DNA of 64,000 nucleotides from Burkholderiales bacterium (GTDB lineage: Bacteria; Pseudomonadota; Gammaproteobacteria; Burkholderiales; Burkholderiaceae_E), in NCBI GenBank assembly GCA_017307915.1, contig JAFKGG010000364.1, positions 9,980 through 73,979 of the forward strand. Reading direction: 5' to 3'. The notes below the pieces were generated by a model. It worked only from the letters and a program-made list of their open reading frames with translations, was not told the origin of the DNA and searched no databases. This document shows, piece by piece, positions 1 through 64,000 of the stretch. Every line of letters starts with the position of its first letter. Position 1 is the stretch's first letter. The position numbers and the translations under genes are program-made.

Positions 1-1
1 C

Positions 2-295
2 GCGCTCGACGCGCTGACGCGCGACCAAATGAACGTCGAACTGCAGCGCATCTGGCTGGAAACGCGCAACACCGTCGTGTTCGTCACGCACGGCATCGCC
101 GAGGCGGTGTTCCTCGGCGACGTCGTGGTGGTGTTCTCGCCGCGCCCGGGCCGCATCGCCGCCACGCTGACGATCGACCTGCCGCGCCCGCGCCCGCTGG
201 CGGTGCGCGAATCCCCCGAGTTCGGCCACTACGTCGGCCAGATCCGCTCGCTGTTCGAGGAAATGGGCCTGATCGACGAACGGAGCCACGCATGA
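2..295 (+). CDS. NitT/TauT-family ABC transporter ATP-binding subunit, C-terminal part (5' end outside window)
   Basis: Frame open from base 2: ALDALTRDQMNVELQRIW...VVFVTHGIAEAVFLGDVVVVFSPRPGRI (D-loop tail and H-loop). Confidence 0.9.
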   Translation, partial: ALDALTRDQMNVELQRIWLETRNTVVFVTHGIAEAVFLGDVVVVFSPRPGRIAATLTIDLPRPRPLAVRESPEFGHYVGQIRSLFEEMGLIDERSHA

Positions 296-1059
296 GCACT
301 CGCCGTTCGCTGAACTCGGTGGCCGCCGGCACCATCTCGACCATCGTCTGCCTGCTGCTATGGGAAGGGCTGGGGCGCCTGACCGGCGTGCGGCCGATCA
401 TGCTGCCGCTGCCCACGCAAATCCTGCGCGAGCTGGTCACCGACTGGAACTGGTACATCGGGCATACGCTGTACACGCTGATGACCACGCTGCTTGGCTT
501 CGCGCTGTCGGTGGTCGGCGGCGTGCTGATCGGCGCGCTGGTGGTCGGCTCGCGGCTGGCCGAACGTTTCGTCTATCCGATGATCGTCGCCTTGAACAGC
601 GTGCCCAAGGTCGCCGTGGCGCCGCTGTTCGTCATCTGGCTGGGCACCGGGCCGGAACCGAAAGTGGCCATCGCGTTCCTGATCGCCGTGTTCGCGGTCA
701 TCGTCGATACGATCCACGGCCTGCGCTCGGTACCGCCCGACGTACTCGACCTGGGCCGCGTGCTGCGCGGCTCCTGGTATCACTTCTTCTTCAAGATCAA
801 GCTGCCCAGCGCGCTGTCGTCGATCGTCGCCGGCATGAAGGTGGCGATCGGCCTGGCGCTGGTCGGCGCCATCGTCGGCGAATTCGTGTCGGCGCAGCGC
901 GGACTGGGCTACGTGATCATGAGCGCGCAAGGTACTTTCGATACGCCACGCGTGTTCGCCGCCTTGTTCCTGCTGGCGCTAATGGGCATGGTGCTCTACG
1001 GCGCCCTGGTGTGGTTCGAGCGCAAGGCGATGCCCTGGCGCCCGGACACCGATCATTGA
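292..1059 (+). CDS. NitT/TauT-family ABC transporter permease
   Basis: About 6 hydrophobic segments, PKVAVAPLFVIWLG motif, EAA-loop region; 4-bp overlap with the ATPase. Confidence 0.92.
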   Translation: MSTRRSLNSVAAGTISTIVCLLLWEGLGRLTGVRPIMLPLPTQILRELVTDWNWYIGHTLYTLMTTLLGFALSVVGGVLIGALVVGSRLAERFVYPMIVALNSVPKVAVAPLFVIWLGTGPEPKVAIAFLIAVFAVIVDTIHGLRSVPPDVLDLGRVLRGSWYHFFFKIKLPSALSSIVAGMKVAIGLALVGAIVGEFVSAQRGLGYVIMSAQGTFDTPRVFAALFLLALMGMVLYGALVWFERKAMPWRPDTDH

Positions 1060-1076
1060 AAACGGAGAACCGACGC

Positions 1077-1691
1077 ATGCGCGCATTGCTGGCGCTGTCG
1101 CGGGCGATCGACGCCGTCAATACGGCGATCGGCCGCAGCGTGATCTGGATCACCCTGATCGTGGCGCTGATCAGCAGCGCCAACGCGATCAGCCGCAAGT
1201 TCCTGCACTCGAGTTCCAACGCCTGGCTCGAACTGCAGTGGTATCTGTTCGGTGCGCTGTTTCTGCTGGCCTCGGGATACACGCTGCTGAAGAACGGCCA
1301 CGTGCGCGTCGACATTCTGTCGCAGAAGCTGCCGCGACGCTGGCAGATCGCGATCGAGATCTTCGGCGTGCTGTTCTTCCTGATGCCGGCCTGCTGGCTG
1401 ATCATGTGGCTGGCCTGGCCGATGTTCTGGGAATCCTGGGTCAGCGGCGAAGTGTCGTCCAACTCCGGGGGTCTGATCCGCTGGCCGGTCAAGCTACTGA
1501 TCCCGATCGGCTTCGCGCTGCTGATCGCCGCCGGCATCTCGCACCTGATCAAGTGCATCGGTTTTCTCACCGGCCACTGCGCCGATCCGCTGCAGCCCGT
1601 ATCGACCAAGACCGATGAACAGAAACTCGCCGACGAACTGGCGCGGCGGCTGCAAGCCGAGCAAGCCGGCACCGGAGAGCCGCGCCGATGA
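1077..1691 (+). CDS. TRAP transporter small permease (DctQ-like)
   Basis: ATG at 1077 after GGAG; MRALLALSRAIDAVN..., ELQWYLF, HVRVDIL motifs; 4 TM segments. Confidence 0.9.
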   Translation: MRALLALSRAIDAVNTAIGRSVIWITLIVALISSANAISRKFLHSSSNAWLELQWYLFGALFLLASGYTLLKNGHVRVDILSQKLPRRWQIAIEIFGVLFFLMPACWLIMWLAWPMFWESWVSGEVSSNSGGLIRWPVKLLIPIGFALLIAAGISHLIKCIGFLTGHCADPLQPVSTKTDEQKLADELARRLQAEQAGTGEPRR

Positions 1692-3349
1692 CTGAATTCC
1701 TGATCGCCAACATGGCGCCGCTGATGTTCGCGACGCTGATCGTGTTCCTGCTGCTCGGTTTTCCGGTGGCATTCGCGCTGGCCGCCAACGGGATCGTGTT
1801 CGGGCTGCTCGGCATCGAACTGGGATTGCTCACGCCCGCGCTGTTCCAGGCACTGCCGCAGCGCGTGCTGGGCGTGGTGATGAACGATGCGCTGCTGGCG
1901 CTGCCGTTCTTCACGCTGATGGGCTTGATCCTGGAACGATCGGGCATGGCCGAAGACCTGCTCGAAACGATCGGCCAGTTGTTCGGCCCGATGCGCGGCG
2001 GGCTGGCGTTCGCGGTGGTCGCGGTCGGTGCCTTGCTGGCGGCCACCACCGGCGTGGTGTCGGCATCGGTGATCTCGATGGGGCTGATCTCTCTGCCGAT
2101 CATGCTGCGCTATGGCTACGATCGCCGCCTGGCCAGCGGCGTCATCGCCGCTTCGGGCACCTTGTCGCAGATCATCCCGCCGTCGCTGACGCTGATCATC
2201 CTGGCCGACCAGCTTGGCCGGTCGGTGGGCGACATGTATCTGGGCGCGATCCTGCCGGGCTTGATACTCACCGGCCTTTACATGCTCTACGTGGCGTTCC
2301 TGACGCTGACGCAGCCCAAGATGGTGCCGGCGCTGCCGGCCGAAGCACGCACCTTCGTCGAGCCCAATGGCGGCCACGGCGTGCCGTCGCTGGCCTTGAT
2401 GATGAGCATCGCCGCCGTCATCGCCATCGTGATCGACCGGCAGGTAGTGCCTGAAGGCACGTCGATCGACGCGCGTTGCGTCATCGGTATCCTGGTCTGG
2501 GGCGCGGCGGCATTCTGCATGGCCGTGGTGAACAAGCTGCTCGGCCTGGGTCTGCTGTCACGCATCAGCGAGCGCGTCACCTTCGTGATGATTCCGCCGC
2601 TGACACTGGTGTTTCTGGTGCTCGGCACGATCTTTCTCGGCGTGGCCACGCCGACCGAAGGCGGTGCGATGGGCGCGGTGGGCGCGCTGATCATGGCGCT
2701 GTCGCGCCAACGCTTGACGCTCCCCTTGCTGCGCCAGGCGATGGAGTCCACCACGCGCCTGACCTGCTTCGCCATCTTCATCCTGATCGGTTCGACGGTG
2801 TTCAGCCTGACCTTTCGCGCCGTCAACGGCGACCTGTGGGTCGAGCATCTGCTGGTCAGGCTGCCCGGCGGCGAAATGGGCTTCCTGATCTTCGTCAGCG
2901 TGTTCGTATTCGTGGCGGCGTTCTTTCTCGATTTCTTCGAGCTGGCGTTCATCATCGTGCCGCTGCTCGGGCCGATCGCCGACAAGATGGGCATCGACCT
3001 GATCTGGTTCGGCGTGCTGCTGGCGGTGAACATGCAGACTTCGTTCATGCACCCGCCGTTCGGCCTGGCGCTGTTCTACCTGCGCTCGGTAGCGCCCGAC
3101 CAGGACTACGACGATCGCGTCACCGGCCGGCGCATCGCGCGCATCACTACCGGGCAGATCTATCGCGGCTCGATTCCGTTCATCCTGATCCAGCTGGTGA
3201 TGATAGGCATCGTGATGGCCTTCCCCAACATGGTCACGCATTACAAAGACGACGCAGCCAAGGCCGGGCCTGGATCGATCAACCTGCAGATCGAAGGGGG
3301 CTACGGCAATAGCGGCTACGACGCGCAGGAGAATTCGCCGTTCAAGTGA
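1688..3349 (+). CDS. TRAP transporter large permease (DctM-like)
   Basis: LLALPFFTLMG, GTLSQIIPPS, TPTEGGAMG and QTSFMHPPFG motifs; overlaps dctQ stop. Confidence 0.93.
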   Translation: MTEFLIANMAPLMFATLIVFLLLGFPVAFALAANGIVFGLLGIELGLLTPALFQALPQRVLGVVMNDALLALPFFTLMGLILERSGMAEDLLETIGQLFGPMRGGLAFAVVAVGALLAATTGVVSASVISMGLISLPIMLRYGYDRRLASGVIAASGTLSQIIPPSLTLIILADQLGRSVGDMYLGAILPGLILTGLYMLYVAFLTLTQPKMVPALPAEARTFVEPNGGHGVPSLALMMSIAAVIAIVIDRQVVPEGTSIDARCVIGILVWGAAAFCMAVVNKLLGLGLLSRISERVTFVMIPPLTLVFLVLGTIFLGVATPTEGGAMGAVGALIMALSRQRLTLPLLRQAMESTTRLTCFAIFILIGSTVFSLTFRAVNGDLWVEHLLVRLPGGEMGFLIFVSVFVFVAAFFLDFFELAFIIVPLLGPIADKMGIDLIWFGVLLAVNMQTSFMHPPFGLALFYLRSVAPDQDYDDRVTGRRIARITTGQIYRGSIPFILIQLVMIGIVMAFPNMVTHYKDDAAKAGPGSINLQIEGGYGNSGYDAQENSPFK

Positions 3350-3416
3350 GACGGGCAGCGGGCTCGATCGCCCGCCGATAAAGCGTTAGGATTGCCGGTT
3401 CACACCGAGCACATCC

Positions 3417-4370
3417 ATGAAACGCATTGCCCTTCTCGATGATTACCAAGGCGTGGCGCTGGACGCCGCGCCGTGGCAGCGGCTGGCCGGCCGCGCCCAG
3501 GTCGATGCCATCCGCGAGCACATCGATGGCACGGCCGCATTGGCGGCGCGGCTGGCGCCCTACCACGTGCTGGTCGCCAACCGCGAGCGCACGCAGATCA
3601 GCGCCGAGCTGATCGCCGCGCTGCCCAATCTCGAACTGATCGTCACCTTCGGCAAGGCCAATACGTCGATCGACATAGCCGCCGCGGCCGCGCGCGGCAT
3701 CGTCGTCTGCGGCACCAGCGGCCTGGGCACCCCCACGACCGAACTCACCTGGGGGCTGATCCTGGCGCATGCACGCCATCTGCCGACCGAGATCAACGCC
3801 ATGCGCAGCGGCGGCTGGCAACGCACCGTGGGCACCGGTCTGGCCGACAAGACGCTGGGCGTGCTCGGTTTCGGGCGGCTGGGCTCGGCAGTGGCGCGCA
3901 TCGGCGTCGCCTTCGGCATGAAGGTGCTGGCCTGGTCGCGCAGCATGACCGACGAACGCGCCGCCGCCATCGGCGCGCAGGCCGCCACCAAGGACGACAT
4001 GCTCAGCCAGGCCGACGTCGTGTCGCTGCACCTGACGCTGAACGCCGGCACGCGCGGCCTGCTGGGCGCGCGCGAGCTGGGCCTGATGAAGCCGGGCGCG
4101 CTATTGGTGAACACCTCGCGCGGCCCGCTGGTCGATGAAGCCGCGCTGCTCGACGCGCTGCGGCAGCGGCGCATCTACGCCGCGCTCGACGTGTTCGACC
4201 GTGAGCCGCTACCCGACGATCATCCGCTGCGCACGCTCGACCATGCGCTGCTGACGCCGCACCTGGGCTACGTGATCGCCGAGAACTACCAGGTGATGTT
4301 TGGCGATGCGCTGGCCGACGTCGAGGCGTGGCTGGACGGCAAGCCGATCAGGGTGGTCAAGGCGCCCTGA
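3417..4370 (+). CDS. D-isomer-specific 2-hydroxyacid dehydrogenase family protein
   Basis: GVLGFGRLG Rossmann motif, NTSRG, ALDVF, LTPHLG. Confidence 0.92.
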   Translation: MKRIALLDDYQGVALDAAPWQRLAGRAQVDAIREHIDGTAALAARLAPYHVLVANRERTQISAELIAALPNLELIVTFGKANTSIDIAAAAARGIVVCGTSGLGTPTTELTWGLILAHARHLPTEINAMRSGGWQRTVGTGLADKTLGVLGFGRLGSAVARIGVAFGMKVLAWSRSMTDERAAAIGAQAATKDDMLSQADVVSLHLTLNAGTRGLLGARELGLMKPGALLVNTSRGPLVDEAALLDALRQRRIYAALDVFDREPLPDDHPLRTLDHALLTPHLGYVIAENYQVMFGDALADVEAWLDGKPIRVVKAP

Positions 4371-4389
4371 GCGGGGCTTCGGGGATCGA

Positions 4390-5142
4390 TCAGCTCCGAA
4401 GCTGCCGCTGCCGGTACGCCAGCACCCGCTCCTTGAGCCCCGGTCGCGCCGCCGAGCGCACCAGCGCGGCGAGATCGGCATCGGCCGCGCCATCATCGAG
4501 CGCGCCGCGCAGCAGGCGATAAGTGCTGCGATCGACGGCCAACACCGGCAGCACGCCCAAAGCGTCTTCCGATAGCGGGTCGATCACGTCGGGCAGCAGT
4601 TCGCCGGCCAGCCCCGACGAGATCGCCAGCGCCGCGTCGATCGTCGTGCCTTCGCTGACCCAGCGCAGCGCACGATCGGCGCCGACGCGCGCAGCAAGGC
4701 GGCGCGTGCCCAGCACCAGGCCGAAGCCGGCACCAGGAAAACGCAGGCTGGCCGCCGAGGCAAGCAAGCGATGATCGCAGGCGGCGAACACGTCGGCGCC
4801 GGCGCCCATGATGCGGCCGTGGCCGAGCGCAACCGTGCGCAGCGGCGCGCGCCAGAGGGCATCGAGCATCTGTTCGATGCGCACGACGCGCGCCAGCAGC
4901 GTCGCGTCGGTTTCATCGGCCAGCTCGCCCAGATCCAGGCCGGTGCAGAAATGCCGGCCGGCGCCGCGCAGCACCAGCGTATGCACCGCCGGGTCGGCCG
5001 CGGCGCATTCGATGGCAGCCAGCAGCGCTTCGACCAAAGCGGCCGACAAGGCATTGCCGCGCTCAGGGCGATCGAAGGTGAAAACAGCGCAACCGTCGCC
5101 GCGAACCTCGAGTTGCTGCGGCTTGCTGATCGTGGTCGTCAT
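4390..5142 (-). CDS. Enoyl-CoA hydratase/isomerase (crotonase) family protein with atypical catalytic residues
   Basis: DRPERGNAL, FCTGLDL oxyanion motif; GAGAD replaces GGGxE and FPGAGFG lacks the second Glu. Confidence 0.85.
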   Translation of the reverse strand: MTTTISKPQQLEVRGDGCAVFTFDRPERGNALSAALVEALLAAIECAAADPAVHTLVLRGAGRHFCTGLDLGELADETDATLLARVVRIEQMLDALWRAPLRTVALGHGRIMGAGADVFAACDHRLLASAASLRFPGAGFGLVLGTRRLAARVGADRALRWVSEGTTIDAALAISSGLAGELLPDVIDPLSEDALGVLPVLAVDRSTYRLLRGALDDGAADADLAALVRSAARPGLKERVLAYRQRQLRS

Positions 5143-5182
5143 CGTGAACTCCTCATCGTCGCCTTGGGCCGGCCTCGGTCAC

Positions 5183-5809
5183 TCAGTCAGCCACGGTGGC
5201 GCGCACCGCCGCCGAGCGATCCCACAAGTTGGGCACCACCGGCGACGAATAGCCGGACACGAACGGCTTGGCTTCGCCGCTGCGTTCATCGAACACGTGG
5301 CGCACTACGGCGCCGATGTTGGCGCCGTAGACATGAATGCTGATCGACGGCTGGTCTGCGATCGCGTTGGCCACCAGATGGATGTCGCCCACGGTGGGTG
5401 AGACCGCCTCGACGTCGCCCGGCTCCAGCAGTGCGCCCGCCTCGTCGAGCGGCAGCAGACGCCCGTCAGCCTCGCGCCGATAGCGGATGCCGCGTTCGGC
5501 CCCGCGCAGCATGCCGATCAAGCCCCACACCGTGTGGTCGTGGATCGGCGTGCGCTGGCCCGGCCCCCACACGAAGCTGACCACCGAGAAGCGCCCCAGC
5601 GGATCGGCATGCAGCAGATACTGCTGATAGAACTGCGGGTGCGGCTGCGCGAACGCCTCGGGCAGCCAGTCATCGCGCGCGATCAGCTGTGCCAGCAAAG
5701 TGCGGCCTTCGCGCAGCAAGGTGGCTTCTTCGCTGCTGCGGCCCACCAGTTGCGTCATCGCGACGATGAAATCGCGCAGCGGCGCGATGCGATCAGTGGC
5801 GGTATCCAT
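5183..5809 (-). CDS. Thiol dioxygenase (cysteine dioxygenase family), Gln-type, 3-mercaptopropionate dioxygenase-like
   Basis: YQQYLLHADP, TPIHDHTVWG, IHLVAN (3-His iron site) and SIHVYG motifs. Confidence 0.88.
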   Translation of the reverse strand: MDTATDRIAPLRDFIVAMTQLVGRSSEEATLLREGRTLLAQLIARDDWLPEAFAQPHPQFYQQYLLHADPLGRFSVVSFVWGPGQRTPIHDHTVWGLIGMLRGAERGIRYRREADGRLLPLDEAGALLEPGDVEAVSPTVGDIHLVANAIADQPSISIHVYGANIGAVVRHVFDERSGEAKPFVSGYSSPVVPNLWDRSAAVRATVAD

Positions 5810-5811
5810 GC

Positions 5812-7047
5812 TCAGACCTCCAGGCCGCGCGCGGCGGCGCGCGCGCGCAAGCTCGCGCCGTGTTCATCGAGCGCCGGCGCGCGCGTATCCACCGGCACCG
5901 GCGCGCCATCGATCCACACCGGGCACACCACGGTGCGCGTGTCGGTGCCGCCCGGCATCGTCATCGGCTGCACGAGCTGCAGATGCGCGGCCTGCGGATC
6001 GGCCAGCGCGCTGTCGAAATCGTTGATCGGGGCGCACGGCACGCCGGCCTCGGCAAAGCGCGCCAGCCACTCGGCGCTGTCGCGCTGCGCAAAGCGCGCC
6101 TCCAGCAGATCCTTCAACTCAGCCTGATGACGTGCGCGCAGCGTCGTGCTGGCAAAGCGCTCGTCGGCCGCCAGCTCGGGCGTGCCCACCACCTCGCACA
6201 CCGCGCGCCACAGCCGATCGTTGCCGGCGGCAATCGCGAACCAGCCATTACCCGAACGATACGCCTGATAGGGGGCGTTGCGCGGATGCGCCGAGCCCAG
6301 CTTGCGCGGATTGCGCCCGGTGCCGAAGTATTCGCTGGTCTGCAAGGCGCCGATCGCGATCGTGGTGGCGAACATGGGTATGTCCAGCCGGCCGCCGGGA
6401 CCGCCCGCCCTGACGCGTGCCAGCATCGCGGCCACCGAGAACGCGCCGTACAGCCCGGCGGTGAAATCCGACACCGGCACACCGCATTTGACCGGCGCGC
6501 CCTCGGGCTCGCCAGTTACGCTCATCACGCCGGCGGCCGCCTGAATCGTCAGGTCGAAGCCGCCTTCGCCGGCGCGCGGGCCGCTCTGCCCATACGCCGA
6601 GATCGAGCAATACACCAGCTGCGGTTTGCGTTCGGCGAACCATTCCCAACCCAAGCCCAGGCGCTGCATCACGCCGGGCCGGTTGTTCTCCACCAGCACG
6701 TCGGCATCGAGCACCAGCGCGCGCGCCACGTCGCGGTCGGCCGGGTTCTTCAAGTCCAGCGCGATCGAGCGCTTGCCGCGGTTGAGCGAAGCGAAGTTCT
6801 CGGAGAATCCGTTGTGGATCGGCGGCCATTGCCGCAGGCCATCGCCTTCGTGCGGCTCGATCTTGATCACCTGCGCGCCGAAGTCGGCCAGCAGCATGCC
6901 GCAGAACGGCCCGGCCGCCACCTGGCAGAACTCGACGACGCGAACGCCGTGCAGCGGGCCGATCGGCGCCGACGCGCCGCTGGAAGCCGCGCCCGTGGCA
7001 GCGTTATGGGCATCGGCGCCCGAACCGGCGCCTGCTGTGCTGTGCAT
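5812..7047 (-). CDS. Class III (CaiB/BaiF) CoA-transferase
   Basis: GPFCGMLLADFGAQVIKIE, NRGKRSIALDLK, ENNRPG, catalytic Asp in GVPVSD. Confidence 0.93.
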   Translation of the reverse strand: MHSTAGAGSGADAHNAATGAASSGASAPIGPLHGVRVVEFCQVAAGPFCGMLLADFGAQVIKIEPHEGDGLRQWPPIHNGFSENFASLNRGKRSIALDLKNPADRDVARALVLDADVLVENNRPGVMQRLGLGWEWFAERKPQLVYCSISAYGQSGPRAGEGGFDLTIQAAAGVMSVTGEPEGAPVKCGVPVSDFTAGLYGAFSVAAMLARVRAGGPGGRLDIPMFATTIAIGALQTSEYFGTGRNPRKLGSAHPRNAPYQAYRSGNGWFAIAAGNDRLWRAVCEVVGTPELAADERFASTTLRARHQAELKDLLEARFAQRDSAEWLARFAEAGVPCAPINDFDSALADPQAAHLQLVQPMTMPGGTDTRTVVCPVWIDGAPVPVDTRAPALDEHGASLRARAAARGLEV

Positions 7048-7061
7048 GGATCACACCTTGT

Positions 7062-7877
7062 TCATCGATGAAGTAGATTCGAACGCGGCGCAGCGCCGGC
7101 GGACACGCGCGCAGCGACGCCCATGCCGCTGTCGCTGCCGCCGCCATAGTCGTGTTCGACCGCCGCGGCCGCCGCGATCACGTCCTGCCCGAGCGCCTTG
7201 AACAGCGACGGCCGCAGCCGTTCCGCCGGCCCTGATACGCCGATCGCGGCCACCACCCTGCCGGCCGGATCGCGGATCGGCGCCGCCACGCCGCAGACGC
7301 TCTCGCGCCATTCGCCGCGGTTCACCGCATAGCCTTGCGTCCGCACGCGTTCCATCTCGCGCAGAAACTCGCCAGCATCGACGATGCTGCGCGGCGAATG
7401 ACGCACCAGCCGCCGCGACAGCGCCTGCTGCAAGTCAGCGCTTTCGAAGGCCAGCATCGCCTTGCCGGTGGCCACGCAGCAGGCTGGCGCACGGCCGCCG
7501 ATCTGGCTGTAGGCGCGCACCGGTTCGGGGCTATCGAGTTTGTGCAGATAGACCACTTCGTCTTGATCGAGCACCGACAGGTGCACGGTTTCGCGGCTGC
7601 GCTGCAGCAGCCCCTGCATCGCCGGCGCCGCCACCTGGCGCAGATCGAGCTGGCCCAGCATGGCCGCGCCCAGCTCCCACACGCGGATCGACGCCTGGTA
7701 GGTGCCGGCCGTTTCATCGCGCCGCACGTAGCGCAATTCGGTCAGCGCCTGCAGCAATCGATGCACGTTGCTCTTGCCGATCTCGAGCCGGCGCGCCAGC
7801 TCGGTGACGCCCAGCGGACGATCGCTGCGCGCCAGCACTTCGAGCAGGGCCAGGCCTTTGACGAGCGTGTTGTTCAA
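7062..7877 (-). CDS. IclR-family transcriptional regulator (probable TTG start at 7877)
   Basis: LNNTLVKGLALLEVL HTH, CVATGKAMLA, GVAAPI; GGAG lies just upstream of TTG 7877, and the ORF-track extension runs through the AT-rich promoter. Confidence 0.9.
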   Translation of the reverse strand: MNNTLVKGLALLEVLARSDRPLGVTELARRLEIGKSNVHRLLQALTELRYVRRDETAGTYQASIRVWELGAAMLGQLDLRQVAAPAMQGLLQRSRETVHLSVLDQDEVVYLHKLDSPEPVRAYSQIGGRAPACCVATGKAMLAFESADLQQALSRRLVRHSPRSIVDAGEFLREMERVRTQGYAVNRGEWRESVCGVAAPIRDPAGRVVAAIGVSGPAERLRPSLFKALGQDVIAAAAAVEHDYGGGSDSGMGVAARVSAGAAPRSNLLHR

Positions 7878-7921
7878 GCGCTTGCTCCGCAGCGGCCGCG
7901 CGGCCGGTATGTCGGTAGTCG

Positions 7922-7946
7922 TTCCATATTTTGGAATATTAATATT
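7922..7946. promoter_or_regulatory. Probable IclR operator in the AT-rich promoter of the iclR / CoA-transferase / thiol dioxygenase / crotonase operon
   Basis: TTCCA-TATTT-TGGAA inverted repeat (7922-7936) overlapping AATATTAATATT palindrome (7935-7946). Confidence 0.6.
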
Positions 7947-8090
7947 ATAAAACAGAACCACATCGGCCGACTATCGGATACCCGCCACGACGCGCAAACC
8001 TGCTCACACCCCCCCGTCTATTGAGGTGTTGTGCGATAACAAAAACCACCAACATCATCGTCAACAATCTCGATACATCAGGAGGGGGGA

Positions 8091-8762
8091 ATGAAAATCA
8101 GAACGGCCGCGGCATTGATGGTTTCCTTGGGCATGGCAAGCTCCGCGGTTGCAGCCTCCTTTTCGTATTCGGGCCCGCCGGTTCCGATTCCCGAAGCAGC
8201 CGATTTGAGCGGCGCCAATCCGGGGGCACAGGTCGGTGCGCCGATCACGGTCAGCGGGCTTACCCAGCCCGTCGGAAAGGTGGTGATCAGCATCGATGGC
8301 ACGGCCTGCACCGATGCGCCCGGAGCCACCACCGTCGGCATCGACCATACCTTCGTCAGCGATCTCGTCCTGACCCTGCGCGCCCCGGATGGAACGGAGG
8401 TCGTCATTGGCCAGTGGGCCGACGGCGGCGGCAACAATCTCTGCCAGGTGGTGTTCGACGACGCAGAGGCCGCGCAGCTACTGACCGTTCCGTCGGTCAA
8501 TGCGCCATTCACCGGCCGCTACCGGCCCTTTTCGCCTCTTTCCGCCTTTGCGGGAAGGCCGGCCAATGGGACATGGACCTTGCTGGCGCAAGACTTCTTC
8601 AGCGAAGACACGGGATCCATTCGCGCGTGGTCGATCGACATCACGTCAGCACAGGCTAGCGCGCCCACACCCGTTCCTACCCTTTCGGAATGGGCCTTGA
8701 TCGGCCTGTCTTCCCTCATGGCCGCCATCGCGGTCGCCAGGGTGCGGCGCCGCCAGCACTGA
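8091..8762 (+). CDS. Secreted proprotein-convertase P-domain protein with IPTL-CTERM sorting signal
   Basis: Signal peptide; HTFVSDLVLTLRAPDG...GTWTLLAQD...GSIRAWSIDI (P-domain-like); C-terminal VPTLSEWALIGL + TM + RRR. Confidence 0.82.
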   Translation: MKIRTAAALMVSLGMASSAVAASFSYSGPPVPIPEAADLSGANPGAQVGAPITVSGLTQPVGKVVISIDGTACTDAPGATTVGIDHTFVSDLVLTLRAPDGTEVVIGQWADGGGNNLCQVVFDDAEAAQLLTVPSVNAPFTGRYRPFSPLSAFAGRPANGTWTLLAQDFFSEDTGSIRAWSIDITSAQASAPTPVPTLSEWALIGLSSLMAAIAVARVRRRQH

Positions 8763-8778
8763 TTCAACGCGCGGTTCG

Positions 8779-8798
8779 AGGGGCCCTCGCGGGCCCCT
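8779..8798. terminator. Hairpin between convergent genes, likely terminator
   Basis: AGGGGCCC-TCGC-GGGCCCCT, 8-bp stem; no long U-tract. Confidence 0.55.
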
Positions 8799-8800
8799 TC

Positions 8801-10033
8801 CTATTTGGTCTGCGCCATCGTCGCCCGCAGATCCTGCCGCTCGAGCAGCCATGACACGGCCAGGCCGGCCAGCAGTCCCCAGAACGGCGCGCCGATGTCC
8901 AGGATCGTCTTGTCCGACACGGTCACCAGAAAGGTGATCAGCGCACCCAGCGTGAAGCGCCCGGCAAACGCCGTCACGAACGAAGTCTGCAGCACGCGCA
9001 GCATGGCCAGACCGGCCAGCGCCGCGATGAAGGCGGGCGGCGTGGCCAGCATCAGCCGCGTGAACAAGGGCGACAGCAGGCCGAAGGCCAGTGCCAGCAG
9101 CCCCACCACCAGGCCTCCGGTGTAATGCTGCTCGCGCGGCCCCGACGACGCCAGGATCGCGTTGGTCGGGCCGGTCAGGCAGGTCGACACGGTACCGACC
9201 ATCGCGGTCAGCATCGAGCCCAGGCCACAGGCGATGGTCACCGCGTTGACCGGCGCATCGTGACCAGCCGCCTTCAACACCGCCACCCCCTGACCGTTCT
9301 GCACCACCAGCACGGTGATCGCCAAGGGCACGACCAGCTCCAGCATCGCCGGCCACGACCACTGCGGCGATTGCAGCTCGGGCCGCGCCAGCACTGCGGT
9401 GGTCGCCATGTCGGGCGCGAAGCGCCCGACCAGCACGATCGCCAGAATCCCAACCAGCATGGCGCCGATCATCGGCGGCACGCGCCGCCCCAGACTCGGC
9501 AAGGCGCTGAGCACGATGAACACCAGCACCATCGGCACGGCGACGCCAGGGTCTTTATGCAGCGAATCGATCAGATCGGTGCCGAAGCGCAAAAAAACGC
9601 CGGCCACCATGCCCATCACGATCGGCATCGGCACCACCTGCATCGCGCGCCGCACCCATCCCGAGAAGCCCAGCAACAGCATCAACGCGCCGGTGGCAAT
9701 GAAAGCGCCGACCACTTCGCTGAACGACAGATGCCCCAGCGCCGGGCCGACCAGCACGGCGCCCGGAATCGTCCAGAAAAATGCCAGCGGCTGCCGGTAG
9801 CGCCAGCAGAACAGCAGCGTGATCAAGCCGTTCAGGAAGAACGAACCGAAGATCCACGATGCGAGCTGCGACTCCGACAACCCGCCCTGCGCACCCACCG
9901 ACAGGATCACTGCCACCGGCCCGGTGGCAGCGAAGACGAAGCCGATCAGGCCATTGACGGCGACGGTCGGGTTGAGGTCGGCGAACGCACCGGACAGCGT
10001 GGTAGGTGGGCGAGCGGCAGGTTCCAGGGGCAT
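8801..10033 (-). CDS. BenE-family benzoate/H+ symporter-like membrane protein
   Basis: AWTxPG-like FFWTIPGA, QNGQGVAVL, CLTGPTNAI and APFWGLLAG motifs; about 12 TM segments. Confidence 0.88.
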   Translation of the reverse strand: MPLEPAARPPTTLSGAFADLNPTVAVNGLIGFVFAATGPVAVILSVGAQGGLSESQLASWIFGSFFLNGLITLLFCWRYRQPLAFFWTIPGAVLVGPALGHLSFSEVVGAFIATGALMLLLGFSGWVRRAMQVVPMPIVMGMVAGVFLRFGTDLIDSLHKDPGVAVPMVLVFIVLSALPSLGRRVPPMIGAMLVGILAIVLVGRFAPDMATTAVLARPELQSPQWSWPAMLELVVPLAITVLVVQNGQGVAVLKAAGHDAPVNAVTIACGLGSMLTAMVGTVSTCLTGPTNAILASSGPREQHYTGGLVVGLLALAFGLLSPLFTRLMLATPPAFIAALAGLAMLRVLQTSFVTAFAGRFTLGALITFLVTVSDKTILDIGAPFWGLLAGLAVSWLLERQDLRATMAQTK

Positions 10034-10121
10034 GGCGGCGGTGACGATCGAGGCAGCGATGATTGAAGGAATGACTACACGGCCGACACGATACCGTGGA
10101 TGCCGCGCACGCGCGATGGCC

Positions 10122-10170
10122 CCGCCTTAGCGCCGCCTTAGCGCCGCCTTAGCGCCGCCTTGGCGCCGCC
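10122..10170. repeat. Intergenic tandem repeat, 11-bp unit, about 4.5 copies
   Basis: CCGCCTTAGCG x3, CCGCCTTGGCG, CCGCC. Confidence 0.95.
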
Positions 10171-10202
10171 GGTGGGGCCGTCGTCCGTTCGGGCCGGCGC
10201 GT

Positions 10203-11957
10203 TCAGCCCTGCGTGATGACGTTGACCAGCGCCTGGCGCCGTTCCCGCTGCACCACCTCGAGCGCGCGGCGCAGCGCCGGCAGCAACTGCGCGCGCTCGG
10301 TGACCCGCTCACCATGGCCGCCCGAGGCCTCGATGTAGCGCTCGAAATCGGGCATCGGTTCGAGCGACGACAGCGGCGAAGTGCCATGCGCCTTGGCATG
10401 CTGCGCCGCATGCTGGCCCGGATACATGCCCAGCGCCGCCTGCGACACCGCGCCCCAAGCCATGTTGTTGCACAGCACGGTCAGCACCGGCAGCTCGTGC
10501 ATCGCGGCGGCATGGTGGCATACGGCCGGATTGGCGAACAGATACGAGCCGTCGCCCAGCGCCGCGATGACCACGCGATCCGGTGCCGCCTGCTGCGCAC
10601 CCAGCGCCGCCGGCAATCCCCACCCCAGGCCTGCCGACGCCGACACGTAGAAATAGGTGCCGGGTTCGTCGAAGCACATCTGCTGCGGCGCCAGCGGGTA
10701 TTCGTTGACGACGATCGAATCGGCCGGCCGCACCGCCTGCAGACAGCGCGACAGAAAGGCCTTGGTAATCGCGCCGCCCGCCGCCTCGTCGCGCGCCACC
10801 GCCTGCTCGGTCTGCTGGCGCACCGCCCGGGCAGTGGCTTCGAGCCGCGCGCGGCGTTCGCCGGCGCGTGCCTGCGCGCCTCGCGCCTGCAATGCCCGCG
10901 CCAGCCGCTCGATCAGAGCGGCGGCGGTGGCGGTGATCGACAAATCGGATCGATGCGTACGCACCGGATAACGCGAAAACAAGGGATCGCTGCCGCCATG
11001 CGCCACGAACGCCTCGGGCGACGGCTCACTGCGCGACGGCACCCACGGCCCTTCGCATTCCAGGAACAGCAGCGCATCGGCCTGCGCGAACACCGCCTTG
11101 GTCTCATGCCCCAGGTGCAGCGGATGGCTGGCCGGAAAGTTGACGAAGCGCGCGCGCGTCTCGGCCACGCCGATGCCGAAGCGTTCAGCCAGATCGGCCA
11201 GCAGCGCCACCGTGGCCGGATCGGCACCGCTCGATTCGCAGACGATCACCGGATGACGCGCCTCGTCGAACACCTGCGCCAGCCGCGCCAGCGCCGCCTC
11301 GTCGGGCTGCGGCGCGGTCGGCACCGCCACCGGCCGGCCGGCCGCGGCGCCCGGCAGCGACTGCGCCAGCACTTCGCGCGGCAGGCTCAGATACACCGGC
11401 GCGCGTGGATGCGCCATCGCGATGCCGAACGCGCGATCGACGATCTCATCGACATTGGAACCATCGCGCAGCTCGTAGTCCCATTTGACCAGCTCGCGCA
11501 GCATCGCGCCCTGGTCGAACATCTCCTGGCCCCAATGGATCTCGCTGTTGCGCGCGCCGAGCCGGCCGTCTTCGAACAGCGGCGTGCGGCCCGCGGTGAG
11601 CAGCATCGGCACCTGGCCACGCGCCGCGTTCATCAGGCCGCAAACGGCATTGGCCGTGCCCACGCTCACGTGCAGTATCACCGCCTGCATGCGCCCCGAC
11701 ACCATGTAGTGGCCGTGCGCCATGCCGATCGCCAGGTTCTCATGCGTGGCGATCACCGGGTGCGGATACAACTGCGCCGCCGCCGCGCCCGCCTTGGCAT
11801 AGGCCTCGACGATCGGTGCCGTGTCGGTGCCCGAACCGACGTAGAAGCAATCGACGCCCTGTGCCTTCAAACGCCGCAGGAAGCGCTCGGCGGCCGAATG
11901 GCCGTCCGCTTCGCCGGCGACCGGTTGCGCCTGCATCGTCGTCATCTCGTTCTTCAT
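10203..11957 (-). CDS. Thiamine pyrophosphate-dependent enzyme (acetolactate synthase / decarboxylase superfamily)
   Basis: GSGTD, HENLAIGMAHG, TPP motif GDGSY...NN; GAGGAG SD before ATG 11957. Confidence 0.9.
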   Translation of the reverse strand: MKNEMTTMQAQPVAGEADGHSAAERFLRRLKAQGVDCFYVGSGTDTAPIVEAYAKAGAAAAQLYPHPVIATHENLAIGMAHGHYMVSGRMQAVILHVSVGTANAVCGLMNAARGQVPMLLTAGRTPLFEDGRLGARNSEIHWGQEMFDQGAMLRELVKWDYELRDGSNVDEIVDRAFGIAMAHPRAPVYLSLPREVLAQSLPGAAAGRPVAVPTAPQPDEAALARLAQVFDEARHPVIVCESSGADPATVALLADLAERFGIGVAETRARFVNFPASHPLHLGHETKAVFAQADALLFLECEGPWVPSRSEPSPEAFVAHGGSDPLFSRYPVRTHRSDLSITATAAALIERLARALQARGAQARAGERRARLEATARAVRQQTEQAVARDEAAGGAITKAFLSRCLQAVRPADSIVVNEYPLAPQQMCFDEPGTYFYVSASAGLGWGLPAALGAQQAAPDRVVIAALGDGSYLFANPAVCHHAAAMHELPVLTVLCNNMAWGAVSQAALGMYPGQHAAQHAKAHGTSPLSSLEPMPDFERYIEASGGHGERVTERAQLLPALRRALEVVQRERRQALVNVITQG

Positions 11958-12161
11958 GGGCTTGCTCCTCGTTTCGGTCCCGTTTGCGCCGGACCTGTCT
12001 CTTGTCATTGGCCACTGCTTGTCGATCAGCACGAATGATAGGCCGACTTCGGCGCACGATCATGCCGACGCGGCAAGATTGACGCGCAAATAGTTCAGAA
12101 CCTGCGGCTGGAGGGCAAAGTTCGCCACGCGGCGGCGAGCCCGCCGCTCAGGCGATCAGGC

Positions 12162-12506
12162 TCAATGACTGATCTGCCAGGGGCGGCGCCCGGTGAACGG
12201 GCGGCTGCCGTCGGCCAACCGCAGCGTGTTCTTACTGCCCTTGCCCGGCACACAGCAACTGCAGCCGCCGCCGTGCCGGCTTGCCCGGTAATCGGCCAGG
12301 CTGCGCGGCTCTGCCGCGCTGCGCTCGTTGATCGCATGCGCCTGCCGGCTTTGCGCCGACAGGCCAGCCAGCATCGGCATCGCAAAGATCTCGCGCGCCG
12401 AGGCCGTGCCGCAACTCGGGCAGGCGCAGAGCGCGTTGCGCTCGGCCAGCGGCCGGATCGCTGAAAAGCCGCCGCAGGCGGCGCATCGATAATCGTAGGT
12501 GGGCAT
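12162..12506 (-). CDS. fmdB: FmdB-family zinc-ribbon protein
   Basis: MPTYDYRCAACG...CPSCG, C-terminal RPWQISH; directly after fmdA. Confidence 0.9.
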   Translation of the reverse strand: MPTYDYRCAACGGFSAIRPLAERNALCACPSCGTASAREIFAMPMLAGLSAQSRQAHAINERSAAEPRSLADYRASRHGGGCSCCVPGKGSKNTLRLADGSRPFTGRRPWQISH

Positions 12507-12530
12507 GGCGGCGGCTTTCGGTGATGGGTA

Positions 12531-13763
12531 TCAGAGCAGATCAGGCGACATCGGTATGTCGACGCCCGGCTCGATGAACTTGACCGGCCCCGCGGAACTG
12601 GGGCGGATGTCGAAATCGAAGATCTGGGTCGGCAGCCACAGCGTCGCGCAGGCATTGGGAATGTCGACGACGCCGCTGATGTGGCCTTGCACCGGCGCGG
12701 TGCCCAGAATCGCGTACGCCTGCGCCCGCGTGTAGCCGAACTTGGTCAGATATTCGATCGCGTTCAGGCATGCCTGCCGATAGGCGACGTGTACGTCGAG
12801 ATAGTGCTGTTTGCCGTACTCGTCGACCGATATGCCTTCAAAGATCAGATAGTCGTTGTACTGCGGCGTGATCGGGCTCGGCTTGAATATCGGGTTCTTG
12901 ATGCCGTACTTGGCCATGCCGCCCTTGATCAGGTCCACCTTCATGTGTACCCAGCCGGCCATCTCGATGGCGCCGCAGAAGGTGATCTCGCCGTCGCCCT
13001 GCGAGAAGTGCAAATCGCCGACCGACAAACCGGCGCCGTCAACGTACACCGGAAAATAGATCTTCGAGCCACGCGACAGATCCTTGATGTCGCAATTGCC
13101 GCCGTGCTCACGCGGCGGCACCGTGCGCGCGCCGGAGGCGGCAGCTTGCGCCCTGGCCTCGCCCTTGAGCTTGCCCATGTGCGCGGTGCCCGCAAACGGC
13201 GGATTGGCCAGCGGCGGCACGCGCTCAGGCGCGGTGGCGATGAAGTCCACTTCGCGCTTGTTCCAGGTCTCCAGAAGCTTCGCATCCGGCAGGCAGCCGA
13301 TCAGCCCCGGATGGATCAGGCCGGCGAACTGCACGCCCGGCACGTGGCGCGAACTCGTGTACAAGCCGTGGAAATCCCAGATCGATTTCTGCGCCAGCGG
13401 AAAATGCTCGGTCAGGAAACCGCCGCCGTTCTTCTTCGAGAAAAAGCCGTTGAAGCCCCACAGGCTGTCGGGCTTGGCGCCGACGTCGAGCAGGTCGACC
13501 ACCAGCAGGTCGCCCGGCTCGGCGCCGGTCACGCCGACCGGCCCCGACAGGAAATGCACGGTGCTGAGGTCGACGTCGCGCACGTCATCGGCGCAGTCGT
13601 CGTTCTTGATATAGCCGCCGGTCCAGTCGTAGGTTTCCAGCACGAAATCGTCGCCCGGCCTGACCCAGCAGGCCATTGGAATGTCCGGGTGCCAGCGGTT
13701 GTGAATCAGCTCGTTGTCATAGGGGGATTGCTTCAGGTCGACCTTGATCAGCGTTTCAGGCAT
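12531..13763 (-). CDS. fmdA: Formamidase (acetamidase/formamidase family)
   Basis: HNRWHPDIP, PREHGGNCDIK, GDLHFSQGDGEITFCGAIE, VDIPNAC. Confidence 0.96.
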   Translation of the reverse strand: MPETLIKVDLKQSPYDNELIHNRWHPDIPMACWVRPGDDFVLETYDWTGGYIKNDDCADDVRDVDLSTVHFLSGPVGVTGAEPGDLLVVDLLDVGAKPDSLWGFNGFFSKKNGGGFLTEHFPLAQKSIWDFHGLYTSSRHVPGVQFAGLIHPGLIGCLPDAKLLETWNKREVDFIATAPERVPPLANPPFAGTAHMGKLKGEARAQAAASGARTVPPREHGGNCDIKDLSRGSKIYFPVYVDGAGLSVGDLHFSQGDGEITFCGAIEMAGWVHMKVDLIKGGMAKYGIKNPIFKPSPITPQYNDYLIFEGISVDEYGKQHYLDVHVAYRQACLNAIEYLTKFGYTRAQAYAILGTAPVQGHISGVVDIPNACATLWLPTQIFDFDIRPSSAGPVKFIEPGVDIPMSPDLL

Positions 13764-13808
13764 GGCACACCTCGGTAGGCATCGGACAGGTTTCGGAATC
13801 GATAGCGT

Positions 13809-14498
13809 TCAGACCGACAGGTACTGCTTGATTCGCGCGACGTCGGTCTGCGCGCGCGCGCTTTCATGGACCAGCCGGCCGCCTTCGATCACGAACAGCC
13901 GGTCGGCGACATCCATCGCAAAACTGAGTACCTGTTCGGAAACGACGATCGTGATCCGGCGCATCTTGCGGATCTCGTTGAGCGCGCGGGCAATGTCCTT
14001 GATGATCGACGGCTGGATGCCCTCGGTGGGCTCGTCCAGCAGCAGCACCTTCGGGTTGGTGACCAGCGCACGCGCGATGGCCAGTTGCTGCTGCTGGCCG
14101 CCCGACAGGTTGCCGCCCCGGCGGCGGCGCATGTCGAACAGCACCGGAAACAGCGCATAGATTTCGTCGGGAATGCGCTTGTCCCTCGCGTTCTCGAGCC
14201 CGGTCTGGATGTTCTCTTCGACGCTCAAGGTCGGAAAGATCATCCTGCCCTGCGGTACGTAGGCCAGCCCCGCCGCAACGCGCCGATAGCTTTCGTCGCG
14301 ACTCAGGTCGCGGCCGGCCACCTCGATGCGGCCCGACTTGACCGGCACGATGCCCATCAAGGTCTTGAACAGCGTCGTCTTGCCCATGCCGTTGCGGCCC
14401 ATGATGGCCACGGTTTCGTTGGCCTCGGCCGCGAATGAAATGCCATGCAGCACTTCGCTCTGGCCGTAGCTGGCGAACAGGTCGGTGACTTTCAGCAT
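13809..14498 (-). CDS. urtE: Urea/amide ABC transporter ATP-binding subunit
   Basis: GRNGMGKT, LSGGQQQQ, LLLDEPTEGIQPSII. Confidence 0.94.
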   Translation of the reverse strand: MLKVTDLFASYGQSEVLHGISFAAEANETVAIMGRNGMGKTTLFKTLMGIVPVKSGRIEVAGRDLSRDESYRRVAAGLAYVPQGRMIFPTLSVEENIQTGLENARDKRIPDEIYALFPVLFDMRRRRGGNLSGGQQQQLAIARALVTNPKVLLLDEPTEGIQPSIIKDIARALNEIRKMRRITIVVSEQVLSFAMDVADRLFVIEGGRLVHESARAQTDVARIKQYLSV

Positions 14499-14525
14499 CG
14501 TTCGGTCCTTCGCTCGCCGGTTCGA

Positions 14526-15269
14526 TCAGTGGCCCAGGTAGACGTCGATCACCTTCGGATCGGCCTGCACTTTTTCCATCGAGCCTTCGGCCAGGATCTT
14601 TCCCTGGTGCATGACGGTGACCTTGTGCGCGATGGCCTTGACGAAGTCCATGTCGTGCTCGATGACGATCATCGAGCGGTTCTGGCAGATGCGCCTGAGC
14701 AGGTCGGCGGTCAGCTCGCGCTCGCGCACGCTCATGCCGGCGATCGGTTCATCGAGCATCAGCAGCTCGGGGTCTTGCATCAGCAGCATGCCGATCTCCA
14801 GCCATTGCTTCTGGCCATGAGACAGCAGACCCGCTTCGGTCTGCAGTGCATCGACCAGGCCGATTTCCTCGGCCACCTGGTGCACGCGCTGCCGAACATC
14901 GTCGGTACACTTGAACGCCAGTGCGCCGAACACGCCGCGCCCGCGCGGGAACGACACCTCCAGGTTCTCGAACACATTCAGGTTCTCGTAGATCGATGGC
15001 GTCTGGAACTTGCGGCCGATGCCGGCACGCACGATCTGGTGCTCGGGCAGCTTGGTAAGCTCCAGATCATTGAAGCGAATGCGGCCGGCGCTGGCGCGCG
15101 TCTTGCCGCAGATCAGGTCCAGCAAGGTGGTCTTGCCGGCGCCGTTCGGGCCGATCACGACGCGCAGCTCGCCCTTGTCGATGTACAGGTTCAGCGCATC
15201 GATGGCCTTGAAACCGTCGAACGAGACGGTGAGGTCTTCGATGGCCAGCACCATGCCGGGGTGGGTCAT
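14526..15269 (-). CDS. urtD: Urea/amide ABC transporter ATP-binding subunit
   Basis: GPNGAGKT, GIGRKFQTP, LSHGQKQWLEIGM, EHDM. Confidence 0.94.
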   Translation of the reverse strand: MTHPGMVLAIEDLTVSFDGFKAIDALNLYIDKGELRVVIGPNGAGKTTLLDLICGKTRASAGRIRFNDLELTKLPEHQIVRAGIGRKFQTPSIYENLNVFENLEVSFPRGRGVFGALAFKCTDDVRQRVHQVAEEIGLVDALQTEAGLLSHGQKQWLEIGMLLMQDPELLMLDEPIAGMSVRERELTADLLRRICQNRSMIVIEHDMDFVKAIAHKVTVMHQGKILAEGSMEKVQADPKVIDVYLGH

Positions 15270-15270
15270 G

Positions 15271-16575
15271 TCAGGCACCTCGCGTCGAAGGCATCGAACC
15301 GATCGGCGGATTGGCACCGGTCGCCGGGCTCGACTGTGCCGCGCCAGCCGATACCGCAGAAACCGCAACCGGTGGCGGCGCAGCCTCGGCGTCAGCCGCA
15401 TTGGCACGCCGCTTCGCCAACCATGGCTTCACGTGCGATTCCCACAGCCCCGCCAACCCATTGGGGAAGGCCATCACCACACCGATGAACAGCGCCGCCA
15501 TCAGGAACAGCCACAGGTCGGGAAAGCTTTCCGAGAAATAGGTCTTGCCGAAGTTCACCAGCAGCGCACCATAGACCGCGCCGACCAGCGACATGCGCCC
15601 GCCCACCGCCGCAAAGATCACCATCTCGATCGACGGCACGATGCCGACGAACGACGGCGACATGAAGCCGACCTGCAGCGTGAACAGCGCGCCGCCGATG
15701 CCGGACAGGGCCGCCGCGAAGCAGAACACGAACACCTTGAACATCGACACGTCGTAGCCGGAAAAGCGCACGCGGTCTTCCTTGTCGCGCATCGCCAGCA
15801 GCAGCGTGCCCAGCTTGCTCTTTTGCACCCAGCGGCACAGCACGATGGCCGCCAGCAGCAGGCCGGCGCAGACGAAATACAGGATGGTGCGCGCGCCGTC
15901 GGTGCGGATGTCCCAGCCCAGCATCGTCTTCAGATCTGTGATGCCGTTGACGCCGCCCGTGTAACCCTGCTGGCCGATGATCAGCACCGACAAGATCAGC
16001 GCCACCGCCTGCGTGATGATCGCGAAATACACGCCGCCCACGCGTCGCTTGAACATCGCGTAGCCGACGATGAAGGCCAGCAGCGCCGGCACCGCCACGA
16101 CGGCGATCAGCGCCAGCGGCAGCGACTTGAACGGTTCCCACCACAGCGGCAGCGCAGTGACCTGGTTCCAGTCCATGAAGTCGGGAATGCCCGGCGTCGA
16201 CTGGATCTTCGTGCTTTCGGGGTCCGAGGCTTCCAGCTTCAGGAACATCGCCATGCAGTAGCCGCCCAGGCCGAAGAAGACGCCCTGACCGAGGCTCAGC
16301 ACGCCGCCGTAGCCCCACAGCATCACCAGGCCGATCGCCACGAAGCCGTAGGTCAGGTACTTGCCGACCAGGTTCAGCCGGAAGACGTCGAGCGTCAGCG
16401 GCAAGACGATAAGGATCACTGCCGCCAGCCCCAGCAGACTGCCGAACTCATGACGCAGCAGCCACTGCCACGGGCCAGGCCGCGCCGGGGCTGCGGCGTC
16501 CATCGTGTGCGGTGCCGCGCCCGGTGCAGGCACGGCGCCGGTTGCCGCGCTTGCGGCCTTGTCGATCGTGCTCAT
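15271..16575 (-). CDS. urtC: Urea/amide ABC transporter permease
   Basis: WGYGGVLSLGQGVFFGLGGY, RDKEDRVRFSGY, AVGGR. Confidence 0.94.
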   Translation of the reverse strand: MSTIDKAASAATGAVPAPGAAPHTMDAAAPARPGPWQWLLRHEFGSLLGLAAVILIVLPLTLDVFRLNLVGKYLTYGFVAIGLVMLWGYGGVLSLGQGVFFGLGGYCMAMFLKLEASDPESTKIQSTPGIPDFMDWNQVTALPLWWEPFKSLPLALIAVVAVPALLAFIVGYAMFKRRVGGVYFAIITQAVALILSVLIIGQQGYTGGVNGITDLKTMLGWDIRTDGARTILYFVCAGLLLAAIVLCRWVQKSKLGTLLLAMRDKEDRVRFSGYDVSMFKVFVFCFAAALSGIGGALFTLQVGFMSPSFVGIVPSIEMVIFAAVGGRMSLVGAVYGALLVNFGKTYFSESFPDLWLFLMAALFIGVVMAFPNGLAGLWESHVKPWLAKRRANAADAEAAPPPVAVSAVSAGAAQSSPATGANPPIGSMPSTRGA

Positions 16576-16606
16576 CGCCGTAGCTCCCGATTGAGTGAAA
16601 TCCTGT

Positions 16607-17521
16607 TCATCGCCGCACCTTGGCCGCGAACAAGCCCTGCGGGCGAATCATCAGAATCGTGATCACCAGCAACAAGGTCAGCACGCGCGCCATCGAGCCG
16701 GTCAGGAAGAATTCCGAGATCGATTGCGTCTGCGCAATGCCGAACGCCGACGCCACCGTGCCGAGCAGGCTGGCCGCGCCGCCGAAGGTGACGACCAGGA
16801 ACGCATCGACGATGTACAGCGAACCGCTGGTAGGCCCGGTCGAGCCGATGGTCGTGAATGCGGCGCCAGCCACGCCGGCGATGCCGCAGCCGATGGCGAA
16901 GGTCAGCCGATCGGTCTGGCGGGTATTGATGCCGGTGGCGTTGGCCATCACGCGGTTGCTGACGGTGGCGCGCACGCGCAGCCCCCAGCGCGAGCGATAC
17001 AGCGCCAGCAGCACCAGCCCGGTGACCAGCAGCGTCAACGCCATCACGAACATGCCATTGATCGGGATGTCCAGCCCCTCGGCCGGCGCCCACGAGCCCA
17101 TCAGCCAGTCGGGCAGCGTCGGGCTCACTTCCTTGGCGCCGAAAGTCGAGCGGAACACCTGCTGCATGCCCAGCGACAGGCCCCAGGTGGCCAGCAGCGT
17201 GTCGAGCGGGCGCCGGTACAAGTGGCGGATCAGCGCCCATTCGGCCAGCCAGCCGACGCAGAACGCGATCACGAACGCAACAGCGATGGCCACCGGAAAA
17301 TAGACCTGCATCAGCGCCGGCGCCAAGGTCTCGGTCAGCGTCGAGAACAGGTAGATCGTGTAGGCGCCGATCGTCATGAACTCGCCGTGCGCCATGTTGA
17401 TCACGCCCATCTGGCCGAAGATGATCGCCAGGCCCAGCCCCATCAGCAGCAACACGCTGAACAGGCTCAATCCGGCAAAGCCCTGCATCAGCGCGACGTT
17501 CATCATCTCGTTCAGTTCCAT
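16607..17521 (-). CDS. urtB: Urea/amide ABC transporter permease (short form)
   Basis: GLAIIFGQMGVINMAHGEF, RPLDTLLATWG. Confidence 0.93.
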   Translation of the reverse strand: MELNEMMNVALMQGFAGLSLFSVLLLMGLGLAIIFGQMGVINMAHGEFMTIGAYTIYLFSTLTETLAPALMQVYFPVAIAVAFVIAFCVGWLAEWALIRHLYRRPLDTLLATWGLSLGMQQVFRSTFGAKEVSPTLPDWLMGSWAPAEGLDIPINGMFVMALTLLVTGLVLLALYRSRWGLRVRATVSNRVMANATGINTRQTDRLTFAIGCGIAGVAGAAFTTIGSTGPTSGSLYIVDAFLVVTFGGAASLLGTVASAFGIAQTQSISEFFLTGSMARVLTLLLVITILMIRPQGLFAAKVRR

Positions 17522-17545
17522 CGCAGATCTCCGGCACGAAAGGCG

Positions 17546-17639
17546 CGCTCCCGAACAGGGAGCGATGCACGGAATCGGTGCGGGGCCGGTGGTGCCAAGC
17601 CGGCACCCGGCGCCGCAACGGCGGCGGCCGTGAGCCGCC
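17546..17639. other. Cluster of three short hairpins between urtA and urtB
   Basis: CGCTCCC/GGGAGCG (17546-17564), GGTGCC/GGCACC (17591-17607), GGCGGC/GCCGCC (17623-17639). Confidence 0.5.
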
Positions 17640-17704
17640 AGGCGCGGTCGCGCGCCGCTGCAGGACCGTTCCGACCCCGCGCCGATCCGGTCATGCGAGC
17701 ATGC

Positions 17705-18961
17705 TCACTGATAGCCTTTGGGGAACGGATCGGGCTCGATCAGGTTCGGCGATTCGGCCACCACCTTGAACTGCCCGTCGGGCTGCGCCAGGCCGATGCG
17801 TGTCTTGCTCCACAAGTGATGATTCTTGTGGACCTTCACGTAGCCCTCGGGCGCATCCTTGAACTCGATGTCGGGCGAGGCTGCGGCCACCTTGTCGATG
17901 TCGAAGCTGCCGGCCTTTTCCACCGTGAGCTTCCACAGCCAAGGCCCGAGATAAGCGGCCTGCGTCACGTCGCCGATCACCGCCTTCGGCCCATACTTCG
18001 CCTTGAAGGCGTCGACGAACTTCTTGTTGTTCGCGTTGTCCAGCGATTGGAAATACTTCATCGCCGCGTAGAAGCCCTGGATGTTCTCGCCGCCGATGCC
18101 CAGCACCTCGTCTTCGGTCACCGAGATGGTCAGCAGGAATTGCTTGTCGGACGTGAGACCGGCCGCCTTCAACTGCTTGTAGAACGCCACGTTCGAGCCG
18201 CCCACCACGATCGCGTAGATGCAATCGGGCTTGGCGATCTTGATCTTGTTGATCAGCGAGTTGAAGTTGGTATGGCCCAGCGGGTAGTACTCTTCACCGA
18301 CCACCTTGCCCTTCAGGAAGTTCTCGACGTGCTTGCGCGCGATCTTGTTCGAGGTGCGCGGCCAGATGTAATCCGAGCCGATCAGGAAGAAGGACTTGGC
18401 TTTCTTCTCCTTGGCGGCCCAGTCCAGCCCCCAGATGATCTGCTGCGTGGCTTCCTGGCCGGTGTAGATCACGTTCTTGGACTGTTCCAGACCTTCGTAG
18501 AAGGTCGGGTAGTACAGCATCCCGTTTTCCTTCTCGAAGATCGGCAACACGGCCTTGCGCGAGGCTGAGGTCCAGCAGCCGAACACCGCCGCCACCCGGT
18601 CGTTGACCAGCAGCTTCTTCGACTTCTCGGCGAAGGTCGGCCAATCCGACGCGCCGTCTTCCTTGATCACCTTGATTCGGCGGCCCAGCACGCCGCCGGC
18701 GGCGTTGATCTGGTCGATGGCGAGCTGCTCGGCCTGGATCGAGCCGGTTTCCGAGATCGCCATCGTGCCAGTGGCCGAATGCAGCTGGCCCACCGTCACT
18801 TCGGTATCGGTCACGGCCAGCTTGGTCGTGTTCACCTTGGCGGTGGGAAACTGCTGCGCCAGTGCCAGGCTGGACAGCCCGGCCAGCGGGACAACAGACA
18901 AGCCCTGCACCAGCCGGCGGCGGTGGGCGAAGAACGGATCGTGCGGATCGGACGGGTTCAT
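17705..18961 (-). CDS. urtA: Urea/short-chain amide ABC transporter substrate-binding protein (UrtA/FmdD-like)
   Basis: Twin-Arg-like RRRLVQG leader, LHSATGTMAISE, FGCWTSASRKAV, YPTFYEGLE, GSDYIWPR. Confidence 0.94.
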   Translation of the reverse strand: MNPSDPHDPFFAHRRRLVQGLSVVPLAGLSSLALAQQFPTAKVNTTKLAVTDTEVTVGQLHSATGTMAISETGSIQAEQLAIDQINAAGGVLGRRIKVIKEDGASDWPTFAEKSKKLLVNDRVAAVFGCWTSASRKAVLPIFEKENGMLYYPTFYEGLEQSKNVIYTGQEATQQIIWGLDWAAKEKKAKSFFLIGSDYIWPRTSNKIARKHVENFLKGKVVGEEYYPLGHTNFNSLINKIKIAKPDCIYAIVVGGSNVAFYKQLKAAGLTSDKQFLLTISVTEDEVLGIGGENIQGFYAAMKYFQSLDNANNKKFVDAFKAKYGPKAVIGDVTQAAYLGPWLWKLTVEKAGSFDIDKVAAASPDIEFKDAPEGYVKVHKNHHLWSKTRIGLAQPDGQFKVVAESPNLIEPDPFPKGYQ

Positions 18962-19058
18962 CTCGTATCTCCGGAAGCGGCGGCGTGGCCGTATGAGGTC
19001 GATGGATGGCGGCTCGGTTGTTGCAATGCATCATGCGGATCGCCGCCGCCGCGCGAAA

Positions 19059-19074
19059 TACGTCAATTGACGTA
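19059..19074. promoter_or_regulatory. Perfect 16-bp palindrome, probable operator in the urtA / sensor-kinase divergent region
   Basis: TACGTCAATTGACGTA, about 100 bp upstream of urtA ATG. Confidence 0.7.
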
Positions 19075-19244
19075 CTGCGCGGTGCGCACCGCGCTCGCAC
19101 AATCGCGAAGCCAAGTCATCGAAGGCGGGGCGGTCGGCTGCTGCGCTGACGGTGCGCATGCGGCAGTAGCAGCCTTGTCGCACTGCGTCAGGCATGGGCC
19201 TTGCGTGCCCTGCGGCCGCAACGAACCCTCAACAGGTGCGATGA

Positions 19245-22200
19245 ATGGATGCGCCGCTCGACCGCTCCAGACCGGTGCAGCGGATCATCAAGATCCGCCG
19301 CGACTACAACCGCTGGGTTGCCGACGAAACGCTCGAAGACTATGCGCTGCGTTTCACGCCGCGCAGCTTCCGCAAGTGGAGCCCCTTTCGCGTCGCCAAC
19401 ACGGCGTTCGGCGCAGTTTCGTTCCTGGCGCTGGAAGCGATCGGCGCAACCATTACGCTGAGCTACGGTTTCACCAACGCGATGTGGGCGATCGCCGTGG
19501 TGAGCCTGGTGATCTTCCTGACCGGCCTGCCGATCGCCTATCGCGCGGCGCGCCACGGGCTCGACATGGACCTGCTGGCGCGCGGCGCCGGCTTCGGCTA
19601 CCTGGGCTCGACCATCACCTCGCTGATCTACGCCAGCTTCACGTTCATCTTCTTCGCGCTCGAAGCGGCGATCATGGCGCAGGCCTTCGAGCTGTGGTTC
19701 GACGTGCCGCGCCCGGTGGGCTATCTGCTGAGCGCGCTGGCGGTGATCCCGCTGGTCACGCACGGCATCACGCTGATCTCGCGGCTGCAGCTCTGGACGC
19801 AGCCGCTGTGGCTGGTACTGATGCTGCTGCCGTTCATCGCGGTGGCCGTGAAGGATCCCGGCGCATTCGCTGAATTCGCGTCGCTGAACGGCCGCAGCGA
19901 TGAAGGCGACGGTTTTTCGTGGGTGGCGTTCGGCGCGGCCTCGGCCGTAGCCGCGGCGCTGATCGGGCAGATCGGCGAACAGGTCGATTTCCTGCGTTTC
20001 ATGCCCGAGCGCACGCCGAGTAACCGCTGGCGCTGGTGGCTGGCAGTGATCGTCGCCGGCCCGGGATGGATCGTGCCCGGCGCGCTGAAGATGGCGGGCG
20101 GCGCGCTGCTCGCATTCCTGGCCCTGCAGCACGAAATACCGGTGGAACGCGCGATCGAGCCGACGCAGATGTACCTGACCGGCTTCGAATACGCGGTCGG
20201 GCCCGGTACGGCGGCGGTGCTGCTCACCGGCATCTTCGTCATCGTGTCGCAGATCAAGATCAACGTGACCAACGCCTACGCCGGGTCGCTGGCCTGGTCG
20301 AACTTCTTCGCGCGACTTACGCACAGCCACCCGGGCCGCGTCGTCTGGCTCGGCTTCAATGTGCTGATCGCCGTCATGCTGATGGCGATGGGCGTATTCG
20401 AAGCCCTGGAGAAAGTGCTCGGTCTGTATGCGCACCTGGCGGTGGCCTGGGTCGGCGCGCTGGTCGCCGATCTGGTCATCAGCAAGCCGCTGGGGCTGTC
20501 GCCGCAGCGCATCGAGTTTCGCCGCGCTTATCTGTTCGACATCAATCCATCGGGCTTCGGTGCCATGCTGCTCGGGTCGAGCCTGTCGATCGCCGCCTAT
20601 GCCGGCCTGTTCGGCGACGCGCTGCAGGCAGCCTCGACCGCCATCGCGCTGGGCGTGCCGCTGCTGGCCGCGCCGCTGATCGCGTTGGCAACCGGCGGAC
20701 GCTGGTCGATCGCGCGCACGCCTACCGATTTCGGCGCCCGTCATCGCAGCCTGCGCTGCGTCGTCTGCCGCAACCGCTTCGAGGCCGACGACATGGCCGG
20801 CTGCCCGGCTTACGACGGCGCCATCTGCTCGCTGTGCTGCACGCTGGAAGCGCGCTGCGGCGATCGCTGCAAACCCGACACGCAGGCTTCCGAACGACTG
20901 GCGCGACTGCTGACGCGCTGGTTGCCGGCGGGCGCCACGCCGGCCATGCTGCGGCGAATCGGCCAGTTCGCATTGGTGCTGGGCGGGATGGTTACCGTGT
21001 TCAGCGCGATACTGTGGCTGCTATACGCGCAGGAACGGCTGCATCTGGAAGCCGATGCCGCGCTGCGCGTCGGCGATCTCGGCGCGATGTTCGTCAAGGT
21101 CTTCGCCGGCCTGCTGCTGCTGGCCGCGGTAGCCGCCTGGTGGCTGGTGCTGGTCAATGAAAGCCGGCGCGTGGCACAGCAGGAATCCGACCGGCAGAAC
21201 CTGTTGCTGCAAAGAGAGATCGACGCACACCGCCGCACCGATGCGCTGCTGCAGCGGGCCAAGGAGCTGGCCGAAAGCGCCAACCTGGCCAAGAGCCGCT
21301 TTCTCACCGGCATGAGCCATGAGATGCGCGCGCCGCTGAACAGCATCCTCGGCTATTCACAGCTACTGCTGCGCGACAAGACGGTGGCAAGCGGCGCGCG
21401 TGAATCGATCGACACCATCCATCGCAGCGGCCAGCACCTGGCCAGCCTGGTCGACGGCTTGCTCGAACTGTCGCGCATCGAAGCCGGCAAGTTGCGCATC
21501 GAGCAGCAACCGCTCGACTTGAACGACTTCTTCGCACAGATCGTGCGCATGTTCGAGCCGCTGGCGCGCGACAATGGCCTGTCGTTCCGCTACGAGCTGG
21601 CCGGCACCTTGCCGGCGCGCGTCAACGCCGATCCCAAGCGCCTGCGGCAGATCCTGATCAACCTGTTGGGCAATGCGATCAAGTTCACCGAACGCGGCGG
21701 CGTCTCGCTGCGCGTGCGCTATCAGCGCGAGATCGCACACATCGAAGTGGCCGACACCGGCGTGGGCATCGCCGATGCCGACCAGCCGCGCGTATTTCAG
21801 CCGTTCGAGCGGCTGTCGAATCGACCCGGCGTCGAAGGCATGGGCCTGGGGTTGACGATCACGCGGCTGCTGGTCGACCTGATGGGTGGCGACATCCGTT
21901 TGTGGAGCCGGCCCGGCGAGGGCAGCCGCTTCACCGTTCGCGTCTATCTGCCGATGTTGCCGTCGGTGAGTCTGGCGCCGCCCGAGCGCGAAATCATCGG
22001 CTACGCCGGAGCAAGGCGCGAACTGCTGGTGGTCGACGATGATCTCGATCACCGGGCGCTGATGCGCGCACGGCTCGAACCGCTGGGCTTTGCGATCAGC
22101 GAAGCCGGCAACGGCACCGCCTGCCTGGCGGCGTTGGCGCGGCAGCGGCCCGACCTGGTGCTGCTCGACATCGGCCTGCCCGACATGAGCGGCTGGGAGG

Positions 22201-22655
22201 TTTGCGAGCGGCTGCACGAGCAGGGCGCGACGGCAGCGCAACGCCCGCCGGCCATTGTCATCGTATCGGCCAACGTGCACGAGAACAACGAGGCGCAGCG
22301 CGCCCGGTTCAGCGTGCACGGCTTCATCGCCAAACCGGTCAGCGAACGCGATCTGTTCGATGCGATCCAGCAGGCGCTGAGGCTGCAGTGGCGGCGCGCG
22401 GCGCCCGAGGCGGCATCGGCGGCCCTGGCCGAGCAGGCGCAGACCAGCCCGGTGTCACCCGACGTGGCACGCGAACTGCTGGCCTTGTCGGCCGGCGGCT
22501 ATCCGCGCGCGCTGCGTGCACGCCTCGACGAACTGGGCGAAGAATCAGTGGCCGCCGCGACCTGGGTGGCCCGCCTGATCCCGCTGCTGGAAACCGACCG
22601 TGACCGCCTGCACGCCGCCTTGAACGACATCCTGCATGAACGAACCCGTGCCTGA
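19245..22655 (+). CDS. Hybrid sensor histidine kinase with N-terminal NCS1/APC-like permease domain, 8-Cys motif, HisKA, HATPase and REC
   Basis: DETLEDYALRFTP start, about 12 TM segments, SQIKINVTNAYAGSLAWSNFF; CxxC...C...CxxCC...C...C; SHEMRAPLN, NLLGNAIKFT, DTGVGI, GMGLGL; REC DD...D...K. Confidence 0.9.
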   Translation: MDAPLDRSRPVQRIIKIRRDYNRWVADETLEDYALRFTPRSFRKWSPFRVANTAFGAVSFLALEAIGATITLSYGFTNAMWAIAVVSLVIFLTGLPIAYRAARHGLDMDLLARGAGFGYLGSTITSLIYASFTFIFFALEAAIMAQAFELWFDVPRPVGYLLSALAVIPLVTHGITLISRLQLWTQPLWLVLMLLPFIAVAVKDPGAFAEFASLNGRSDEGDGFSWVAFGAASAVAAALIGQIGEQVDFLRFMPERTPSNRWRWWLAVIVAGPGWIVPGALKMAGGALLAFLALQHEIPVERAIEPTQMYLTGFEYAVGPGTAAVLLTGIFVIVSQIKINVTNAYAGSLAWSNFFARLTHSHPGRVVWLGFNVLIAVMLMAMGVFEALEKVLGLYAHLAVAWVGALVADLVISKPLGLSPQRIEFRRAYLFDINPSGFGAMLLGSSLSIAAYAGLFGDALQAASTAIALGVPLLAAPLIALATGGRWSIARTPTDFGARHRSLRCVVCRNRFEADDMAGCPAYDGAICSLCCTLEARCGDRCKPDTQASERLARLLTRWLPAGATPAMLRRIGQFALVLGGMVTVFSAILWLLYAQERLHLEADAALRVGDLGAMFVKVFAGLLLLAAVAAWWLVLVNESRRVAQQESDRQNLLLQREIDAHRRTDALLQRAKELAESANLAKSRFLTGMSHEMRAPLNSILGYSQLLLRDKTVASGARESIDTIHRSGQHLASLVDGLLELSRIEAGKLRIEQQPLDLNDFFAQIVRMFEPLARDNGLSFRYELAGTLPARVNADPKRLRQILINLLGNAIKFTERGGVSLRVRYQREIAHIEVADTGVGIADADQPRVFQPFERLSNRPGVEGMGLGLTITRLLVDLMGGDIRLWSRPGEGSRFTVRVYLPMLPSVSLAPPEREIIGYAGARRELLVVDDDLDHRALMRARLEPLGFAISEAGNGTACLAALARQRPDLVLLDIGLPDMSGWEVCERLHEQGATAAQRPPAIVIVSANVHENNEAQRARFSVHGFIAKPVSERDLFDAIQQALRLQWRRAAPEAASAALAEQAQTSPVSPDVARELLALSAGGYPRALRARLDELGEESVAAATWVARLIPLLETDRDRLHAALNDILHERTRA

Positions 22656-23445
22656 ACCGAACGCCGCATCGCGGCACAGCGGCGCGCAAAGCCCGGAGCG
22701 CGCGCTCGACGTATTGGTCGTCGACGACTGCGCCGACAGCCGCGAGCTGCTGCGCCGCGAGCTCGAAGCCACCGGCATGCGCGTGCGCACGGCCGCCGAC
22801 GGCGCAACCGCATTGCGCGAAATCGAACGCGAGCGGCCCGAGGCGCTACTGCTCGACGTGCTGATGCCCGGCCTCGACGGCTTCCAGACCTGCGAACGGC
22901 TGCGCCGCAGCGACGCCGAGCTGCCGGTCGTGTTCATGACCGGGCTGGGCGAAACCGAACACATCGTGCGTGGCTTCGAAGCCGGCGCCAACGACTATGT
23001 GACCAAGCCGGTTTCGATCCCGGAGGTGATCGCGCGCCTGGCCTCGCACGCACGCACTGCGCGCCTGGTGCGAGCCACGCGCGAAGCGCTGCATGCCGAA
23101 GACCGCGCCCTGCTCGAACTCGCGGCACGGCACGGCGCCGAGCGCGATACCGGCCTGTACGTCGTGCCGGCGAGTGGTGCGACCGGCGTAGGTGCGACCG
23201 GCGTAGGTGCGGCCGCCGTCGGCGACGGTGACGCGCCGGCCGCGGCACTGCCGATACCGCTCACCGCACGCGAAAGCGAAGTGCTGCTGTGGGTGGCGCG
23301 CGGCAAGACCAACCGCGACATCGCCGAGATCCTCGGCATGAGCCCGCGCACCGTCAACAAGCACCTGGAACACGTGTTCGAGAAACTCGGCGTGGAAACC
23401 CGCACGGCCGCCGCGGCGGCAGCGCGGCGGCTGAAGCTGGCGTGA
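22636..23445 (+). CDS. Response regulator (REC + LuxR/NarL-type HTH)
   Basis: VVDD...LLDVLMPGLDG...VTKP; LTARESEVLLWVARGKTNRDIAEILGMSPRTVNKHLEHVFEKLGV. Confidence 0.92.
   Translation: MNEPVPEPNAASRHSGAQSPERALDVLVVDDCADSRELLRRELEATGMRVRTAADGATALREIERERPEALLLDVLMPGLDGFQTCERLRRSDAELPVVFMTGLGETEHIVRGFEAGANDYVTKPVSIPEVIARLASHARTARLVRATREALHAEDRALLELAARHGAERDTGLYVVPASGATGVGATGVGAAAVGDGDAPAAALPIPLTARESEVLLWVARGKTNRDIAEILGMSPRTVNKHLEHVFEKLGVETRTAAAAAARRLKLA
23176..23220 (+). repeat. In-frame 15-bp tandem repeat in the response-regulator linker
   Basis: GGTGCGACCGGCGTA x2 + GGTGCGGCCGCCGTC, encoding GATGV-GATGV-GAAAV. Confidence 0.9.
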
Positions 23446-23461
23446 TGGGCGCTTTCCCGGC

Positions 23462-24715
23462 TCAGATCACGCCGCCATCGCGCAGCCGCGCCCGCGCCTG
23501 CTCGTCGAGCCCCAGCAGCTCGCCCAGCACGCGGTCGGTATGCTCGCCGAGCAGCGGCGGCCCCTTGTCGTGGCGCACCGGCGTGGCCGAGAGCCGCAGC
23601 GGGCTGCGCACGCTCGGGCTGGTGCTGCCGTCAGCGCGCGGCAGATCCATGCGCAGGCCGCGGTGAATCACCTGCGGTTCTTGCAGCACTTGCGAATAAT
23701 CGTTGATCGGCCCGCAGGGCACGCCTTCGCGTTCCAGCGCGGCGGTCCAGTGCGCCGTCGGCTGCGTGCGCAGATGCGCGGCAATGTCGGGAATCAGCGC
23801 GTCGCGATTCTGCGTACGGCCGCTGGTCTTGGCGAAGCGCGCGTCGGCCGCCAGATCGGCCCGCCCCAGCGCACGGCAGCAGCCCTGCCATTGCGAATCG
23901 TTGCCCACCGCCAGGATCATGTAGCCATCGGCGGTGGCGAACACGTTGTACGGCGTCACGTTCGCGTGCGCATTGCCGTAGCGCTGCGGCACCTTGCCGC
24001 TGACCATGTACGAGACGAACTGGTTGGCGCCGAAGGCCACGATCGTGTCGAGCAGCGCGATGTCGAGCCGCTGGCCTTCGCCGGTGCGCTCGGCATGGCG
24101 CAGCGCGGCCAGGATCGCGACCGTCGCATACATGCCGGTCAGCACGTCGGCCACCGCGATGCCGACCTTCTGCGGGCCGCCGCCGGGCAGGTCATCGCGC
24201 TCGCCGGTGATGCTCATCAGGCCGCCCTGGCCCTGAAAAATGAAGTCGTAGCCGGGCTTGTGCGCCTCGGGCCCGTCCTGGCCATAGCCGGTGATCGAGC
24301 AGTAGATCAGCGCCGGATTGACCTTGCGCAGGCTCTCGTAGTCGAGCCCGTAGCGCGCCAGGTCGCCGACCTTGAAATTCTCGACGAAGATCTGCGAACG
24401 CTTGGCCAGCTCGATCGCGAGCTGCCGGCCTTCGGGCTTGGATACGTCGAGCGTGATCGAGCGTTTGCCGCGATTGGCCGATGCGTAATAGGCCGAATCG
24501 TGCGTCGGCTGGCCCTGTCCGTCGGCCAGCCACGGCGGCCCCCAGCTGCGCGTGTCGTCGCCCACGCCGGGCCGTTCGACCTTGATGATCTCGGCGCCCA
24601 GGTCGCCCAGGTTCTGCGTGCACCAGGGGCCGGCCAGCACGCGCGAGAAATCGAGCACGCGCACGCCGGCCAGCGCGGTCGCCGTGCCAACGGTGGTGGA
24701 GTTGTCGGTCGTCAC
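23462..24715 (-). CDS. Class III CoA-transferase (probable GTG start 24715)
   Basis: DFSRVLAGPWCTQNLGDLGAE, NRGKRS, ENFKVG, GIAVAD. Confidence 0.92.
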   Translation of the reverse strand: MTTDNSTTVGTATALAGVRVLDFSRVLAGPWCTQNLGDLGAEIIKVERPGVGDDTRSWGPPWLADGQGQPTHDSAYYASANRGKRSITLDVSKPEGRQLAIELAKRSQIFVENFKVGDLARYGLDYESLRKVNPALIYCSITGYGQDGPEAHKPGYDFIFQGQGGLMSITGERDDLPGGGPQKVGIAVADVLTGMYATVAILAALRHAERTGEGQRLDIALLDTIVAFGANQFVSYMVSGKVPQRYGNAHANVTPYNVFATADGYMILAVGNDSQWQGCCRALGRADLAADARFAKTSGRTQNRDALIPDIAAHLRTQPTAHWTAALEREGVPCGPINDYSQVLQEPQVIHRGLRMDLPRADGSTSPSVRSPLRLSATPVRHDKGPPLLGEHTDRVLGELLGLDEQARARLRDGGVI

Positions 24716-24858
24716 GTTGAGATTCTTCGGATGAGAGTGAACTGGGTCCGCCGGCGCACGGCGCGGCGCGCTGGCAGGCAAGAGGCCCGGCGCCGCTGTG
24801 CCGGCGCCGGTGTTCGCCGGACCGCATCTTACGCCGCCGGTCCACGCGGCCGTGCCGT

Positions 24859-25434
24859 TCAGAACGGCCGCACGCCGATCAACCAGCCGTGCAGATAGAA
24901 CGCGAACACCGCCCAGGCCAGCGTACCGGCGATCAGCGTCACCACGTCGCCGCCTGGCATACCGGCCGGGTACTGCGTGCCGGCGCGCCGGTCGCGACGC
25001 CGAGCGACGGCAAAATCGGCCACCGCCCAGGCCAGAAAGGCGCCGAACAGCACGAGGTCGGCGAGCCGGCCGTTGGCCAGCAGATGCGCCAGCGCCCACA
25101 GCTTGACGCCGGCCAGCATCGGGTGGCCGATGCGCTGTTTCAGATGATTGCGCGGCACGTAGGCGGCGGCGATCAGGATGAACGACAGCAGCGTCAACAG
25201 CGATGCCAGATGGCGCGTCCACAGCGGCGGCGACCACAGGTCGACCGGCGTCATGCGCGCCTGGCCGTAGCCCCAGACGATCAGCACCAGGCCGGCCAGC
25301 GAAACCAGCGAGTACAGGCCTTTCCAGCCCTTCTCGCCGAGCCGGGCCAACTGCGCGCTGCGCCAGTCGTCGGCCACGATGCGTACCGAATGCACGCCGA
25401 GAAACAGGATCAGACCGATGATGAGCAGGGTCAT
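24859..25434 (-). CDS. NnrU-family membrane protein
   Basis: LILFLGVHS, GWKGLYSLVSLAGL, GHPML.GVKLWALAHLLANG. Confidence 0.88.
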   Translation of the reverse strand: MTLLIIGLILFLGVHSVRIVADDWRSAQLARLGEKGWKGLYSLVSLAGLVLIVWGYGQARMTPVDLWSPPLWTRHLASLLTLLSFILIAAAYVPRNHLKQRIGHPMLAGVKLWALAHLLANGRLADLVLFGAFLAWAVADFAVARRRDRRAGTQYPAGMPGGDVVTLIAGTLAWAVFAFYLHGWLIGVRPF

Positions 25435-25550
25435 GCGAAACTCCAGAGCGGTGCGCAAGCATAGCCGCTGCAGCCGCGCTCGCAAACGCCGGATGCAGTC
25501 GGCTGGACATCCGCCGTCAAGCTGTTTAGCATCGATGAATCCGCAGCACA

Positions 25551-25630
25551 GCGGTTGGCGATCACGGCGCGGCCCGTCGAAGAAGCCACGCGGCATACCC
25601 ACGGCCACTCTCAGATCCAGAGACAGCAGC
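25551..25630 (+). ncRNA. Probable singleton glycine riboswitch (variant) upstream of dadA
   Basis: P1 GCGGUUG/CAGCAGC (6 of 7 pairs), GCGA in place of GAGA, P2 ACGG/CCGU, UCGAAG...ACUCUCAGA with compensatory change, 3' AGAGAC; fitted by eye only. Confidence 0.55.
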
Positions 25631-25689
25631 AAGCGTGCCGCCGCGCGCACGTGTCGCGCCGCCATTGCCGTGGGGATCGGAATGTCTCG

Positions 25690-26994
25690 ATGAAAGCGAT
25701 CGTTCTGGGTGCCGGCGTCATCGGCGTCACATCGGCCTATTTTCTGAACCGGCTCGGCTTCGCCGTCACCGTCGTCGACCGTCAGCTCGAACCCGCCGCC
25801 GAAACCAGTTTCGCCAACGGCGGGCAGATCTCGGTCAGCCATGCCGAGCCCTGGGCCAACCCGGCAGCGCCGCTGAAGCTGCTGAAGTGGCTGACCCGCG
25901 CCGATGCGCCGCTGCTGTTCCGGCCGCGCGCCGACCTGCGGCAATGGCTGTGGTGCCTGGCGTTTCTGCGCGAGTGCACGCCGGCGCGCACGCGCGCCAA
26001 CATCGAACGCATCGTGCGGCTCGGCCTGTACAGCCGCGCCACGCTGCAGGCGCTGCGCCACGCTACCGGCATCCATTACGACGAACGCACGCGCGGCATC
26101 CTGCATTTCTATACCGATCCGGCCGAGTTCGCCGCCGCCGCCGGTCCGGCGCGGCTGATGAGCGACTTCGGCTGCGAGCGCCGCATCGTGTCGGCCGACG
26201 AAGCCGTTGCGATCGAACCCGCGCTGCGCCACGTGCACGCGCAACTGGCCGGCGCCACCTACACCGCCGCCGACGAATCGGGCGACGCGCGCCGGTTCAC
26301 GCGCGAACTGGCCGCGCTGTGCCGCGCCAACGGCGTCGAATTCCTGATGGGTCACCACGTGACCGCACTGCGTGCCGAAGGCGGGCGCCTTGCCCACGTC
26401 GAAGCCACCGATGCCGAGGGCCGCTACGTGAAGCTGACGGCCGACCGCTACGTGCTCGCGCTGGGCAGCTACAGCGCCTTGCTGGCCGCGCCGCTCGGCC
26501 TGCGATTGAAGGTCTATCCAGCCAAGGGCTATTCGGTGACGATGCCGGTGGCCGATGCGTCGCTCGCCTACGACGTTTCGCTCACCGACGACGGCTCGAA
26601 GCTGGTGTTCTCGCGGCTGGGCGATCGCCTGCGCATCGCCGGCACCGCCGAGCTGGCCGGCTATGACCGCTCATTGAACATGATGCGCTGCGAAGCCATC
26701 GTGCGCCGCACGCAGCAGCTGTTCCCCGGCGCCGGCGATACCTCGAAGGTGGAATACTGGAGCGGGCTGCGCCCGACCACGCCGTCGAACGTGCCCTACA
26801 TCGGCGCCACCCGCTATGCCAATCTGTTCCTGAACACCGGCCACGGCACGCTGGGCTGGACGCATGCCTGCGGCTCGGGGCGCGCATTGGCCGATCTGAT
26901 GGCCGGACGCGAGCCGGAAGTGGATGTGCTGCGGCGGGCCGACGGTTCGATCGGCGCCGGGCCAAGCCAGATTCAGCGGCGCGCCAGCACCTGA
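25690..26994 (+). CDS. dadA: D-amino acid dehydrogenase (DadA-like)
   Basis: GAGVIG FAD motif, ETSFANGGQIS, PAKGYSVT, GLRPTTP, NTGHGTLGWT. Confidence 0.92.
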   Translation: MKAIVLGAGVIGVTSAYFLNRLGFAVTVVDRQLEPAAETSFANGGQISVSHAEPWANPAAPLKLLKWLTRADAPLLFRPRADLRQWLWCLAFLRECTPARTRANIERIVRLGLYSRATLQALRHATGIHYDERTRGILHFYTDPAEFAAAAGPARLMSDFGCERRIVSADEAVAIEPALRHVHAQLAGATYTAADESGDARRFTRELAALCRANGVEFLMGHHVTALRAEGGRLAHVEATDAEGRYVKLTADRYVLALGSYSALLAAPLGLRLKVYPAKGYSVTMPVADASLAYDVSLTDDGSKLVFSRLGDRLRIAGTAELAGYDRSLNMMRCEAIVRRTQQLFPGAGDTSKVEYWSGLRPTTPSNVPYIGATRYANLFLNTGHGTLGWTHACGSGRALADLMAGREPEVDVLRRADGSIGAGPSQIQRRAST

Positions 26995-27544
26995 GCCCAC
27001 GCCCTAGGGCCCGTTCGCCCAGCGATGCCCATTGTCCGTCGCAATACAGCAGTGGCCGCTGCGCCGAGGAACTGGCCAGCGCACGAACGTCGCCGATCAG
27101 CAAGACATGCGTGCCGGCATCGATGGCCTGGTGCAGCGTGCAATCGAAAGTTGCCGCGGCATCGACCAGGGCGGGCGCGCCCGTCTGCAGCGCGGCCCAC
27201 TGGGCGTGCGCAAAACGGGCCTCGCCCTTGCAGGCGCCGGCGAACCGCGAGGCAATCGCCAACTGCTCATAACGCAATACGTTGACCGCGAAACTGCGCG
27301 CCTTTGCGATCAATGGATAGGCACTGGCCGTCTTGTTGACCGCCACCGCCAGCCGGGGCGGATCGGCCGACAGCGACATCACCGCCGTAGCGGTCAAGCC
27401 GCCCCTGACGCCGTCGGATTGCGCGGTGATCACGCAGACTGCGGCGGCCAAGCGCCGCATGCCGAAGCGAAAACCTTCCGGCGAAAGGTATTGTGCGGCT
27501 TCCTTCGCGGGGTCTCGATCTTCCATCATCGTCATGCCTGCCAT
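26582..27544 (-). CDS. Flavin reductase (HpaC/NtaB-like). Domain ends near 27010; frame lacks a normal stop and runs about 410 bp antisense into dadA
   Basis: FRFGMRRLAAAVCVIT, GLTATAVMSLSADPP, FAVNVL, GTHVLLIG, PLLYCDGQW. Confidence 0.85.
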   Translation of the reverse strand: MAGMTMMEDRDPAKEAAQYLSPEGFRFGMRRLAAAVCVITAQSDGVRGGLTATAVMSLSADPPRLAVAVNKTASAYPLIAKARSFAVNVLRYEQLAIASRFAGACKGEARFAHAQWAALQTGAPALVDAAATFDCTLHQAIDAGTHVLLIGDVRALASSSAQRPLLYCDGQWASLGERALGRGLRCWRAAESGLARRRSNRRPAAAHPLPARVRPSDRPMRAPSRRHASSPACRGRCSGTDWHSGWRRCRARSTAWSGAARSSIPPSRYRRRRGTAAACGARWLRSASCSMSGHSRPARRCRRCAGDRPAARTPASSRRR

Positions 27545-27553
27545 TGCCGATGA

Positions 27554-28864
27554 TCAACTCAGCAAGTTGCCGCGCAGCGTGCTGGCTTCATAGGCGGTTC
27601 GGAACACACCGCGCTTTTGCAGCAGCGGCACCACGTGGTCGACGAAATTCTCGACGCTGTCGGGATTGGTGGTGGGGCTCAGATTGAAACCCAGGCAGCC
27701 GGTTTCCCGCCAGATGCGCTCGATCTCGTCGGCAACCCGTTCGGGCGTGCCGATGATCTGCGGAATCGCCGGCGACAGCGCCCACTTCCTGGCCACTTCG
27801 CGCAAGGTGGCCGGCTCGCCCCGCTCATTGGTCATGGCCGCAGCCATCAGACCGCGCGAACCCTGCGATTCGGCACTGTCGGACAAGGGTTTGTCGGGGT
27901 CATACTGGCTCAGATCGATGCCGAACACGCCCGACATGCGCGCCAGGTTCGCTTCGAGCGGAATGCGCTCGATCAACTGCTGCGCCCGCGCCTTGGCCTC
28001 GGCGTCGGTGCTGCCGACGATGGGCTGCAATCCGAAAATGACCGGCGGCACCGCAACGCCGCAGCGCTGCGCCTCGGCCTTGAACTGCGCCATCACCTTC
28101 TTCATGCCGGCCACGTGGTTCTGGATCGAGAAGATGACTTCAGCATGCTTCATCGCGAACTGGATGCCGCGCCCCGACGAGCCGGCCTGGAACAGCACCG
28201 GACGGCCATGCGGCGAGGACAGCGTGGGGCCCACACCCTTGCACCTGAAATACTTGCCTTCGAAATCGACGAGCTTGATTCGTTCGGGGTCTGCAAACCG
28301 GCCCGATTGCCGGTCCCGCAACACCGCATCGGCCGGCACGCCATCCCATAGCTGGTAGCAGATCTCCATGAACTCGTCGGCCATGTCATAGCGCTCGTCA
28401 TGTTCGATCTGGCGGCCCAGGCCGCAGGCCAGGTGCTCGGCGCGGCTGAAGCCGGAAACGATGTTCCAGCCCACCCGGCCCTTGCTCAGATAGTTCAGCG
28501 TCGAGATGCGACGGCTGGCCAGATAGGGCGACGTGCCATTGGTCGACAGCGTCACGCACAGGCCAAGATGCCGCGTGGCCGCACTCATCACCGCCACCAG
28601 CGGCATCGGATCATGATTGGGCCAGATCACGCCCCATTGCACCGACGGCTTCACGCTGTTCATGTAGACGCCATGGGTCGCCGGGCTGTCGGCAAAGAAC
28701 ACGCCGTCGAAGCAGCCGCGCTCCAGCGTGCGGGCCATGTCCTGCCAATAAGCGTAGTCTTCGAGCCCGTCGAGCTGGCGGTCGGCCGGATCGGCCCAGG
28801 ACATCAAGGTGTGCGTGATGCCGGTGTGAAGCAGCATCTGGAACAGATGGATTTGCGACGACAT
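27554..28864 (-). CDS. NtaA/DszA/SnaA-family FMNH2-dependent monooxygenase
   Basis: FDGVFFADS, GRVGWNIVSG, HDERY..ADEF, LFQAGSSGRG, VVPLLQKRG. Confidence 0.92.
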   Translation of the reverse strand: MSSQIHLFQMLLHTGITHTLMSWADPADRQLDGLEDYAYWQDMARTLERGCFDGVFFADSPATHGVYMNSVKPSVQWGVIWPNHDPMPLVAVMSAATRHLGLCVTLSTNGTSPYLASRRISTLNYLSKGRVGWNIVSGFSRAEHLACGLGRQIEHDERYDMADEFMEICYQLWDGVPADAVLRDRQSGRFADPERIKLVDFEGKYFRCKGVGPTLSSPHGRPVLFQAGSSGRGIQFAMKHAEVIFSIQNHVAGMKKVMAQFKAEAQRCGVAVPPVIFGLQPIVGSTDAEAKARAQQLIERIPLEANLARMSGVFGIDLSQYDPDKPLSDSAESQGSRGLMAAAMTNERGEPATLREVARKWALSPAIPQIIGTPERVADEIERIWRETGCLGFNLSPTTNPDSVENFVDHVVPLLQKRGVFRTAYEASTLRGNLLS

Positions 28865-28909
28865 GCCTGGCCTCCTGCAGCGGCGATGGGCGATACGGCG
28901 CGGCCGCGC

Positions 28910-29863
28910 CTATTGCGGTTGAATGCCTGCGTTGCGGGCCGCTTCGGTCCACAAGTTCAATTGCGCCGCGACGAAATCCGGAAAACTGACGCTGCCCAGA
29001 TTGATCGGATCCAGGCCCAGCAGCTTGAACTTCTCCAGCGTGTCCGGGTCGTTTCTCGCCTTGCGCAGCCGCTCGCGAAGCCAGGTCACCGCCTCGGACG
29101 GCATGTCTTTGGGGCCGCAGACGCCGGCCCAGGCCATCACGTCGATGGCCGGCTTGCCCAGCTCGACCAGCGAAGGCACGTCCGGCAGGCTGATCGAACG
29201 CCTGGGCGCGATCACGGCCAACGCCTTGACCTTGCCGGTTCTGACCATCGGCGCGGTCACGCCGGTGTCGGTCACGCCGAACGACACGCGGTTCTGGGAA
29301 AGATCGTTCAGGCCTTCCTGCGTGGCCTTGTAGGGCACCGGCAGGGCCTTCAGGCCGATGGCCCGGGTCAGCGAAGCCGCCAGCACCTGCGCGGTCGCGT
29401 TCGAATACATGTAGCTGAGCTTGTCCGGATTGGCCGCCGAATGCCTGATCAGCTCGTCGAGCGACGTGAAGCCCAGCTCGGGCGCCGATGACACGACGTA
29501 GGTATAGGAGGCCAGCGGCTCGATGAAAGTGAAATCGCTGGTCGTGTCGTACGGCAAGGATTTCATCAGCGACGTGGCCGCCGAGTTGATCGATGCGCTG
29601 CAGATGCCGATCGTGTAGCCGTCGGCCGGGCTCTTGACCAGCGTGGTGGTGCCGATCACGCCCACCGCGCCCGGAATGTTCCGGATCACGAAGCGGGCCG
29701 AGTGCTCTCTATGGACCACATCGGTGATCACCCGGACGAGCTGGTCGGCACCCGATCCGGGTGCGTATTGAACGATGAAGCTGATCGGCCGCGACGGAAA
29801 TTCCTGGGCCGTCGCGCTCAAGGCCGCGCAACCCAGAAGCAGGGATGAAATCAAGTGGCGCAT
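28910..29863 (-). CDS. Bug/TctC tripartite tricarboxylate transporter substrate-binding protein
   Basis: Signal peptide, FPSRPISFIVQYAPGSGAD, PADGYT, PYKA. Confidence 0.9.
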   Translation of the reverse strand: MRHLISSLLLGCAALSATAQEFPSRPISFIVQYAPGSGADQLVRVITDVVHREHSARFVIRNIPGAVGVIGTTTLVKSPADGYTIGICSASINSAATSLMKSLPYDTTSDFTFIEPLASYTYVVSSAPELGFTSLDELIRHSAANPDKLSYMYSNATAQVLAASLTRAIGLKALPVPYKATQEGLNDLSQNRVSFGVTDTGVTAPMVRTGKVKALAVIAPRRSISLPDVPSLVELGKPAIDVMAWAGVCGPKDMPSEAVTWLRERLRKARNDPDTLEKFKLLGLDPINLGSVSFPDFVAAQLNLWTEAARNAGIQPQ

Positions 29864-29893
29864 GGCAGTCTCCTCGGGTTGATTTTTTGTCTG

Positions 29894-30403
29894 TCACCGG
29901 ATCAGCGATCTCACCCAGTCCTCGCCGATGCCGTTTTCCTTGCAGTGCTTCATGTAGCGATCGAGCCGCAGATAGACGTCGTCGTAGCTCGTCACGTTGC
30001 CCTGCGGATCGAGGTGAATCACGGGCCCGTAGACGTGGAACAGCGCCGTCATGTGCCCGACCTCGGGATCGATGAACAAGGTGTGGATGTGCCCCGCAGG
30101 CTCGTAGACGAAGCTGCCGGGCTTGGCGAGCCAGTCATGCTCGCGATAGCCCCAGGAACCGTCGATGGTCCATGCCGTCACCGCGGCGGCATGCCGGTGC
30201 CGCTGGATGGTTCCCTTGCCCTCGGCCTTCAGCAGGCTGACCCAGCCGCCGTTGGTGACGTCGAACAATACCGGCCGCACCATGCCGCGCAGCGGGTGCT
30301 CGTTGCCGACGTTGGGCAGCGGATACCACTTGCCGTCCATCGTCATCACGTCGGGCAGAAACATCTCGGGCCGCGTGAAAGCAGAGTTCTGAATGTTGAT
30401 CAT
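29894..30403 (-). CDS. Cupin, 2,4'-dihydroxyacetophenone dioxygenase (DAD)-like family
   Basis: RHRH...GSWGYREHDW...YEPAGHIHTL cupin His/Glu metal motifs. Confidence 0.82.
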   Translation of the reverse strand: MINIQNSAFTRPEMFLPDVMTMDGKWYPLPNVGNEHPLRGMVRPVLFDVTNGGWVSLLKAEGKGTIQRHRHAAAVTAWTIDGSWGYREHDWLAKPGSFVYEPAGHIHTLFIDPEVGHMTALFHVYGPVIHLDPQGNVTSYDDVYLRLDRYMKHCKENGIGEDWVRSLIR

Positions 30404-30428
30404 GGTGCCGCTGCTCCATTGCCAGGGT

Positions 30429-31616
30429 TCAAACGAGGCGCTTCGCTCGCCATTCGTCGATTTGCGCTTCGGTGAAGCCCGCCTTCAGCAGGCGTTGCTG
30501 CGTGTCGCGGCCCAGTACGGGCGCGGCGCGATGCACCGTCGGCGGGTCGGAACTGAACCGGATCGGCGCCCGCACCTCGCGCAGGCTGCCGAGCTTGTCG
30601 TGCTGCGTCTCGATGACCAGGCCCGGAATGCGCGCGCTGAAGAAATCCAATGAATCCTTGATGCTCAGCACCGGCGCCGCGATCACCTCATGCCGCGAGA
30701 GAATCGCCAGCCATTCGTCGCGCGGCTTGCTGCCGAAGATCGGCCGCAGCACCTCGGCCAGCGCGGCGCGGTGCTTGACGCGATCCCAGTTCTCCTTGAA
30801 GCGCGCGTCTTCGATCAGATCTAGACGTTCGATGGCAGTGCACAGCTGCCGCCACGATGCCCGGTGAAAGGCGCCGACGACCAGGTACAGGCCATCAGAA
30901 GCCTCGAACGCCTGATAGGGCGCCAGCTGCGGGTGGCCGCTGCCTTGCCGCGTGAAACGCGGGTTGCCGTTCAGCACGCTGACCAGATAGTTCGGCATCA
31001 GCGCGTAGGACGCCTCCAGCAGCGAGACCTGCACGTGCTCGCCGACGCCGGTCTGCTCGCGCTTGAACAGAGCGGCGAGAATGCCGATCGTCGACAGCAT
31101 GGCCGCCGAGGCATCGACCACCGGCGTGCCCGCCTTCGAAGGGCCGCTGTCAGGCTCGCCGGTCACGTCCATCATGCCGGAATAGGCCTGGCCGATGATG
31201 TCGTTGCCGCCGTCTTCCTCCATGCCCTGCGCGCCGCCGAACGCGGTCACCGAGCAATAGACGATGCGCGGATTGATCTTGCTGATCTGCGCATAGTCCA
31301 GTCCCCATTCGGCCATTCGATGCGAGCGGAAATTCTCGATCAGCACGTCGCAGTCGGCGGCCAGCTCACGCACGATGCGCTGGCCGACCTCGGTGCGGAT
31401 GTCGGCCGTGACGCTTTCCTTGCCGCGGTTGATGCCGAGGAAATAGCCGCTTTCGCCCTTGCCCACGTAATCGTCGGTGAAGCGGATCAGATCGCCGCGG
31501 CCCGGCTTTTCGATCTTGATCACCTGCGCGCCCATCTCGCCCAGCAGCATCGCGCTGAACGGCGCGGCCAGCGCAGAGCCCAGATCCAGAATCTTCAAAC
31601 CCGATAGATGTGACAT
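30429..31616 (-). CDS. Class III CoA-transferase
   Basis: AAPFSAMLLGEMGAQVIKIE, NRGKES, ENFR, GTPVVD. Confidence 0.92.
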   Translation of the reverse strand: MSHLSGLKILDLGSALAAPFSAMLLGEMGAQVIKIEKPGRGDLIRFTDDYVGKGESGYFLGINRGKESVTADIRTEVGQRIVRELAADCDVLIENFRSHRMAEWGLDYAQISKINPRIVYCSVTAFGGAQGMEEDGGNDIIGQAYSGMMDVTGEPDSGPSKAGTPVVDASAAMLSTIGILAALFKREQTGVGEHVQVSLLEASYALMPNYLVSVLNGNPRFTRQGSGHPQLAPYQAFEASDGLYLVVGAFHRASWRQLCTAIERLDLIEDARFKENWDRVKHRAALAEVLRPIFGSKPRDEWLAILSRHEVIAAPVLSIKDSLDFFSARIPGLVIETQHDKLGSLREVRAPIRFSSDPPTVHRAAPVLGRDTQQRLLKAGFTEAQIDEWRAKRLV

Positions 31617-31656
31617 GGCGATTCCAGGCGCTCAGGCCAGCGAGACATTGGCGTCA

Positions 31657-32517
31657 TCACGAAGAGAAATGGGCCTTGGCCCGTTGCAGGGCTTCGGCCA
31701 TTCCGTGATCGCGGGCCTGTTTGAGAAAGTTGAACTCTCCATCGCGAAAGTGCAGGTTGCTGGCCCAGGCCCCGACCGCGTTGGCCGTGGCAAAGCCCAT
31801 GCCGATCTGCATCTTTTCCAGCGAAGCGAAGACGACGTGCTTTTCGGCGACGATGGCGTCGCGCATCACCTGCGCGCAAACGCCGGCGGTCTGCGCGACG
31901 CGGGCCGACAGCTCGCCGGCGGGCACCACCTCGTCGACCAGGCCGTAGTCGCTGGCCTGCCGCGCGTTCCACGACAGCCCGAACAGCATCAGCTCCTTGG
32001 CGCGCTTGAGCCCGACCGCGGCCACCAGCAGCGAGATGTCGCCGTCGACCCCGAGATGGCGCCAGCGCGCGTTGTCGAAACGGGCGGTGTCGGCGGCCAG
32101 CACCAGGTCGCAGCACAGCGCCAGATACAGGCCGACTTCCGAACACGCACCCTGCGCCGCCAGCACGGTCACCTTGGGACAGCGCAGCAAGCGCATGTAC
32201 AGCCCGTCGGGGCCCCACCACAACTCGGACAACGCGAGCAGCCGCGCACGCTGGCTAGGCACCTTGCGGGCACGCCCACCCGGTGCGTCGCGAAAGAGGG
32301 TTTCCAGCTCGGCGGGATCGAAGCCGCAGGTCAGATCCTCGCCGGCCCCCTCGATGACGATCACCTTGATGTCATCGTCCATCGAGAACGCCTTGATCGC
32401 CTGCGCCATGGCACGCGCGATCTCGATCGAGATCAGGTTGCCCGAGCCGGCGCGATCGATCGTGATGCGGCCCAGATGCTGGTCGGATTCGCGGCGAATC
32501 CGCAGGTGGCGGGTCAT
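31657..32517 (-). CDS. Crotonase-fold protein, paralog 3 (degenerate)
   Basis: DDDIKVIVIEGAG, PKVTVLAAQGAC, CDLVLAAD, GLKRAKELM, YGLVDEVVP; no canonical Glu pair. Confidence 0.85.
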   Translation of the reverse strand: MTRHLRIRRESDQHLGRITIDRAGSGNLISIEIARAMAQAIKAFSMDDDIKVIVIEGAGEDLTCGFDPAELETLFRDAPGGRARKVPSQRARLLALSELWWGPDGLYMRLLRCPKVTVLAAQGACSEVGLYLALCCDLVLAADTARFDNARWRHLGVDGDISLLVAAVGLKRAKELMLFGLSWNARQASDYGLVDEVVPAGELSARVAQTAGVCAQVMRDAIVAEKHVVFASLEKMQIGMGFATANAVGAWASNLHFRDGEFNFLKQARDHGMAEALQRAKAHFSS

Positions 32518-33221
32518 GATGCGCCCCCGCCGGTCATCACCTGCGCGAACAGGCCGGCCGCATCGAAATCGGTGCCTGCACCCTGCGCATCGAGCAGGGC
32601 TTCGATCTGGATCTTCGACATCGCGATGCCGTCCAGCGGCGTTCTGGCAGCAGCGTGCGCCATCTGCAGGGCAAGCGCGTCGACTGCAGCCACATCCTCG
32701 ATACGGTTGACCAGGCCGCGCTCGCAAGCCTGCCGGGCGCTCCATGGCTGGCCCGCGAGCATCCATGACTTTGCCCGGTTCAGGCGGACAGTCAGCGCGG
32801 CCAATACCAGATTGGCTTCGGGCAGCCGCTCGAACGGGGAACCGAACTCGCTGTCGGCCGCGCACACCGTATGGTCGGAGCACAGCACCAGCATGCTTCC
32901 CGCGTCGTGGCATCGGCCGCGCACCGCGGTGACGACGATCTTCTTGCAGAAAGCCAGGCTCTGATACAGCCCGTTGCAAGCGGCATAGGCAGCGTGCCAC
33001 GCCGCGCCGAACGGCGGCGAGACACAGGCATCGGCGCCGAGCGGCGGCGCGAAGTCGTTTCCCGTCGAGCGCAGCACCAGCGCCTTCACCTCGTCGCTGT
33101 CGGCCAGCTCGACCACGGCATCGCGCAGGGCCGCGGCGAACGCCACGTCATGCCGGCTCAATGCGCCGTAGTCGGTTGCACTGAGCACCGCCACCGGCCC
33201 GTCGCGCTTGACGTCGATCAT
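32514..33221 (-). CDS. Crotonase-fold protein, paralog 2 (strongly degenerate, short)
   Basis: DEVKALVLRSTG, KKIVVTAVRG.C, SDHTVCA, RGLVNRI; FAPPLG replaces the FCAGAD oxyanion motif. Confidence 0.8.
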   Translation of the reverse strand: MIDVKRDGPVAVLSATDYGALSRHDVAFAAALRDAVVELADSDEVKALVLRSTGNDFAPPLGADACVSPPFGAAWHAAYAACNGLYQSLAFCKKIVVTAVRGRCHDAGSMLVLCSDHTVCAADSEFGSPFERLPEANLVLAALTVRLNRAKSWMLAGQPWSARQACERGLVNRIEDVAAVDALALQMAHAAARTPLDGIAMSKIQIEALLDAQGAGTDFDAAGLFAQVMTGGGAS

Positions 33222-34141
33222 GGCGCTGCCTCCGGGCCGGCAGCGGCCTTCGCGGCTATCGCAGCGGCCAGCCTCGCCTTGTCGGCATCCAATGCCCCCC
33301 TGACGCCGGATTGCTTCACCTGCGTCCAGAAGTGCGCCTCATCGTCGGCCGATTGCAGGAAGTGCGAGAACAGCAACCCGCAGATTTCGCGCACGTTCGT
33401 GCCGAAGACCGATTCCGCCAGGCCGGCACGCGTTTTCAGGTAGGCCAGCCGCTGCGCCGGACCATCGGCCAGCCGGCGCGCCAGCGCCTGCACGCCGGCG
33501 GCCAGTTGATCGTCGGGCAGACACTCATGGGCCAGGCCGAGCTTGCAGGCCTCGGGCCCGGTCATCGGCAGGCCGCTGTAGCCGAAGCGGCGGGCGGCCT
33601 TGGTACCCACGATGCGGTTGATGTGCACCGCCGACACGGCGCCGGCCGGACCCAGGAAGCGGGCTTCGAGCGCGCCGATCCTGGCGCTTTCGGAAACCAT
33701 CACCAGATCGCAGCGCGTGCCGATCATGAAGTACGCCGCAGCCGCGCAGTAGCCGTGCAGTTGCAGCAGCGTGACCTTGGTGCTGCGCGTCAACGCCTGG
33801 CTGAAGCCCTGCCGGCCGTAGTTGAGATCGCCGGCGTAGCGATTTGCCATCGACAGCGACATGCGCTTCTGTCCTGGCCTGCGCTGCCCCCAGTCTTCGT
33901 TGATCTCGTTGCCGCTACAGAAGGATTTGCCGTTGCCGGCGATCACGATCACGCGCAGCTCGTCGTCGGCATCGCACTGCCTGAGCAATTCCATCAGACG
34001 CAGCCGCATCGGCACCGTCATCGCGTTGTGCTTCTCGGGCCGGTTCAGCGTGATCCGCGCGATCCGGCCGTCGTCCGAACGTTCGAACAGCACCTGCCCG
34101 GTCGCCCGGGCGATGCTTTCCGGATTGCCGTAGACGTTCAT
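33218..34141 (-). CDS. Crotonase-fold protein, paralog 1
   Basis: ITLNRPEKHNAM, FCSGNE, GALE (one Glu retained), LGLAHE. Confidence 0.88.
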   Translation of the reverse strand: MNVYGNPESIARATGQVLFERSDDGRIARITLNRPEKHNAMTVPMRLRLMELLRQCDADDELRVIVIAGNGKSFCSGNEINEDWGQRRPGQKRMSLSMANRYAGDLNYGRQGFSQALTRSTKVTLLQLHGYCAAAAYFMIGTRCDLVMVSESARIGALEARFLGPAGAVSAVHINRIVGTKAARRFGYSGLPMTGPEACKLGLAHECLPDDQLAAGVQALARRLADGPAQRLAYLKTRAGLAESVFGTNVREICGLLFSHFLQSADDEAHFWTQVKQSGVRGALDADKARLAAAIAAKAAAGPEAAP

Positions 34142-35295
34142 CGAGCGGCTTCCGCCAAAGGCCGCGAGATGATCGTGTCGCCGTCGAGTTCGAACTGCGT
34201 CGCGATCTTCTGCGACGCGGTGATCTTCTTCATGTAGGCCAGCACCTCGAAGAACTCGGGCTCGTCGGTCCTGAGCAGCCGCGGCTGCGATTTCCGGTTG
34301 ATCATCGTCGGCTGCCAGCGCACGCGGGCCAGCTTGCGGTCGCTCACGTCGAGGTGAACGACCAGGCCCTTGCGCGAATCGACCGGGAACGGAAAGGTGG
34401 GATAGTCAGGATCGTGCGTCCAGCCCGGATGCAGCCGCTGCCGGCGTTCGATGCGCTCGGGCTTGTCCAGTTCGCCGGGCTGGTAATACATATCGAACGC
34501 AAAGTTGGCCATGCCGTAGAAGATCGGCCGGCCCTTGTAGATCTCGATCGGCTTCAGGATGTGCTGATGGTGGCCGAGAATGACGTCGGCACCCGCGTCG
34601 ATCGCGGCCTTTGCGTACTTCAGCTCGTAGGTGGCCAGCTCGCCTTCCCGGAAATGCAGGCCCCAGTGCATCGACACGATCACCACGTCGACCTGTTCGC
34701 GCAAGCTGCGGATGTCGGCCAGGATGTTGGCCAGGTCCTCGTCGTGCGGATAGGTCAGGATGCGCGGCGGCGTGCCCGGCTGGTCGGGTTCGAGCGTTTC
34801 GTAGATGGTGCGCGCCCGCGCCGGCGCACAGCCCGGACGATCGACGTCGGCCCAGTAACGGATCGGCAGGATCGAGCAATAGCCCAGCCAGCCGACGCGA
34901 TTGCCGTTGTGCTCGATGATCACCGGCTTGCGCGCCTCGGCCAGGTTGTCGCCGGCACCGAACAGGTGGATGCGATTGGCGCGAAAGTGCGCGATCGTGT
35001 CCTTGAACGCCGAGATGCCGTAATCCATGCAGTGATTGCTGGCAAACGACGCGATGTTGAAACCCGCCCGGCCGATGGCAGCAACGTTTTCCGGATCGCC
35101 GCGCAGCGGCGAAGAAGTGCCGCTGACGTTGACTTCGCCGAGTGTCGAATAGATGGCTTCGATCTGGCCGAAGGCGAGATCTGCCTGCTTCATCTGCGCA
35201 GACACCAGCTCGAAGATCGAGTCGGGCTCGTCCCGGTTGACCGCGATGTCGCCGACGGCAAAGATCCGCGTCGTGGAATTGGGGCGGGTGCTCAT
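34138..35295 (-). CDS. CapA/YwtB-family metallophosphoesterase-fold protein
   Basis: VGDI, DLAFGQIE, ASNHCMDYG, SMHWG, GHHQH, PIFYGMANF. Confidence 0.88.
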   Translation of the reverse strand: MSTRPNSTTRIFAVGDIAVNRDEPDSIFELVSAQMKQADLAFGQIEAIYSTLGEVNVSGTSSPLRGDPENVAAIGRAGFNIASFASNHCMDYGISAFKDTIAHFRANRIHLFGAGDNLAEARKPVIIEHNGNRVGWLGYCSILPIRYWADVDRPGCAPARARTIYETLEPDQPGTPPRILTYPHDEDLANILADIRSLREQVDVVIVSMHWGLHFREGELATYELKYAKAAIDAGADVILGHHQHILKPIEIYKGRPIFYGMANFAFDMYYQPGELDKPERIERRQRLHPGWTHDPDYPTFPFPVDSRKGLVVHLDVSDRKLARVRWQPTMINRKSQPRLLRTDEPEFFEVLAYMKKITASQKIATQFELDGDTIISRPLAEAAR

Positions 35296-35305
35296 GCTCA
35301 GGAAA

Positions 35306-36292
35306 TCACTCGGGTTGGATGTTCGCTTGCTTGACGACGCTGGCCCAGCGCCGGACTTCGGACTGCAGATAGGGATCGAATTCATCCGGACCGGCAGCAA
35401 CGACCCGCATGCCCTCGGCCGCCATGCGCTCGGTCACTTCGGGTTGCGCCAGCACTGCCGCAATGTCCTTCGCAAGCCGGTCGACGATAGGCTTGGGCGT
35501 TCCTGCACGCGTGATGATTCCGTACCAGGTCACCAGCTCGAATCCCTTCAGACCTGATTCGGCGACGGTCGGCAGCTCGGGCCACAACGGCGAACGATTG
35601 GCGCTGGTGATCGCGATCGCCTTGACGCGGCCGGACTTGGCATGCGGCAGGCCCGACAGCAGCGTGGTGAACATGAAATCGACGTCGCCGCGCATCACCG
35701 CCATCAGGGTCGGCGACCCGCCGGCATATGGAACGTGTACGGCGTCGATACCCGCCATCATGTTGAACATCACGCCGCCCAGATGGCCCGGCCCGCCCAG
35801 CCCCGGAGCGCCGAAGTTCAGGCTGCGGGTCTTGCCCAGCGCGATCAGGTCCCGCACGCTGTCAACCTTCAGGTTCGGATTCACGACCAGCAGATTGGGC
35901 GCCTCGACCATGTTGATCACGCCCGCGAAATCCTGCGGGAAGCGATAGGGCAAGGCCTTGCGCACGCTCGGATGCACGGCGTGCGAAGTGATGATGATCG
36001 CGAACGTGTAGCCGTCGGCAGGCGCCATCGTCAGCGCCTGGATGCCGATCGTGGCGTCGGCGCCGGGCTTGTTCTCGACCACCACCGGCTGTTTCCATTG
36101 CTCGGTCAGGCCCTTGCTCAACAGCCGCGCCAGCGAATCCGCGCCGCCGCCCGGCGTCCAGGAAACGATGAACCGGACGGCGTGGCCCGGAAACTCGGCC
36201 GCCCGGCCCAGACGCGGCATGGCGGCCAGCAGCGGCGCGCTCAGCGCGAGCTTGTTGAGGTGTCTGCGCGAGACCGGCATGGCTTTCCTCAT
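35306..36292 (-). CDS. Bug/TctC substrate-binding protein
   Basis: Tat-like SRRHL leader, PGGGAD, VENKPGA, PADGYT, HVPYAGG. Confidence 0.92.
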   Translation of the reverse strand: MRKAMPVSRRHLNKLALSAPLLAAMPRLGRAAEFPGHAVRFIVSWTPGGGADSLARLLSKGLTEQWKQPVVVENKPGADATIGIQALTMAPADGYTFAIIITSHAVHPSVRKALPYRFPQDFAGVINMVEAPNLLVVNPNLKVDSVRDLIALGKTRSLNFGAPGLGGPGHLGGVMFNMMAGIDAVHVPYAGGSPTLMAVMRGDVDFMFTTLLSGLPHAKSGRVKAIAITSANRSPLWPELPTVAESGLKGFELVTWYGIITRAGTPKPIVDRLAKDIAAVLAQPEVTERMAAEGMRVVAAGPDEFDPYLQSEVRRWASVVKQANIQPE

Positions 36293-37479
36293 CCTTCCTG
36301 GCTGACCGGGCCGGCGCGGTGCGGCGCTATCGCCGCGCTCGCCAATCCGCCCAGAATTTCTTGCGTGTGTTCTCCCAGCATCGGCACCTGCCGCCGCGGC
36401 GCGGTGTCCATGCCCGGCATGCGGAACGGTGCGTGCGGCACCAGGTACTCGCCGGCGCCGTCCTGCACCACGGCCATGGTTCCGCGCTGCCGGATCTGCG
36501 GGCTGCCGATGGCTTCGGCAGCGCTCAGATAGCGCGTGCAGGGCACGCCCTCATGCATCAGGCGCGCTTCGCAATCGGCGCCGCTGCGCTCGCGCGTCCA
36601 CTGCTCGATCAGGCTCATCAACTCGGACCAATGCTTCTCGCGCGAAACGGTGTCGACGAATCGCGGGTCTTGCAGCCACTGCGGGCGATCGATCACGCGC
36701 ACCAGCGCCTCGAAGTTCTTCTGGCTGGTCGGGGCGATCACGATGAAGCCGTCGGCGCATTGCAGCGGCGGATAGACGCGGTGCGCGGCCGATGACGGCG
36801 CCTGCGCCTCCTGGCATTCGGCGACCAGGATGTTCAGCATGCCGTCGAGCAGCGCGACGTCGATGTACTGGCCCTCGCCGCTGCGCTGCCGATGCAGCAG
36901 CGCCGCCTGGATCGCAGCGAAGGCCGACATGCCGCCGAACACGTCGGCGGTGTAGGTCGCCGTGTTCTGCGGCTTGCCGCCGCCTTGATATTGCATCTGG
37001 GCAAGATCGAAGCCGCTGGCGGCATGGATGATCGGCGCATACGCGGGCCGCCGCGCGTCGGGCCCATGCTGGCCGAACCCGGAAATCGAGCAATAGACGA
37101 TGTCGGGCTTGATGCGACGCACGGCCTCGTAGCCGATGCCGAGCCGATCAGCGACACCGGGCCGCCAGTTCTCCACCACCACGTCGCTGGTGGCGGCCAG
37201 CGCCAGCGCGGCCTCGATGCCTGCGCTCGACTTCAAGTCGAGCACGATGCTCTTCTTGCCGCAATTGAGATGGCCGAAGAAGCTGCTGTACCCATCGCGT
37301 ACCGGCCTGCGCCCGCGATTGTGGTCGCCGTGTTTGGGTTCGACCTTGATGACTTCGGCGCCGAGATCCGCCAGCAAGCGGGTGCAGTAAGGGCCCGACA
37401 GCATGTTGGTCAGATCAAGGACGCGCATACCCGCGAGCGGGCCCGCCGTTCCTGGCCGGGGCGCAGAAGCGGAACTCAT
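36289..37479 (-). CDS. Class III CoA-transferase
   Basis: LSGPYCTRLLADLGAEVIKVE, NCGKKS, ENWRPG, ATYTAD. Confidence 0.92.
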   Translation of the reverse strand: MSSASAPRPGTAGPLAGMRVLDLTNMLSGPYCTRLLADLGAEVIKVEPKHGDHNRGRRPVRDGYSSFFGHLNCGKKSIVLDLKSSAGIEAALALAATSDVVVENWRPGVADRLGIGYEAVRRIKPDIVYCSISGFGQHGPDARRPAYAPIIHAASGFDLAQMQYQGGGKPQNTATYTADVFGGMSAFAAIQAALLHRQRSGEGQYIDVALLDGMLNILVAECQEAQAPSSAAHRVYPPLQCADGFIVIAPTSQKNFEALVRVIDRPQWLQDPRFVDTVSREKHWSELMSLIEQWTRERSGADCEARLMHEGVPCTRYLSAAEAIGSPQIRQRGTMAVVQDGAGEYLVPHAPFRMPGMDTAPRRQVPMLGEHTQEILGGLASAAIAPHRAGPVSQEG

Positions 37480-37567
37480 CGAATCTCCTCTTGAATTCGA
37501 TGCGACTATGCGCCGCGTATTAATCTACGTAAACTTAAATTATTGGAACAACTATGCTGGTTTGCTA

Positions 37568-38449
37568 ATGAATCTCGGAGGCCGTGAAATCGATGCATTC
37601 CTGGCGCTCGCCGAAACCAAGCGCTTCGCGATCGCCGCGAAACGCTGCCATGTATCGGCCTCGGCTTTCAGCCAGATCATCAGCCGGCTGGAAGAGCAGG
37701 TCGGCGCGCGCCTGTTCGATCGCAACACCCGGCACGTATCGTTGACGCCCGAAGGCGAAGCCTTTTCGCACGGCGCCTATCGCATCGCGACCGAGCTGCG
37801 CGCCACGATCAACGAACTGCGCGAACGCGCTTCATGGCGAACCGGCCGCGTCACCGTGGCGGCAACGCCGTCGCTGGCCACCGACTGGGTGCCGCGGCGC
37901 CTGGCGATCTATCGCAAATCGTTTCCCAGCATCGCTCTTCGGCTGCACGACGTGACGTCGGAGCGCTGCCTCGTCATGATCGACCGCGGCGAAGTCGACT
38001 TCGGCTTCAATGCCCAGCGGGGCACCGATCTGGAATTCGAAAGCCACTTGCTGTTCATGGAACGCTATTACGTTCTATGCCGCAAGACAGACCCGCTGGC
38101 CAGGTTGAAAGAGATCCGGCTGAAAGACCTGAAAGACCGCGAGATCGTGAAGCTGCCGCTCACCGGCAGCGTCTATCCGCAGATGCTGCCGCTGCTGTCG
38201 TCGGCCCAGGTCAGGGACAGCGGCATGGAAGTGGCCAACTTCGGCACGCTCGCGGGACTGGTGGCGGCCGGCTTCGGCCTGGGCATCGTGCCCGAGCATG
38301 CGCTCGAATTGTGCCGGCGGCCCGGCATCGTCGGCGTTCCGATCAATGCCAATCGGGCGACGCGGCCGGTCTACATGATTCGCCGCCGCGGCCGCAGCCT
38401 TTCTGCGGCGGCGCAGGCGATGTGGGAACAGATCGCGAAAGACTTCTGA
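37568..38449 (+). CDS. LysR-family transcriptional regulator, divergent from the 27-37.5 kb operon
   Basis: FLALAETKRFAIAAKRCHVSASAFSQIISRLE...LFDRNTR.V.LT; AT-rich intergenic spacer. Confidence 0.92.
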   Translation: MNLGGREIDAFLALAETKRFAIAAKRCHVSASAFSQIISRLEEQVGARLFDRNTRHVSLTPEGEAFSHGAYRIATELRATINELRERASWRTGRVTVAATPSLATDWVPRRLAIYRKSFPSIALRLHDVTSERCLVMIDRGEVDFGFNAQRGTDLEFESHLLFMERYYVLCRKTDPLARLKEIRLKDLKDREIVKLPLTGSVYPQMLPLLSSAQVRDSGMEVANFGTLAGLVAAGFGLGIVPEHALELCRRPGIVGVPINANRATRPVYMIRRRGRSLSAAAQAMWEQIAKDF

Positions 38450-38456
38450 GGCCGCG

Positions 38457-38837
38457 TCAGGCCTTCTGCATCGGTTGCCCGTCTTCGGTGCGGGTCAGGC
38501 GATTGCGTTCGTCGACGAACACCACGCGCGGTTGATGCGTGGCCATCTCGGCTTCCGACAGCATCGCGAAGCTGGCGATGATCACCAGATCACCGGTCGA
38601 TGCGCGGCGCGCCGCCGAACCATTGATCGAGATGATGCCGCTGCCGCGCTCGGCGCGCAGCGCATAGGTGACGAAGCGCTCGCCGTTGTCGATGTTCCAG
38701 ATGTGCACCTGCTCGTTGTCGCGGATGTCGGCGGCATCGAGCAGGTCTTCGTCGATCGCGCACGAACCCACGTAGTGCAGTTCGCAATGCGTCACCTTGG
38801 CGCGATGGATCTTCGATTTCAGAAAATGACGAAACAT
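38457..38837 (-). CDS. panD: Aspartate 1-decarboxylase
   Basis: [13 protein letters not shown]|S autocleavage site, [14 protein letters not shown]. Confidence 0.95.
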
Positions 38838-38885
38838 GGTCGATACGTACTTGGCAATGAAGGATGCGGGAAGACCGCCCCGCTG

Positions 38886-39833
38886 TCACGCGGGCGGCGC
38901 GCCGGCGCCTTGCGCCAGCCAGTCGAGCATGGCCGCGTTGCAGGCCGGTGCGCTTTCGTATTGCACCCAGTGGCCGGCATCGTCGATGACCTGCGATGAA
39001 GCTTGCGGCAATACCTGATGAAATGCGTTCAGCGCCGTCTCGATGCCGCCGCTGGATGTGGCGTCGTGGCGGCCCCAGATGCCGCACACCGGCAGCGTCA
39101 CCTGCTGCAAGGCTTCGATCAGCCCCTGCCCGCGCGAGGCGCCGCGGCTGAAGAAGCGCGTGCGCGCCGCATTCTGGCACTGGATCTCGATGGCCAGATC
39201 GTCGATGCGCGCGGGATCGGCGATCATCAGCACCGCCAGGTTGTGGCGGTGCGCCGCGCGCTGCGCCTGCTCGTCGGCAAGGCCGCGCCAGCGCTGCATG
39301 GCCTGATCGCGCGCATTGCGCAGCGCGCCCAGCCCGACGGCGCCCACCAGCATCAGCCGGCGGATGCGGTCGGGGCGCCGGGCCGCCAGATGCGCCGCGA
39401 CGACGCCGCCGAACGAAAAACCGATCAGATCGACCGGCGCGTCGCCCGCGATCGCCACGTCGAGCGCCTGCGACAGCCCCTCGGCCAGTTCGGCCGGGCC
39501 GGCACCCGCCGGCGCATCGGCGGAATCGCCGTAGCCCGGCATGTCGGGCGCCCAGACCGTGTACGAAGCTGACAGCGCCTGCAAATTGAGCACCCAATGG
39601 CGCCACGAACCGGTGCCGCCATGCAGCAACAGCAGCGGCGGCCCCGCGCCCCAGCGGCGCCATACCGAGGTACCGCTGGCCGTGGGCACCTCCACCCGCT
39701 GCGCGGCGGCCTCGAGCCCGGCCAGCCATTGCGCGGGCGCAAGCCCTGTCGGGCGCTGCGCAGCCGCCCGCGCCGCACTCTGGGTGGCGGCCGGCGCGGC
39801 TTCGGCCACGTCGTTTTCGGGGTTTCGTTCCAT
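38886..39833 (-). CDS. Alpha/beta-fold hydrolase
   Basis: LHGGTG, DMPGYGDS, GFSFGG nucleophile elbow, GHW. Confidence 0.9.
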   Translation of the reverse strand: MERNPENDVAEAAPAATQSAARAAAQRPTGLAPAQWLAGLEAAAQRVEVPTASGTSVWRRWGAGPPLLLLHGGTGSWRHWVLNLQALSASYTVWAPDMPGYGDSADAPAGAGPAELAEGLSQALDVAIAGDAPVDLIGFSFGGVVAAHLAARRPDRIRRLMLVGAVGLGALRNARDQAMQRWRGLADEQAQRAAHRHNLAVLMIADPARIDDLAIEIQCQNAARTRFFSRGASRGQGLIEALQQVTLPVCGIWGRHDATSSGGIETALNAFHQVLPQASSQVIDDAGHWVQYESAPACNAAMLDWLAQGAGAPPA

Positions 39834-39979
39834 AACCGCATACTTTAACCCCTGCGCGGCGTTTGTGCCGCGGTGCAGCACGCCGGCGGCCGATCTGTGA
39901 GAGGATCGATCTTTCAGCGCGCCGCCGGCACCGCTGCCGGTGCGGCGCGTCCCGTTCGATTCATTGCGAGACCGACACC

Positions 39980-41041
39980 ATGGACACCGCTTCCGACAGC
40001 GCGCGCGGCGCCGCGCTGCGCTATCCGTTCGACGGCATCCCCGAGGCGGGCGAGGTGCGCGAGGTCGCCGACGGTGTGCTGTGGATCCGCATGCCGCTGC
40101 CGTTCACGCTCACCCACATCAACCTGTGGGCGATCGACGACGGCGACGGCTGGGCGATCGTCGATTCCGGCGTACAGACGCCCGAGACCGCCGCCGCTTG
40201 GCGCACGCTGCTGACCGGCCCGCTGGGCGGGCGCCGCGTCACGCGCGTGTTCGCCACGCACATGCATCCCGATCACATCGGCATGGCCGGCTGGCTGACG
40301 CGCCGTTTCGACTGCCGGCTGTGGATGACGCGGCTCGAATACCTGACCTGTCGCGTGCTGGTGGCCGACACCGGCCGCGCCGCGCCAGCCGACGGCCTGG
40401 CTTTCTATCGCCGCGCCGGCTGGGACGAAGTGGCGATCGAGCAATACCAGGCGCGCTTCGGCGGCTTCGGCAAGAACACCTACGCACTGCCCGACAGCTA
40501 TCACCGCATCCGCGACGGCGATCAGATCCGCATCGGCCCGCGCGACTGGCAGGTGGTGGTCGGCAGCGGTCATTCGCCGGAACACGCCTGCCTGTACTGT
40601 CCGCAATCGAAACTGCTGGTGTCGGGCGATCAGGTGCTGCCGCGCATCTCGTCGAACGTGTCGGTGTTTCCCACCGAGCCCGACGCCGACCCGCTCGCCG
40701 ACTGGCTCGATTCGCTGCGCGACATCGGCCGGCGCGTGCCCGACGATGTGCTGGTGCTGCCGGCGCACAATGAGCCGTTCTACGGCCTGCACGCCCGGCT
40801 GCGCGGGCTCGATCACGGCCATCAGCGCGCGCTCGAACGGCTCAAGCAGGCATTGGCCGAACCCAAACGCGTGGTCGACGTGTTCCGTTCGCTGTTCGCG
40901 CGCGACGTCACCACCGATGCGCACCTGATGAGCATGGCCACCGGCGAGGGCATCGCGCATCTGAACTACCTGATCGGGCGCGGCGAGGCGACCGAATCGG
41001 TCGATGCGCATGGCGTCGCCTGGTATCGCGCAACGTCGTGA
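39980..41041 (+). CDS. Metallo-beta-lactamase-fold hydrolase
   Basis: THMHPDHIG, GHSPEH, SGDQVLP, PAHN. Confidence 0.92.
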   Translation: MDTASDSARGAALRYPFDGIPEAGEVREVADGVLWIRMPLPFTLTHINLWAIDDGDGWAIVDSGVQTPETAAAWRTLLTGPLGGRRVTRVFATHMHPDHIGMAGWLTRRFDCRLWMTRLEYLTCRVLVADTGRAAPADGLAFYRRAGWDEVAIEQYQARFGGFGKNTYALPDSYHRIRDGDQIRIGPRDWQVVVGSGHSPEHACLYCPQSKLLVSGDQVLPRISSNVSVFPTEPDADPLADWLDSLRDIGRRVPDDVLVLPAHNEPFYGLHARLRGLDHGHQRALERLKQALAEPKRVVDVFRSLFARDVTTDAHLMSMATGEGIAHLNYLIGRGEATESVDAHGVAWYRATS

Positions 41042-41099
41042 AGCCGAGCTGCCGCGCGACGCAGGCAACGCACGCCCTGCGCGGCGCTGAGGCCAGACG

Positions 41100-41992
41100 A
41101 TGGATCTAGACCCGATCTCCCTGCGGCTCATCCTGCACGTCGCCGAGACGGGCACGCTGGTGGAAAGCGCCAGGCGCCTGAACATCGTTCCCTCGGCGGC
41201 CAGCAAGCGCGTGGCGATCCTGGAAAGCCAGTTGAAGACGCCGCTGCTGCGGCGGACCAATCACGGCGTGCAGTTGACCGCCGCCGGCCAGGCGCTCGAA
41301 AGCATGGCGCGCCGGGTGCTCGGCGAACTCGACAGCATCGCGCCGATGATCCGCGACTACTCGAAAGGCGTTCGCGGCCGGGTGCGCGTGCTGGCCAGCG
41401 CTTCGGCCATCTGCCTGTTCCTGCCCGACGAGCTGGCGTCGTTCCTGGCCACGCATCCGCAGATCGACGTGCACTTCGAAGAGTGCGACAGCGAACGGAT
41501 CCTCAAAGGCATCGCCGAGAACATCGCCGACATCGGCATCTCGTTCGCGATGCAACATACGTATCCGCTGGAGAGCGCGCTCTACCACCGCTATGAACTG
41601 GCCGTGCTGGTGCCCGCATCGCATGAGCTGGCGCACCGGCGTTCGGTGCCGTTCCACCAGACGCTCGACTATCCGCACGTGGGCCTGTGGGCCAGCAGCG
41701 CGGCCAACCTGTACATGAACCGCCGCGCGGCCGAATTGAACCGCGCCGTCAACTACCGGATGTACGTCGACAGCTATCACTCGATGGCGTTGATGGTGCG
41801 CTCGGCCTGGGCATCGGCATCGTGCCCAGGGGCCTAGTCAAGCCGTTCTCGCGCAACTTCGGCGCCGTCGCCGTCAAGCTCGACGAGTCCTGGGCATCGC
41901 GCGAGCTGAACATCTACTTTCCTTCCCACGATCGCTTGCAGGCGGCGCCGCGGTTGTTGCTGGAACACCTTCGGCGCACCTGCCCCGACTGA
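41100..41992 (+). pseudogene. LysR-family regulator with a 1-bp frameshift near 41804 (or sequencing error)
   Basis: Normal LysR to SMALMVRS; the expected GLGIGIVP...RELNIY...LLEHL continues in another frame to TGA 41990-41992. Confidence 0.85.
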
Positions 41993-42022
41993 GCGATCCG
42001 CGGCCCGCGTGCCGGGCCTGAT

Positions 42023-42047
42023 CCGCATTCACTTTTGGTGAATGCGG
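42023..42047. promoter_or_regulatory. Perfect 10-bp inverted repeat: candidate LysR box (T-N11-A) or terminator hairpin upstream of the bug-Rieske operon
   Basis: CCGCATTCAC-TTTTG-GTGAATGCGG. Confidence 0.55.
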
Positions 42048-42133
42048 GGCTCCGAAAAGTCGCTTTGCCCTGCATCGAGGGCTGTCTAGGATTCGTTGTG
42101 TTCGGCACAACTACAACGATCGGAGACAGTCTG

Positions 42134-43138
42134 ATGACTCGGCATATCGCGCATGCCTCGTTCTGTTCGCGCCGCCGTGCGGCACTCGCCATGCTTGCCG
42201 CCGCGGCGCTGCCCGTCGGCACGGCGAGGGCTTCGAACGGCTTTCCCAACAAACCGGTCAAGATCATCGTGCCCTCGGTCCCCGGCGGCCTGATGGACGT
42301 CTCGGCGCGCCTGATCGGCCCGAAACTCTCCGACCACTGGAAAGTGCCGGTGGTGGTGGAGAACAAGCCCGGCGGCGGCATGGCGATCGGCACCTTGCAG
42401 GCCGCCAAGAGCCCGGCCGACGGCTACACGCTGCTGCTGGCGCATGAAGGCGCCATCGTCATCAACCCGGTGATCGTGGCCAATACGCCCTACTCCGTGA
42501 AGGATTTCGTGCCGCTGGCCCAGGTCTGGGACACCAGCCTGATCCTGCTCATCAACAAGGACGTGCCGGCCGCAAACCTGAAGGAACTCGACGGCTACAT
42601 CAGGCAGAACCCGGACAAGCTCAACTACGCGGTCGCCGACATGATCGGCGAGCTGATGTCCGACATGGTCAAGCAGGCGATGGGCTGGAAGTACACGAAC
42701 ATCATGTACAAGGGCAATCCCGAGCGGGTGCGCAGCGTGATGGCCGGCGAAACGCAGATGACACTGGCCAGCGCCAGCGATGCCTTCACCGCGCTCGACA
42801 CCGGCCGCGTGCGCGCCATGGGCATTTCCTCGATGACGCGTTCGCCGCGCCTGCCGAACATTCCGACGCTGGACGAGGCCGGCATGACCGGCTTCAACCT
42901 GATGAGCTGGGGCGGCCTGTTCGTGCCCGCCGGCACGCCGCCCGACGTCGCCGCCAAGCTCAGCGCCGATGCGCGCCGCGCGCTGGCCGAACCCGACGTG
43001 GTCGAACGCATCGAAGCCGGCGGCAGCCAGGTCGGCGCCCGCATCACGGCGGAGCAGTTCCAGCAACGCATCGCCGCCGACGTCGCGCGCTGGCGCCGAC
43101 TTGCCGAAAGCCGCGGCATGCAGACCTACGACAAATAA
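42134..43138 (+). CDS. Bug/TctC substrate-binding protein
   Basis: SRRRAALAML leader, FPNKPVKIIVP..PGG, VENKPGG, PADGYT. Confidence 0.92.
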   Translation: MTRHIAHASFCSRRRAALAMLAAAALPVGTARASNGFPNKPVKIIVPSVPGGLMDVSARLIGPKLSDHWKVPVVVENKPGGGMAIGTLQAAKSPADGYTLLLAHEGAIVINPVIVANTPYSVKDFVPLAQVWDTSLILLINKDVPAANLKELDGYIRQNPDKLNYAVADMIGELMSDMVKQAMGWKYTNIMYKGNPERVRSVMAGETQMTLASASDAFTALDTGRVRAMGISSMTRSPRLPNIPTLDEAGMTGFNLMSWGGLFVPAGTPPDVAAKLSADARRALAEPDVVERIEAGGSQVGARITAEQFQQRIAADVARWRRLAESRGMQTYDK

Positions 43139-43149
43139 GGCACGACAGC

Positions 43150-44445
43150 ATGAAACGTGAAGAGAACGAACTGCTCACGCAGGTGGGCAAGGGCACGCCG
43201 ATGGGCGAGGTCATGCGGCGCTACTGGCACCCGATCTGTACGTCGGCCGAGCTGCCCACCCCCGATTGCGATCCGCTGCGCACGCGGCTGCTGGGCGAGA
43301 CCTTCGTGGTCTTTCGCGACAGCCATGGCCGCGTCGGCGTGATCGACGAACTGTGCATGCATCGCGGCGCTTCGATGGCGCTGGGGCGAGTGGAAGACGG
43401 CGGCATCCGCTGCATCTATCACGGCTGGAAGTTCGCGGTCGATGGCCGGATCATGGAAACACCCAACCATGAAGATCCCCGCCTGCGCCAGCGCCTGAAG
43501 GCGCCCTGCTATCCGGTCCACGAAAGTGCAGGACTGGTGTGGACGTATATCGGTCCCGCGGAGCATCAGCCGCCGTTCAGGCGCTTCGGCTTCGAAGACG
43601 TTCCCGACGCGAATCGGGTGGTGCTGCGCATCAACGTCAATGCCAACTACCTGCAGTGCTGGGAAGGCGGCACCGATACCTCGCACGTGACGATGCTCCA
43701 CAGCAACGTGGCGCGCCCCAACTGGGCCCTGGGCAACGGCAAAGCGGCCAGCGGCGTGGCCGACGACATGCTGGTGGAGGCCTTCAACGACACCGCGCCC
43801 AAGCTGGAGATCGAAGACACCAGCTTCGGCTTCCACTACGCCGGCATCCGCACCGCGCCGGGCGAAGAAGGCTCGCGGCGCAACGTGCGCATCGTGCCGA
43901 TCTTTCTGCCCGGCGGCCGCATCATTCCGTTCCGCGATTTCTCCACCTGGGTGTTCGAAACGCCGCAAGACGACGAGCACACCAGCACCTACATGATCGA
44001 CGCCAGCGCCACGATGCCGCTCAGCCGGCAGGCGCGGCTGAAGCGTTCCGGATTGATCGAAGAGCGCTTCTACAAGGACAACAACTTCCGCGCGAGCTGG
44101 GACGATCGCCTCGGCCAGAACCGCGATGCGATGCGCAAGCAGCAGAACTGGACCGGCTTTTCCGGCATCAGCCAGGAAGACGCCATCATCTCGACCTCGA
44201 TGGGTCCGGTCTATGACCGCACCCGCGAGCACCTGGTCGCCGCCGACGCCGCCATCGTGCGCCTGCGGCGCAGGCTGCTCGACGCGGTGCGCCTGGTCGA
44301 AGCCGGCAAGACGCCGCCGGCCGCCATGGTGGCCGACATGACGCGGATGCAGGGCTTCGACACCGATTGGGACATTACGCAACGCTGGCAGGACATCGCG
44401 CCCGAGCACCGCATGCATTTCGCCTTGGAAAAGGAACCCGCGTGA
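43150..44445 (+). CDS. Rieske non-heme iron oxygenase, phthalate-dioxygenase/LigX-like oxygenase subunit
   Basis: GTPMGEVMRRYW, CMH...CIYHGW Rieske motif, DTSHVTMLH iron site, EDAIISTSMG. Confidence 0.92.
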   Translation: MKREENELLTQVGKGTPMGEVMRRYWHPICTSAELPTPDCDPLRTRLLGETFVVFRDSHGRVGVIDELCMHRGASMALGRVEDGGIRCIYHGWKFAVDGRIMETPNHEDPRLRQRLKAPCYPVHESAGLVWTYIGPAEHQPPFRRFGFEDVPDANRVVLRINVNANYLQCWEGGTDTSHVTMLHSNVARPNWALGNGKAASGVADDMLVEAFNDTAPKLEIEDTSFGFHYAGIRTAPGEEGSRRNVRIVPIFLPGGRIIPFRDFSTWVFETPQDDEHTSTYMIDASATMPLSRQARLKRSGLIEERFYKDNNFRASWDDRLGQNRDAMRKQQNWTGFSGISQEDAIISTSMGPVYDRTREHLVAADAAIVRLRRRLLDAVRLVEAGKTPPAAMVADMTRMQGFDTDWDITQRWQDIAPEHRMHFALEKEPA

Positions 44446-45230
44446 TGGCCGGGCCAGAGCCGGGCAAACGCCAAGACGGCCGCCTGCGGGAGCGCCGCAT
44501 CGTGATCACCGGCGCGGCCTCCGGCATCGGGTTGGCGACGAGCCGGCTGTTCGCGCTCGAAGGCGCGCGGATCGCGATGATCGATCGCGATGCCGCCGCG
44601 CTGGCCGAGGCCGCCGCCGGCATCGGCCCCGCTGCGCATGCCTGCCAGGCAGACGTGGGCGACGAGGAACAGGTCGGCCGCGCCATCGAACAAGCCGCCG
44701 CCGCGATGTCGGGCATCGACGGCGTGGTCAACGCGGCCGGCGTCAGCCGCCGGCAGCCGTTCACCGAGATGAGCAAGGCCGATTGGTCACAGGTGCTGCG
44801 CGTCAATCTCGATGGCCCGTTCCACGTCTGTAGCGCGGCGCTACCGCATCTGCGCGCCGCCGGCGCCGCGACGGTGGTCAACATCGCTTCCGGCGTGGCC
44901 TTGCGGCCGATCGCCGACTGCGCCGCCTATGCGGCCTCCAAGGGCGGCCTGATCGCCTTCGGCAAGGCCCTGGCGGTCGAGCTGGCGCCCTACGGCATTC
45001 GCGTCAATACGGTGTGCCCCGGCATCGTCGAGACGCCGATGATCCGCCGCAGCATCGACAGCTACGCCGACCCCGAGGCCGTGACGCAGAAGCTGTTCGA
45101 GCGCCGGCTGCTGAAGCGCTTCGGCCAACCGCAGGAAATCGCCCACGCCGTGCTGTTCCTGAGCAACGACGAATGCGCCTACGTCACCGGCAGCGTCTTC
45201 GCCATCGACGGCGGCGGCACGATGCATTGA
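44445..45230 (+). CDS. Short-chain dehydrogenase/reductase
   Basis: TGAASGIG, VNAAG, YAASK, RVNTVCPG. Confidence 0.93.
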   Translation: MAGPEPGKRQDGRLRERRIVITGAASGIGLATSRLFALEGARIAMIDRDAAALAEAAAGIGPAAHACQADVGDEEQVGRAIEQAAAAMSGIDGVVNAAGVSRRQPFTEMSKADWSQVLRVNLDGPFHVCSAALPHLRAAGAATVVNIASGVALRPIADCAAYAASKGGLIAFGKALAVELAPYGIRVNTVCPGIVETPMIRRSIDSYADPEAVTQKLFERRLLKRFGQPQEIAHAVLFLSNDECAYVTGSVFAIDGGGTMH

Positions 45231-45256
45231 ATCTGCCGGATAGCGGAGCCCCATCG

Positions 45257-46075
45257 ATGAACATGGAAGATCCGGCAGCAGTGCCGGACTATGCGCGATT
45301 GTTGCGCCTGGACGGCAAGGGTTTCGTCGTACTCGGCGCCGGACAGGGCATCGGCCGCCAGGTGTGCCATGCGCTGTCGCAGAGCGGCGCGCAGGTGCTG
45401 TGCGTGGATCGCGACGACGCCCTGGCAAGGGCCGTCGCCGACGAGGTGGGCGGCCACGCCTGCGCGGCCGACGTGCTGCAACGCCGTGACGTGGAACGGG
45501 TCTTCGACACGGTACGCAAGACCTTGCAGCGGCCGTTCGGCATCGTCGACATCGTCGGGCGCGCCATGATCGGCCCGATCGACGGCCTCGACGACGACGC
45601 GTATCAGGCACAGCACGACATCGTCTTCAGGCACGCCTGGCTGGCGGTGCAGATCGGCGCGCCGCTGCTGGCCGAGCACGGCGGCGGTTCGATCGTCCTG
45701 GTCGGTTCGCTGTCGGGTGAAGCAGCGCTGCATCACCAGGCCTTGTACGGCTCGGCCAAGGCAGCACTGCATCATTTCGCACGCTGTGCCGCGGTCGAAT
45801 ATGCGCCGCGCGGCGTGCGCATCAACGTCGTGGCGCCCGGCCCGACCCGTACGCCGAGGCTGATGGCGCTGGTCGGCGAAGACTGGTCGGCCATCGAACG
45901 ATCGATCCCGCTGCAACAGGCCGCCGACCCGGCAGACATTGCCGGCGCCGTGCTGTTTCTGGCCAGCGACCTGGCGCGCCAGGTGACCGCGCAGCTCATC
46001 GCGGTGGACGGCGGCGCACTGGCAACCATTTCGCGGCCGTCCAGCGCGGCCATCAAACCACGAGGTCAGGCATGA
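45257..46075 (+). CDS. Short-chain dehydrogenase/reductase
   Basis: GAGQGIG, YGSAK, RINVVAPG. Confidence 0.92.
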   Translation: MNMEDPAAVPDYARLLRLDGKGFVVLGAGQGIGRQVCHALSQSGAQVLCVDRDDALARAVADEVGGHACAADVLQRRDVERVFDTVRKTLQRPFGIVDIVGRAMIGPIDGLDDDAYQAQHDIVFRHAWLAVQIGAPLLAEHGGGSIVLVGSLSGEAALHHQALYGSAKAALHHFARCAAVEYAPRGVRINVVAPGPTRTPRLMALVGEDWSAIERSIPLQQAADPADIAGAVLFLASDLARQVTAQLIAVDGGALATISRPSSAAIKPRGQA

Positions 46076-47379
46076 ACAAGGAAGACAACGAAACGCTGTG
46101 CCGCGTCGGCAAGGGAACGCCGATGGGCGAGTTGCTGCGGCGCTACTGGATTCCCGCCGCGCTTTCCGAAGACCTGCCCGAGCCCGATTGCGATCCGATC
46201 CGGGTGCGCCTGCTGGCCCAGGATTTCGTCGCGTTTCGCGACAGCGCCGGCCGCGTCGGCATTCTCGATGAGCTCTGTCCGCATCGGCGCGCTTCGTTGG
46301 TGCTCGGCCGCACCGGCCACGGCGGCATCGAGTGCCTGTACCACGGCTGGCGGTTTTCGGTGCAAGGCAAGATTCTGCAGATGGCCAATTGCGACGATGA
46401 GAAGCTTGCCGAGCGTTACCGCGCGAACGCCTATCCGGTGCATGAGGTCGGCGGCATCATCTGGGTCTATCTCGGCCCGGCGCAGCATCAGCCGGCGTTT
46501 CCCTTGCATCCGTGGATGGAGGCGGCGCCGGAACATCGCTATACCCGCATCATCGCCAGCCATTCCAACTTCGTGCAGGTGATGGAAGGACTGCTGGATT
46601 CGTCGCACCTGGGCATCCTGCATCAGGATGCACTGCCGGCCGGCGATGGCTCGCAACGCTACGATCATCCGGGCAAGACCGAGAGCTTCCGCTATCTGAC
46701 CAGCCTGCGCGCACCCAAGATCGAAGTGCACGAAACCTCGTTCGGCATGTATTACGCCGCGCTGCGCAAGGTCGTGCACGACGGCCAGCCGATGGTCGAT
46801 ACGCGCCTGACCGCATTCGTCGCGCCGTTCACAGTCTACGTCGCATTCGACCACGGCCGCGTCGCGCTGACGCTGATCCCGGTCGATGACGAACACACCT
46901 ACTTCTACAACATCACCTGGGAAGACGAACGGCCGATCAATACCGAGCCCTATCGCAGCCAGATCGATCTGGCCGGCGGCACGCTGCCCGACGTGGCGCG
47001 GCGCTGGGGCTTCGCCCGTGAAACGCACGGCCAAGCGCGCACCGCCAGCCGCCAGAACAACTGGCTGCAGGACCGCGCAGCCATGCGACGCGGCGAGACC
47101 TATACCGGGCTGCCGCCGTTCACCGCCGAAGACGCGGCCATGACCAGCTCGATGGGGCCGATCTCGGATCGGCAGGAGCTGCTGGTGCCGGCCGACCTGG
47201 CCATCGTGCGCATGCGCCGCATGATGATCGAGGCGGCACGCTCGGTCGCGGCCGGCGGCACACCGCCCGGCTATGAGACGGGGCAGCATCCCGGCGACAT
47301 CGTGCCCTGGGCAAGAAAGCTCAGCCCGGGCGTCGACTGGCGCAGCATGCTGCCCGGAATGGAATCCGTGTCGGCCTAG
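46072..47379 (+). CDS. Second Rieske oxygenase, phthalate-dioxygenase/LigX-like
   Basis: GTPMGELLRRYW, CPH...CLYHGW, DSSHLGILH, EDAAMTSSMG. Confidence 0.92.
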   Translation: MNKEDNETLCRVGKGTPMGELLRRYWIPAALSEDLPEPDCDPIRVRLLAQDFVAFRDSAGRVGILDELCPHRRASLVLGRTGHGGIECLYHGWRFSVQGKILQMANCDDEKLAERYRANAYPVHEVGGIIWVYLGPAQHQPAFPLHPWMEAAPEHRYTRIIASHSNFVQVMEGLLDSSHLGILHQDALPAGDGSQRYDHPGKTESFRYLTSLRAPKIEVHETSFGMYYAALRKVVHDGQPMVDTRLTAFVAPFTVYVAFDHGRVALTLIPVDDEHTYFYNITWEDERPINTEPYRSQIDLAGGTLPDVARRWGFARETHGQARTASRQNNWLQDRAAMRRGETYTGLPPFTAEDAAMTSSMGPISDRQELLVPADLAIVRMRRMMIEAARSVAAGGTPPGYETGQHPGDIVPWARKLSPGVDWRSMLPGMESVSA

Positions 47380-47412
47380 CGTGCCGGCATCGCAGCCGCC
47401 CACAGCGACGAC

Positions 47413-48213
47413 ATGCCGCAGCGCCCTCGCCTGAGCTTCAGTCTGGCCGTGTCGCCGGGCATCAGTGCCCTGTTCGCCGAATGGCCGATGCCCGAGCGTC
47501 TTGCCCGGGCACGCGCCTGCGGCTTCGACGGCATCGAAGGGCCGCCGCCCAGCGATCCGGCGGCGCTGCGCGCCCGCCTCGATGCGCTCGGCATGTCGTT
47601 CACCTGCATGTCGTTCGCGCGCGGCGCCGCTGAGCGGGGCGAGCTGGGCATTGCGTGCCTAGCCGGCCGCTCGCAAGACTTCAAGGATGAACTGGCCCGC
47701 ACCATCGACACCGCCGCCATGCTGGGGTGCAAGCAGCTGCATCCGATGGCCGGCCTGGTGCCCGATGCGTCATCGCTTGCGCGCTGCAAAGATATCTATC
47801 TGGACAATCTGCATCACGCCTGCGCCACCGCTGCGGCGGTGGGCATGCAGATCCTCATCGAACCGATCTGCGCGCAGCGCCAGCCGCGCTATCTGCTGCA
47901 GCGCGCTGCGCAAGCGCTGGAATGGATAAGCGAGATCGGAGCGTCGAACCTGTCCTTGATTCTCGACCTGTACCATACGGCCGCCGAAGGCGAATCCGCG
48001 CCGCGGATCGCCGCTGAGCACGCCGCGTCGATCGGCATCGTGCAGCTTGCGCAGTGGCCGGCGCGAACGCAGCCGGCGCAAGACGACCCGGTGCTGTGCC
48101 AGACATTGGCCGCGCTGGATGAAGCCGATTGGCATAGCTGGATCTGCGCCGAATACGTGCCGACCGGCCCGACGCTGCACTCCCTGGATTGGATACGGAA
48201 CCTGCATTCATGA
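47413..48213 (+). CDS. Hydroxypyruvate isomerase-like TIM-barrel protein
   Basis: ARACGFDGIE, LHPMAG, LIEPI, DLYH, AEYVP. Confidence 0.8.
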   Translation: MPQRPRLSFSLAVSPGISALFAEWPMPERLARARACGFDGIEGPPPSDPAALRARLDALGMSFTCMSFARGAAERGELGIACLAGRSQDFKDELARTIDTAAMLGCKQLHPMAGLVPDASSLARCKDIYLDNLHHACATAAAVGMQILIEPICAQRQPRYLLQRAAQALEWISEIGASNLSLILDLYHTAAEGESAPRIAAEHAASIGIVQLAQWPARTQPAQDDPVLCQTLAALDEADWHSWICAEYVPTGPTLHSLDWIRNLHS

Positions 48214-49076
48214 CCACGACAAGCCCAGCTTCGATCGAAGCCGCCGTGTGCGCGTTCGGTCCGCGCTTCGACTCGGACATTCTGGCGGCCACTCATGACA
48301 TCTATCGGCCGCACATTCCTGAAGGCGACGGCCCCGCGCTGGCCGACGTCAGCTATGGCCCCGATGAACGCCACCGCCTCGACGTCTACCTGCCGCACGG
48401 CGCCGTACGCGGGATCGTGATCTACGTTCACGGCGGCGGCTTCGTACGCGGCGAAAAGAATCTCGACGGCGTCTTCTATCGGAACATCGGGCAGTTCCTC
48501 GCCGGTGAGCATTTCGCCACGGTGGTTCCCAACTATCGCCGCGCGCCGCTGCACGCATGGCCCTGCGGCGCCCAAGACGTGCAGCGCACGGTGCAATGGG
48601 TACACGACAACGCGCAGCATTTCGGCGGCCGCTTGCCGCCGGTGTTCGTCATGGGCCAATCGGCCGGCGCCAGCCATGTCGCCTCGTGGTTCTTCGACGA
48701 CGAAGCCCGCGGCGGCGCGCTGCCGACCGTCAATGGCGTTCTGCTGATGAGCGGCTTCTACAAGGCTCATGCGCCGCTCGCGGAAAATATCGCCGCCTAT
48801 TTCGGCAGCGATGCGACCCTCTACGCGCAGCGCTCGCCGTTGACGCACGTGAAGTCCACGCAAACGCCGCTGTGGTTAAGCGTTGCGGAGCTGGACCCGG
48901 GCAGGATCGCTTCGCACACGTTCGAGCTGGCGCAGGCCATCACCGAGCGCAACGGCCGCAGCCCGGAGTTCGCCTGGTTGCGTGGCCACAATCACGTATC
49001 GACCGTGTTGAGCCTGGGGTCGCCGCAGACCGACGTGAGCGCGGAGATCCTGCGGTTCCTGCATGCCCATGCATAG
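48210..49076 (+). CDS. Alpha/beta hydrolase (HSL-like esterase / arylformamidase-like)
   Basis: RLDVY, VHGGGF, GQSAG, HNH. Confidence 0.88.
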   Translation: MTTTSPASIEAAVCAFGPRFDSDILAATHDIYRPHIPEGDGPALADVSYGPDERHRLDVYLPHGAVRGIVIYVHGGGFVRGEKNLDGVFYRNIGQFLAGEHFATVVPNYRRAPLHAWPCGAQDVQRTVQWVHDNAQHFGGRLPPVFVMGQSAGASHVASWFFDDEARGGALPTVNGVLLMSGFYKAHAPLAENIAAYFGSDATLYAQRSPLTHVKSTQTPLWLSVAELDPGRIASHTFELAQAITERNGRSPEFAWLRGHNHVSTVLSLGSPQTDVSAEILRFLHAHA

Positions 49077-49099
49077 CGCGGCCGCGCAGCCGCCGAGCC

Positions 49100-49909
49100 T
49101 TACCCGCCCTGATCGCCGCGCGGCATCGTCGCCCGAATCTGCTCGGCCGCCCGCCGCAGCGGCACCAGGAACCGCCTGACCGCTTCCTTCTCATCGCACG
49201 TGCCGGCGATCAGACTCACATTGATGGCGGCGATCGGTTGCCCCGAGGCGTCGCGCACCGGCACCCCGATGCCGGCAATCGCCGGATCGAGCACACCGTC
49301 GATCCAGGCATAGCCGTCGCGCTGGATGCGGTCGAGATGCTCGCGCAGTTCGCGCGCCCATACACCGGCCTTGACGGGGCCGGCACGCGGCGCGGCCGCT
49401 TGCACATAGTCGCGCCAGGCGGCCTCGGGCAAGGCCGCCAGCAACACCCGCCCGATCGAGACCAGATGGGCCGGCAGGCGGCTGCCGACGCTCAGGTTGG
49501 TCGCCAGGATGCGTTGCGACGGAATGCGCAGCACGTAGACGATCTCGGTGCCGTGCAGCACCCCCATCGAACACGATTCGCCGACGTGGCTGCGCAATTC
49601 TTCGAGCGCCGGCTGCGCGACCGGCCAATACGGCTGCGTGTACAGATACGACAGGCCCAGCGACAGCACCTTCGGCGTCAACGCGAACGATTTGCCGTCG
49701 GTTTCGGCGTATTCCTGCTCGCACAGCGTCAGCAGCAGCCGCTTGGCCACGCTGCGCGGCAATGCGCTGGCATCGGCGATCTGCGCGATGGTCTTGCGGC
49801 GCGAACCCTTGCCCATCGCATCGATGACGGAAAGCCCGCGAGCAAAGGCGCGGACGAACGATTCGGAGTCTGTATTGCTCACGGCTGGTTCATGAGTGGA
49901 TGGCATCAC
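49100..49909 (-). CDS. IclR-family regulator, PcaR/PobR-like
   Basis: FVRAFARGLSVI, LTPKVLSLG, GSRLPAH..SIGRVLLA. Confidence 0.92.
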   Translation of the reverse strand: MMPSTHEPAVSNTDSESFVRAFARGLSVIDAMGKGSRRKTIAQIADASALPRSVAKRLLLTLCEQEYAETDGKSFALTPKVLSLGLSYLYTQPYWPVAQPALEELRSHVGESCSMGVLHGTEIVYVLRIPSQRILATNLSVGSRLPAHLVSIGRVLLAALPEAAWRDYVQAAAPRAGPVKAGVWARELREHLDRIQRDGYAWIDGVLDPAIAGIGVPVRDASGQPIAAINVSLIAGTCDEKEAVRRFLVPLRRAAEQIRATMPRGDQGG

Positions 49910-49970
49910 TCGCCAAGGCTACCCGATCCGCGCGGCGCCGAGACGCGCTTGACAGAACGTCGGCCAGAAG

Positions 49971-50014
49971 TTTAATGTGGATTAAATCGGTGACATTCGT
50001 TCGCCTGGCGGTTA
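49971..50014. promoter_or_regulatory. Candidate operators in the iclR / bug divergent promoter
   Basis: TTTAAT-GTGG-ATTAAA (49971-49986) and CGTTCGCCTGGCGGTTA (49998-50014). Confidence 0.45.
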
Positions 50015-50084
50015 TCAAAGAAAACCCCTCCTCAGACGCGATCCCACCGGCCGGAATCGCAGCCCATCCACTCGGAGACAACTC

Positions 50085-51050
50085 ATGAATCCTCTGTTTC
50101 GCGCCGCGCTCGTCGCTGCCGGCATGGCCGCCGCCGCCATGGTTCAAGCGCAGAACTTTCCCAGCCAATCGGTGCGTATGATCGTTCCGTTCCCGCCCGG
50201 CGGCACCACCGACATCCTGGCGCGCGACGTCGCAGCCCAGTTGAGCACGCGCTGGAACGTGGCGGTCGTCGTCGACAACAAGGGGGGTGCCAGCGGCACG
50301 ATCGGATCGGAACAACTGGTGCGCTCGGCGCCCGACGGCTACACGCTGATGGTCACGGCCACGCACCACGTCATCAACCCGAGCTTGATGAAGAAGCTGC
50401 CGTACGACACGAAGCGCGATTTCACGCCGATCGCGCAGATCGCGCTGGTTCCCAACGTGCTGGTGGTGCACCCCAGCGTGCCGGCCAAGTCGGTGGCTGA
50501 ACTGATCCAGCTAGCCAAGGCCAAGCCGGGTTCGCTGAGCTTCGGCTCGGCCGGCATCGGCGGCGCCAATCATCTGTCGGGCGAACTGTTCAAGGCCATG
50601 GCCAACGTCGACATGGTGCACATCCCCTACAAGGGCGCGGCGCCGTCGCTGAACGACCTGCTGGGCGGCCAGATTCCGATGATGTTCGATTCGGTGCCCG
50701 GCGTGATCCAGCACATCCGCGACGGCAGGCTGCGCGCGCTCGGCGTCACGTCGATCCGCCGCGTTCCCAGCCTGCCGAATGTGCCCACCATCGACGAAGC
50801 CGGCGTGAAAGGCTTCGAGGCGACCGCCTGGTTCGGCATGTACGCACCGCCCAACATGTCGCCCGCGCTGGCCGCGCGCATCGCCGGCGACGTGGCCGAG
50901 GTGCTGAAGTCACCGGCCATCCAGGATCGCTTCGAGAAGTTCAGCGCCGTCAGCACGCCGATGACGCAGCCGCAGTTCGTCGATTTCGTGAACAAGGAAA
51001 TCGACAAGTGGGCCGACGTCGTCAAGCGCGCCAAGATCGAGGCGCAGTGA
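50085..51050 (+). CDS. Bug/TctC substrate-binding protein
   Basis: Signal peptide, PFPPGGTTD, DNKGGASG, PDGYT, HIPYKGAA. Confidence 0.94.
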   Translation: MNPLFRAALVAAGMAAAAMVQAQNFPSQSVRMIVPFPPGGTTDILARDVAAQLSTRWNVAVVVDNKGGASGTIGSEQLVRSAPDGYTLMVTATHHVINPSLMKKLPYDTKRDFTPIAQIALVPNVLVVHPSVPAKSVAELIQLAKAKPGSLSFGSAGIGGANHLSGELFKAMANVDMVHIPYKGAAPSLNDLLGGQIPMMFDSVPGVIQHIRDGRLRALGVTSIRRVPSLPNVPTIDEAGVKGFEATAWFGMYAPPNMSPALAARIAGDVAEVLKSPAIQDRFEKFSAVSTPMTQPQFVDFVNKEIDKWADVVKRAKIEAQ

Positions 51051-51055
51051 TCGCT

Positions 51056-51090
51056 GCATGGGGCACGCCGCATGCCGGCCTGCCCCATGC
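51056..51090. terminator. Hairpin between convergent genes
   Basis: GCATGGGGCA...TGCCCCATGC, 10-bp stem; no U-tract. Confidence 0.45.
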
Positions 51091-51147
51091 CGTGGCATGG
51101 ACTGCGCGGCCCGGCCCGTATAGGGCGCGGCGCCGCGCGCAGACCGC

Positions 51148-52416
51148 TCAGATCGCCCCGCGAGCACGCATCGCAGCGATCTCGCTGTCGTCCTTCCCCA
51201 GCACTTCGCGCAGCACGGCCTCGGTATCCTGCCCCAGCACCGGCGGCGCGCGATCGTAGACCGGCGGCGTGGCCGCCAGCCGCAAGGGGCTGGCGATCGT
51301 GCCGGCCATCGCGCCATCGGCGCGCGGCACGTCCACGCGCAGCCCGCGGTGACGAACCTGCGGATCCTCGAAGGTCTGCCGGTAGTCGTTGACCGGCCCG
51401 CAGGGCACGCCGACCGCTTCGAGCCGTTCGATCCAGCAGGCCGTGGTCTGCGTGCGCATCGTGCGGGCCAGCTCATCGACCAGCGCCTCGCGCCCCAGGA
51501 TGCGGCCGGTGACCGTCACGTAGCGCGGATCGGCCGCCAGGTCGTCGCGGCCGATCGCCTCGCAGTAGCGCTGCCACTGCGCATCGTTGCCGACCGCCAC
51601 GATCACCTCGCCATCAGACGAAGCGAAGGTCTGATAAGGCACCAGGCTGGCATGCGCATTGCCGTAGCGGTGCGGCACCTTGCCGCTGGCGAAGTAGCCG
51701 GTGACCTGGTTGCCGCCCAGCGCAACCACGCAATCGAGCAGCGCCATGTCGATGTACTGCCCCACGCCGGTGACGCTGCGCGAGTTCAGCGCGGACAGGA
51801 TCGCGATCGTGGCATACATGCCGGTGAGCACGTCGGCGATCGCGATGCCCACCTTCTGCGGCCCGCCGCCCGGCGCATCGTCGCGCTCGCCGGTGATGCT
51901 CATCAGCCCGCCCAGGCCCTGGAACACGAAATCGTAGCCGGGCTTGTGCGCCGATGGGCCGCTCTGCCCATAGCCGGTGATCGAGCAATAGACGAGACCC
52001 GGATTGATCTCGCGCAGTTGCTCGTAGCCGAGCCCATAGCGGACCAGATCGCCGACCTTGTAGTTCTCGATCAGCACGTCGGACTTGGCCACCAACTGCC
52101 TGATCAGCGCCTGCCCTTCGGGCCCGGCGATGTCCACCGTCATCGACTTCTTGCCGCGATTGGCCGCTGCGAAGTAGGTGGAATCGCCGCTGTCCTTGCC
52201 GTCCGCGTCTTTCAGCCATGGCGGCCCCCAGCGACGCGTATCGTCACCGACGCCCGGGCGCTCGATCTTGATCACCTCGGCGCCCATGTCGGCGAGATTC
52301 TGCGTGCACCACGGCCCGGCCAGGATTCGCGACAGATCCAGAACACGAATGTGCGACAGCGCACCGCGTTGCCTGCTCGAGTCCACGCTCACGCCTCCAT
52401 CGGACATGCGATTCAA
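51148..52416 (-). CDS. Class III CoA-transferase (close paralog of 23462..24715)
   Basis: DLSRILAGPWCTQNLADMGAE, NRGKKS, ENYKVG, GIAIAD. Confidence 0.93.
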   Translation of the reverse strand: MNRMSDGGVSVDSSRQRGALSHIRVLDLSRILAGPWCTQNLADMGAEVIKIERPGVGDDTRRWGPPWLKDADGKDSGDSTYFAAANRGKKSMTVDIAGPEGQALIRQLVAKSDVLIENYKVGDLVRYGLGYEQLREINPGLVYCSITGYGQSGPSAHKPGYDFVFQGLGGLMSITGERDDAPGGGPQKVGIAIADVLTGMYATIAILSALNSRSVTGVGQYIDMALLDCVVALGGNQVTGYFASGKVPHRYGNAHASLVPYQTFASSDGEVIVAVGNDAQWQRYCEAIGRDDLAADPRYVTVTGRILGREALVDELARTMRTQTTACWIERLEAVGVPCGPVNDYRQTFEDPQVRHRGLRVDVPRADGAMAGTIASPLRLAATPPVYDRAPPVLGQDTEAVLREVLGKDDSEIAAMRARGAI

Positions 52417-52862
52417 CGACCCGCCGAAATCGGCAGCTCGACCATCGCTTCGCCGGTGGCGACCACTTCATCGCGCTGGTTCTTCACCTGGATGTCGAGC
52501 AGCGCATAGCAGGCGCTGTCGGTACGCTTGAGCGACGACACCGTGCCGTGCGGGCGGATCGTGTCGCCGGGCTTGACCGGCACGCGCCAGCGCGTCTCCA
52601 GCCGGCGATGGATACCGCCGATCGGCAACAGCCAATCGGTCAGCATCCGGCTGATGATGCCGAAGTTGGTCATGCCGTGCATGATGATGCCGCCGAACTG
52701 GGTCTTGCCGAAGCTGCCCTTCATGTAGTTGTCGTCGAGATGCAGCGGATTGAAGTCCAGCGAGGCTTCGCAGAACTCGCGGATCGTTTCGCGCGTCGGC
52801 GAAAACGGCTGGCCCTGGATCTGAAAGCCCGGGCGGATGTCGGTATTGGCGGAGCTGGTCAT
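52413..52862 (-). CDS. MaoC-family (hot-dog) R-specific hydratase subunit
   Basis: SLDFNPLHLD, GIIMHGM, PVKPGDTI. Confidence 0.88.
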   Translation of the reverse strand: MTSSANTDIRPGFQIQGQPFSPTRETIREFCEASLDFNPLHLDDNYMKGSFGKTQFGGIIMHGMTNFGIISRMLTDWLLPIGGIHRRLETRWRVPVKPGDTIRPHGTVSSLKRTDSACYALLDIQVKNQRDEVVATGEAMVELPISAGR

Positions 52863-52872
52863 GTCGGTTTCC

Positions 52873-53352
52873 TCAGGCCGGGCGAATCGTCCAGCCGCGG
52901 CCGGAGCAGATCACTTCGTCGTTCTGGTTGAAGAACACGTTGTCGTGGATCACGAACAAACGGTCTTTCTTGATGAACTTGTCGAGCGCCCGCGCTTGCA
53001 GGCGGATCATGTCGCCCGGGCGCGCCGGAATGTTGTAGCTCCAGGACTGGCCTGCGTTCACCGTGCCCGGGCTGCGCATCCAGTCATCGGTGGGCGTGCA
53101 CGAGAACATCAACAGGATGTGGATCGACGGCGGCGCGATCAGCCCGCCATAGCGTGAACGCCGGGCATATTCCTCGTCGAAGTACAGCGGGTTCAGGTCG
53201 TTGACCGAACGGCAGTACTTCTGGATCGCCTCCAGCGTCAGCAGGTAGGGAATCGTCGGCCGCGGCTCGCCGGGCACGATCTGGTCCCAGGTCTTGCGCT
53301 GCGCGTTGTCTTTCCAGAAATCGGTTTCGAACTCTTGCGTCGTTTGCGTCAT
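52873..53352 (-). CDS. MaoC/FAS1-like dehydratase N-terminal-type subunit
   Basis: VNDLNPLYFDEEYA, GLIAPP, PARPGDMI. Confidence 0.85.
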   Translation of the reverse strand: MTQTTQEFETDFWKDNAQRKTWDQIVPGEPRPTIPYLLTLEAIQKYCRSVNDLNPLYFDEEYARRSRYGGLIAPPSIHILLMFSCTPTDDWMRSPGTVNAGQSWSYNIPARPGDMIRLQARALDKFIKKDRLFVIHDNVFFNQNDEVICSGRGWTIRPA

Positions 53353-53382
53353 GAAGGAGCCCTTCGGATCAGGGGATTCGTT

Positions 53383-55125
53383 TCAAAGAGGTACCGCGCA
53401 GGCGCCATGTGCGACGCCCAGAATGCGGTGGAAGCTATCAGCCAGCATGGCGGCACCTTCGCCGTTGCGGCCGGCGGCCAGCCGGCGCGCGATGAAGCCG
53501 TCGGGCCGGATCAGGAAGGCATCCGACGGATCGGCGCCGTACAGATGTGAGAACTTGTCGTCTTCGGGCACATAGGCGCCGCTCTCGCCGACGAACAGCA
53601 CCGACAAGGGCACGCCGAGCTCATCGATGACCTGCTGTGCCGCCTTTGCCCAGACGTCGGCCTTCTCCTGGATCAGCAGGGTGAAGCCGGGCCCCCACAG
53701 ATCGACGATCGAGACGCGCCGGCCTTCGGCGTTGCGCAGCCAGACATGCGGCGCGCGCGCGCCGGGCAGCGTGGTCTCGACGTAGTCGGCCAAGGTAGGC
53801 GGCGGCGGTGCGCTGCACTCATCGCGGATGATCGCCGCCGACTCGTACACCGTGCCGAGCTGATAGCCCGTGTGCAACACGCTGTTGTCGCCATGCGCCT
53901 GCGCATGCTGGCGAAGAAAGCGCAGCCCGACGTCGCTGATCGTCCCTTTGGTGAACAGATCGGGCTCGCCGATCAGCGCGGCCGTCACGATCGAGCGGAA
54001 GTTCATCGAGTTGTAGGTCGCCGACTTCACGGTCAGCAGCCCCTTGGCCTTGCGCTCGGGTTCGTACGTGTCGAGCAGGGCCGATGCCGCAATGCCCTTG
54101 ACCACCAGCCCCAGCTTCCATGCCAGGTTGTTCACGTCTTGGATGCCCGAGTTCATGCCGAACCCGCCCCAGGGCGAATGCCAATGCGCCGCGTCGCCGG
54201 CAAACAGCACATTGCCTTCGCGCCACTTACGCAGCAGCCCGGTGGTGTAGTCGAAACGATAGAGCTGCACGATCTCGATCGGCAGTTCCGGCATGCCCAG
54301 TGCCCCACGCAGCCGCTCGAGCACCACGTCTTCATCGGGCAGCGTTTCTTCGTCGTGGCCGAAGCTGTAGCGCCACAGCCCGGTTTCGGGGTGCTGGCTG
54401 CCGAACCAGCCCGCATAACGCGGATCGAGAATGAACGAGTGGAAGAAGCCGTCGCGGCCCAGCGTGTCTTCCAGATCGGCGCGGAACTCGACCAGGATCT
54501 GGTTGCCGAACGTCGGGCCATGATCCTGCCCGTTGGCGATACGGCCGCGGATGAAACTGTGCGCGCCATCGCAGGCCACCAAGTAGCGGCTGCGCACTTC
54601 GGTCACGGCCTGGGAATCGATCTGCTGCACCTTCAGACGAACCGCGTCATCGCCGCTGTCCACGTCGATGACGCGCGTGGCGAAGTGCAGCCCCACATTG
54701 GGCCATTGATCAGCCTGCCGGCAGATCGCAGCCTCGTATTCCGAGGCCGGCACCTTGCGCGGATAAGCGGGGCTCAGGTGCTCCCACTTCTTCATGTAAT
54801 TGAAATCGGAACCGCTCGATTGCCGGATCTCGGCAACCGGCCCCTTGGCCACGTTCAGATAAAAACCCTGGCCATTGGAACGCGCGATCGACCAGCCGGC
54901 CTTCTCCAGCCGGTTCCACACGCCCCATTGCCGGAACAATTCGCCGGTCGAGGCATGCACGTACTGCCCCTTGGGCAGCGTCGTGGTGCTGGCGCGCTTT
55001 TCGAACAAGGCCACGCTCAAGCCGGCGCGCCCGAGCAGGTAGGCGCAAGCCAGGCCCGACGGGCCGCCACCGCAGATCGCGACGTCGACCGAGTAATCCG
55101 CGTCCTTCTTCGACAGGGCGTTCAT
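53383..55125 (-). CDS. FAD-dependent aromatic monooxygenase (PheA/TfdB-like, class A)
   Basis: GGGPSG, ACDGAHS, AGDAAH..SPWGGFGMNSGIQDVNNLAWKL, C-terminal LIRPDG. Confidence 0.92.
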   Translation of the reverse strand: MNALSKKDADYSVDVAICGGGPSGLACAYLLGRAGLSVALFEKRASTTTLPKGQYVHASTGELFRQWGVWNRLEKAGWSIARSNGQGFYLNVAKGPVAEIRQSSGSDFNYMKKWEHLSPAYPRKVPASEYEAAICRQADQWPNVGLHFATRVIDVDSGDDAVRLKVQQIDSQAVTEVRSRYLVACDGAHSFIRGRIANGQDHGPTFGNQILVEFRADLEDTLGRDGFFHSFILDPRYAGWFGSQHPETGLWRYSFGHDEETLPDEDVVLERLRGALGMPELPIEIVQLYRFDYTTGLLRKWREGNVLFAGDAAHWHSPWGGFGMNSGIQDVNNLAWKLGLVVKGIAASALLDTYEPERKAKGLLTVKSATYNSMNFRSIVTAALIGEPDLFTKGTISDVGLRFLRQHAQAHGDNSVLHTGYQLGTVYESAAIIRDECSAPPPPTLADYVETTLPGARAPHVWLRNAEGRRVSIVDLWGPGFTLLIQEKADVWAKAAQQVIDELGVPLSVLFVGESGAYVPEDDKFSHLYGADPSDAFLIRPDGFIARRLAAGRNGEGAAMLADSFHRILGVAHGACAVPL

Positions 55126-55964
55126 ACGGCGATCCTTTTCGTGTCGCTGCGCGCCATCCGCGCCGGCGATTTGTTCCATTCCGACCATGAACCGACGAAC
55201 AGCCGCGGCCGGGTGCCGAGCGATGACAGAGTCAACACCAGCAGCGCCGACAGCACGCCGCCGCCGCAATACACGACCACGTCGCGTTGCGGCGATACGC
55301 CGGCGTCGGCATAGATCTGCGAGATCTCGCGGATCGTGCGCAGCGTCGCGCCCGGCGTCCATTGATCGGCGGCAGGCAGATTGATCGCACGCGGGATGGC
55401 GCCGGCCTGGAACGAGCCCTCGTCGCGCGCATCGATCAGCAGCGCGTCTTCAGGCAGCGTCTCGACTTCCTGCACATCGATCGACGGCAGCTGGCCCGGC
55501 TGCAGCACCAGCGGCACGCCGCTGGCCTGCAGCCGCGGATGCGAATCGCCGCGCGCCACCGGTCCGCCGTTGTTGATCCAGGCTTTCATGCCGCCGTCGA
55601 GCACCTTCACGTCTTTCAGGCCAGCCCACTTCAGCACCCACCAGCCGCGCGCTGCCAGGGCTGCCGATGGGCCGTAGGTCACTACTTCGGTCTCGCCGTC
55701 GACCCCCCAACCCAGCAGCGTCTGGCGCAGGCGGTCGATGTCGGGCAGCGGCAGGTTGCCGCTGTCGGCCGACGGCTCTGCGGCGAAGACCTCGCGAATC
55801 TGCGCATGAACGGCGCCGAGGATGTGGCAGTCGAGAAAGCTCTCGTACTCTTCGTCGGGCTCGCCGAGCCGCACATCGATGAACAAGCGGTTGCGCGAAG
55901 GTGCCGCCAGCAGATCGGCGGCCTGGACGAGATCCTGCGAGACGGATGACAACAAGTGCTTCAT
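55122..55964 (-). CDS. Tandem-domain rhodanese / sulfurtransferase (MST-like)
   Basis: HILGAV, ARGWWVLKWAG..DVKVLDGG, IDAR, YCGGGV active loop, GSWSEW. Confidence 0.88.
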   Translation of the reverse strand: MKHLLSSVSQDLVQAADLLAAPSRNRLFIDVRLGEPDEEYESFLDCHILGAVHAQIREVFAAEPSADSGNLPLPDIDRLRQTLLGWGVDGETEVVTYGPSAALAARGWWVLKWAGLKDVKVLDGGMKAWINNGGPVARGDSHPRLQASGVPLVLQPGQLPSIDVQEVETLPEDALLIDARDEGSFQAGAIPRAINLPAADQWTPGATLRTIREISQIYADAGVSPQRDVVVYCGGGVLSALLVLTLSSLGTRPRLFVGSWSEWNKSPARMARSDTKRIAV

Positions 55965-55995
55965 CGGAGCCCTCGATGCGTACGTGGATGAAGGC

Positions 55996-56979
55996 TCAAT
56001 TGCCGCCGGTCAGGTTCTTCTCCTTGACCAGTCGCCGCCACGACTTCGTTTCGGCAGCGATCACTTCCTGCAAGGCCGCCATGCTGGTGTCGGGAATCTC
56101 GGCGCCCCACCCCATCGCGGTCTCGATCACGGCCGGATCGGCGGCGATCGCCTGGATCTGCGTCGACAGGCTCTTCACCACGGCGGGATCCATGTTCTTC
56201 GGGCCGAACAGCGCGATCCATGCGCCCATCGACGGAATGCCGCCGATGCCGGCCTCTTTCAGCGTGGGCACCTTGGGCAGCGTCTTGCTGCGCGTGGTGG
56301 TGCTTACCGCCAGCGCGTCGAGCGTGCCGGCCTTGATCTGCGGCCATGCCGTGACCAGCGAGATGATCGCCACTTCCACGTCACCGCTGAGCAGCCCCTG
56401 CAATTGCCGTGACCCGGTGGCATACGGGATGTGCACCATGTCGATGTTGGCGTTGATGTTGATCAGCTCGCCGAGGAAGTGCATGCCGGTGCCGACGCCG
56501 GCCGACGCGAAATTCGTCTTGCCGGGCCGCGCGCGAGCGCTGGCCAGGAAGTCACTGATGCTCGCGTACTTGCCTGCCTTAGCGACGATCACGTAGGGCG
56601 TGGTCACCAGTTGCGCGATCGGCTGCAACTCTTTGTCCGGATCGACGTTCTTTTCGTCCATCACGGTGCGAATCGCGATCGACGAGCCGGTGCCCAGCAG
56701 CGTGTAGCCGTCTTTCGGCGCGGGCACCACCACCTTGGCAGCCACTTCGCCGCCGGCGCCGGGCCTGACCTCGACCACCATCGGCTGCTTGTAGCGCTCG
56801 GCGAGCCGGTCGGAATACAGGCGCACCGAGCTGGCAGGAAAGCCGTCGGCCCAGGGCATGATGATCTTCACCGGCTTGTCGGGGTAGCTCTGTGCCAGGG
56901 CAAGGCCGCCGGTTGCAGACAGAACGATGGCGGCAACGCCGGCCCTGGCCAGCGCCGAAGCGCGGTTGAGAATTTGCAT
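55996..56979 (-). CDS. Bug/TctC substrate-binding protein
   Basis: YPDKPVKIIMP, EVRPGAGG, PKDGYT, HIPY. Confidence 0.9.
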   Translation of the reverse strand: MQILNRASALARAGVAAIVLSATGGLALAQSYPDKPVKIIMPWADGFPASSVRLYSDRLAERYKQPMVVEVRPGAGGEVAAKVVVPAPKDGYTLLGTGSSIAIRTVMDEKNVDPDKELQPIAQLVTTPYVIVAKAGKYASISDFLASARARPGKTNFASAGVGTGMHFLGELININANIDMVHIPYATGSRQLQGLLSGDVEVAIISLVTAWPQIKAGTLDALAVSTTTRSKTLPKVPTLKEAGIGGIPSMGAWIALFGPKNMDPAVVKSLSTQIQAIAADPAVIETAMGWGAEIPDTSMAALQEVIAAETKSWRRLVKEKNLTGGN

Positions 56980-57093
56980 GGTCCGTTCCTTTGCCTTGAA
57001 GGATGACCGAGGCGCGGGTGGGCCGCGACCGGTGTGGGTGTCTCCGGAACTCCGGGTTTTTCGTTGACTCCCCCGAGCAGGGAGAATCCTTTA

Positions 57094-57131
57094 TGACCGC
57101 AGAGCGGTTATTGATGACCGTTCTGCGACTA
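57094..57131. promoter_or_regulatory. Tandem candidate operators upstream of the bug / rhodanese / monooxygenase operon
   Basis: TGACCGC-AGA-GCGGTTA (57094-57110) and TGACCGTTCTGCGACTA (57115-57131), 21-bp spacing. Confidence 0.5.
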
Positions 57132-57416
57132 TTATGGCGCGAATGGCGGCTCTGTCAAGACGCACGCGCGCAGGCCCGGCGCCCGTAGGAACGCAGAGCA
57201 ACTCAACAATGAGATTCAGGCGCAAGGCATTGCCCTGCCCGTCGGCGCGGGCCGAGGCACGAGGTGATCTCGACCGGCAAGATCGAGATCGAAACGTCGC
57301 GTGAAGAAACGCGGAGAAGCGCTAAGAAGATCGGGCAGCAGCCGACCGCCGCTCAGGTGTCGCGGCAGTCGTCGCCCTCGGGGTGATCGCGGCGAATGCG
57401 GCGGGCGCCGCTTCGC

Positions 57417-57710
57417 TCACACCCCTTCGATGATGCGGATCTCGCGCTCGACGGCGTCGGGCCCCAGGGCCGCCAGCGCCTCACGGTATGCCGGGCTGTC
57501 GTAGGCCGCCAGCGCTGCTTGCAGACTGTCGAACTCGACCAGCACGGTTCTCTGCATCACGCCGTGTTCCTTCACAGCGGCCGGCGAGCCGCGCGCGATG
57601 AAGCGGCCGCCGGCCGCGGCCAGGGCCGGGCCGGCCAGCTTTGCATAGGCGGCAAGCGCATCATCGTCCTTGACGACGCGGTAGACGCTCACCCAATAGG
57701 CTTTGGGCAT
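57417..57710 (-). CDS. DUF1330-family protein
   Basis: MPKAYW, GGRFIARG, VLVEFDSLQAALAAYDSPAY..AL, REIRIIEG. Confidence 0.88.
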   Translation of the reverse strand: MPKAYWVSVYRVVKDDDALAAYAKLAGPALAAAGGRFIARGSPAAVKEHGVMQRTVLVEFDSLQAALAAYDSPAYREALAALGPDAVEREIRIIEGV

Positions 57711-57757
57711 TGATGTTTTTCCATGGAAGTTGCGAACGGCGATCGCACGGCGACCGT

Positions 57758-57825
57758 TCAAGCGATTGTATTTGCCGGCCGGCCCAGCATGTCGATCTCC
57801 AGCTCGACGCGGTCGCCGGCCTGCG
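57758..57825 (-). pseudogene. Possible 3' remnant of a fumarylacetoacetate-hydrolase-family gene
   Basis: QAGDRVELEIDMLGRPANTIA* resembles the FAH-family terminus (LxPGDxVExEIxxxGxLxNxV); no upstream domain. Confidence 0.45.
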
Positions 57826-57844
57826 GGTGCCGCGCGTCAAACGG

Positions 57845-57860
57845 CGTAATCATCCGTAAT
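57845..57860 (+). promoter_or_regulatory. Direct repeat, OmpR/CpxR-type box upstream of the EF-hand gene
   Basis: CGTAAT-CATC-CGTAAT (GTAAT-N5-GTAAT). Confidence 0.45.
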
Positions 57861-58006
57861 GCATCGGCACGTTCATCGGTTCCGCTGCCATTGATCGCTC
57901 CATCTTCGCAAGGCAGACCGGGTGATTCTGCAGGCGGGGACATCCCGTCCCTGCCTGCCCGCCGGGCCGTTACGCCCCAAGGCAGGATCACCTCGATGAC
58001 GGAGCA

Positions 58007-58747
58007 ATGATCATGAGTTCGATCGGTTCGATCGGCATGCGCGACCCGACTGCGATGCAGGCGATGCGCTCGCGGATCTTCAAGACCGCCGACCAGGACA
58101 GCAGCGGCGGGCTGAACCTGGAAGAGTTCCAGGCGCTAGCCTCCAAGAGTCCGACCGGTGGCCTGCCGGGCGGCGCCTCGGTGGATGACAGCTTCAAGTC
58201 GTTCGATGCCGACGGCGACGGCAGCCTCTCGCAGGACGAGCTCGACACCGGCATGAAGTCGCTGTTCGAGGCTTCGTTCCCCAATACGGTGTCGTTCGCC
58301 AAAGGCAGCCAGACTGCCAATCTCTCGGTCGAGGAGCTGCTGAGCGCGCTCGATGGCGACGGCGACGGCTCGCTGTCGAAGGACGAGCTGCAATCCGCGC
58401 TCGACTCGGTCGGCAGCAACAGCACGCTGTCGTTCGCGCGTCGTTCATGCGGCGGCGACGGGTCGTTCGGGATGGAAGGGATGCAGGGCGGGGGCGGCAT
58501 GCGAGGCATGCGTCCCGACGGGCCGCCACCCGGGCCTCCGCCTGGCGGCATGCGCGGAGCGTCCGACGGCCAGACGTCGGCGAGCAGCAGCACCTCGACC
58601 ACGGCCAGCAGCAGCGCATCCTCGGATGATTCGTCCACCAGCAGCACGGCGACCGACACCGAGTCGGTACGCTCGCGTTCGCTGGCCGCACTGCTGCAGG
58701 CGTTGACCTCCTATCGACAATCCGCGAGCGCCACGGCAACAGCGTGA
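58007..58747 (+). CDS. EF-hand calcium-binding protein with Gly/Pro- and Ser/Thr-rich tail
   Basis: Three 12-residue loops: DQDSSGGLNLEE, DADGDGSLSQDE, DGDGDGSLSKDE; no hydrophobic signal peptide. Confidence 0.88.
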   Translation: MIMSSIGSIGMRDPTAMQAMRSRIFKTADQDSSGGLNLEEFQALASKSPTGGLPGGASVDDSFKSFDADGDGSLSQDELDTGMKSLFEASFPNTVSFAKGSQTANLSVEELLSALDGDGDGSLSKDELQSALDSVGSNSTLSFARRSCGGDGSFGMEGMQGGGGMRGMRPDGPPPGPPPGGMRGASDGQTSASSSTSTTASSSASSDDSSTSSTATDTESVRSRSLAALLQALTSYRQSASATATA

Positions 58748-58790
58748 GCGAGCCGACCGGCGGCAGTTCCCGCAGGTCTGCGCAGCCGGG

Positions 58791-60203
58791 TCAGGCCGAT
58801 AGCGGCAGGCTGACGCCGATGCCGAACCGGCCGCCCGGCTCGCGGCGGTCGATCACCCGCCCGCCATGGCGCTCGGCGATCTGCGTCACGATCGCCAGTC
58901 CCAGCCCGGTATGTCCCAGCGCCGGGTCGGATCTGCCCAGTTTCACGAACGGTGACGCCGCCGCCTCGAAATCGCTTTCGGGGATGCCTTTACCGTGGTC
59001 ATAGACGATCAACTCCAGCCGCTCGCCGGCTTGCGACAGCTCGACCTCGACCGGCGGCTGTCCGTGGTCCAGCGCATTGTCGATCAGGTTCGACAATATC
59101 CGGCGCAGCGCCAGCTCGGGAAACGGCCGATCGATGCCCGACAGCCCGGCTACCGCCACCGGCTGGCCGACCTCGCGATACTCGTCGACCACCGACGCCA
59201 CCATCGCCATCAGCGACTCCTCGACGCCGTCGTCGACCGCGGCGAGTTCGCCCTGCGTGTAGGCCAGGAACTGGCTGATCATGCGTTCGAACGCCTGGAA
59301 ATCCGGTTCCGCGCGCTCGAGCACGCCTTCCGGGCATTCGAGTTCCACGCGCAACCGCAACCGCGCCAGCGGCGTGCGCAGATCGTGCGACAGGCCGGCG
59401 AGCATGTTGCGCTGGTTGGCCTGGGCCGCCTGCAAGGCGCGAACGAGCTGATTGAACGCACGCACCACGTCGCGCACTTCGCGGCCGGCGCCCTCGGGAT
59501 CGACGATCGGCTCCAGCCGCTTGCGGCGCTCGAGCATCGCCGCCGACAGATTCGATAGCGGCCGCGCGATCGAGCGCACGCCCAGCACGATCGCCAAAGC
59601 CGCCGCGATCGCGACGAAGCCGAAAGCGCCCACCAGCGGCCAGGTGATTTCGCGTTGCGGCGGCGCCGGCAGCGGAAAGTCGAGCTGCCACCATTCGCCT
59701 TGCGCATCGAGCGCCAGGCTCATCATGTGCCGCCCCGGCTCGCGTTCGGCGCCCCGGTTCTGCATCGCATCGCCGACCAGGCGCACGCCATTGCCCAGGC
59801 GCGACATGACGTCGGCGGCCATCGGATCGAACGGCGGCGGCTCGCGCCCGCCGGGCAGCGGCAAACCGAAGGGCAGGAGCGGCCTCGGCGGCGGCGCATT
59901 CAACGTGCCGGGCGGCGGCAAGCGCATCGGCCCCAGCGCCGCCGGTTCGCCTTCGAAGCGCTTCAACGGCAGGCCCTCGGCGGTCAACAACTCGGCCAGT
60001 TCGCCGCGTTGCGCGGACGGCGTCGTGTTCAACACCCGGCGCACCAGGTCGACCTCGAGCGCGATCATGCGGGCGAAGCGATTTTCCTTGGGCCTGATCG
60101 CCGTGGCGATCATCACGCCGTGCATCAGCAGCGACAACAGGCTGACGCCCAGAACCAGCAGCGTGATGCGACCGACGATCGTGTACGAACGGCGCCGGCT
60201 CAT
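58791..60203 (-). CDS. EnvZ-like sensor histidine kinase
   Basis: 2 TM segments + HAMP, SHDLRTP, NLIDNA, DHGKGI, GLGL. Confidence 0.93.
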   Translation of the reverse strand: MSRRRSYTIVGRITLLVLGVSLLSLLMHGVMIATAIRPKENRFARMIALEVDLVRRVLNTTPSAQRGELAELLTAEGLPLKRFEGEPAALGPMRLPPPGTLNAPPPRPLLPFGLPLPGGREPPPFDPMAADVMSRLGNGVRLVGDAMQNRGAEREPGRHMMSLALDAQGEWWQLDFPLPAPPQREITWPLVGAFGFVAIAAALAIVLGVRSIARPLSNLSAAMLERRKRLEPIVDPEGAGREVRDVVRAFNQLVRALQAAQANQRNMLAGLSHDLRTPLARLRLRVELECPEGVLERAEPDFQAFERMISQFLAYTQGELAAVDDGVEESLMAMVASVVDEYREVGQPVAVAGLSGIDRPFPELALRRILSNLIDNALDHGQPPVEVELSQAGERLELIVYDHGKGIPESDFEAAASPFVKLGRSDPALGHTGLGLAIVTQIAERHGGRVIDRREPGGRFGIGVSLPLSA

Positions 60204-60937
60204 GCCGCGCGCCCTTGGCCGGCGCCAAAGGGCACGAACATGTATCCGTGGCCACGCACGGTCTGGATGTAGCGCGGTTCGGCCGGATCGGGCTCGATCA
60301 CCTTGCGCAGCCGCATGATCGCGGCATCGATCGCGCGCAGCAGCACCGTGTCTTGCCGCTTGTGCGAGGCCGCCAGCAAGCGTTCGCGCGAGATCGCCAC
60401 GCCGGGGTTGGCGGTCAGCTCGGCCAGCAGCGCGTATTCGACGGTCCTCAGCATCCGCACCTCGTCGCCCTGGCGCAGGCAGCGGCCGTTCGGGTCGAAC
60501 AGGTATTCGCCGAGCCTGACGCTTTCGGCACGATCCGCCGAGGGTGCACCGGGCACGAAAGCGGTCCGGCGCAGTACCGCATTGACGCGCGCCAGCAATT
60601 CGCGCGCCGAGAACGGTTTGCCCAGGTAGTCATCGGCGCCCATCTCCAGGCCCAGCACGCGATCGATCTCTTCGCTGCGCGCCGTCAGCAGCACGATGGG
60701 AATGCGATCGCCGTCGGCACGCAGCTTCTGGCAAGCCTGCAAGCCACTGATGCCGGGAAGCCCGACGTCCAGCACGATCAGGTCGGGGCGCAGCCGGTCG
60801 ATCCGGTGCAGCATGTCTTCGGCGCTGCGCATCGTCGTGACCGCGAAGCCGTGTTTCTCGAAATAGCTGGCGAGCATGTCGCGCAGTGCCGGGTCGTCTT
60901 CGACCACGTACAGGTGGTGGCGTATCGGCTCGTTCAT
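60200..60937 (-). CDS. OmpR-family response regulator
   Basis: VVEDD, LDVGLPG, GADDYLGKPF, winged helix IQTVRGHGY. Confidence 0.94.
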   Translation of the reverse strand: MNEPIRHHLYVVEDDPALRDMLASYFEKHGFAVTTMRSAEDMLHRIDRLRPDLIVLDVGLPGISGLQACQKLRADGDRIPIVLLTARSEEIDRVLGLEMGADDYLGKPFSARELLARVNAVLRRTAFVPGAPSADRAESVRLGEYLFDPNGRCLRQGDEVRMLRTVEYALLAELTANPGVAISRERLLAASHKRQDTVLLRAIDAAIMRLRKVIEPDPAEPRYIQTVRGHGYMFVPFGAGQGRAA

Positions 60938-61068
60938 CAGGCCGGCTGTTCCTCTGGCTGCCGCTGGCATGTGCACATCAGCGTGACATGCGATGACGCA
61001 ATGATCACGACACGGCATCGCGACAGGCCGCCGGATCAGTGACGGCATATTCGGGCGGGTCGCGATTC

Positions 61069-61086
61069 GTCACATTGCATCACATT
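61069..61086 (-). promoter_or_regulatory. Direct repeat upstream of the response regulator (possible autoregulation)
   Basis: CACATT-GCAT-CACATT; on the minus strand GTGAT-N5-GTGAC. Confidence 0.45.
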
Positions 61087-61159
61087 CGCTCGACGAACCA
61101 CCACGCCGAGGAAGTGCGGGCCGCCGGCGGACCCTCTGTGCGGCTTCCCGGAAAGACGG

Positions 61160-61978
61160 CTAGAGCTTGGGCGCCTTGCCCTGACCTTGACGATTCCGAA
61201 CCGCCTCGGCTTTCAGTTGCTCCACCCATTGCGCCGACTTGCGGCTGGCGGCAATCATGCCGCCTTGATCCACCAGCCAGGCTTCAAAACTGCGAACCGG
61301 TTCGCTTCCCCATTCATAGCGCAAGACGGTGCCGCACTTTGAAACGTCCGGGGAAGCCCCCAGGGCTTCGCGCAGCACGCCCTGACGGGCGTATTGCTCG
61401 AGAATCCTGACCGCGTTAGGCACGACAAGGGTTCCCATGGCATTGGGCGAAGGCACCCTCTGGCCACTGCGTTCTTTCGTCACGGTGCACTGCGCCTTGC
61501 CCTCCTCGTCCCAATGCACGGTGGCGCCGCCTCCCGGCCGTGGAATGGAACGGACATTGAATGGACCGTGCTTGGCGGTCAGCGCGGATAGCATCTGGTC
61601 ACTACTCGGCGGCTGCGCCGGGCCGCCTCGGCGAACGACGGCAAACACTCGCGGCTCGGAGGGGGGACTGGTGAACCACACGCCAACCCCCTCGTCCACC
61701 ATGCGAAAGCCCAGGTGATCCAGGAATTCCGGTGTTTGCAGCGAGTTGACGCCGTCGAAGTACGGAAAGCTGGCAATGGACCGCTTGGTAATCTTGGCGC
61801 TCGCATCGAACGCCTGGATGGCCTTGACGACCTCGGCCTCGGTCATGCCGATTCGCACGCCGGCAATGCTCATCCTGGCCAGAGGAGTGGTGGCATTCTG
61901 CGCCGAGGCGGGTGTCACCCAAGCGAGCGCTGCGGCCAGAAAGACGGTACGGCCAAGCACGGTTCTTTTCATGCGCAT
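61160..61978 (-). CDS. Secreted hypothetical protein
   Basis: Signal peptide ending ASA|Q, two Cys, C-terminal APKL; family not recognised. Confidence 0.8.
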   Translation of the reverse strand: MRMKRTVLGRTVFLAAALAWVTPASAQNATTPLARMSIAGVRIGMTEAEVVKAIQAFDASAKITKRSIASFPYFDGVNSLQTPEFLDHLGFRMVDEGVGVWFTSPPSEPRVFAVVRRGGPAQPPSSDQMLSALTAKHGPFNVRSIPRPGGGATVHWDEEGKAQCTVTKERSGQRVPSPNAMGTLVVPNAVRILEQYARQGVLREALGASPDVSKCGTVLRYEWGSEPVRSFEAWLVDQGGMIAASRKSAQWVEQLKAEAVRNRQGQGKAPKL

Positions 61979-62042
61979 CCTGTTGGTTATTGGTCGGAAA
62001 CCTCTTTCTCGATGGTAAAGAGCGCATGACGAAGAATTCGTC

Positions 62043-62054
62043 CCCTAAATAGGG
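62043..62054. promoter_or_regulatory. Palindrome in the divergent spacer, candidate operator of the adjacent LuxR-type regulator
   Basis: CCCTA-AA-TAGGG within TCCCCTAAATAGGGTA (62041-62056). Confidence 0.45.
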
Positions 62055-62066
62055 TAGAAATCAGGC

Positions 62067-63209
62067 ATGGAATCATCCGAAGTCCAGGAATCCCGCCTCT
62101 CAGGGCTCATCGCGCATCTCTACGATGCAGCGATGGATGGTGCGTTGTGGCCCGGAACCGCGACGCGCATCGCGCAGGCCTTCGGTTCGACCAGCTCCGT
62201 GGTCAAACTGCACGGCGACCGCGGACGGGTGAACCTGCTGGAATGCACCGGCAACCTGGTGATATCCGGACGGGACCAGGCATGGGCCGACGATTGGCAC
62301 CGCCGCGACTTGTGGGTGGAGCGCTCCGTCGCTTACGGCATGTCGCGCATCATCACCGACGAGGATCTGGTGACGCGCGACGAACAAGCGCACAGCGGCT
62401 TCTATCAGGAGTGGCTGCGTCACCTCGATATCCACCACATGCTGGGGGCCGTGTTTACCGCGGCGGACGGCGCGGTCGGCGTGCTCGGCATCCATCGTCC
62501 GCGTGACGCCGGGCCCTATGCCAAGCAGGAGCGCCGGCGGGCCGCGCTGGTTTTGCCGCACTTGCAGCGCGCGCTTCGGCTCGGTCAGCGCTTCACGGCG
62601 ATCGCCCAGCAGCATGCGGCCGCATTGCAGGCGCTCGACCGGTTCGATACCGGTGTCCTGGTGGTGGATGGTGCCTGCCGCATTCTCCATGCGAGTGCGA
62701 TGGGCGAGGCCCTGCTGCGTGGCAACGCGCAGCTTGTCGTCATCGGCGGGCGTCTGTCGCTTCACCCGCCCGCGCTCCGTGACAGGCTATCGTCGCTGGT
62801 GCGCGCCGCGATGAACAGCGCGAGCGGCAGGCTGGCAAAGCCCGGGTCGGCACTCCTGGTCCCACGGCGTCACCGGATGCCGTTGACGCTGGAGCTTGCC
62901 CCCTTGCGACCCGCCGTCTCCGCCTTCGGAGAGGAACGGCCCGCCGTGCTGGTGTTCATCCGCGATCCCGAAGCACCGATTGCGGTGGCACAGCTACGCG
63001 AACTGTTTGGTTTCACGCGCACGGAAGCCGCCGTGGCCGCAGCCCTGGGGCAGGGACAGTCGCTCGAGGACATCGCGACAGACATGGGCATCAGCCTTGC
63101 GACGGTGCGCACCCACCTCAAGCGCATCCTTGCCAAGACCGGCACACATCGGCAAGCGCAAGCCGTGGCCTTGCTGGCTCGCAGCGTGGCCACGGGGATC
63201 GCTCACTGA
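62067..63209 (+). CDS. LuxR-type HTH regulator with N-terminal GAF/PAS-like sensory region
   Basis: LYDAAMD...W, LPHLQRAL, PAS-like GVLVVDG...HAS, FGFTRTEA...ATVRTHLKRILAKTGTHRQ. Confidence 0.88.
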   Translation: MESSEVQESRLSGLIAHLYDAAMDGALWPGTATRIAQAFGSTSSVVKLHGDRGRVNLLECTGNLVISGRDQAWADDWHRRDLWVERSVAYGMSRIITDEDLVTRDEQAHSGFYQEWLRHLDIHHMLGAVFTAADGAVGVLGIHRPRDAGPYAKQERRRAALVLPHLQRALRLGQRFTAIAQQHAAALQALDRFDTGVLVVDGACRILHASAMGEALLRGNAQLVVIGGRLSLHPPALRDRLSSLVRAAMNSASGRLAKPGSALLVPRRHRMPLTLELAPLRPAVSAFGEERPAVLVFIRDPEAPIAVAQLRELFGFTRTEAAVAAALGQGQSLEDIATDMGISLATVRTHLKRILAKTGTHRQAQAVALLARSVATGIAH

Positions 63210-63279
63210 TGAACACGTGTACTCGCCGAAGTCTTCCCGCCCGGCGAGCGCCTGCGAGAGGCACTCGAAGCGCGGCCTT

Positions 63280-63999
63280 TCAGACATGCAACGCACGGCC
63301 ATCGGCCGCCAGTGCTGCTTCGTGCAGCATCTCCGACAACGTAGGATGGGGCAAGACGCTGTTTTGCAGCTCCTGCAACGTAGCTTCGGCCTGCATGCCG
63401 ATCACGAAACCATGGATCAGCTCGGTGACGCCGTTACCGATCAGATGCGCTCCGAGCAGTTCGCCGCTGTCGGCGTCGAATAGCAGCTTGACGAGCCCCT
63501 GCTCCGTTCCTTGCGCCAGGGCCTTGCCGTTCGCCGCAAAGGGATAGCGCCCGATCCTGACGTTCCGGCCCAGCGCGCGGGCACGCTGTTCGTTGAGCCC
63601 TACGCTGGCGACCTGCGGCGTCGCATAGATGCAGCCCGGAATGCGCGCCCGATCCAGCGGATGCAGCCCCGGCAGCCCGGACAAGTGTTCAGCCACCAGT
63701 ACCCCTTCGTGGCTGGCTTTGTGCGCCAGCCAGGGTGCCGCCGCAACATCGCCGATGGCGTATACGCCAGGCTCATCCGTGCGGCACCATTCGTCGACCG
63801 CGATGTGCCCCTGCTCGACGCGCACCTGCGTGCCCGCCAAACCCAGATCCTCCACGTTGCCGACCACGCCCATCGCAGCGATGGCCGCCTCCGCTTCCAG
63901 CACGGGGGCACCAGCCGGCCCGTCCAGCGCCACCTGTATGCCCTGGGCTGCATACTGCACGGCACGGGCACGGTGCCCGGTCAGCACGCGGATGCCGCG
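63280..63999 (-). CDS. lpdA: Dihydrolipoyl dehydrogenase, C-terminal part (5' end outside window)
   Basis: VYAIGDV, LAHKASHEG, PGCIYATPQVASVG, HPTLSE. Confidence 0.92.
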   Translation of the reverse strand, partial: RGIRVLTGHRARAVQYAAQGIQVALDGPAGAPVLEAEAAIAAMGVVGNVEDLGLAGTQVRVEQGHIAVDEWCRTDEPGVYAIGDVAAAPWLAHKASHEGVLVAEHLSGLPGLHPLDRARIPGCIYATPQVASVGLNEQRARALGRNVRIGRYPFAANGKALAQGTEQGLVKLLFDADSGELLGAHLIGNGVTELIHGFVIGMQAEATLQELQNSVLPHPTLSEMLHEAALAADGRALHV

Positions 64000-64000
64000 C

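Follow-up and report, generated by a model that had tools for sequence, protein, structure and literature searches.

Three divergent, co-inherited crotonase genes as candidate subunits of one hetero-oligomeric enzyme

Crotonases carry out many chemistries on one fold, which forms a homotrimeric disc whose active sites are completed across subunit borders. The window (the whole 64,000-nucleotide stretch of DNA analyzed here) holds three adjacent crotonase genes, termed A, B, and C herein, within one minus-strand block (Table 1), raising the question of whether their products act as separate enzymes or as unlike subunits of a single one. The sequence-only reading had proposed a heterotrimer, pointing to 4-bp ATGA overlaps at the start of each gene and to the strong mutual divergence of the three proteins. 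Both observations hold: the overlaps are present in the sequence at all three junctions, and pairwise identity among A, B, and C is 25 to 28%.

Table 1. Positions in the window of the crotonase genes, their junctions, and neighboring genes
Feature	Positions	Strand	Remarks
LysR-type regulator	37403..38449	+	divergent; true start probably downstream of 37403
Family III CoA-transferase	36289..37479	-	first operon gene; PF02515, E = 2.5e-108
TctC/Bug-type periplasmic carboxylate receptor	35306..36292	-	
PGA_cap (CapA-like metallophosphoesterase-fold)	34138..35295	-	stop overlaps A start, ATGA 34138-34141
Crotonase paralog A	33218..34141	-	307 aa; ECH_1; probable main catalytic subunit
A stop/B start overlap	33218..33221	-	ATGA; GGAGG 7 nt 5' of B ATG
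Crotonase paralog B	32514..33221	-	235 aa; ECH_1; degenerate, probably non-catalytic subunit
B stop/C start overlap	32514..32517	-	ATGA; read from sequence
Crotonase paralog C	31657..32517	-	286 aa; ECH_1
Second family III CoA-transferase	30429..31616	-	40 nt downstream of C
Cupin_7-like gene	29894..30403	-	83% identity to Ramlibacter gene annotated PF12973
Distal genes of minus-strand block	26582..29863	-	receptor, monooxygenase, reductase
TctC receptor, distal	28910-29863	-	
Luciferase-like monooxygenase	27554-28864	-	NtaA/DszA-size
Flavin reductase	26582-27544	-	

All three proteins belong to the crotonase superfamily, exceeding the Pfam ECH_1 (PF00378) cut-off of 27 bits over the core fold (A, 99 bits; B, 53.7 bits; C, 86.4 bits). 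Their best NCBIfam matches were PRK08272 and PRK08290, which places them in one sub-clade. Against PRK08272 they scored 129 (A), 58 (B), and 105 bits (C) versus a curated cut-off of 257 bits, and the best scores over both models were 129, 65, and 105 bits (PRK08290 cut-off, 280 bits); A, B, and C are thus not members of these subfamilies. Full-length alignments among the three gave hhalign E values of about 1e-31, and within their own genome A is the best-matching paralog of C, and C that of B. Judged from these comparisons, the three are of common origin within one sub-clade. None of them carries both glutamates of a classical hydratase (the equivalents of Glu144 and Glu164), so none should be annotated as such (EC 4.2.1.17). 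All three genes currently bear a generic hydratase/isomerase annotation.

The A-B-C cassette was found in 31 reference genomes, spanning Burkholderiales, Rhizomicrobium, many Actinomycetes, and Acidimicrobiales, and on 17 metagenome contigs. In every locus with enough flanking DNA, A is followed by B and then C on a single strand. Starting from B in the reference genomes (31 loci), A was found upstream of B in all 28 loci with sufficient flank to show it, and C downstream of B in all 29 such loci, and a separate search from A in metagenomes recovered B in 15/15 and C in 11/11 cases where the DNA reaches. The same cassette is present on contigs of Ramlibacter (L026), Geodermatophilus (L037), and Rhizomicrobium (L032), which are part of the 31-locus set rather than additional to it, and on one Logan contig; two further records, a Nakamurella isolate and a 290-kb metagenome contig, agree. 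About 80% of cassette junctions are 4-nt overlaps (A-B, 23/28 genome loci; B-C, 22/29 genome loci). Independent occurrence of the paralogs elsewhere had been named as an outcome that would count against the heterotrimer; across two phyla, no ortholog given enough flank was seen without both partners. Recurrence of the ordered triple in each of the orthologous loci examined far exceeds what chance would produce. The genes co-occur, adjacent and in fixed order, in distant taxa and changing contexts, which is the genomic pattern of an obligate heteromeric enzyme. Between any two of the three families, pairwise-identity matrices correlate (r = 0.85 to 0.92), a parallel divergence at the sequence level with r values that shared ancestry alone inflates.

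A search for longer forms with B, together with a profile search, found no fused A-B, B-C, or A-B-C protein, which is weak evidence. Double-crotonase proteins of 463 to 576 aa, found with the B profile, and a triple-crotonase protein of 765 aa (P0261) were considered as cassette fusions and rejected on their A/B/C profile scores; they are not orthologs and hence not Rosetta stones for the cassette. Among 171 genomes of the window's own taxonomic family no orthologs were found, only generic hydratases at ~30% identity, and a plasmid collection held no A homolog at E <= 1e-40.

Paralog A varies least of the three, with a mean pairwise identity of 66%, and of 57% when Proteobacteria are compared with Actinobacteria. 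Invariant in its orthologs are GKSFCSGNEINE, HGYCAAAAYFMI, GALEARFLGPAGA (which includes E159), and NRPEKHNA. As had been read from the window, A retains FCSG and a single glutamate at a catalytic position, the E159 of GALE, which aligns with Glu164 of rat hydratase; the Glu144 position holds Tyr/Phe. Its oxyanion elements, assigned from sequence alignment alone, are FCSG and an Ala-rich second element. These features make A the probable main catalytic subunit.

Paralog B presents a different picture. The first oxyanion loop is replaced by D56-F57-x-P59, and 21/24 orthologs have proline where the first oxyanion residue should be; F130 occupies the Glu164 position, the Glu144 position is variable, and the NRP..NA motif is missing. 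The roughly 50-aa C-terminal extension common to A and C is also absent, in line with the earlier description of B as truncated and carrying FAPPLG in place of the oxyanion loop. The backbone NH at the first oxyanion position supplies the first oxyanion-hole bond, and proline has no NH. With this proline, Phe at Glu164, no conservation at Glu144, and no NRP..NA, B cannot, on its residues, be a canonical crotonase enzyme and is probably a non-catalytic subunit. Identity between phyla is still 46% despite the degenerate active site, and the family has invariant motifs of its own (PEAN, RLNRAKSW, PLDG..MSK, and LD.QGVG..FD). In its structural model, B shows the generic fold of crotonases, with a TM of about 0.7 to many PDB crotonases. 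The least confident segments of the AlphaFold monomer models of A (159-189 and 248-268) and B (131-160 and 196-235) coincide with the most conserved motifs and would fit interface elements; the underlying alignments are shallow, so these segments were not counted as interface evidence.

Paralog C keeps both oxyanion glycines in the alignment (G65 and G129) and an R-x4-N remnant of the CoA motif. The earlier observation of non-Glu residues at both canonical positions was borne out: Tyr/Phe at the Glu144 position (Y131 in the window) and R151-W152 at that of Glu164. Its invariant features include D158-G-D160, MRD, EK, and a C-terminal SN.HF..GE.NFL, which aligns with the A motif SHFLQ..DE..FW. 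Because of the oxyanion glycines, the R-x4-N remnant, and the A-like C-terminal His/Glu motif, C may be a second active subunit. This bears on two points of the sequence-only reading. Its division into one catalytic and two structural subunits suits B, whose degenerate active site fits a structural role, but may not suit C. Its suggestion that B and C carry an acidic residue a few positions early stands for C (CSEVG, Glu/Asp in 23/24 orthologs) but not for B, in which the Asp of CHDAG is Gly in 19/24 orthologs.

Fixed co-travel, order, and overlaps, combined with one copy lacking catalytic parts, make a single mixed three-subunit enzyme the most likely explanation. From the genes, we infer an obligate hetero-oligomeric crotonase with B as a non-catalytic member, to which we give a slightly better than even chance; its simplest form would be a 1:1:1 ABC disc, possibly dimerized as (ABC)2, with masses of about 90 and 180 kDa as estimated from 828 residues. 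That this would be the first heterotrimeric crotonase, with three different paralogs in one disc and one dead subunit, is a more tentative proposal that we place somewhat short of even. Structure prediction of A, C, and B together gave a high score, as did a control in which an unrelated protein took the place of A, so the score speaks neither way on binding. Within such a complex, A would be the principal catalytic subunit, with an intact oxyanion hole and E159 as the single general acid/base. Since E159 stands alone, the chemistry predicted for A is of the one-base enolate type (isomerization, one-base hydration/dehydration, or C-C/C-X cleavage) rather than classical two-Glu hydration. C is probably still a CoA-thioester binder, in which the non-canonical R151/W152, D158/D160, and C-terminal H256/E261 might either perform a second step or complete a neighbor's pocket. 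B would be a pseudo-enzyme subunit, unable to polarize the thioester, that serves as scaffold or pocket wall. The acyl-CoA would be supplied by the neighboring CoA-transferase III or, in Actinobacteria, by an NDP-forming acyl-CoA synthetase.

The same gene arrangement could be produced by pathway need if A, B, and C were independent homo-oligomers catalyzing consecutive or alternative steps on one CoA ester; a three-step pathway module would likewise give strict co-occurrence, and start/stop overlaps are frequent in high-GC operons irrespective of quaternary structure. There is precedent in multi-crotonase operons whose products are separate homo-oligomers, namely DpgB/DpgC/DpgD and the ECH1/ECH2 pairs of polyketide beta-branching. 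The Dpg operon of 3,5-dihydroxyphenylglycine biosynthesis also encodes three crotonase-fold paralogs, which work as separate enzymes (dehydratases and a dioxygenase); the DpgD model gives A 81 bits and C 66 bits, versus a cut-off of 400. Each cassette family has polar residues of its own that are invariant and might build new kinds of active site, yet B, with its oxyanion proline and without the NRP..NA of A and many crotonases, is implausible as a stand-alone acyl-CoA enzyme. Moreover, the rest of the pathway is freely swapped between lineages, whereas A, B, and C are never split or reordered. A heterotrimer of divergent crotonase paralogs from one gene cluster was hypothesized for PksH/PksI (ECH1/ECH2 of bacillaene beta-branching) and tested, and no co-assembly was seen (PMC7501309); this result speaks for independent enzymes, although both Pks proteins are catalytic and their substrates are ACP-bound (PMC7501309). 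On this evidence, we regard three independent enzymes as unlikely.

An assembly after the manner of E. coli PaaF-PaaG, the hydratase-isomerase of phenylacetate catabolism, seems more doubtful still. Each paralog would form a homotrimeric disc and the discs would stack, with B3 as a non-catalytic capping or spacer disc. This is the architecture of the sole solved crotonase hetero-complex, PaaF3/PaaG3 (PDB 4fzw; Grishin et al. 2012), which consists of stacked homotrimers and contains no mixed discs (PMC4498308). The likeness lies in different crotonase-fold proteins from neighboring genes, which in PaaF-PaaG form a stable hetero-complex acting on CoA esters. Disc-to-disc dimerization is common in crotonases, and the existence of tandem-fused double-crotonase proteins would fit disc-on-disc pairing; three disc types, however, give no simple closed stack, and the single-chain P0261, while not a cassette ortholog, combines three unlike domains. 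PaaF and PaaG are two fully catalytic enzymes with complete active sites, whereas the cassette encodes three paralogs, one of them degenerate, for which a mixed disc is the favored, proposed model. The scores of A, B, and C are far under the PaaG/PaaF NCBIfam cut-offs.

For the favored hetero-oligomer, there are parallels in other folds, among heteromeric beta-oxidation enzymes that handle bulky substrates. The alpha2beta2 acyl-CoA dehydrogenases of FadE28-FadE29 type and the MaoC hydratase ChsH1-ChsH2, both of steroid side-chain degradation, arose by duplication and use a paralog stripped of catalytic residues as structural partner, and their genes are adjacent and often overlapping, as in the cassette; we found no crotonase-fold example of this in the literature. 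More generally, looking through the open literature for crotonases that are heterotrimeric or heteromeric, or that include a pseudo-enzyme, turned up no heterotrimer and no functional description. 'Heteromeric ThnHI' and 'heterohexameric ChsH1H2-Ltp2' were set aside as precedents, being of MaoC rather than crotonase fold. Among solved structures, those nearest to A and C in sequence are 3njb and 3njd from Mycobacterium smegmatis and 4k29 from Xanthobacter autotrophicus (E = 1e-21 to 5e-28). These share with A and C a long insert behind the first oxyanion loop as well as the C-terminal extension, and the 3njb segment P-M-R-V-W resembles P-R-W of C, but they are uncharacterized single-gene structural-genomics proteins for which no functional paper was found in the literature.

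If correct, an ABC disc containing a pseudo-enzyme subunit would be a new route of diversification for the crotonase superfamily. The three-fold symmetry that defines the family would be broken, and the disc would have one or two unlike active sites, suited to a substrate that no symmetric trimer could accommodate. The cassette would then represent among crotonases what the heteromeric acyl-CoA dehydrogenases and MaoC hydratases are in steroid catabolism. It would account for many proteins annotated 'enoyl-CoA hydratase' whose catalytic residues are missing, and its three genes would constitute a portable module within an uncharted catabolic pathway that depends on CoA.

A census of neighbors around cassette loci, based on a tblastn panel, hinted at the kind of pathway involved. 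Flanking genes vary between lineages with the A-B-C triple intact throughout, and a CoA-activating enzyme is the only constant neighbor: nearly all loci have a family III CoA-transferase next to the cassette, and in Actinobacteria an NDP-forming acyl-CoA synthetase can fill this role. In several lineages the neighborhood also includes genes of the same type as the heteromeric beta-oxidation enzymes, among them a fused double ACAD, a split MaoC pair, and an Ltp-like thiolase. The PGA_cap gene adjoins only the betaproteobacterial form of the cluster, and the distal TctC receptor, luciferase-like monooxygenase, and flavin reductase are also found downstream of the Ramlibacter cassette. This context suggests a transported carboxylic acid as substrate, di-/tricarboxylate-like in Betaproteobacteria and bulky and P450-oxidized in Actinobacteria. 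One promoter-like site at 37568-37539 (minus strand) was not above chance.

Contigs from metatranscriptomic libraries span the junctions of B with C (31630-32588) and of A with B (33113-33291), a weak hint of expression, as such contigs attest to presence and bridging rather than to a single transcript or an expression level, and stretches that they leave uncovered carry no meaning. Among Actinobacteria, isolates such as Nakamurella sp. YIM 132087 and Phytohabitans suffuscus NBRC 105367, as well as MAGs, carry orthologous cassettes. Metagenomes from sludge, bioreactors, aquatic sites, and biofilms contain near-identical copies of the window stretch.

The three crotonase paralogs A, B and C are consecutive ORFs on the minus strand of the window, in a run of genes joined by 4-base stop/start overlaps at three junctions (...cgATGAac..., ...ccATGAtc... 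and ...tcATGAcc...), the first of which links the PGA_cap gene to A. The proteins share 25 to 28% pairwise identity, and the sequence-only reading had described the crotonase-fold ORFs, their ATGA junctions and their divergence correctly at the coordinates it gave. Database names for all three families are generic. A further ECH_1 match (85.7 bits) lies outside this operon at window positions 4483-5097 on the minus strand (G000:C70:14462-15076), and the host genome (6.1 Mb, 521 contigs) has 64 such matches.

Positions of the crotonase paralogs and the coupled upstream gene in the window
Feature	Position	Strand	Length	Remarks
PGA_cap/CapA-like metallophosphoesterase-fold gene	34138-35295	minus		start/stop-coupled to A
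Crotonase paralog A	33218-34141	minus	307 aa	ORF; passes the Pfam ECH_1 threshold
Crotonase paralog B	32514-33221	minus	235 aa	ORF; passes the Pfam ECH_1 threshold
Crotonase paralog C	31657-32517	minus	286 aa	ORF; passes the Pfam ECH_1 threshold

Relatives of B in a large protein database formed more than 120 clusters with 48 to 60% identity to it, and a pattern scan started from B, covering one genome per prokaryotic species, recovered 31 loci. These included proteobacterial loci (Burkholderiales, Ramlibacter and Rubrivivax MAGs, Rhizomicrobium, and an unclassified Pseudomonadota MAG), many from Actinomycetes (Phytohabitans, Micromonospora, Dactylosporangium, Geodermatophilus, Actinacidiphila, Actinomycetospora, Nocardioides, Pseudonocardia, Streptomyces, and Microbacterium) and one Acidimicrobiales genome. 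By tblastn, an A ortholog was directly upstream of B in 28/28 loci with sufficient flank and a C ortholog directly downstream in 29/29; the 4-nt overlap was present at 23 of the 28 A-B and 22 of the 29 B-C junctions. Metagenome contigs, scanned independently with A rather than B as the starting point, yielded 17 A orthologs, with B present in all 15 that had sufficient downstream DNA and C in all 11 that reached further. The same arrangement was observed in a Nakamurella sp. isolate and a 290-kb metagenome contig, both chosen from the list of A homologs. Neither a lone paralog nor a changed order was found among the genome loci, metagenome contigs, and isolate examined. Pairwise-identity matrices of the three families correlated at r = 0.85-0.92; this would fit joint inheritance of the three genes, although shared ancestry inflates the value.

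Per-family alignments of 24 paired orthologs (A2 for the A family, A4 for B, and A3 for C) were compared profile against profile and their motifs tabulated. Residue positions follow rat enoyl-CoA hydratase, in which the oxyanion NH groups come from Ala98 and Gly141 and the catalytic glutamates are Glu144 and Glu164; correspondence was based on alignments by hhalign and, against PDB crotonases, by HMMER. The A family shows the strongest constraint (73% mean column identity), with the invariant segments NRPEKHNA, GKSFCSGNEINE, HGYCAAAAYFMI, and GALEARFLGPAGA; it keeps the Glu164 equivalent (E159) and has Tyr/Phe at the Glu144 position. C also has Tyr/Phe there, with Arg151-Trp152 at the Glu164 position, and retains both oxyanion glycines (G65 and G129); of the N-terminal motif it keeps a remnant, R-x4-N. 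A and C have two further features in common, a long insert following the first oxyanion loop and a C-terminal extension in which a His...Glu motif aligns (SHFLQ..DE..FW in A, SN.HF..GE.NFL in C). B has neither this extension nor the NRP..NA motif. A proline is aligned with the first oxyanion NH donor in 21/24 of its orthologs. The next glycine is missing, Phe stands at the Glu164 position, and the Glu144 position is variable. B nonetheless remains 46% identical between Proteobacteria and Actinobacteria, with invariant motifs peculiar to it (P-E-A-N, RLNRAKSW, PLDG..MSK, and LD.QGVG..FD). An acidic residue had been noted a few positions ahead of the glutamate sites in both B and C; the Glu of C-x-E-x-G in C is conserved (23/24), whereas the Asp of CHDAG in B is not. 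The best NCBIfam matches of all three were PRK08272/PRK08290, with scores far under the cut-offs, and their nearest solved relatives (3njb/3njd and 4k29) are uncharacterised structural-genomics proteins.

Judged by these motifs, B is predicted to be unable to form a canonical oxyanion hole and appears to be kept by purifying selection. Because it is also always placed between A and C and start/stop-coupled, B would most simply be a subunit of a complex with both. We regard an obligate hetero-oligomer that includes B as somewhat probable. Translational coupling and fixed order would fit equimolar co-assembly, and since crotonase active sites are normally completed by the adjoining chain of the trimer, a mixed 1:1:1 ABC disc would readily give a dead subunit a role; this specific architecture is a tentative suggestion. 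C retains more of the catalytic scaffold than the earlier division into one catalytic and two structural subunits assumed, and it may be either structural or catalytic alongside A. A parallel is offered by the heteromeric acyl-CoA dehydrogenases and MaoC hydratases that serve bulky substrates, and genes for such enzymes are found close to the cassette in several lineages.

Multi-crotonase operons can also encode independent enzymes, as in dpgB/C/D and ECH1/ECH2, and A, B, and C could be another such set. The sole explicit test for a crotonase heterotrimer, on PksH/PksI, was negative (PMC7501309), which favors the same view; overall, we consider it unlikely. Stacked homotrimers are the architecture of PaaF-PaaG, the only solved crotonase hetero-complex (PMC4498308), and a similar stack of A, B, and C seems to us rather improbable. 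A heterotrimeric or pseudo-enzyme-containing crotonase was not found in the open literature, and a mixed ABC disc, if confirmed, would be the first in the superfamily.

The neighbours of the cassette vary between lineages. In Betaproteobacteria the clusters contain PGA_cap, TctC receptors, and either two or three CoA-transferases; the downstream genes encode a monooxygenase in some, AtuA with an acyl-CoA dehydrogenase in others, or hydantoinase A/B. In Actinobacteria the cassette is preceded by an NDP-forming acyl-CoA synthetase together with a CoA-transferase, and the genes behind it encode an unknown protein of 190 aa, SnoaL_4, P450s, MaoC-type hydratases (split into a pair in Nakamurella), an HpcH/CitE-like lyase, and an Ltp-like thiolase. 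The cluster of Rhizomicrobium and one from Pseudomonadota carry fused double acyl-CoA dehydrogenases. As neighbours are swapped and a CoA-activating enzyme is the only constant partner, the three genes behave like a portable module supplied with an acyl-CoA. The PGA_cap gene accompanied the cassette in all betaproteobacterial loci, its place being taken in Actinobacteria by the synthetase and CoA-transferase. Neighbours of the bulky-substrate beta-oxidation type were seen at L079 (Nakamurella sp. YIM 132087), L056 (Phytohabitans), and L024/L058: the Ltp-like thiolase with a split MaoC hydratase pair, fused double acyl-CoA dehydrogenases (732-776 aa), and P450s accompanied by ferredoxin and reductase. 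SnoaL_4 proteins, a PaaX regulator, and a conserved unknown protein of 184-191 aa occur there too.

In the window, the cassette belongs to a long run of genes on one strand, with a divergent LysR regulator at its head. Genes for a family III CoA-transferase, a TctC/Bug receptor, and PGA_cap, near which no capsule genes were found, precede A; C is followed by another family III CoA-transferase, a cupin_7-like gene, another TctC receptor, a luciferase-like monooxygenase, and a flavin reductase. None of 171 genomes from the same taxonomic family had an ortholog of B or of the cassette. The closest full-operon match (window 26582-38449) was to Ramlibacter MAGs, at 57-83% identity for matched neighbour proteins and 57-71% for A, B, and C, and the 6.1-Mb assembly exceeds nearly all same-genus genomes (2.4-5.5 Mb). 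Together these observations suggest horizontal acquisition, or possibly a binning issue.

Besides the two best-matching runs, bioreactor X1 and soil X2, which are a possible source and are left out here, near-identical DNA occurred in several studies' metagenomes of activated sludge, sludge, bioreactors, aquatic sites, and biofilms (runs X3-X14). Biofilm metatranscriptome contigs (runs X15 and X16) covered 31630-32588 (C and the B/C junction) and 33113-33291 (the A/B junction) at 98.5-100% identity. Those samples contain a closely related strain. As the contigs bridge both internal junctions, they give a weak hint that A-B-C is expressed as one unit.

Single-chain proteins with several ECH_1 domains were also encountered and ruled out as orthologs of A, B, or C. 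P0261 (L077:6001-8298, L078:693-2990) has 765 aa and three ECH_1 domains, of which the first carries a degenerate, Pro-rich oxyanion loop, and several two-domain proteins span 463-576 aa, including P0157 (L081:5001-6695, L082:632-2326). The triple fusion and one double fusion each directly adjoin a metallo-beta-lactamase-fold gene of 280 aa, with an NDP-forming acyl-CoA synthetase also preceding the double fusion.

Follow-up and report, generated by a model that had tools for sequence, protein, structure and literature searches.

The available evidence supports the view that the gene at 34138..35295 on the minus strand of the window (the whole 64,000-nucleotide stretch of Burkholderiales DNA that was analysed) has as its product a metal-dependent enzyme that resides in the cytoplasm, adopts the CapA/MslH fold (PGA_cap, calcineurin-like) and has no link to poly-gamma-glutamate. 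By analogy with MslH, an imported acid is more likely to be inverted or rearranged than hydrolysed by this enzyme. It is tentatively regarded as an epimerase or racemase, which would abstract a proton beside the carboxylate of the imported acid before CoA activation. The gene belongs to the following operon, which is flanked by a divergent regulator.

37403..38449, plus strand: divergent LysR-type regulator (PF00126 and PF03466), its true start probably downstream of 37403
36289..37479, minus strand: family III CoA-transferase A, the first operon gene (PF02515, E 2.5e-108)
35306..36292, minus strand: Bug/TctC periplasmic carboxylate-binding protein, directly upstream of the CapA gene (PF03401, E 3.9e-58)
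34138..35295, minus strand: CapA-type (PGA_cap) predicted metal enzyme, soluble, 385 aa (PF09587, E 1.4e-62)
33218..34141, minus strand: crotonase 1 (PF00378, E 3.5e-28)
32514..33221, minus strand: crotonase 2, short, 235 aa (PF00378, E 2.4e-14), order conserved in orthologs
31657..32517, minus strand: crotonase 3 (PF00378), an open 286-aa frame, order conserved in orthologs
30429..31616, minus strand: family III CoA-transferase B (PF02515, E 7.5e-114)
29894..30403, minus strand: Cupin_7 protein (PF12973, E 4e-11), a variable accessory part present in only 2 orthologous loci
28910..29863, minus strand: second Bug/TctC binding protein (PF03401, E 2.9e-43)
27554..28864, minus strand: NtaA/DmoA-family FMN-dependent monooxygenase, a variable accessory part (TIGR03860, 436 bits against a cut-off of 279.7)
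26582..27544, minus strand: flavin reductase (RutF/HpaC-like matches under the cut-offs)

The 385-aa CapA-type protein begins with MSTRPNSTTRIFAVGD (minus strand, 35295..34138). A longer, TTG-started reading frame extending up to 35400 was rejected, as it overlaps the Bug gene and receives no backing from the N-termini of homologs. The initial annotation had noticed that the gene directly follows a Bug gene and that its stop overlaps crotonase 1, and both observations are confirmed. The Bug gene, which is the neighbour of CapA in orthologs too, stops 10 nt short of the CapA start codon, and the TGA stop of the CapA gene (34140-34138) overlaps the ATG of crotonase 1 (34141-34139) in an ATGA junction. 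The same kind of stop/start overlap, ATGA or GTGA, is also found in three Ramlibacter orthologs, the three closest. Moreover, the order CoA-transferase, TctC, CapA and three crotonases is kept among close orthologs (72-84% identity), and the LysR gene is divergent from the operon in orthologs as well. Orthologs of CoA-transferase A with 68-75% identity occupy the same position in the orthologous loci, and the protein scores under every NCBIfam equivalog cut-off. CoA-transferase B comes closest to the NCBIfam models for succinate-glutarate and succinyl-CoA:mesaconate CoA-transferases, and with 246 bits it stays far under their cut-offs. The monooxygenase is found in only 2 loci among the orthologous set, and a minimal cassette of TctC, CapA and CoA-transferase exists among related loci.

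Membership of the protein in PGA_cap is clear. In the Pfam scan, PF09587 matches residues 11-268 with 211.9 bits against a gathering threshold of 27, covering profile positions 2-254 of 255, and a chance match is excluded by this score and by the E-value of 1.4e-62. All matches in the ESM Atlas are clusters named "CapA family protein", and the homolog search returned no fused forms of 675-2000 aa at E <= 1e-40, which is weak evidence. The metallophosphoesterase-type motifs recorded by the initial annotation are all present (G15-D16; D39-x3-G43-Q44-x-E46; N87-H88 followed by D91; H210-W-G212; G241-H-H-Q-H245), with the qualification that they form the CapA variant of the set. Of the canonical motifs (DxH, GDxxDR, GNH[DE], H, GHxH), the protein has the GNH-type SNHCMD, H210 and GHHQH, whereas motif I is without the DxH histidine (GDIAV) and motif II is QxE, not GD. 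Judged from the sequence, the inventory of ligands (D16, Q44, E46, N87, H210, H214, H242, H243 and H245) is rich enough for a two-metal hydrolytic centre. The AlphaFold model has a pLDDT of 94.4 and a pTM of 0.93. Furthermore, neither a signal peptide nor a membrane segment is found in the protein, in agreement with the earlier reading; Kyte-Doolittle hydropathy averaged over 19 residues peaks at 0.89, and residues 15-16 already form the first catalytic motif (GD).

A classical CapA/PgsA function in poly-gamma-glutamate synthesis, with the partner genes located at a distance, is effectively refuted. It is suggested by the annotation label and by its relationship to CapA/PgsA of B. anthracis (pXO2), B. 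thuringiensis and B. subtilis, which are of the same family and share 30-33% identity in the catalytic domain (30% with B. anthracis CapA over residues 4-268); pXO2 CapA carries its HWG and GHHxH signature in the same columns as H210-W-G212 and G241-H-H-Q-H245. However, CapA of the CapBCA(DE)/PgsBCA synthetase has an N-terminal membrane anchor, which is clear in B. anthracis CapA (Kyte-Doolittle 2.57 at residues 25-43) and missing from the window protein. Both reference CapA genes follow capB-capC, whereas the window gene is accompanied by neither. The capB/capC genes, reported absent by the initial annotation, gave no tblastn match with pXO2 CapB/CapC in the window and 80 related loci, and the HMMs PF14102 and TIGR04012 found no PgsB/PgsC in the whole 6.1-Mb assembly, which is 94% complete. 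In the tree, which contains only two pgsBC-linked sequences, that pair (SH-aLRT 100) and the clade of the window protein (96-98) fall on opposite sides of the branches; the protein thus does not group with pgsBC-linked CapA, a grouping that the initial annotation had named as refuting its own reading. This clade is a separate and well-supported set of soluble proteins of about 375 aa from many phyla, and the pgsBC-linked CapA proteins and the proteins with the MslH signature form other groups apart from it. Additionally, the window gene is placed inside a catabolic operon.

The reaction type is better approached through MslH, the epimerase of the C-terminal Trp of the lasso peptide MS-271 in Streptomyces (NF038314). 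This soluble protein of the same Pfam family is the sole PGA_cap member both biochemically characterised and structurally solved. Its reaction is a Ca-dependent epimerisation and not a hydrolysis (PMC10406935, PMC8179263), and the authors of the MslH work suggest an epimerase role for CapA as well (PMC8179263). A sequence search of the PDB gave MslH as the only related entries (E 8.5e-16). With Foldseek, the AlphaFold model matches MslH (8GQ9/8ITG) in both domains (TM 0.79-0.81, E 3.9e-28), and this is the only whole-fold match in the PDB. The initial annotation had overlooked MslH in proposing a "hydrolase (phosphoester, amide or lactone)", and hydrolysis is no longer the default reading. The residues required by MslH, namely D11, E44, N87, H88, D91, H259 and H295 (PMC10406935), have as counterparts D16, E46, N87, H88, D91, H210 and H245 of the window protein, which vary little or not at all among 108 clade members. 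Likewise, the two His/Asp dyads of MslH, H88/D91 and H295/D11, are matched by H88/D91 and H245/D16. Every residue required by MslH is also a standard metallophosphoesterase residue, so these conserved catalytic residues cannot split an epimerase from a hydrolase, and their conservation was rejected as a discriminator.

The window protein also differs from MslH in several respects. Identity in the structural alignment is 21-22%, and the NF038314 model yields 85.7 bits, where its cut-off is 700. MslH carries HxH and GHGxH whereas the window protein carries HWG and GHHQH, and the Ca ligand His261 of MslH aligns with Gly212; three paralogs in the same genome have the MslH-like HxH and GHGxH. MslH has an insert of about 60 residues in place of a short, clade-specific loop (residues 166-178), E-x-D-Q-P-G-T-P-x-R, which is highly conserved in the window clade; the clade also has conserved Arg/Lys residues. 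Finally, MslH acts on a peptide and belongs to a biosynthetic cluster, unlike the window gene in its catabolic acid operon. The reaction type is thus proposed from this one distant relative.

Similarity to YmdB-type and other calcineurin-like metallophosphoesterases (4B2O, 1T71, 2CV9; 5'-nucleotidases) comprises the core alpha/beta sandwich and equivalent metal-ligand positions (PMC10406935). A genuine phosphoesterase, dephosphorylating a pathway intermediate or trimming CoA or nucleotide by-products, would suit such a calcineurin-like fold, and the weaker structural matches are indeed phosphodiesterases and nucleotidases. It is nevertheless very improbable. These next fold matches reach a TM of just 0.35-0.46, compared with 0.8 for MslH, and leave the C-terminal domain unmatched, and the DxH and GDxxDR motifs are altered. 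Moreover, the neighbourhoods of the clade lend phosphoester chemistry no support, with no recurrent kinase or phosphorylated-substrate enzyme in the 80 that were analysed.

To define these neighbourhoods, ORFs were called in the 80 related loci and clustered by BLAST, and representatives of the clusters were scanned with Pfam. Greedy ORF calling in high-GC loci produced shadow ORFs that hid a number of genes, in a few loci even CapA, and distance-based neighbour counts were therefore adopted, which limits this error. The clade is large: the homolog search gave over 2000 clusters at E <= 1e-10, and 383 species genomes contain relatives. Cultured carriers include Novosphingobium aromaticivorans DSM 12444 (plasmid pNL2; homolog SARO_RS17930), Steroidobacter species, Caballeronia megalochromosomata and Paenibacillus fonticola. 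Importers and catabolic enzymes are linked to it in 74 of the 80 loci. Together with the operon order kept at 72-84% identity, this bears out the earlier proposal of a catabolic enzyme, and its cytoplasmic location and its separation from poly-glutamate synthesis are supported as well. Transporters occur in 54/80 loci, those of carboxylate type being TctC, TRAP and CitMHS/MatC, and Dpp-type peptide/opine ABC importers in 17-19. CoA enzymes are present in 27/80 and MmgE/PrpD in 44/80, adjacent to the clade gene in 25/80. Distant members (40-48% identity) adjoin MmgE/PrpD, carboxylate importers, CoA ligases or transferases, 2-hydroxyacyl-CoA dehydratases, which recur together with their activator, or an orphan glycyl-radical enzyme. 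Among solved structures, iminodisuccinate (IDS) epimerase comes nearest to the PrpD-like partner (E 1.5e-40).

The uncharacterised gene strings of PrpD-like, CapA-like and orphan glycyl-radical enzymes (GRE) and the "syntrophy-associated CapA domain" proteins belong to the same 375-aa clade, whose links to PrpD, GRE, activase and CoA ligase are found in the related loci. The CapA domain has been listed as a signature of syntrophs, with its role left unassigned (PMC13248872, PMC13082233). In contrast to the PrpD/GRE strings, the Burkholderiales subclade carries two family III CoA-transferases and three crotonases instead.

Tannase-family and alpha/beta-hydrolase genes flank the clade in 7-9 loci; such esterases are seen in loci of the Steroidobacter type, and the pathway could handle esters or lactones. 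Such flanks, along with the Dpp-type importers, agree with a non-phosphate hydrolase in the cytoplasm (a lactonase, an esterase or an amidase) that frees an acid from an imported compound, with CoA activation afterwards. The protein has a metallo-hydrolase fold, two metals could be accommodated by the CapA-type ligand set (HWG..H214, GHHxH), and a coherent route would result if a hydroxy-tricarboxylate lactone were opened and a PrpD-type dehydratase then acted on the product. This alternative is possible but somewhat doubtful, since the sole characterised member of the family is an epimerase, literature searches found no PGA_cap protein shown to hydrolyse, and the DxH histidine of motif I and the GD of motif II are missing. 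Besides, an extra hydrolase is not obviously needed where loci carry dedicated esterases. Likewise, literature searches on PGA_cap/CapA/PgsA turned up no work on the function of a catabolic CapA homolog.

The tight translational coupling to crotonase 1 raises another alternative, namely that the acid or its CoA ester undergoes some other carbanion- or metal-assisted change, for instance decarboxylation, retro-aldol cleavage, beta-elimination or hydration, or that the protein serves the crotonase trio as a partner subunit without catalytic function. A metal-stabilised enolate could undergo elimination rather than be reprotonated, which is known from other enzyme superfamilies, and PrpD-family partners include both dehydratases and decarboxylases. 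Such a role is rather unlikely: the carbanion reactions are without precedent in the family, and an obligate complex with crotonases is not to be expected because only 9/80 clade loci have a crotonase neighbour.

With epimerisation or racemisation as the preferred reading, the following pathway can be proposed. The Bug/TctC system would bring in an organic acid, in all probability a substituted di- or tricarboxylate of C4-C6 size, and the CapA-type enzyme would then act on the free acid. The initial annotation had likewise placed the enzyme at an early step. Action on the free acid is reasonable in view of the minimal TctC, CapA and CoA-transferase cassette and of the free-acid partner MmgE/PrpD in other phyla. 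By analogy with MslH, the substrate carboxylate would bind the active-site metal, and the His88/Asp91 and His245/Asp16 pairs would take off and give back a proton on the adjacent carbon. An epimerase, a racemase or a closely related enolate-type isomerase would in this manner supply the stereoisomer accepted by stereospecific downstream enzymes. The family III CoA-transferases would put the product onto CoA, the three crotonases would convert the resulting CoA ester, and the operon would be under LysR control. To our knowledge, characterised 2-hydroxyacyl-CoA dehydratases accept (R)-2-hydroxy acids only, and a racemase would therefore be useful beside them. Candidate substrates are aminopolycarboxylates or opine-like acids, as suggested by the IDS-epimerase-like partner, the NtaA-type monooxygenase and the Dpp-type importers, as well as acids of the malate, citramalate and 2-hydroxyglutarate type, as suggested by the CoA-transferase similarity and the 2-hydroxyacyl-CoA dehydratases.

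Thousands of clade proteins are labelled "capsule biosynthesis protein CapA" (GO: capsule polysaccharide biosynthesis), a label that is wrong for the 375-aa clade. The clade is a conserved partner of enzyme sets without an assigned substrate, namely the orphan glycyl-radical enzyme, the IDS-epimerase-like PrpD and the triple-crotonase module. Once identified, its reaction and substrate would unlock several pathways together. It is conceivable, though far from assured, that the 375-aa clade as a whole represents unrecognised small-molecule racemases/epimerases or enolate-type isomerases on the metallophosphoesterase fold, acting on substituted di-/tricarboxylic acids as a common first step of unsolved pathways. 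If so, this step would be shared by the route through PrpD-like and orphan glycyl-radical enzymes in anaerobes of gut and sediment, the 2-hydroxyacyl-CoA dehydratase routes and the CoA-transferase/triple-crotonase route. The clade reaction would also bear on the question of what CapA/PgsA does in poly-gamma-glutamate biology; if the clade does consist of such isomerases, CapA/PgsA, with its identical HWG/GHHxH site, would by the same token be the glutamate epimerase long sought in poly-gamma-glutamate synthesis.

The CapA-type gene of the window (35295 to 34138, minus strand) encodes a protein of 385 residues, hereafter the window protein, whose translation begins with MSTRPNSTTRIFAVGD. A longer, TTG-started reading frame reaching to 35400 was rejected, as it would collide with the upstream gene and is argued against by the N-termini of the homologs, which all lie about 8–12 residues ahead of the GD motif. 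The Pfam family PGA_cap (PF09587) covers the entire domain (E 1.4e-62). Every motif listed in the initial annotation is present, namely G15-D16, D39-x3-G-Q44-x-E46, N87-H88 followed by D91, H210-W-G212, and G241-H-H-Q-H245. The metallophosphoesterase motifs are here of the CapA variety, without the motif I histidine (DxH) and with QxE rather than GD as motif II. The window protein is clearly soluble. It contains no hydrophobic segment, its Kyte-Doolittle 19-residue mean peaking at 0.89, whereas CapA of B. anthracis reaches 2.57 by the same measure at a clear anchor (residues 25–43); the claim that a membrane anchor is missing was thus borne out. Sequence and Pfam also confirmed the annotated arrangement on both sides: the upstream gene, encoding a Bug-type carboxylate-binding protein (TctC), ends 10 nt before the CapA-type start codon, and the TGA stop shares ATGA with the ATG of the downstream crotonase gene (PF00378). 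The operon runs on one strand in the following order.

Gene order of the operon in the window
Family III CoA-transferase
TctC
CapA-type gene (35295 to 34138, minus strand)
Three crotonases
Second family III CoA-transferase
Cupin_7 protein
Second TctC
NtaA/DmoA-family FMN monooxygenase
Flavin reductase

The monooxygenase scores above its NCBIfam cut-off, and all CoA-transferases and crotonases of the operon fall below every NCBIfam equivalog cut-off. A LysR regulator gene is divergent from the operon. Its longest reading frame shares 77 nt (37403–37479) with the 5' end of the divergent CoA-transferase gene, and the helix-turn-helix begins only at residue 62; the real start is probably further downstream than 37403.

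The window protein stands firmly outside any poly-glutamate system. CapC (PF14102) and PgsB (TIGR04012) have no match anywhere in the 6.1-Mb, 94%-complete assembly, pXO2 CapB and CapC gave no tblastn match within the window, and capB/capC occur in none of the 80 related loci; the annotated absence of these genes is upheld. A role in poly-glutamate synthesis, as the family name would suggest, is therefore practically negligible in probability. Three more PGA_cap genes, encoding 452–466 residues, are found in the same genome (G000), each adjoining a TctC/Bug gene.

PGA_cap paralogs in the assembly G000
C78, 18216–19181 (+): PGA_cap gene
C316, 16048–17019 (-): PGA_cap gene
C278, 31519–32490 (-): PGA_cap gene

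Their contexts are TctC, PGA_cap and an acyl-CoA-dehydrogenase-like gene; TauD, PGA_cap and TctC; and TctC and PGA_cap (loci L085–L087). Since all three adjoin TctC, the whole family is coupled in this organism to carboxylate uptake, not to a capsule. A gamma-glutamyltransferase gene, 25% identical to pXO2 CapD in its product, is located at L085:2146-3765 (+), some 5.6 kb upstream of the paralog on C78.

Maximum-likelihood trees from a quick search (114 family members in the first, 67 in the second) both separated three groups. The window protein falls in a clade of soluble proteins of about 375 residues (SH-aLRT 96–98), the three long paralogs join Sinorhizobium and Leuconostoc plasmid proteins (SH-aLRT 99), and the pgsBC-linked CapA pair forms the third group (SH-aLRT 100). 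Clustering with capBC-linked proteins was not seen, with such proteins represented in the second tree by only two long-branched sequences (B. anthracis pXO2 and B. thuringiensis). Within the 375-aa clade, a single subclade (support 100) unites the crotonase-linked proteins; its sisters are betaproteobacterial proteins linked to TctC and CoA-transferase. In the long-paralog group, the S. meliloti plasmid pC gene (L092) lies directly 3' of a Dpp-type ABC importer and that of Leuconostoc plasmid pDRC1 (L091) follows a MetQ-type binding protein, so importer coupling of soluble CapA-family enzymes reaches outside the 375-aa clade.

The clade is distinct and widespread, as is firmly shown. More than 2000 homolog clusters were recovered at E <= 1e-10; their identity falls gradually from 85% to about 40%, and almost all measure 370–400 aa. 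When one genome per species was scanned by pattern, relatives turned up in 383 species. In the 80 loci that were retained, flanking reading frames were clustered and Pfam was run on cluster representatives; the gene calls in these neighbourhoods are our own and approximate. Orthologs at 72–84% identity, from Ramlibacter and from Burkholderiales and Nitrosomonadales MAGs, keep the order CoA-transferase, TctC, CapA, and crotonases 1, 2 and 3, and in the three closest the CapA stop codon likewise overlaps the start of crotonase 1. The cupin, monooxygenase and second TctC part is found in only two of them and is therefore accessory. A minimal cassette of LysR, TctC, CapA (82% identical) and family III CoA-transferase occurs in a Comamonadaceae MAG (L003:4139-7583), without crotonases and followed by unrelated genes (VTT-domain, purH). 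Sister proteins at 56–57% identity are accompanied by two CoA-transferases, two acyl-CoA dehydrogenases, and two TctC genes. Members at 40–48% identity come from Chloroflexota, Bacillota, Thermodesulfobacteriota/Myxococcota, Actinomycetota, and Alpha- and Gammaproteobacteria, with differing neighbourhoods.

Neighbour classes among the 80 loci
MmgE/PrpD protein: 44 loci (within 3 kb in 33, adjacent in 25)
PFL2-type glycyl-radical enzyme: 20 loci (activase in 10)
Dpp-type ABC importer: 17–19 loci
Family III CoA-transferase: 16 loci
Tannase-family esterase: 9 loci, Steroidobacter-type
AMP-forming CoA ligase: 8 loci
Abhydrolase_10: 7 loci, Steroidobacter-type
2-Hydroxyacyl-CoA dehydratase subunits: 6 loci (3 with a BcrAD/BadFG-type ATPase, to whose family the dehydratase activators belong)
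TRAP, TctC, CitMHS/MatC, MFS and TonB transporters: various counts

At least one of these classes is present in 74 of the 80 loci. The conserved company of the clade is thus firmly carboxylate import and catabolic enzymes, and the catabolic setting proposed initially holds. The PrpD-like partner has iminodisuccinate epimerase as its closest solved relative (E 1.5e-40), followed by cis-aconitate decarboxylases. In Cupriavidus necator pENH92, TctC precedes CapA, with PrpD and more TctC genes close by. On plasmid pNL2 of N. aromaticivorans DSM 12444 (L088, 9375–12940), CapA (42% identity), a hypothetical gene (342 aa, no Pfam match) and MmgE/PrpD stand together, divergent from an aromatic meta-cleavage cluster of amidohydrolase, MhpA-like hydroxylase, VOC dioxygenase and FAH; this strain is a cultured, genetically tractable host of the clade. 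The glycyl-radical enzyme scores under every NCBIfam equivalog cut-off and is therefore an orphan. Such orphan PFL2/glycerol-dehydratase-type enzymes lie with an activase beside the CapA clade and PrpD-like genes (e.g. L032:11174-13576, L017, L020, and L035), often near CitMHS/MatC or TRAP carriers. Two loci from Chloroflexota MAGs (L027, L054) carry five to six paralogs of the clade each, interleaved with genes for SBP_bac_8 solute-binding proteins, and so show a striking expansion within one locus.

The only PDB relatives of the window protein by sequence are entries of MslH, the C-terminal Trp epimerase of lasso peptide MS-271 (E 8.5e-16), and the MslH model is its sole NCBIfam match (85.7 against a cut-off of 700 bits). 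An AlphaFold2 model from a 62-sequence alignment (pLDDT 94.4, pTM 0.93) retrieved MslH first in Foldseek, twenty orders of magnitude ahead of all else (E 4e-28; both domains, TM 0.79–0.81). The next matches were YmdB-type phosphoesterases and 5'-nucleotidases (TM 0.35–0.46), and phosphoester hydrolysis is considered highly unlikely. MslH is a one-metal (Ca) enzyme with the ligands E44, N87, H259 and H261, in which the metal binds the C-terminal carboxylate of the substrate and two His/Asp dyads, H88/D91 and H295/D11, remove and return the alpha-proton (PMC10406935). The authors of the MslH work proposed that, in poly-gamma-glutamate synthesis, CapA itself acts as the epimerase (PMC8179263). 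The residues D16, E46, N87, H88, D91, H210 and H245 vary little or not at all among the window protein and 108 clade members. In the two motifs of greatest diagnostic value, HWG (with H214) and GHHxH, the clade is identical to genuine CapA, whereas MslH has HxH and GHGxH, a signature shared by all three long paralogs and by the proteins from Sinorhizobium and Leuconostoc; the metal site is therefore CapA-type, not MslH-type, and its ligands are enough for two metals. In place of an insert of about 60 residues in MslH, a short E-x-D-Q-P-G-T-P-x-R loop (residues 169–178) is found in the clade and is strongly conserved. Judging from conservation, this loop and the conserved R122, R160, R178, K248 and R308 may form a pocket for small polyanions, not for peptides.

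With moderate confidence, the window protein is placed early in the pathway, acting on the free acid, because its constant neighbours are importers, it is paired in most phyla with a free-acid enzyme of the PrpD family, and a three-gene TctC, CapA, CoA-transferase cassette exists; the early step proposed initially is supported to this extent. In the Burkholderiales form, CoA-transferases and crotonases replace the PrpD partner and could perform comparable transformations (dehydration, isomerisation) on CoA esters. The reaction type is the weakest step of the interpretation. By analogy, MslH-like alpha-proton chemistry (epimerase, racemase, or related isomerase) is tentatively favoured, at somewhat below an even chance, as it is the sole chemistry demonstrated for such a fold variant and the whole fold and both dyads are retained. 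Moreover, characterised 2-hydroxyacyl-CoA dehydratases are specific for the (R)-2-hydroxy acid and stereoselectivity is typical of CoA-transferases and crotonases, so that a stereo-inverting step would be of benefit to enzymes of this kind downstream. Hydrolysis of a lactone, ester or amide would fit the CapA-type ligand set, which is the fuller one, and the abundance of esterase genes in the neighbourhoods of some lineages; it is possible but rather doubtful, and ranks below the MslH-like reading. Of the initially annotated cytoplasmic catabolic hydrolase, the soluble protein and catabolic company stand, while the hydrolase becomes the second choice. The transporters, which are of carboxylate type, the resemblance of the CoA-transferase to succinate-glutarate and mesaconate enzymes, the iminodisuccinate-epimerase-like partner, the NtaA-type monooxygenase and the Dpp-type importers point indirectly to substituted C4–C6 di- or tricarboxylates, possibly with an N or O substituent; naming one particular substrate was rejected, the hints being too indirect.

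No ortholog of the window's CapA occurs in 171 other genomes of its own family, 35 of them of the same genus (best match 42% identical), and the closest orthologs are from Ramlibacter MAGs (82–84% identity). This marks the operon as accessory; horizontal acquisition is probable, unless the contig is mis-binned. The assembly comprises 6.1 Mb in 521 contigs, against 2.5–4.7 Mb among the 21 of 35 same-genus genomes listed. At least 33 MmgE/PrpD paralogs are present in this genome, none near a PGA_cap gene. In the literature searched, no function was found described for any catabolic CapA homolog, and the sole mentions of the CapA domain are as a signature of syntrophy with no role assigned (PMC13248872, PMC13082233). 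The fold family is already known, but this clade stands apart in its architecture, its context and, probably, its class of substrate.

What the first reader, a model, noticed from the sequence alone, without database searches (positions are those of the whole stretch)
51148..56979. Rhodanese translationally coupled to an aromatic FAD monooxygenase, then a MaoC heterodimer and CoA-transferase
Seen: Bug, sulfurtransferase (CGGGV loop), 4-bp overlap, TfdB/PheA-like monooxygenase, two complementary hot-dog subunits, class III CoA-transferase. Established: rhodanese/MST enzymes move sulfane sulfur; paired MaoC subunits form heterodimeric R-hydratases. Inference: a pathway for a sulfur-bearing aromatic or heterocyclic acid in which sulfur is removed or detoxified by the rhodanese alongside hydroxylation. 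I do not recognise this combination.
Basis: partly seen in the sequence, partly recalled or inferred. Interest (0 to 1): 0.6.

Follow-up and report, generated by a model that had tools for sequence, protein, structure and literature searches.

The report
Conserved rhodanese–flavin monooxygenase gene pair
A sulfur-transfer enzyme (rhodanese) and an oxygen-inserting flavoenzyme are locked together as an overlapping gene pair, always next to an uptake transporter, in distantly related bacteria; nobody has studied the pair, and it most likely strips sulfur from an imported sulfur-containing organic acid.

Summary
On the minus strand lie six tightly spaced genes: Bug/TctC binding protein, tandem rhodanese (CGGGV loop), group A FAD monooxygenase starting in an ATGA overlap, a catalytic and a non-catalytic MaoC hot-dog gene, and a class III CoA-transferase.

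The rhodanese ortholog sits directly upstream of the monooxygenase in 26 of 26 genome loci, which span Burkholderiales, Alphaproteobacteria and Actinobacteria. In the reverse direction it holds in 8 of 8 informative metagenome loci. None of 71 generic rhodaneses is followed by this monooxygenase, and a 34%-identical monooxygenase has no rhodanese.

More distant pairs (38-44% identity) sit beside SsuA-like ABC importers, an NtaA/DmoA-family monooxygenase and extra rhodaneses. This links the pair to organosulfur chemistry.

The cluster is really two modules:
- A: transporter, rhodanese, monooxygenase.
- B: IclR, MaoC pair, second Bug, CoA-transferase, often with a DUF35-fused thiolase-like protein. 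B also occurs alone.

The substrate remains unknown. I found no paper on the pair, and this scan has not found it before on other DNA. Best reading: oxidative desulfurisation of an imported sulfur-bearing aromatic acid, with persulfide capture by the rhodanese (about 0.4).

The parts
57131..57158 (-). Promoter-like site TTGACA-16 nt-CATAAT upstream of the Bug gene
   Evidence: 11 of 12 consensus positions. It is the only such site in 50900-57500; shuffles give a mean of 0.8.
57098..57127 (.). Inverted repeat with 14-nt arms just downstream of the -10 hexamer; candidate repressor operator
   Evidence: 86% complementary, 2 nt between arms. The half-site does not recur elsewhere in the window above chance. 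The regulator is not identified.
55996..56979 (-). Bug/TctC-family periplasmic solute-binding protein of module A, with a signal-peptide-like N-terminus
   Evidence: PF03401, 184 bits. Orthologs at 55-71% identity lie next to the rhodanese in most Burkholderiales loci. Other lineages have MFS, TAXI-TRAP or ABC importers in its place.
55122..55964 (-). Tandem-domain rhodanese, 280 aa, catalytic Cys233 in the loop YCGGGVLSA
   Evidence: The loop, DARDE and SGNLPLP motifs are invariant or nearly invariant in 19 and 120 orthologs. The family is a narrow clade: one representative at 3e-95, then 4e-60 and 3e-48.
55122..55125 (-). ATGA stop/start overlap between the rhodanese and the monooxygenase
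   Evidence: A 4-nt or 1-nt overlap is seen in about 32 of 42 related loci, including Alphaproteobacteria, Antricoccus and the distant locus L041.
53383..55125 (-). Group A FAD-dependent monooxygenase, 580 aa, with a C-terminal thioredoxin-like domain
   Evidence: It is below every NCBIfam cut-off (best PRK06126, 301 against 445 bits). 50 positions are fixed in the rhodanese-linked clade and differ in the outgroup. There is no invariant Cys.
52873..53352 (-). MaoC-a: hot-dog subunit lacking the catalytic His (D-L-N-P-L-Y); module B
   Evidence: Orthologs share 69-86% identity.
52413..52862 (-). MaoC-b: hot-dog subunit with the hydratase-2 motif D-F-N-P-L-H; module B
   Evidence: The best solved relative is the (R)-specific enoyl-CoA hydratase 1iq6.
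51148..52416 (-). Class III CoA-transferase; its start overlaps the MaoC-b stop by 4 bp; module B
   Evidence: PF02515, 422 bits; nearest models are succinate-glutarate CoA-transferase (449 against 750 bits) and succinyl-CoA:mesaconate CoA-transferase (329 against 700 bits).
50085..51050 (+). Second Bug/TctC binding protein (Bug2), the one that travels with module B elsewhere
   Evidence: It is 56-67% identical to the Bug gene lying between MaoC-b and the CoA-transferase in other loci.
49100..49909 (-). IclR-family regulator, ortholog of the regulator divergent from module B elsewhere
   Evidence: Counterparts at 44-64% identity flank module B in other genomes.

Best explanation
The core is a three-part unit found across phyla: an uptake transporter for an organic anion, a dedicated tandem rhodanese and a dedicated group A flavoprotein monooxygenase. 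The last two are made from overlapping genes.

I propose that the unit removes sulfur oxidatively from an imported sulfur-bearing aromatic or heteroaromatic carboxylate, a thiol, thione or related group. The monooxygenase would use NAD(P)H and O2 to oxygenate at or beside the carbon-sulfur centre. The rhodanese would take the released or activated sulfur onto Cys233 as a persulfide. That would keep reactive sulfur out of solution and pass it to cellular acceptors.

In this window the unit has been joined in one operon to a second, separable module. In that module a class III CoA-transferase activates an unsaturated acid and a heterodimeric MaoC hydratase hydrates it. In other genomes a DUF35-fused thiolase-like protein follows, suggesting ChsH1/ChsH2/Ltp2-style hydration and cleavage. 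That module probably handles a side chain or the carbon skeleton linked to the same substrate.

Shown: gene order, coupling, reciprocal co-occurrence, conserved catalytic motifs and modularity. Inferred: that the substrate contains sulfur, the order of steps, persulfide formation and any physical contact between the two proteins.
For: - The rhodanese lies directly upstream of the monooxygenase in 26 of 26 genome loci. The same holds in Mycobacterium, Antricoccus, Afipia and Pigmentiphaga records.
- In the reverse direction, 8 of 8 informative metagenome rhodanese orthologs are followed by the monooxygenase, while 0 of 71 generic rhodaneses are.
- Neither gene was found in 400 sampled genomes of the same order, so they are absent together.
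- A stop/start overlap is kept in about 32 of 42 loci.
- Pairwise distance matrices of the two proteins correlate at r = 0.88, reached by 0 of 2000 permutations.
- The catalytic loop YCGGGVLSA is invariant.
- Pairing persists at 38-44% identity. There the neighbours are an SsuA-like binding protein with ABC importer, an NtaA/DmoA-family FMN monooxygenase (437 bits, above its cut-off), a DszC/SfnB-type ACAD and extra rhodaneses. A 34%-identical homolog has no rhodanese.
- The importer type changes with lineage (TctC, MHS-type MFS, HpaX-like MFS, TAXI-TRAP, Peripla_BP_6 ABC), but all are organic-anion types.
- Module B lies within 10 kb in 13 of 21 informative loci, in several different arrangements, yet is found in only 6 of 400 sampled genomes.
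Against: - No substrate is identified and no experiment exists. Sulfur content of the substrate rests only on the presence of a rhodanese and on three distant loci.
- The regulators near the pair are IclR or AraC types, not sulfur-starvation regulators.
- The monooxygenase has no invariant cysteine to relay a persulfide.
- The rhodanese lacks the Arg-bearing segment that binds 3-mercaptopyruvate or thiosulfate in SseA, so its donor is unclear.
- No rhodanese-monooxygenase fusion was seen among the hits listed.
- One rhodanese at 43-46% identity is followed by an SDR on a short contig.
- NtaA/DmoA-family enzymes and SsuA-like binding proteins also act on sulfur-free compounds.
Confidence: 0.4

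Rival explanations
1. Leaving-group detoxification. The monooxygenase performs an ipso-hydroxylation that expels a toxic small anion, either cyanide from a hydroxybenzonitrile-type acid or sulfite from an aryl sulfonate or sulfinate. The rhodanese then neutralises it, turning cyanide into thiocyanate or combining sulfite with sulfane sulfur to give thiosulfate.
For: Ipso-substituting group A enzymes are among the solved relatives (PnpA, and a chain named pentachlorophenol 4-monooxygenase). Classical rhodanese chemistry covers both reactions (established knowledge). The ssu-like context of distant pairs would fit sulfonate or sulfinate substrates. The DNA occurs in sludge and bioreactor metagenomes.
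Against: Detoxifying rhodaneses are usually generic. Here a narrow, dedicated clade is translationally coupled and co-inherited with the monooxygenase. Cyanide detoxification needs a sulfane donor that the locus does not supply. Nothing in the loci points to nitriles.
Confidence: 0.17
2. Sulfur insertion. The rhodanese carries a persulfide (from thiosulfate or a cellular donor) that is added to a ring which the monooxygenase has activated, for example a quinone. This would form a carbon-sulfur bond, as the rhodanese-domain enzyme EanB does at an imidazole ring.
For: EanB chains appear among the solved relatives of the rhodanese (6ktv and others, E about 1e-10). The catalytic Cys is invariant. 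MbnF, a monooxygenase of a sulfur-rich natural product pathway, is among the nearest NCBIfam models (230 bits, far below its cut-off).
Against: The context is catabolic: importers, IclR/AraC regulators, a CoA-transferase and a hydratase. There are no biosynthetic or export genes. The EanB and MbnF similarities are generic family-level matches.
Confidence: 0.1
3. A non-sulfur role. The rhodanese-fold protein would serve the monooxygenase as a redox or thiol partner, a substrate-presenting subunit or a stabiliser, with no sulfane sulfur involved. Other rhodanese-fold proteins act as phosphatases, arsenate reductases or the tRNA hydroxylase TrhO.
For: The Arg-bearing substrate segment of SseA is missing. 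Scores are far below the sulfurtransferase equivalog cut-off. The regulators are carbon-catabolic in type.
Against: The six-residue Cys loop is of the sulfurtransferase length and type (CGGGVL against CGSGVT in SseA), not the longer phosphatase loop. Distant pairs sit with extra standard rhodaneses and ssu-like genes.
Confidence: 0.13
4. Fortuitous neighbours: the rhodanese is a housekeeping gene that merely happens to lie beside the monooxygenase.
For: Generic rhodaneses do sit in lineage-specific synteny with unrelated genes, for example rhodanese-DUF6491-CoA-transferase next to ETF genes in marine loci.
Against: The adjacency is reciprocal, exclusive and cross-phylum. It shows conserved translational coupling, joint absence and correlated divergence.
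Confidence: 0.02

Closest known systems
E. coli SseA (3-mercaptopyruvate sulfurtransferase, PDB 1urh) and other tandem-domain rhodaneses
   Same: Two rhodanese domains, about 280 aa, with the catalytic Cys in a six-residue neutral glycine-rich loop of the C-terminal domain (CGGGVL here, CGSGVT in SseA). SseA is the best solved match (E 5e-19).
   Different: An 11-residue segment of SseA that carries the conserved Arg residues is absent. The NCBIfam score is 81 bits against a cut-off of 250. The protein belongs to a narrow clade that is always paired with one monooxygenase subfamily.
Group A flavoprotein aromatic hydroxylases with a thioredoxin-like C-terminal domain: RdmE (3ihg), HbpA (4z2t and others), a 2,4-dichlorophenol 6-monooxygenase (6u0p)
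   Same: Same domain architecture and FAD/NAD(P)H motifs (GxGxxG, DG, GD). About 30% identity, E 1e-46 to 4e-52.
   Different: It reaches no curated family cut-off. The region after the GD motif is remodelled to HWHSPWGG, and 50 positions are clade-specific. None of those relatives is known to me to need a rhodanese partner (own knowledge).
HadA/HadB and ChsH1/ChsH2(/Ltp2) heteromeric MaoC-type hydratases of mycobacteria
   Same: Two adjacent small hot-dog genes, one with the hydratase-2 Asp/His motif and one without the His. There are weak HadA/HadB model hits. In other genomes module B ends with a thiolase-like protein carrying the OB_ChsH2_C (DUF35) domain.
   Different: Scores are far below the HadA/HadB cut-offs. 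The context is not fatty-acid synthesis or steroid degradation. Activation is by a class III CoA-transferase. The thiolase-like gene is absent from this window, and the best paralog in the genome is 52% identical.
Flavin-dependent organosulfur desulfurisation systems (Dsz 4S pathway, Ssu/Sfn/Msu)
   Same: Oxygen- and flavin-dependent release of sulfur from organic compounds. Distant rhodanese-monooxygenase pairs lie beside NtaA/DmoA-family, SsuA-like and DszC/SfnB-type genes.
   Different: Those systems use two-component FMNH2-dependent luciferase-like or ACAD-fold monooxygenases and release sulfite. Here the enzyme is a single-component group A FAD enzyme paired with a sulfurtransferase.
Sulfide oxidation units that pair a flavoprotein with rhodanese (SQR with PDO-rhodanese; CstA/CstB)
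   Same: A flavoprotein and a rhodanese are encoded together, with sulfane sulfur carried on a rhodanese cysteine (established knowledge).
   Different: SQR is a quinone-linked disulfide-reductase-type flavoprotein acting on inorganic sulfide. No persulfide dioxygenase is present here, and the importers point to an organic acid.

Membership tests
Tandem-domain rhodanese / sulfurtransferase (PF00581 x2) | Two rhodanese domains in one chain of about 280 aa | tested here: met
   two stretches of PF00581, 101.7 bits; aligned over residues 28-264 with SseA.
Tandem-domain rhodanese / sulfurtransferase (PF00581 x2) | Catalytic Cys at the start of a six-residue loop in the C-terminal domain | tested here: met
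   Cys233 in YCGGGVLSA aligns with the CGSGVT loop of SseA. It is invariant in 120 orthologs.
3-mercaptopyruvate sulfurtransferase (SseA/MST equivalog NF008557) | Score above the curated cut-off | tested here: not met
   81.1 bits against a cut-off of 250.
3-mercaptopyruvate sulfurtransferase (SseA/MST equivalog NF008557) | Arg-bearing substrate-binding segment before the HIPGA motif | tested here: not met
   the SseA segment 'evdeprpglrr' has no counterpart; the alignment shows an 11-residue gap.
Group A flavoprotein monooxygenase (PF01494 with PF21274 C-terminal domain) | FAD_binding_3 domain with GxGxxG, DG and GD motifs, plus the C-terminal thioredoxin-like domain | tested here: met
   PF01494 218.8 bits, PF21274 45.7 bits. 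ICGGGP, CDGAHS and GDAAH are seen in the consensus.
TfdB / PheA / MhpA-type phenol hydroxylase equivalogs | Score above a curated equivalog or subfamily cut-off | tested here: not met
   best is PRK06126, 301 against 445 bits. MhpA-type models give 175 against 390, and phenol 2-monooxygenase gives 96 against 560.
Heteromeric MaoC-type (R)-hydratase (HadAB / ChsH1-ChsH2 type) | Adjacent hot-dog genes, one with D-x-N-P-x-H and one lacking the His | tested here: met
   MaoC-b has DFNPLH and MaoC-a has DLNPLY. Pfam PF01575 and PF13452.
Heteromeric MaoC-type (R)-hydratase (HadAB / ChsH1-ChsH2 type) | Physical heterodimer and hydratase activity | not testable with these tools
   Inferred from gene pairing that is conserved in all module B loci.
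Class III CoA-transferase (PF02515) | Full-length match to the family profile | tested here: met
   422.5 bits over profile positions 1-366 of 366.
Succinate-glutarate or succinyl-CoA:mesaconate CoA-transferase equivalogs | Score above the curated cut-off | tested here: not met
   449 against 750 bits and 329 against 700 bits.
Tripartite tricarboxylate transporter receptor (TctC/Bug) | Full-length PF03401 match | tested here: met
   184.5 bits (55996-56979) and 238 bits (50085-51050). No TctA/TctB genes are in the operon.

The most novel reading that the evidence does not exclude
The pair is a previously undescribed two-protein carbon-sulfur bond-cleaving system. A single-component group A flavoprotein monooxygenase oxygenates an aryl or heteroaryl thiol or thione, and a dedicated rhodanese captures the sulfur as a protein persulfide. 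Bacteria from several phyla would use it either to eat such compounds or to scavenge their sulfur.
Probability: 0.3. Interest if true: 0.8.

Novelty: new variant of a known kind. Interest (0 to 1): 0.6.

Why it matters
Both protein families are textbook, but a dedicated, translationally coupled partnership between them is not described in anything I could search. If the pair desulfurises aromatic thiols or thiones, it would add a new enzymatic route for organosulfur turnover, distinct from the Dsz, Ssu and SQR/PDO systems. It would also explain how sludge and soil bacteria handle such compounds, and would give a compact two-gene tool for biodesulfurisation or persulfide generation. Because the unit is small (importer, rhodanese, monooxygenase) and several cultured isolates carry it, the question can be tested directly. 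The separable MaoC, CoA-transferase and DUF35-thiolase module is a second lead: a ChsH/Ltp2-like hydratase-cleavage system outside steroid metabolism.

Tried and rejected
- Complex prediction of rhodanese with monooxygenase gave no verdict (score 0.01). It counts neither for nor against binding.
- Fusion search: no rhodanese-monooxygenase fusion appeared among the listed near-length hits, the longer proteins or the 150 best rhodanese representatives. The long hits there are multi-rhodanese proteins. This is weak negative evidence only.
- Six literature searches and one paper read (PMC11852219) found only a generic SseA induced on dibenzothiophene in Gordonia. Nothing was found on this pair.
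- Earlier findings of this scan, searched by place, sequence and words, show no look-alike.
- Protein Atlas look-up returned only 'FAD-dependent monooxygenase' clusters.
- Operator search: the promoter palindrome half-site does not recur in the IclR-Bug2 spacer or elsewhere above chance, so the regulator of the six-gene operon is unassigned.
- My first crude ORF caller for neighbourhood clustering lost many genes. I relied on tblastn with the window's proteins and on precomputed gene calls instead.
- The rhodanese-DUF6491-CoA-transferase synteny in marine loci looks like lineage housekeeping synteny next to ETF and ACAD genes. I did not pursue it as a relative of this system.
- Specific substrates considered but unsupported by any gene in the loci: ergothioneine or thiourocanate (no ergothionase-type lyase), thiophene-2-carboxylate (the core unit lacks CoA activation in many genomes), mercaptosuccinate or 3-mercaptopropionate (no cysteine-dioxygenase-type enzyme).
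- RNA-library contigs cover all six genes and bridge three junctions, but DNA carry-over cannot be excluded. This is only a weak hint of expression.

Full report
**What is in the window.**
The window is about 66% G+C. It lies on a 78-kb contig of a 6.1-Mb draft genome with 521 contigs, 94% complete and 4.75% contaminated. Six genes run from 56979 down to 51148 on the minus strand:
- a TctC/Bug binding protein;
- a 280-aa tandem rhodanese;
- a 580-aa FAD monooxygenase;
- two small hot-dog proteins;
- a class III CoA-transferase.

The rhodanese loop reads VYCGGGVL. The monooxygenase starts in 'ATGA' over the rhodanese stop, behind an AAGGA. MaoC-b and the CoA-transferase also overlap by 4 bp, and the other gaps are 10-31 nt. 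A near-consensus promoter sits before the Bug gene and is followed by a palindrome with 14-nt arms. A second Bug gene (50085-51050, plus strand) and an IclR gene (49100-49909, minus strand) lie just beyond the CoA-transferase.

**Is the rhodanese-monooxygenase adjacency meaningful?**
The monooxygenase has many uncharacterised orthologs at 53-73% identity.
- A scan of one genome per species returned 26 loci from Burkholderiales (Lacisediminimonas, Pigmentiphaga, Diaphorobacter, Ottowia, Ramlibacter, Rhodoferax, Variovorax, Cupriavidus, Caballeronia) and Alphaproteobacteria (Afipia, Oricola, Roseovarius, Anderseniella). In all 26 the rhodanese ortholog (54-68% identity) lies directly upstream.
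- The same order occurs in Mycobacterium (MFS, rhodanese, monooxygenase) and in Antricoccus.
- Reverse test: a metagenome scan with the rhodanese alignment gave 9 orthologs, and the monooxygenase follows in all 8 whose contig continues. None of 71 generic rhodaneses (27-41% identity) has it.
- Neither gene was found in 400 sampled genomes of the same order, including two of the same genus.
- A 4-nt or 1-nt stop/start overlap is kept in about 32 of 42 loci.
- The pairwise divergences of the two proteins correlate at r = 0.88, reached by 0 of 2000 permutations. This shows that they travel as one unit, though related genomes are not independent samples.

**How far does the pairing reach?**
- Monooxygenase homologs at 44%, 42% and 38% identity still have a rhodanese beside them or in the same locus.
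- Rhodaneses at 40% identity are followed by a 42%-identical monooxygenase.
- A 34%-identical monooxygenase from Methylocapsa has none.
- One rhodanese at 43-46% identity is followed by an SDR on a 3-kb contig.

The rhodanese clade is narrow. In a library of 1.8 billion representatives there is one hit at 3e-95, then 4e-60, then 3e-48, and then generic rhodaneses.

**The sulfur link.**
In the 42% locus the pair again overlaps in ATGA. It lies among an ABC permease, an NtaA/DmoA-family FMN monooxygenase (437 bits, above its cut-off), an SsuA-like binding protein (76.8 bits, below its cut-off), a second standard rhodanese (CGGGVTA), an ABC ATPase and a DszC/SfnB-type ACAD. The 38% locus has two rhodaneses, an NMT1-type ABC importer and the monooxygenase. 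These look like sulfur-acquisition loci. They are the only evidence independent of the rhodanese itself that the pair deals with organosulfur compounds. It rests on three loci and on families that also act on sulfur-free substrates.

**The two proteins.**
Rhodanese:
- Its best solved relative is E. coli SseA, and the Cys loops align.
- The loop YCGGGVLSA and the DARDE and SGNLPLP motifs are invariant or nearly so.
- It lacks the 11-residue Arg-bearing segment of SseA and scores far below the MST model.
- I file it as a tandem rhodanese, not as an MST.

Monooxygenase:
- It has the full group A architecture and motifs.
- Its solved relatives are RdmE, HbpA and a 2,4-dichlorophenol monooxygenase at about 30% identity.
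- It reaches no curated cut-off.
- 50 positions are fixed in the rhodanese-linked clade and differ in the outgroup, including HWHSPWGG after the GD motif.
- It has no invariant cysteine, so a Cys-to-Cys persulfide relay into it is unlikely.

**Two modules, not one pathway.**
Module A is importer, rhodanese and monooxygenase.
- The importer changes with lineage: TctC; an MHS-type MFS (shikimate-transporter-like, 303 bits); an HpaX-like MFS; TAXI-TRAP; a Peripla_BP_6 ABC system; or an SsuA-like ABC system.
- All of these import organic anions.
- The regulators are IclR or AraC types.
- In Pigmentiphaga, Afipia, Mycobacterium, Cupriavidus, Caballeronia and Lacisediminimonas, nothing else accompanies module A.

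Module B is IclR, then divergently MaoC-a, MaoC-b, Bug2 and the CoA-transferase.
- It lies within 10 kb of A in 13 of 21 informative genome loci, in several arrangements, and in Antricoccus.
- It also stands alone, at 79-86% MaoC-a identity, in 6 of 400 sampled genomes that lack A.
- There and in four A+B loci it ends with an SCP-x-type thiolase-like protein, which in one genome carries an N-terminal OB_ChsH2_C (DUF35) domain.
- With one catalytic and one His-less hot-dog subunit, this recalls the ChsH1/ChsH2/Ltp2 hydratase-aldolase system.
- The window has no close ortholog of that thiolase-like gene (best 52% identity).
- Among the loci seen, the window's order, with the MaoC genes directly after the monooxygenase, is unique.

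The frequent but rearranged linkage argues that A and B act on related compounds. The data do not say which comes first.

**Mechanism.**
I commit to oxidative desulfurisation. The imported acid carries a thiol, thione or similar sulfur group. The flavoenzyme oxygenates at or next to the C-S centre. The rhodanese Cys233 captures the sulfur as a persulfide. Module B then activates and hydrates an unsaturated side chain or the carbon skeleton. I put this at about 0.4. Only the genetic facts are shown; every chemical step is inferred.

Rivals:
- detoxification of an expelled anion, cyanide or sulfite (0.17);
- sulfur insertion into an activated ring, as with EanB (0.10);
- a non-sulfur partner role (0.13);
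- chance adjacency (0.02).

**Other evidence.**
Near-identical DNA occurs in bioreactor, sludge, activated-sludge, biofilm, aquatic and soil metagenomes from at least ten studies. Contigs from activated-sludge RNA libraries match all six genes. They bridge the Bug/rhodanese, rhodanese/monooxygenase and MaoC-b/CoA-transferase junctions. DNA carry-over cannot be excluded, so this is only a weak hint of expression.

**Novelty.**
Six full-text searches found no paper on the pair, and the scan's own records hold no look-alike. The components are known kinds and the dedicated partnership is new, so I rate it 'new variant of a known kind'. It is a good, compact enzyme-discovery target with cultured carriers available.

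Noticed in passing
L051:5525-7168 (minus strand), L052:12951-14330, L015:5080-6471: Module B in other Burkholderiales ends with an SCP-x-type thiolase-like protein (PF22691; NCBIfam PRK06158, 621 bits). In L051 it carries an N-terminal OB_ChsH2_C (DUF35) domain. This looks like a ChsH1/ChsH2/Ltp2-style hydratase plus cleavage enzyme set outside steroid metabolism.
   Followed up: partly
L038:6588-7844, L032:2541-3905, L058:524-1735: A second, smaller group A monooxygenase (PRK07538 family, 512 bits; distantly like HpxO and 3-hydroxybenzoate 6-monooxygenase) accompanies module B in Antricoccus and in two Burkholderiales-type loci.
   Followed up: no
L071:6977-9917 and 12 further metagenome loci (L072, L074, L075, L083, L096, L109-L111, L113, L119, L126, L132): A generic tandem rhodanese (33-35% identity to the window's) is followed by a DUF6491 gene and a class III CoA-transferase 46-57% identical to the window's, next to ETF and acyl-CoA dehydrogenase genes. 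This is probably lineage synteny in marine bacteria, but it is a recurrent rhodanese/CoA-transferase neighbourhood.
   Followed up: partly
L033 (Diaphorobacter aerolatus), about 9926-11631: The monooxygenase ortholog is matched over only 74% of its length, and the deposited protein is 392 aa (P0095), although the ATGA junction with the rhodanese is intact. It may be a decaying copy.
   Followed up: no
window 57098-57158: A strong sigma-70-like promoter is followed at once by a palindrome with 14-nt arms. The half-site is not found in the IclR-Bug2 spacer, which instead holds TTTAAT-GTGG-ATTAAA at about 49970-49986. The six-gene operon and Bug2 may therefore answer to different regulators.
   Followed up: partly
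whole genome G000: G000 is 6.1 Mb in 521 contigs with 4.75% contamination, while the two genomes of the same genus are 3.8-3.9 Mb and lack modules A and B. The contig may be accessory DNA, or may be mis-binned.
   Followed up: no
window 46072-49076: Just upstream on the plus strand lie a LigXa-like Rieske oxygenase, a xylose-isomerase-like TIM barrel protein and an alpha/beta hydrolase. The scan has already noted this cluster as a separate finding, and I saw no link to the present operon.
   Followed up: no
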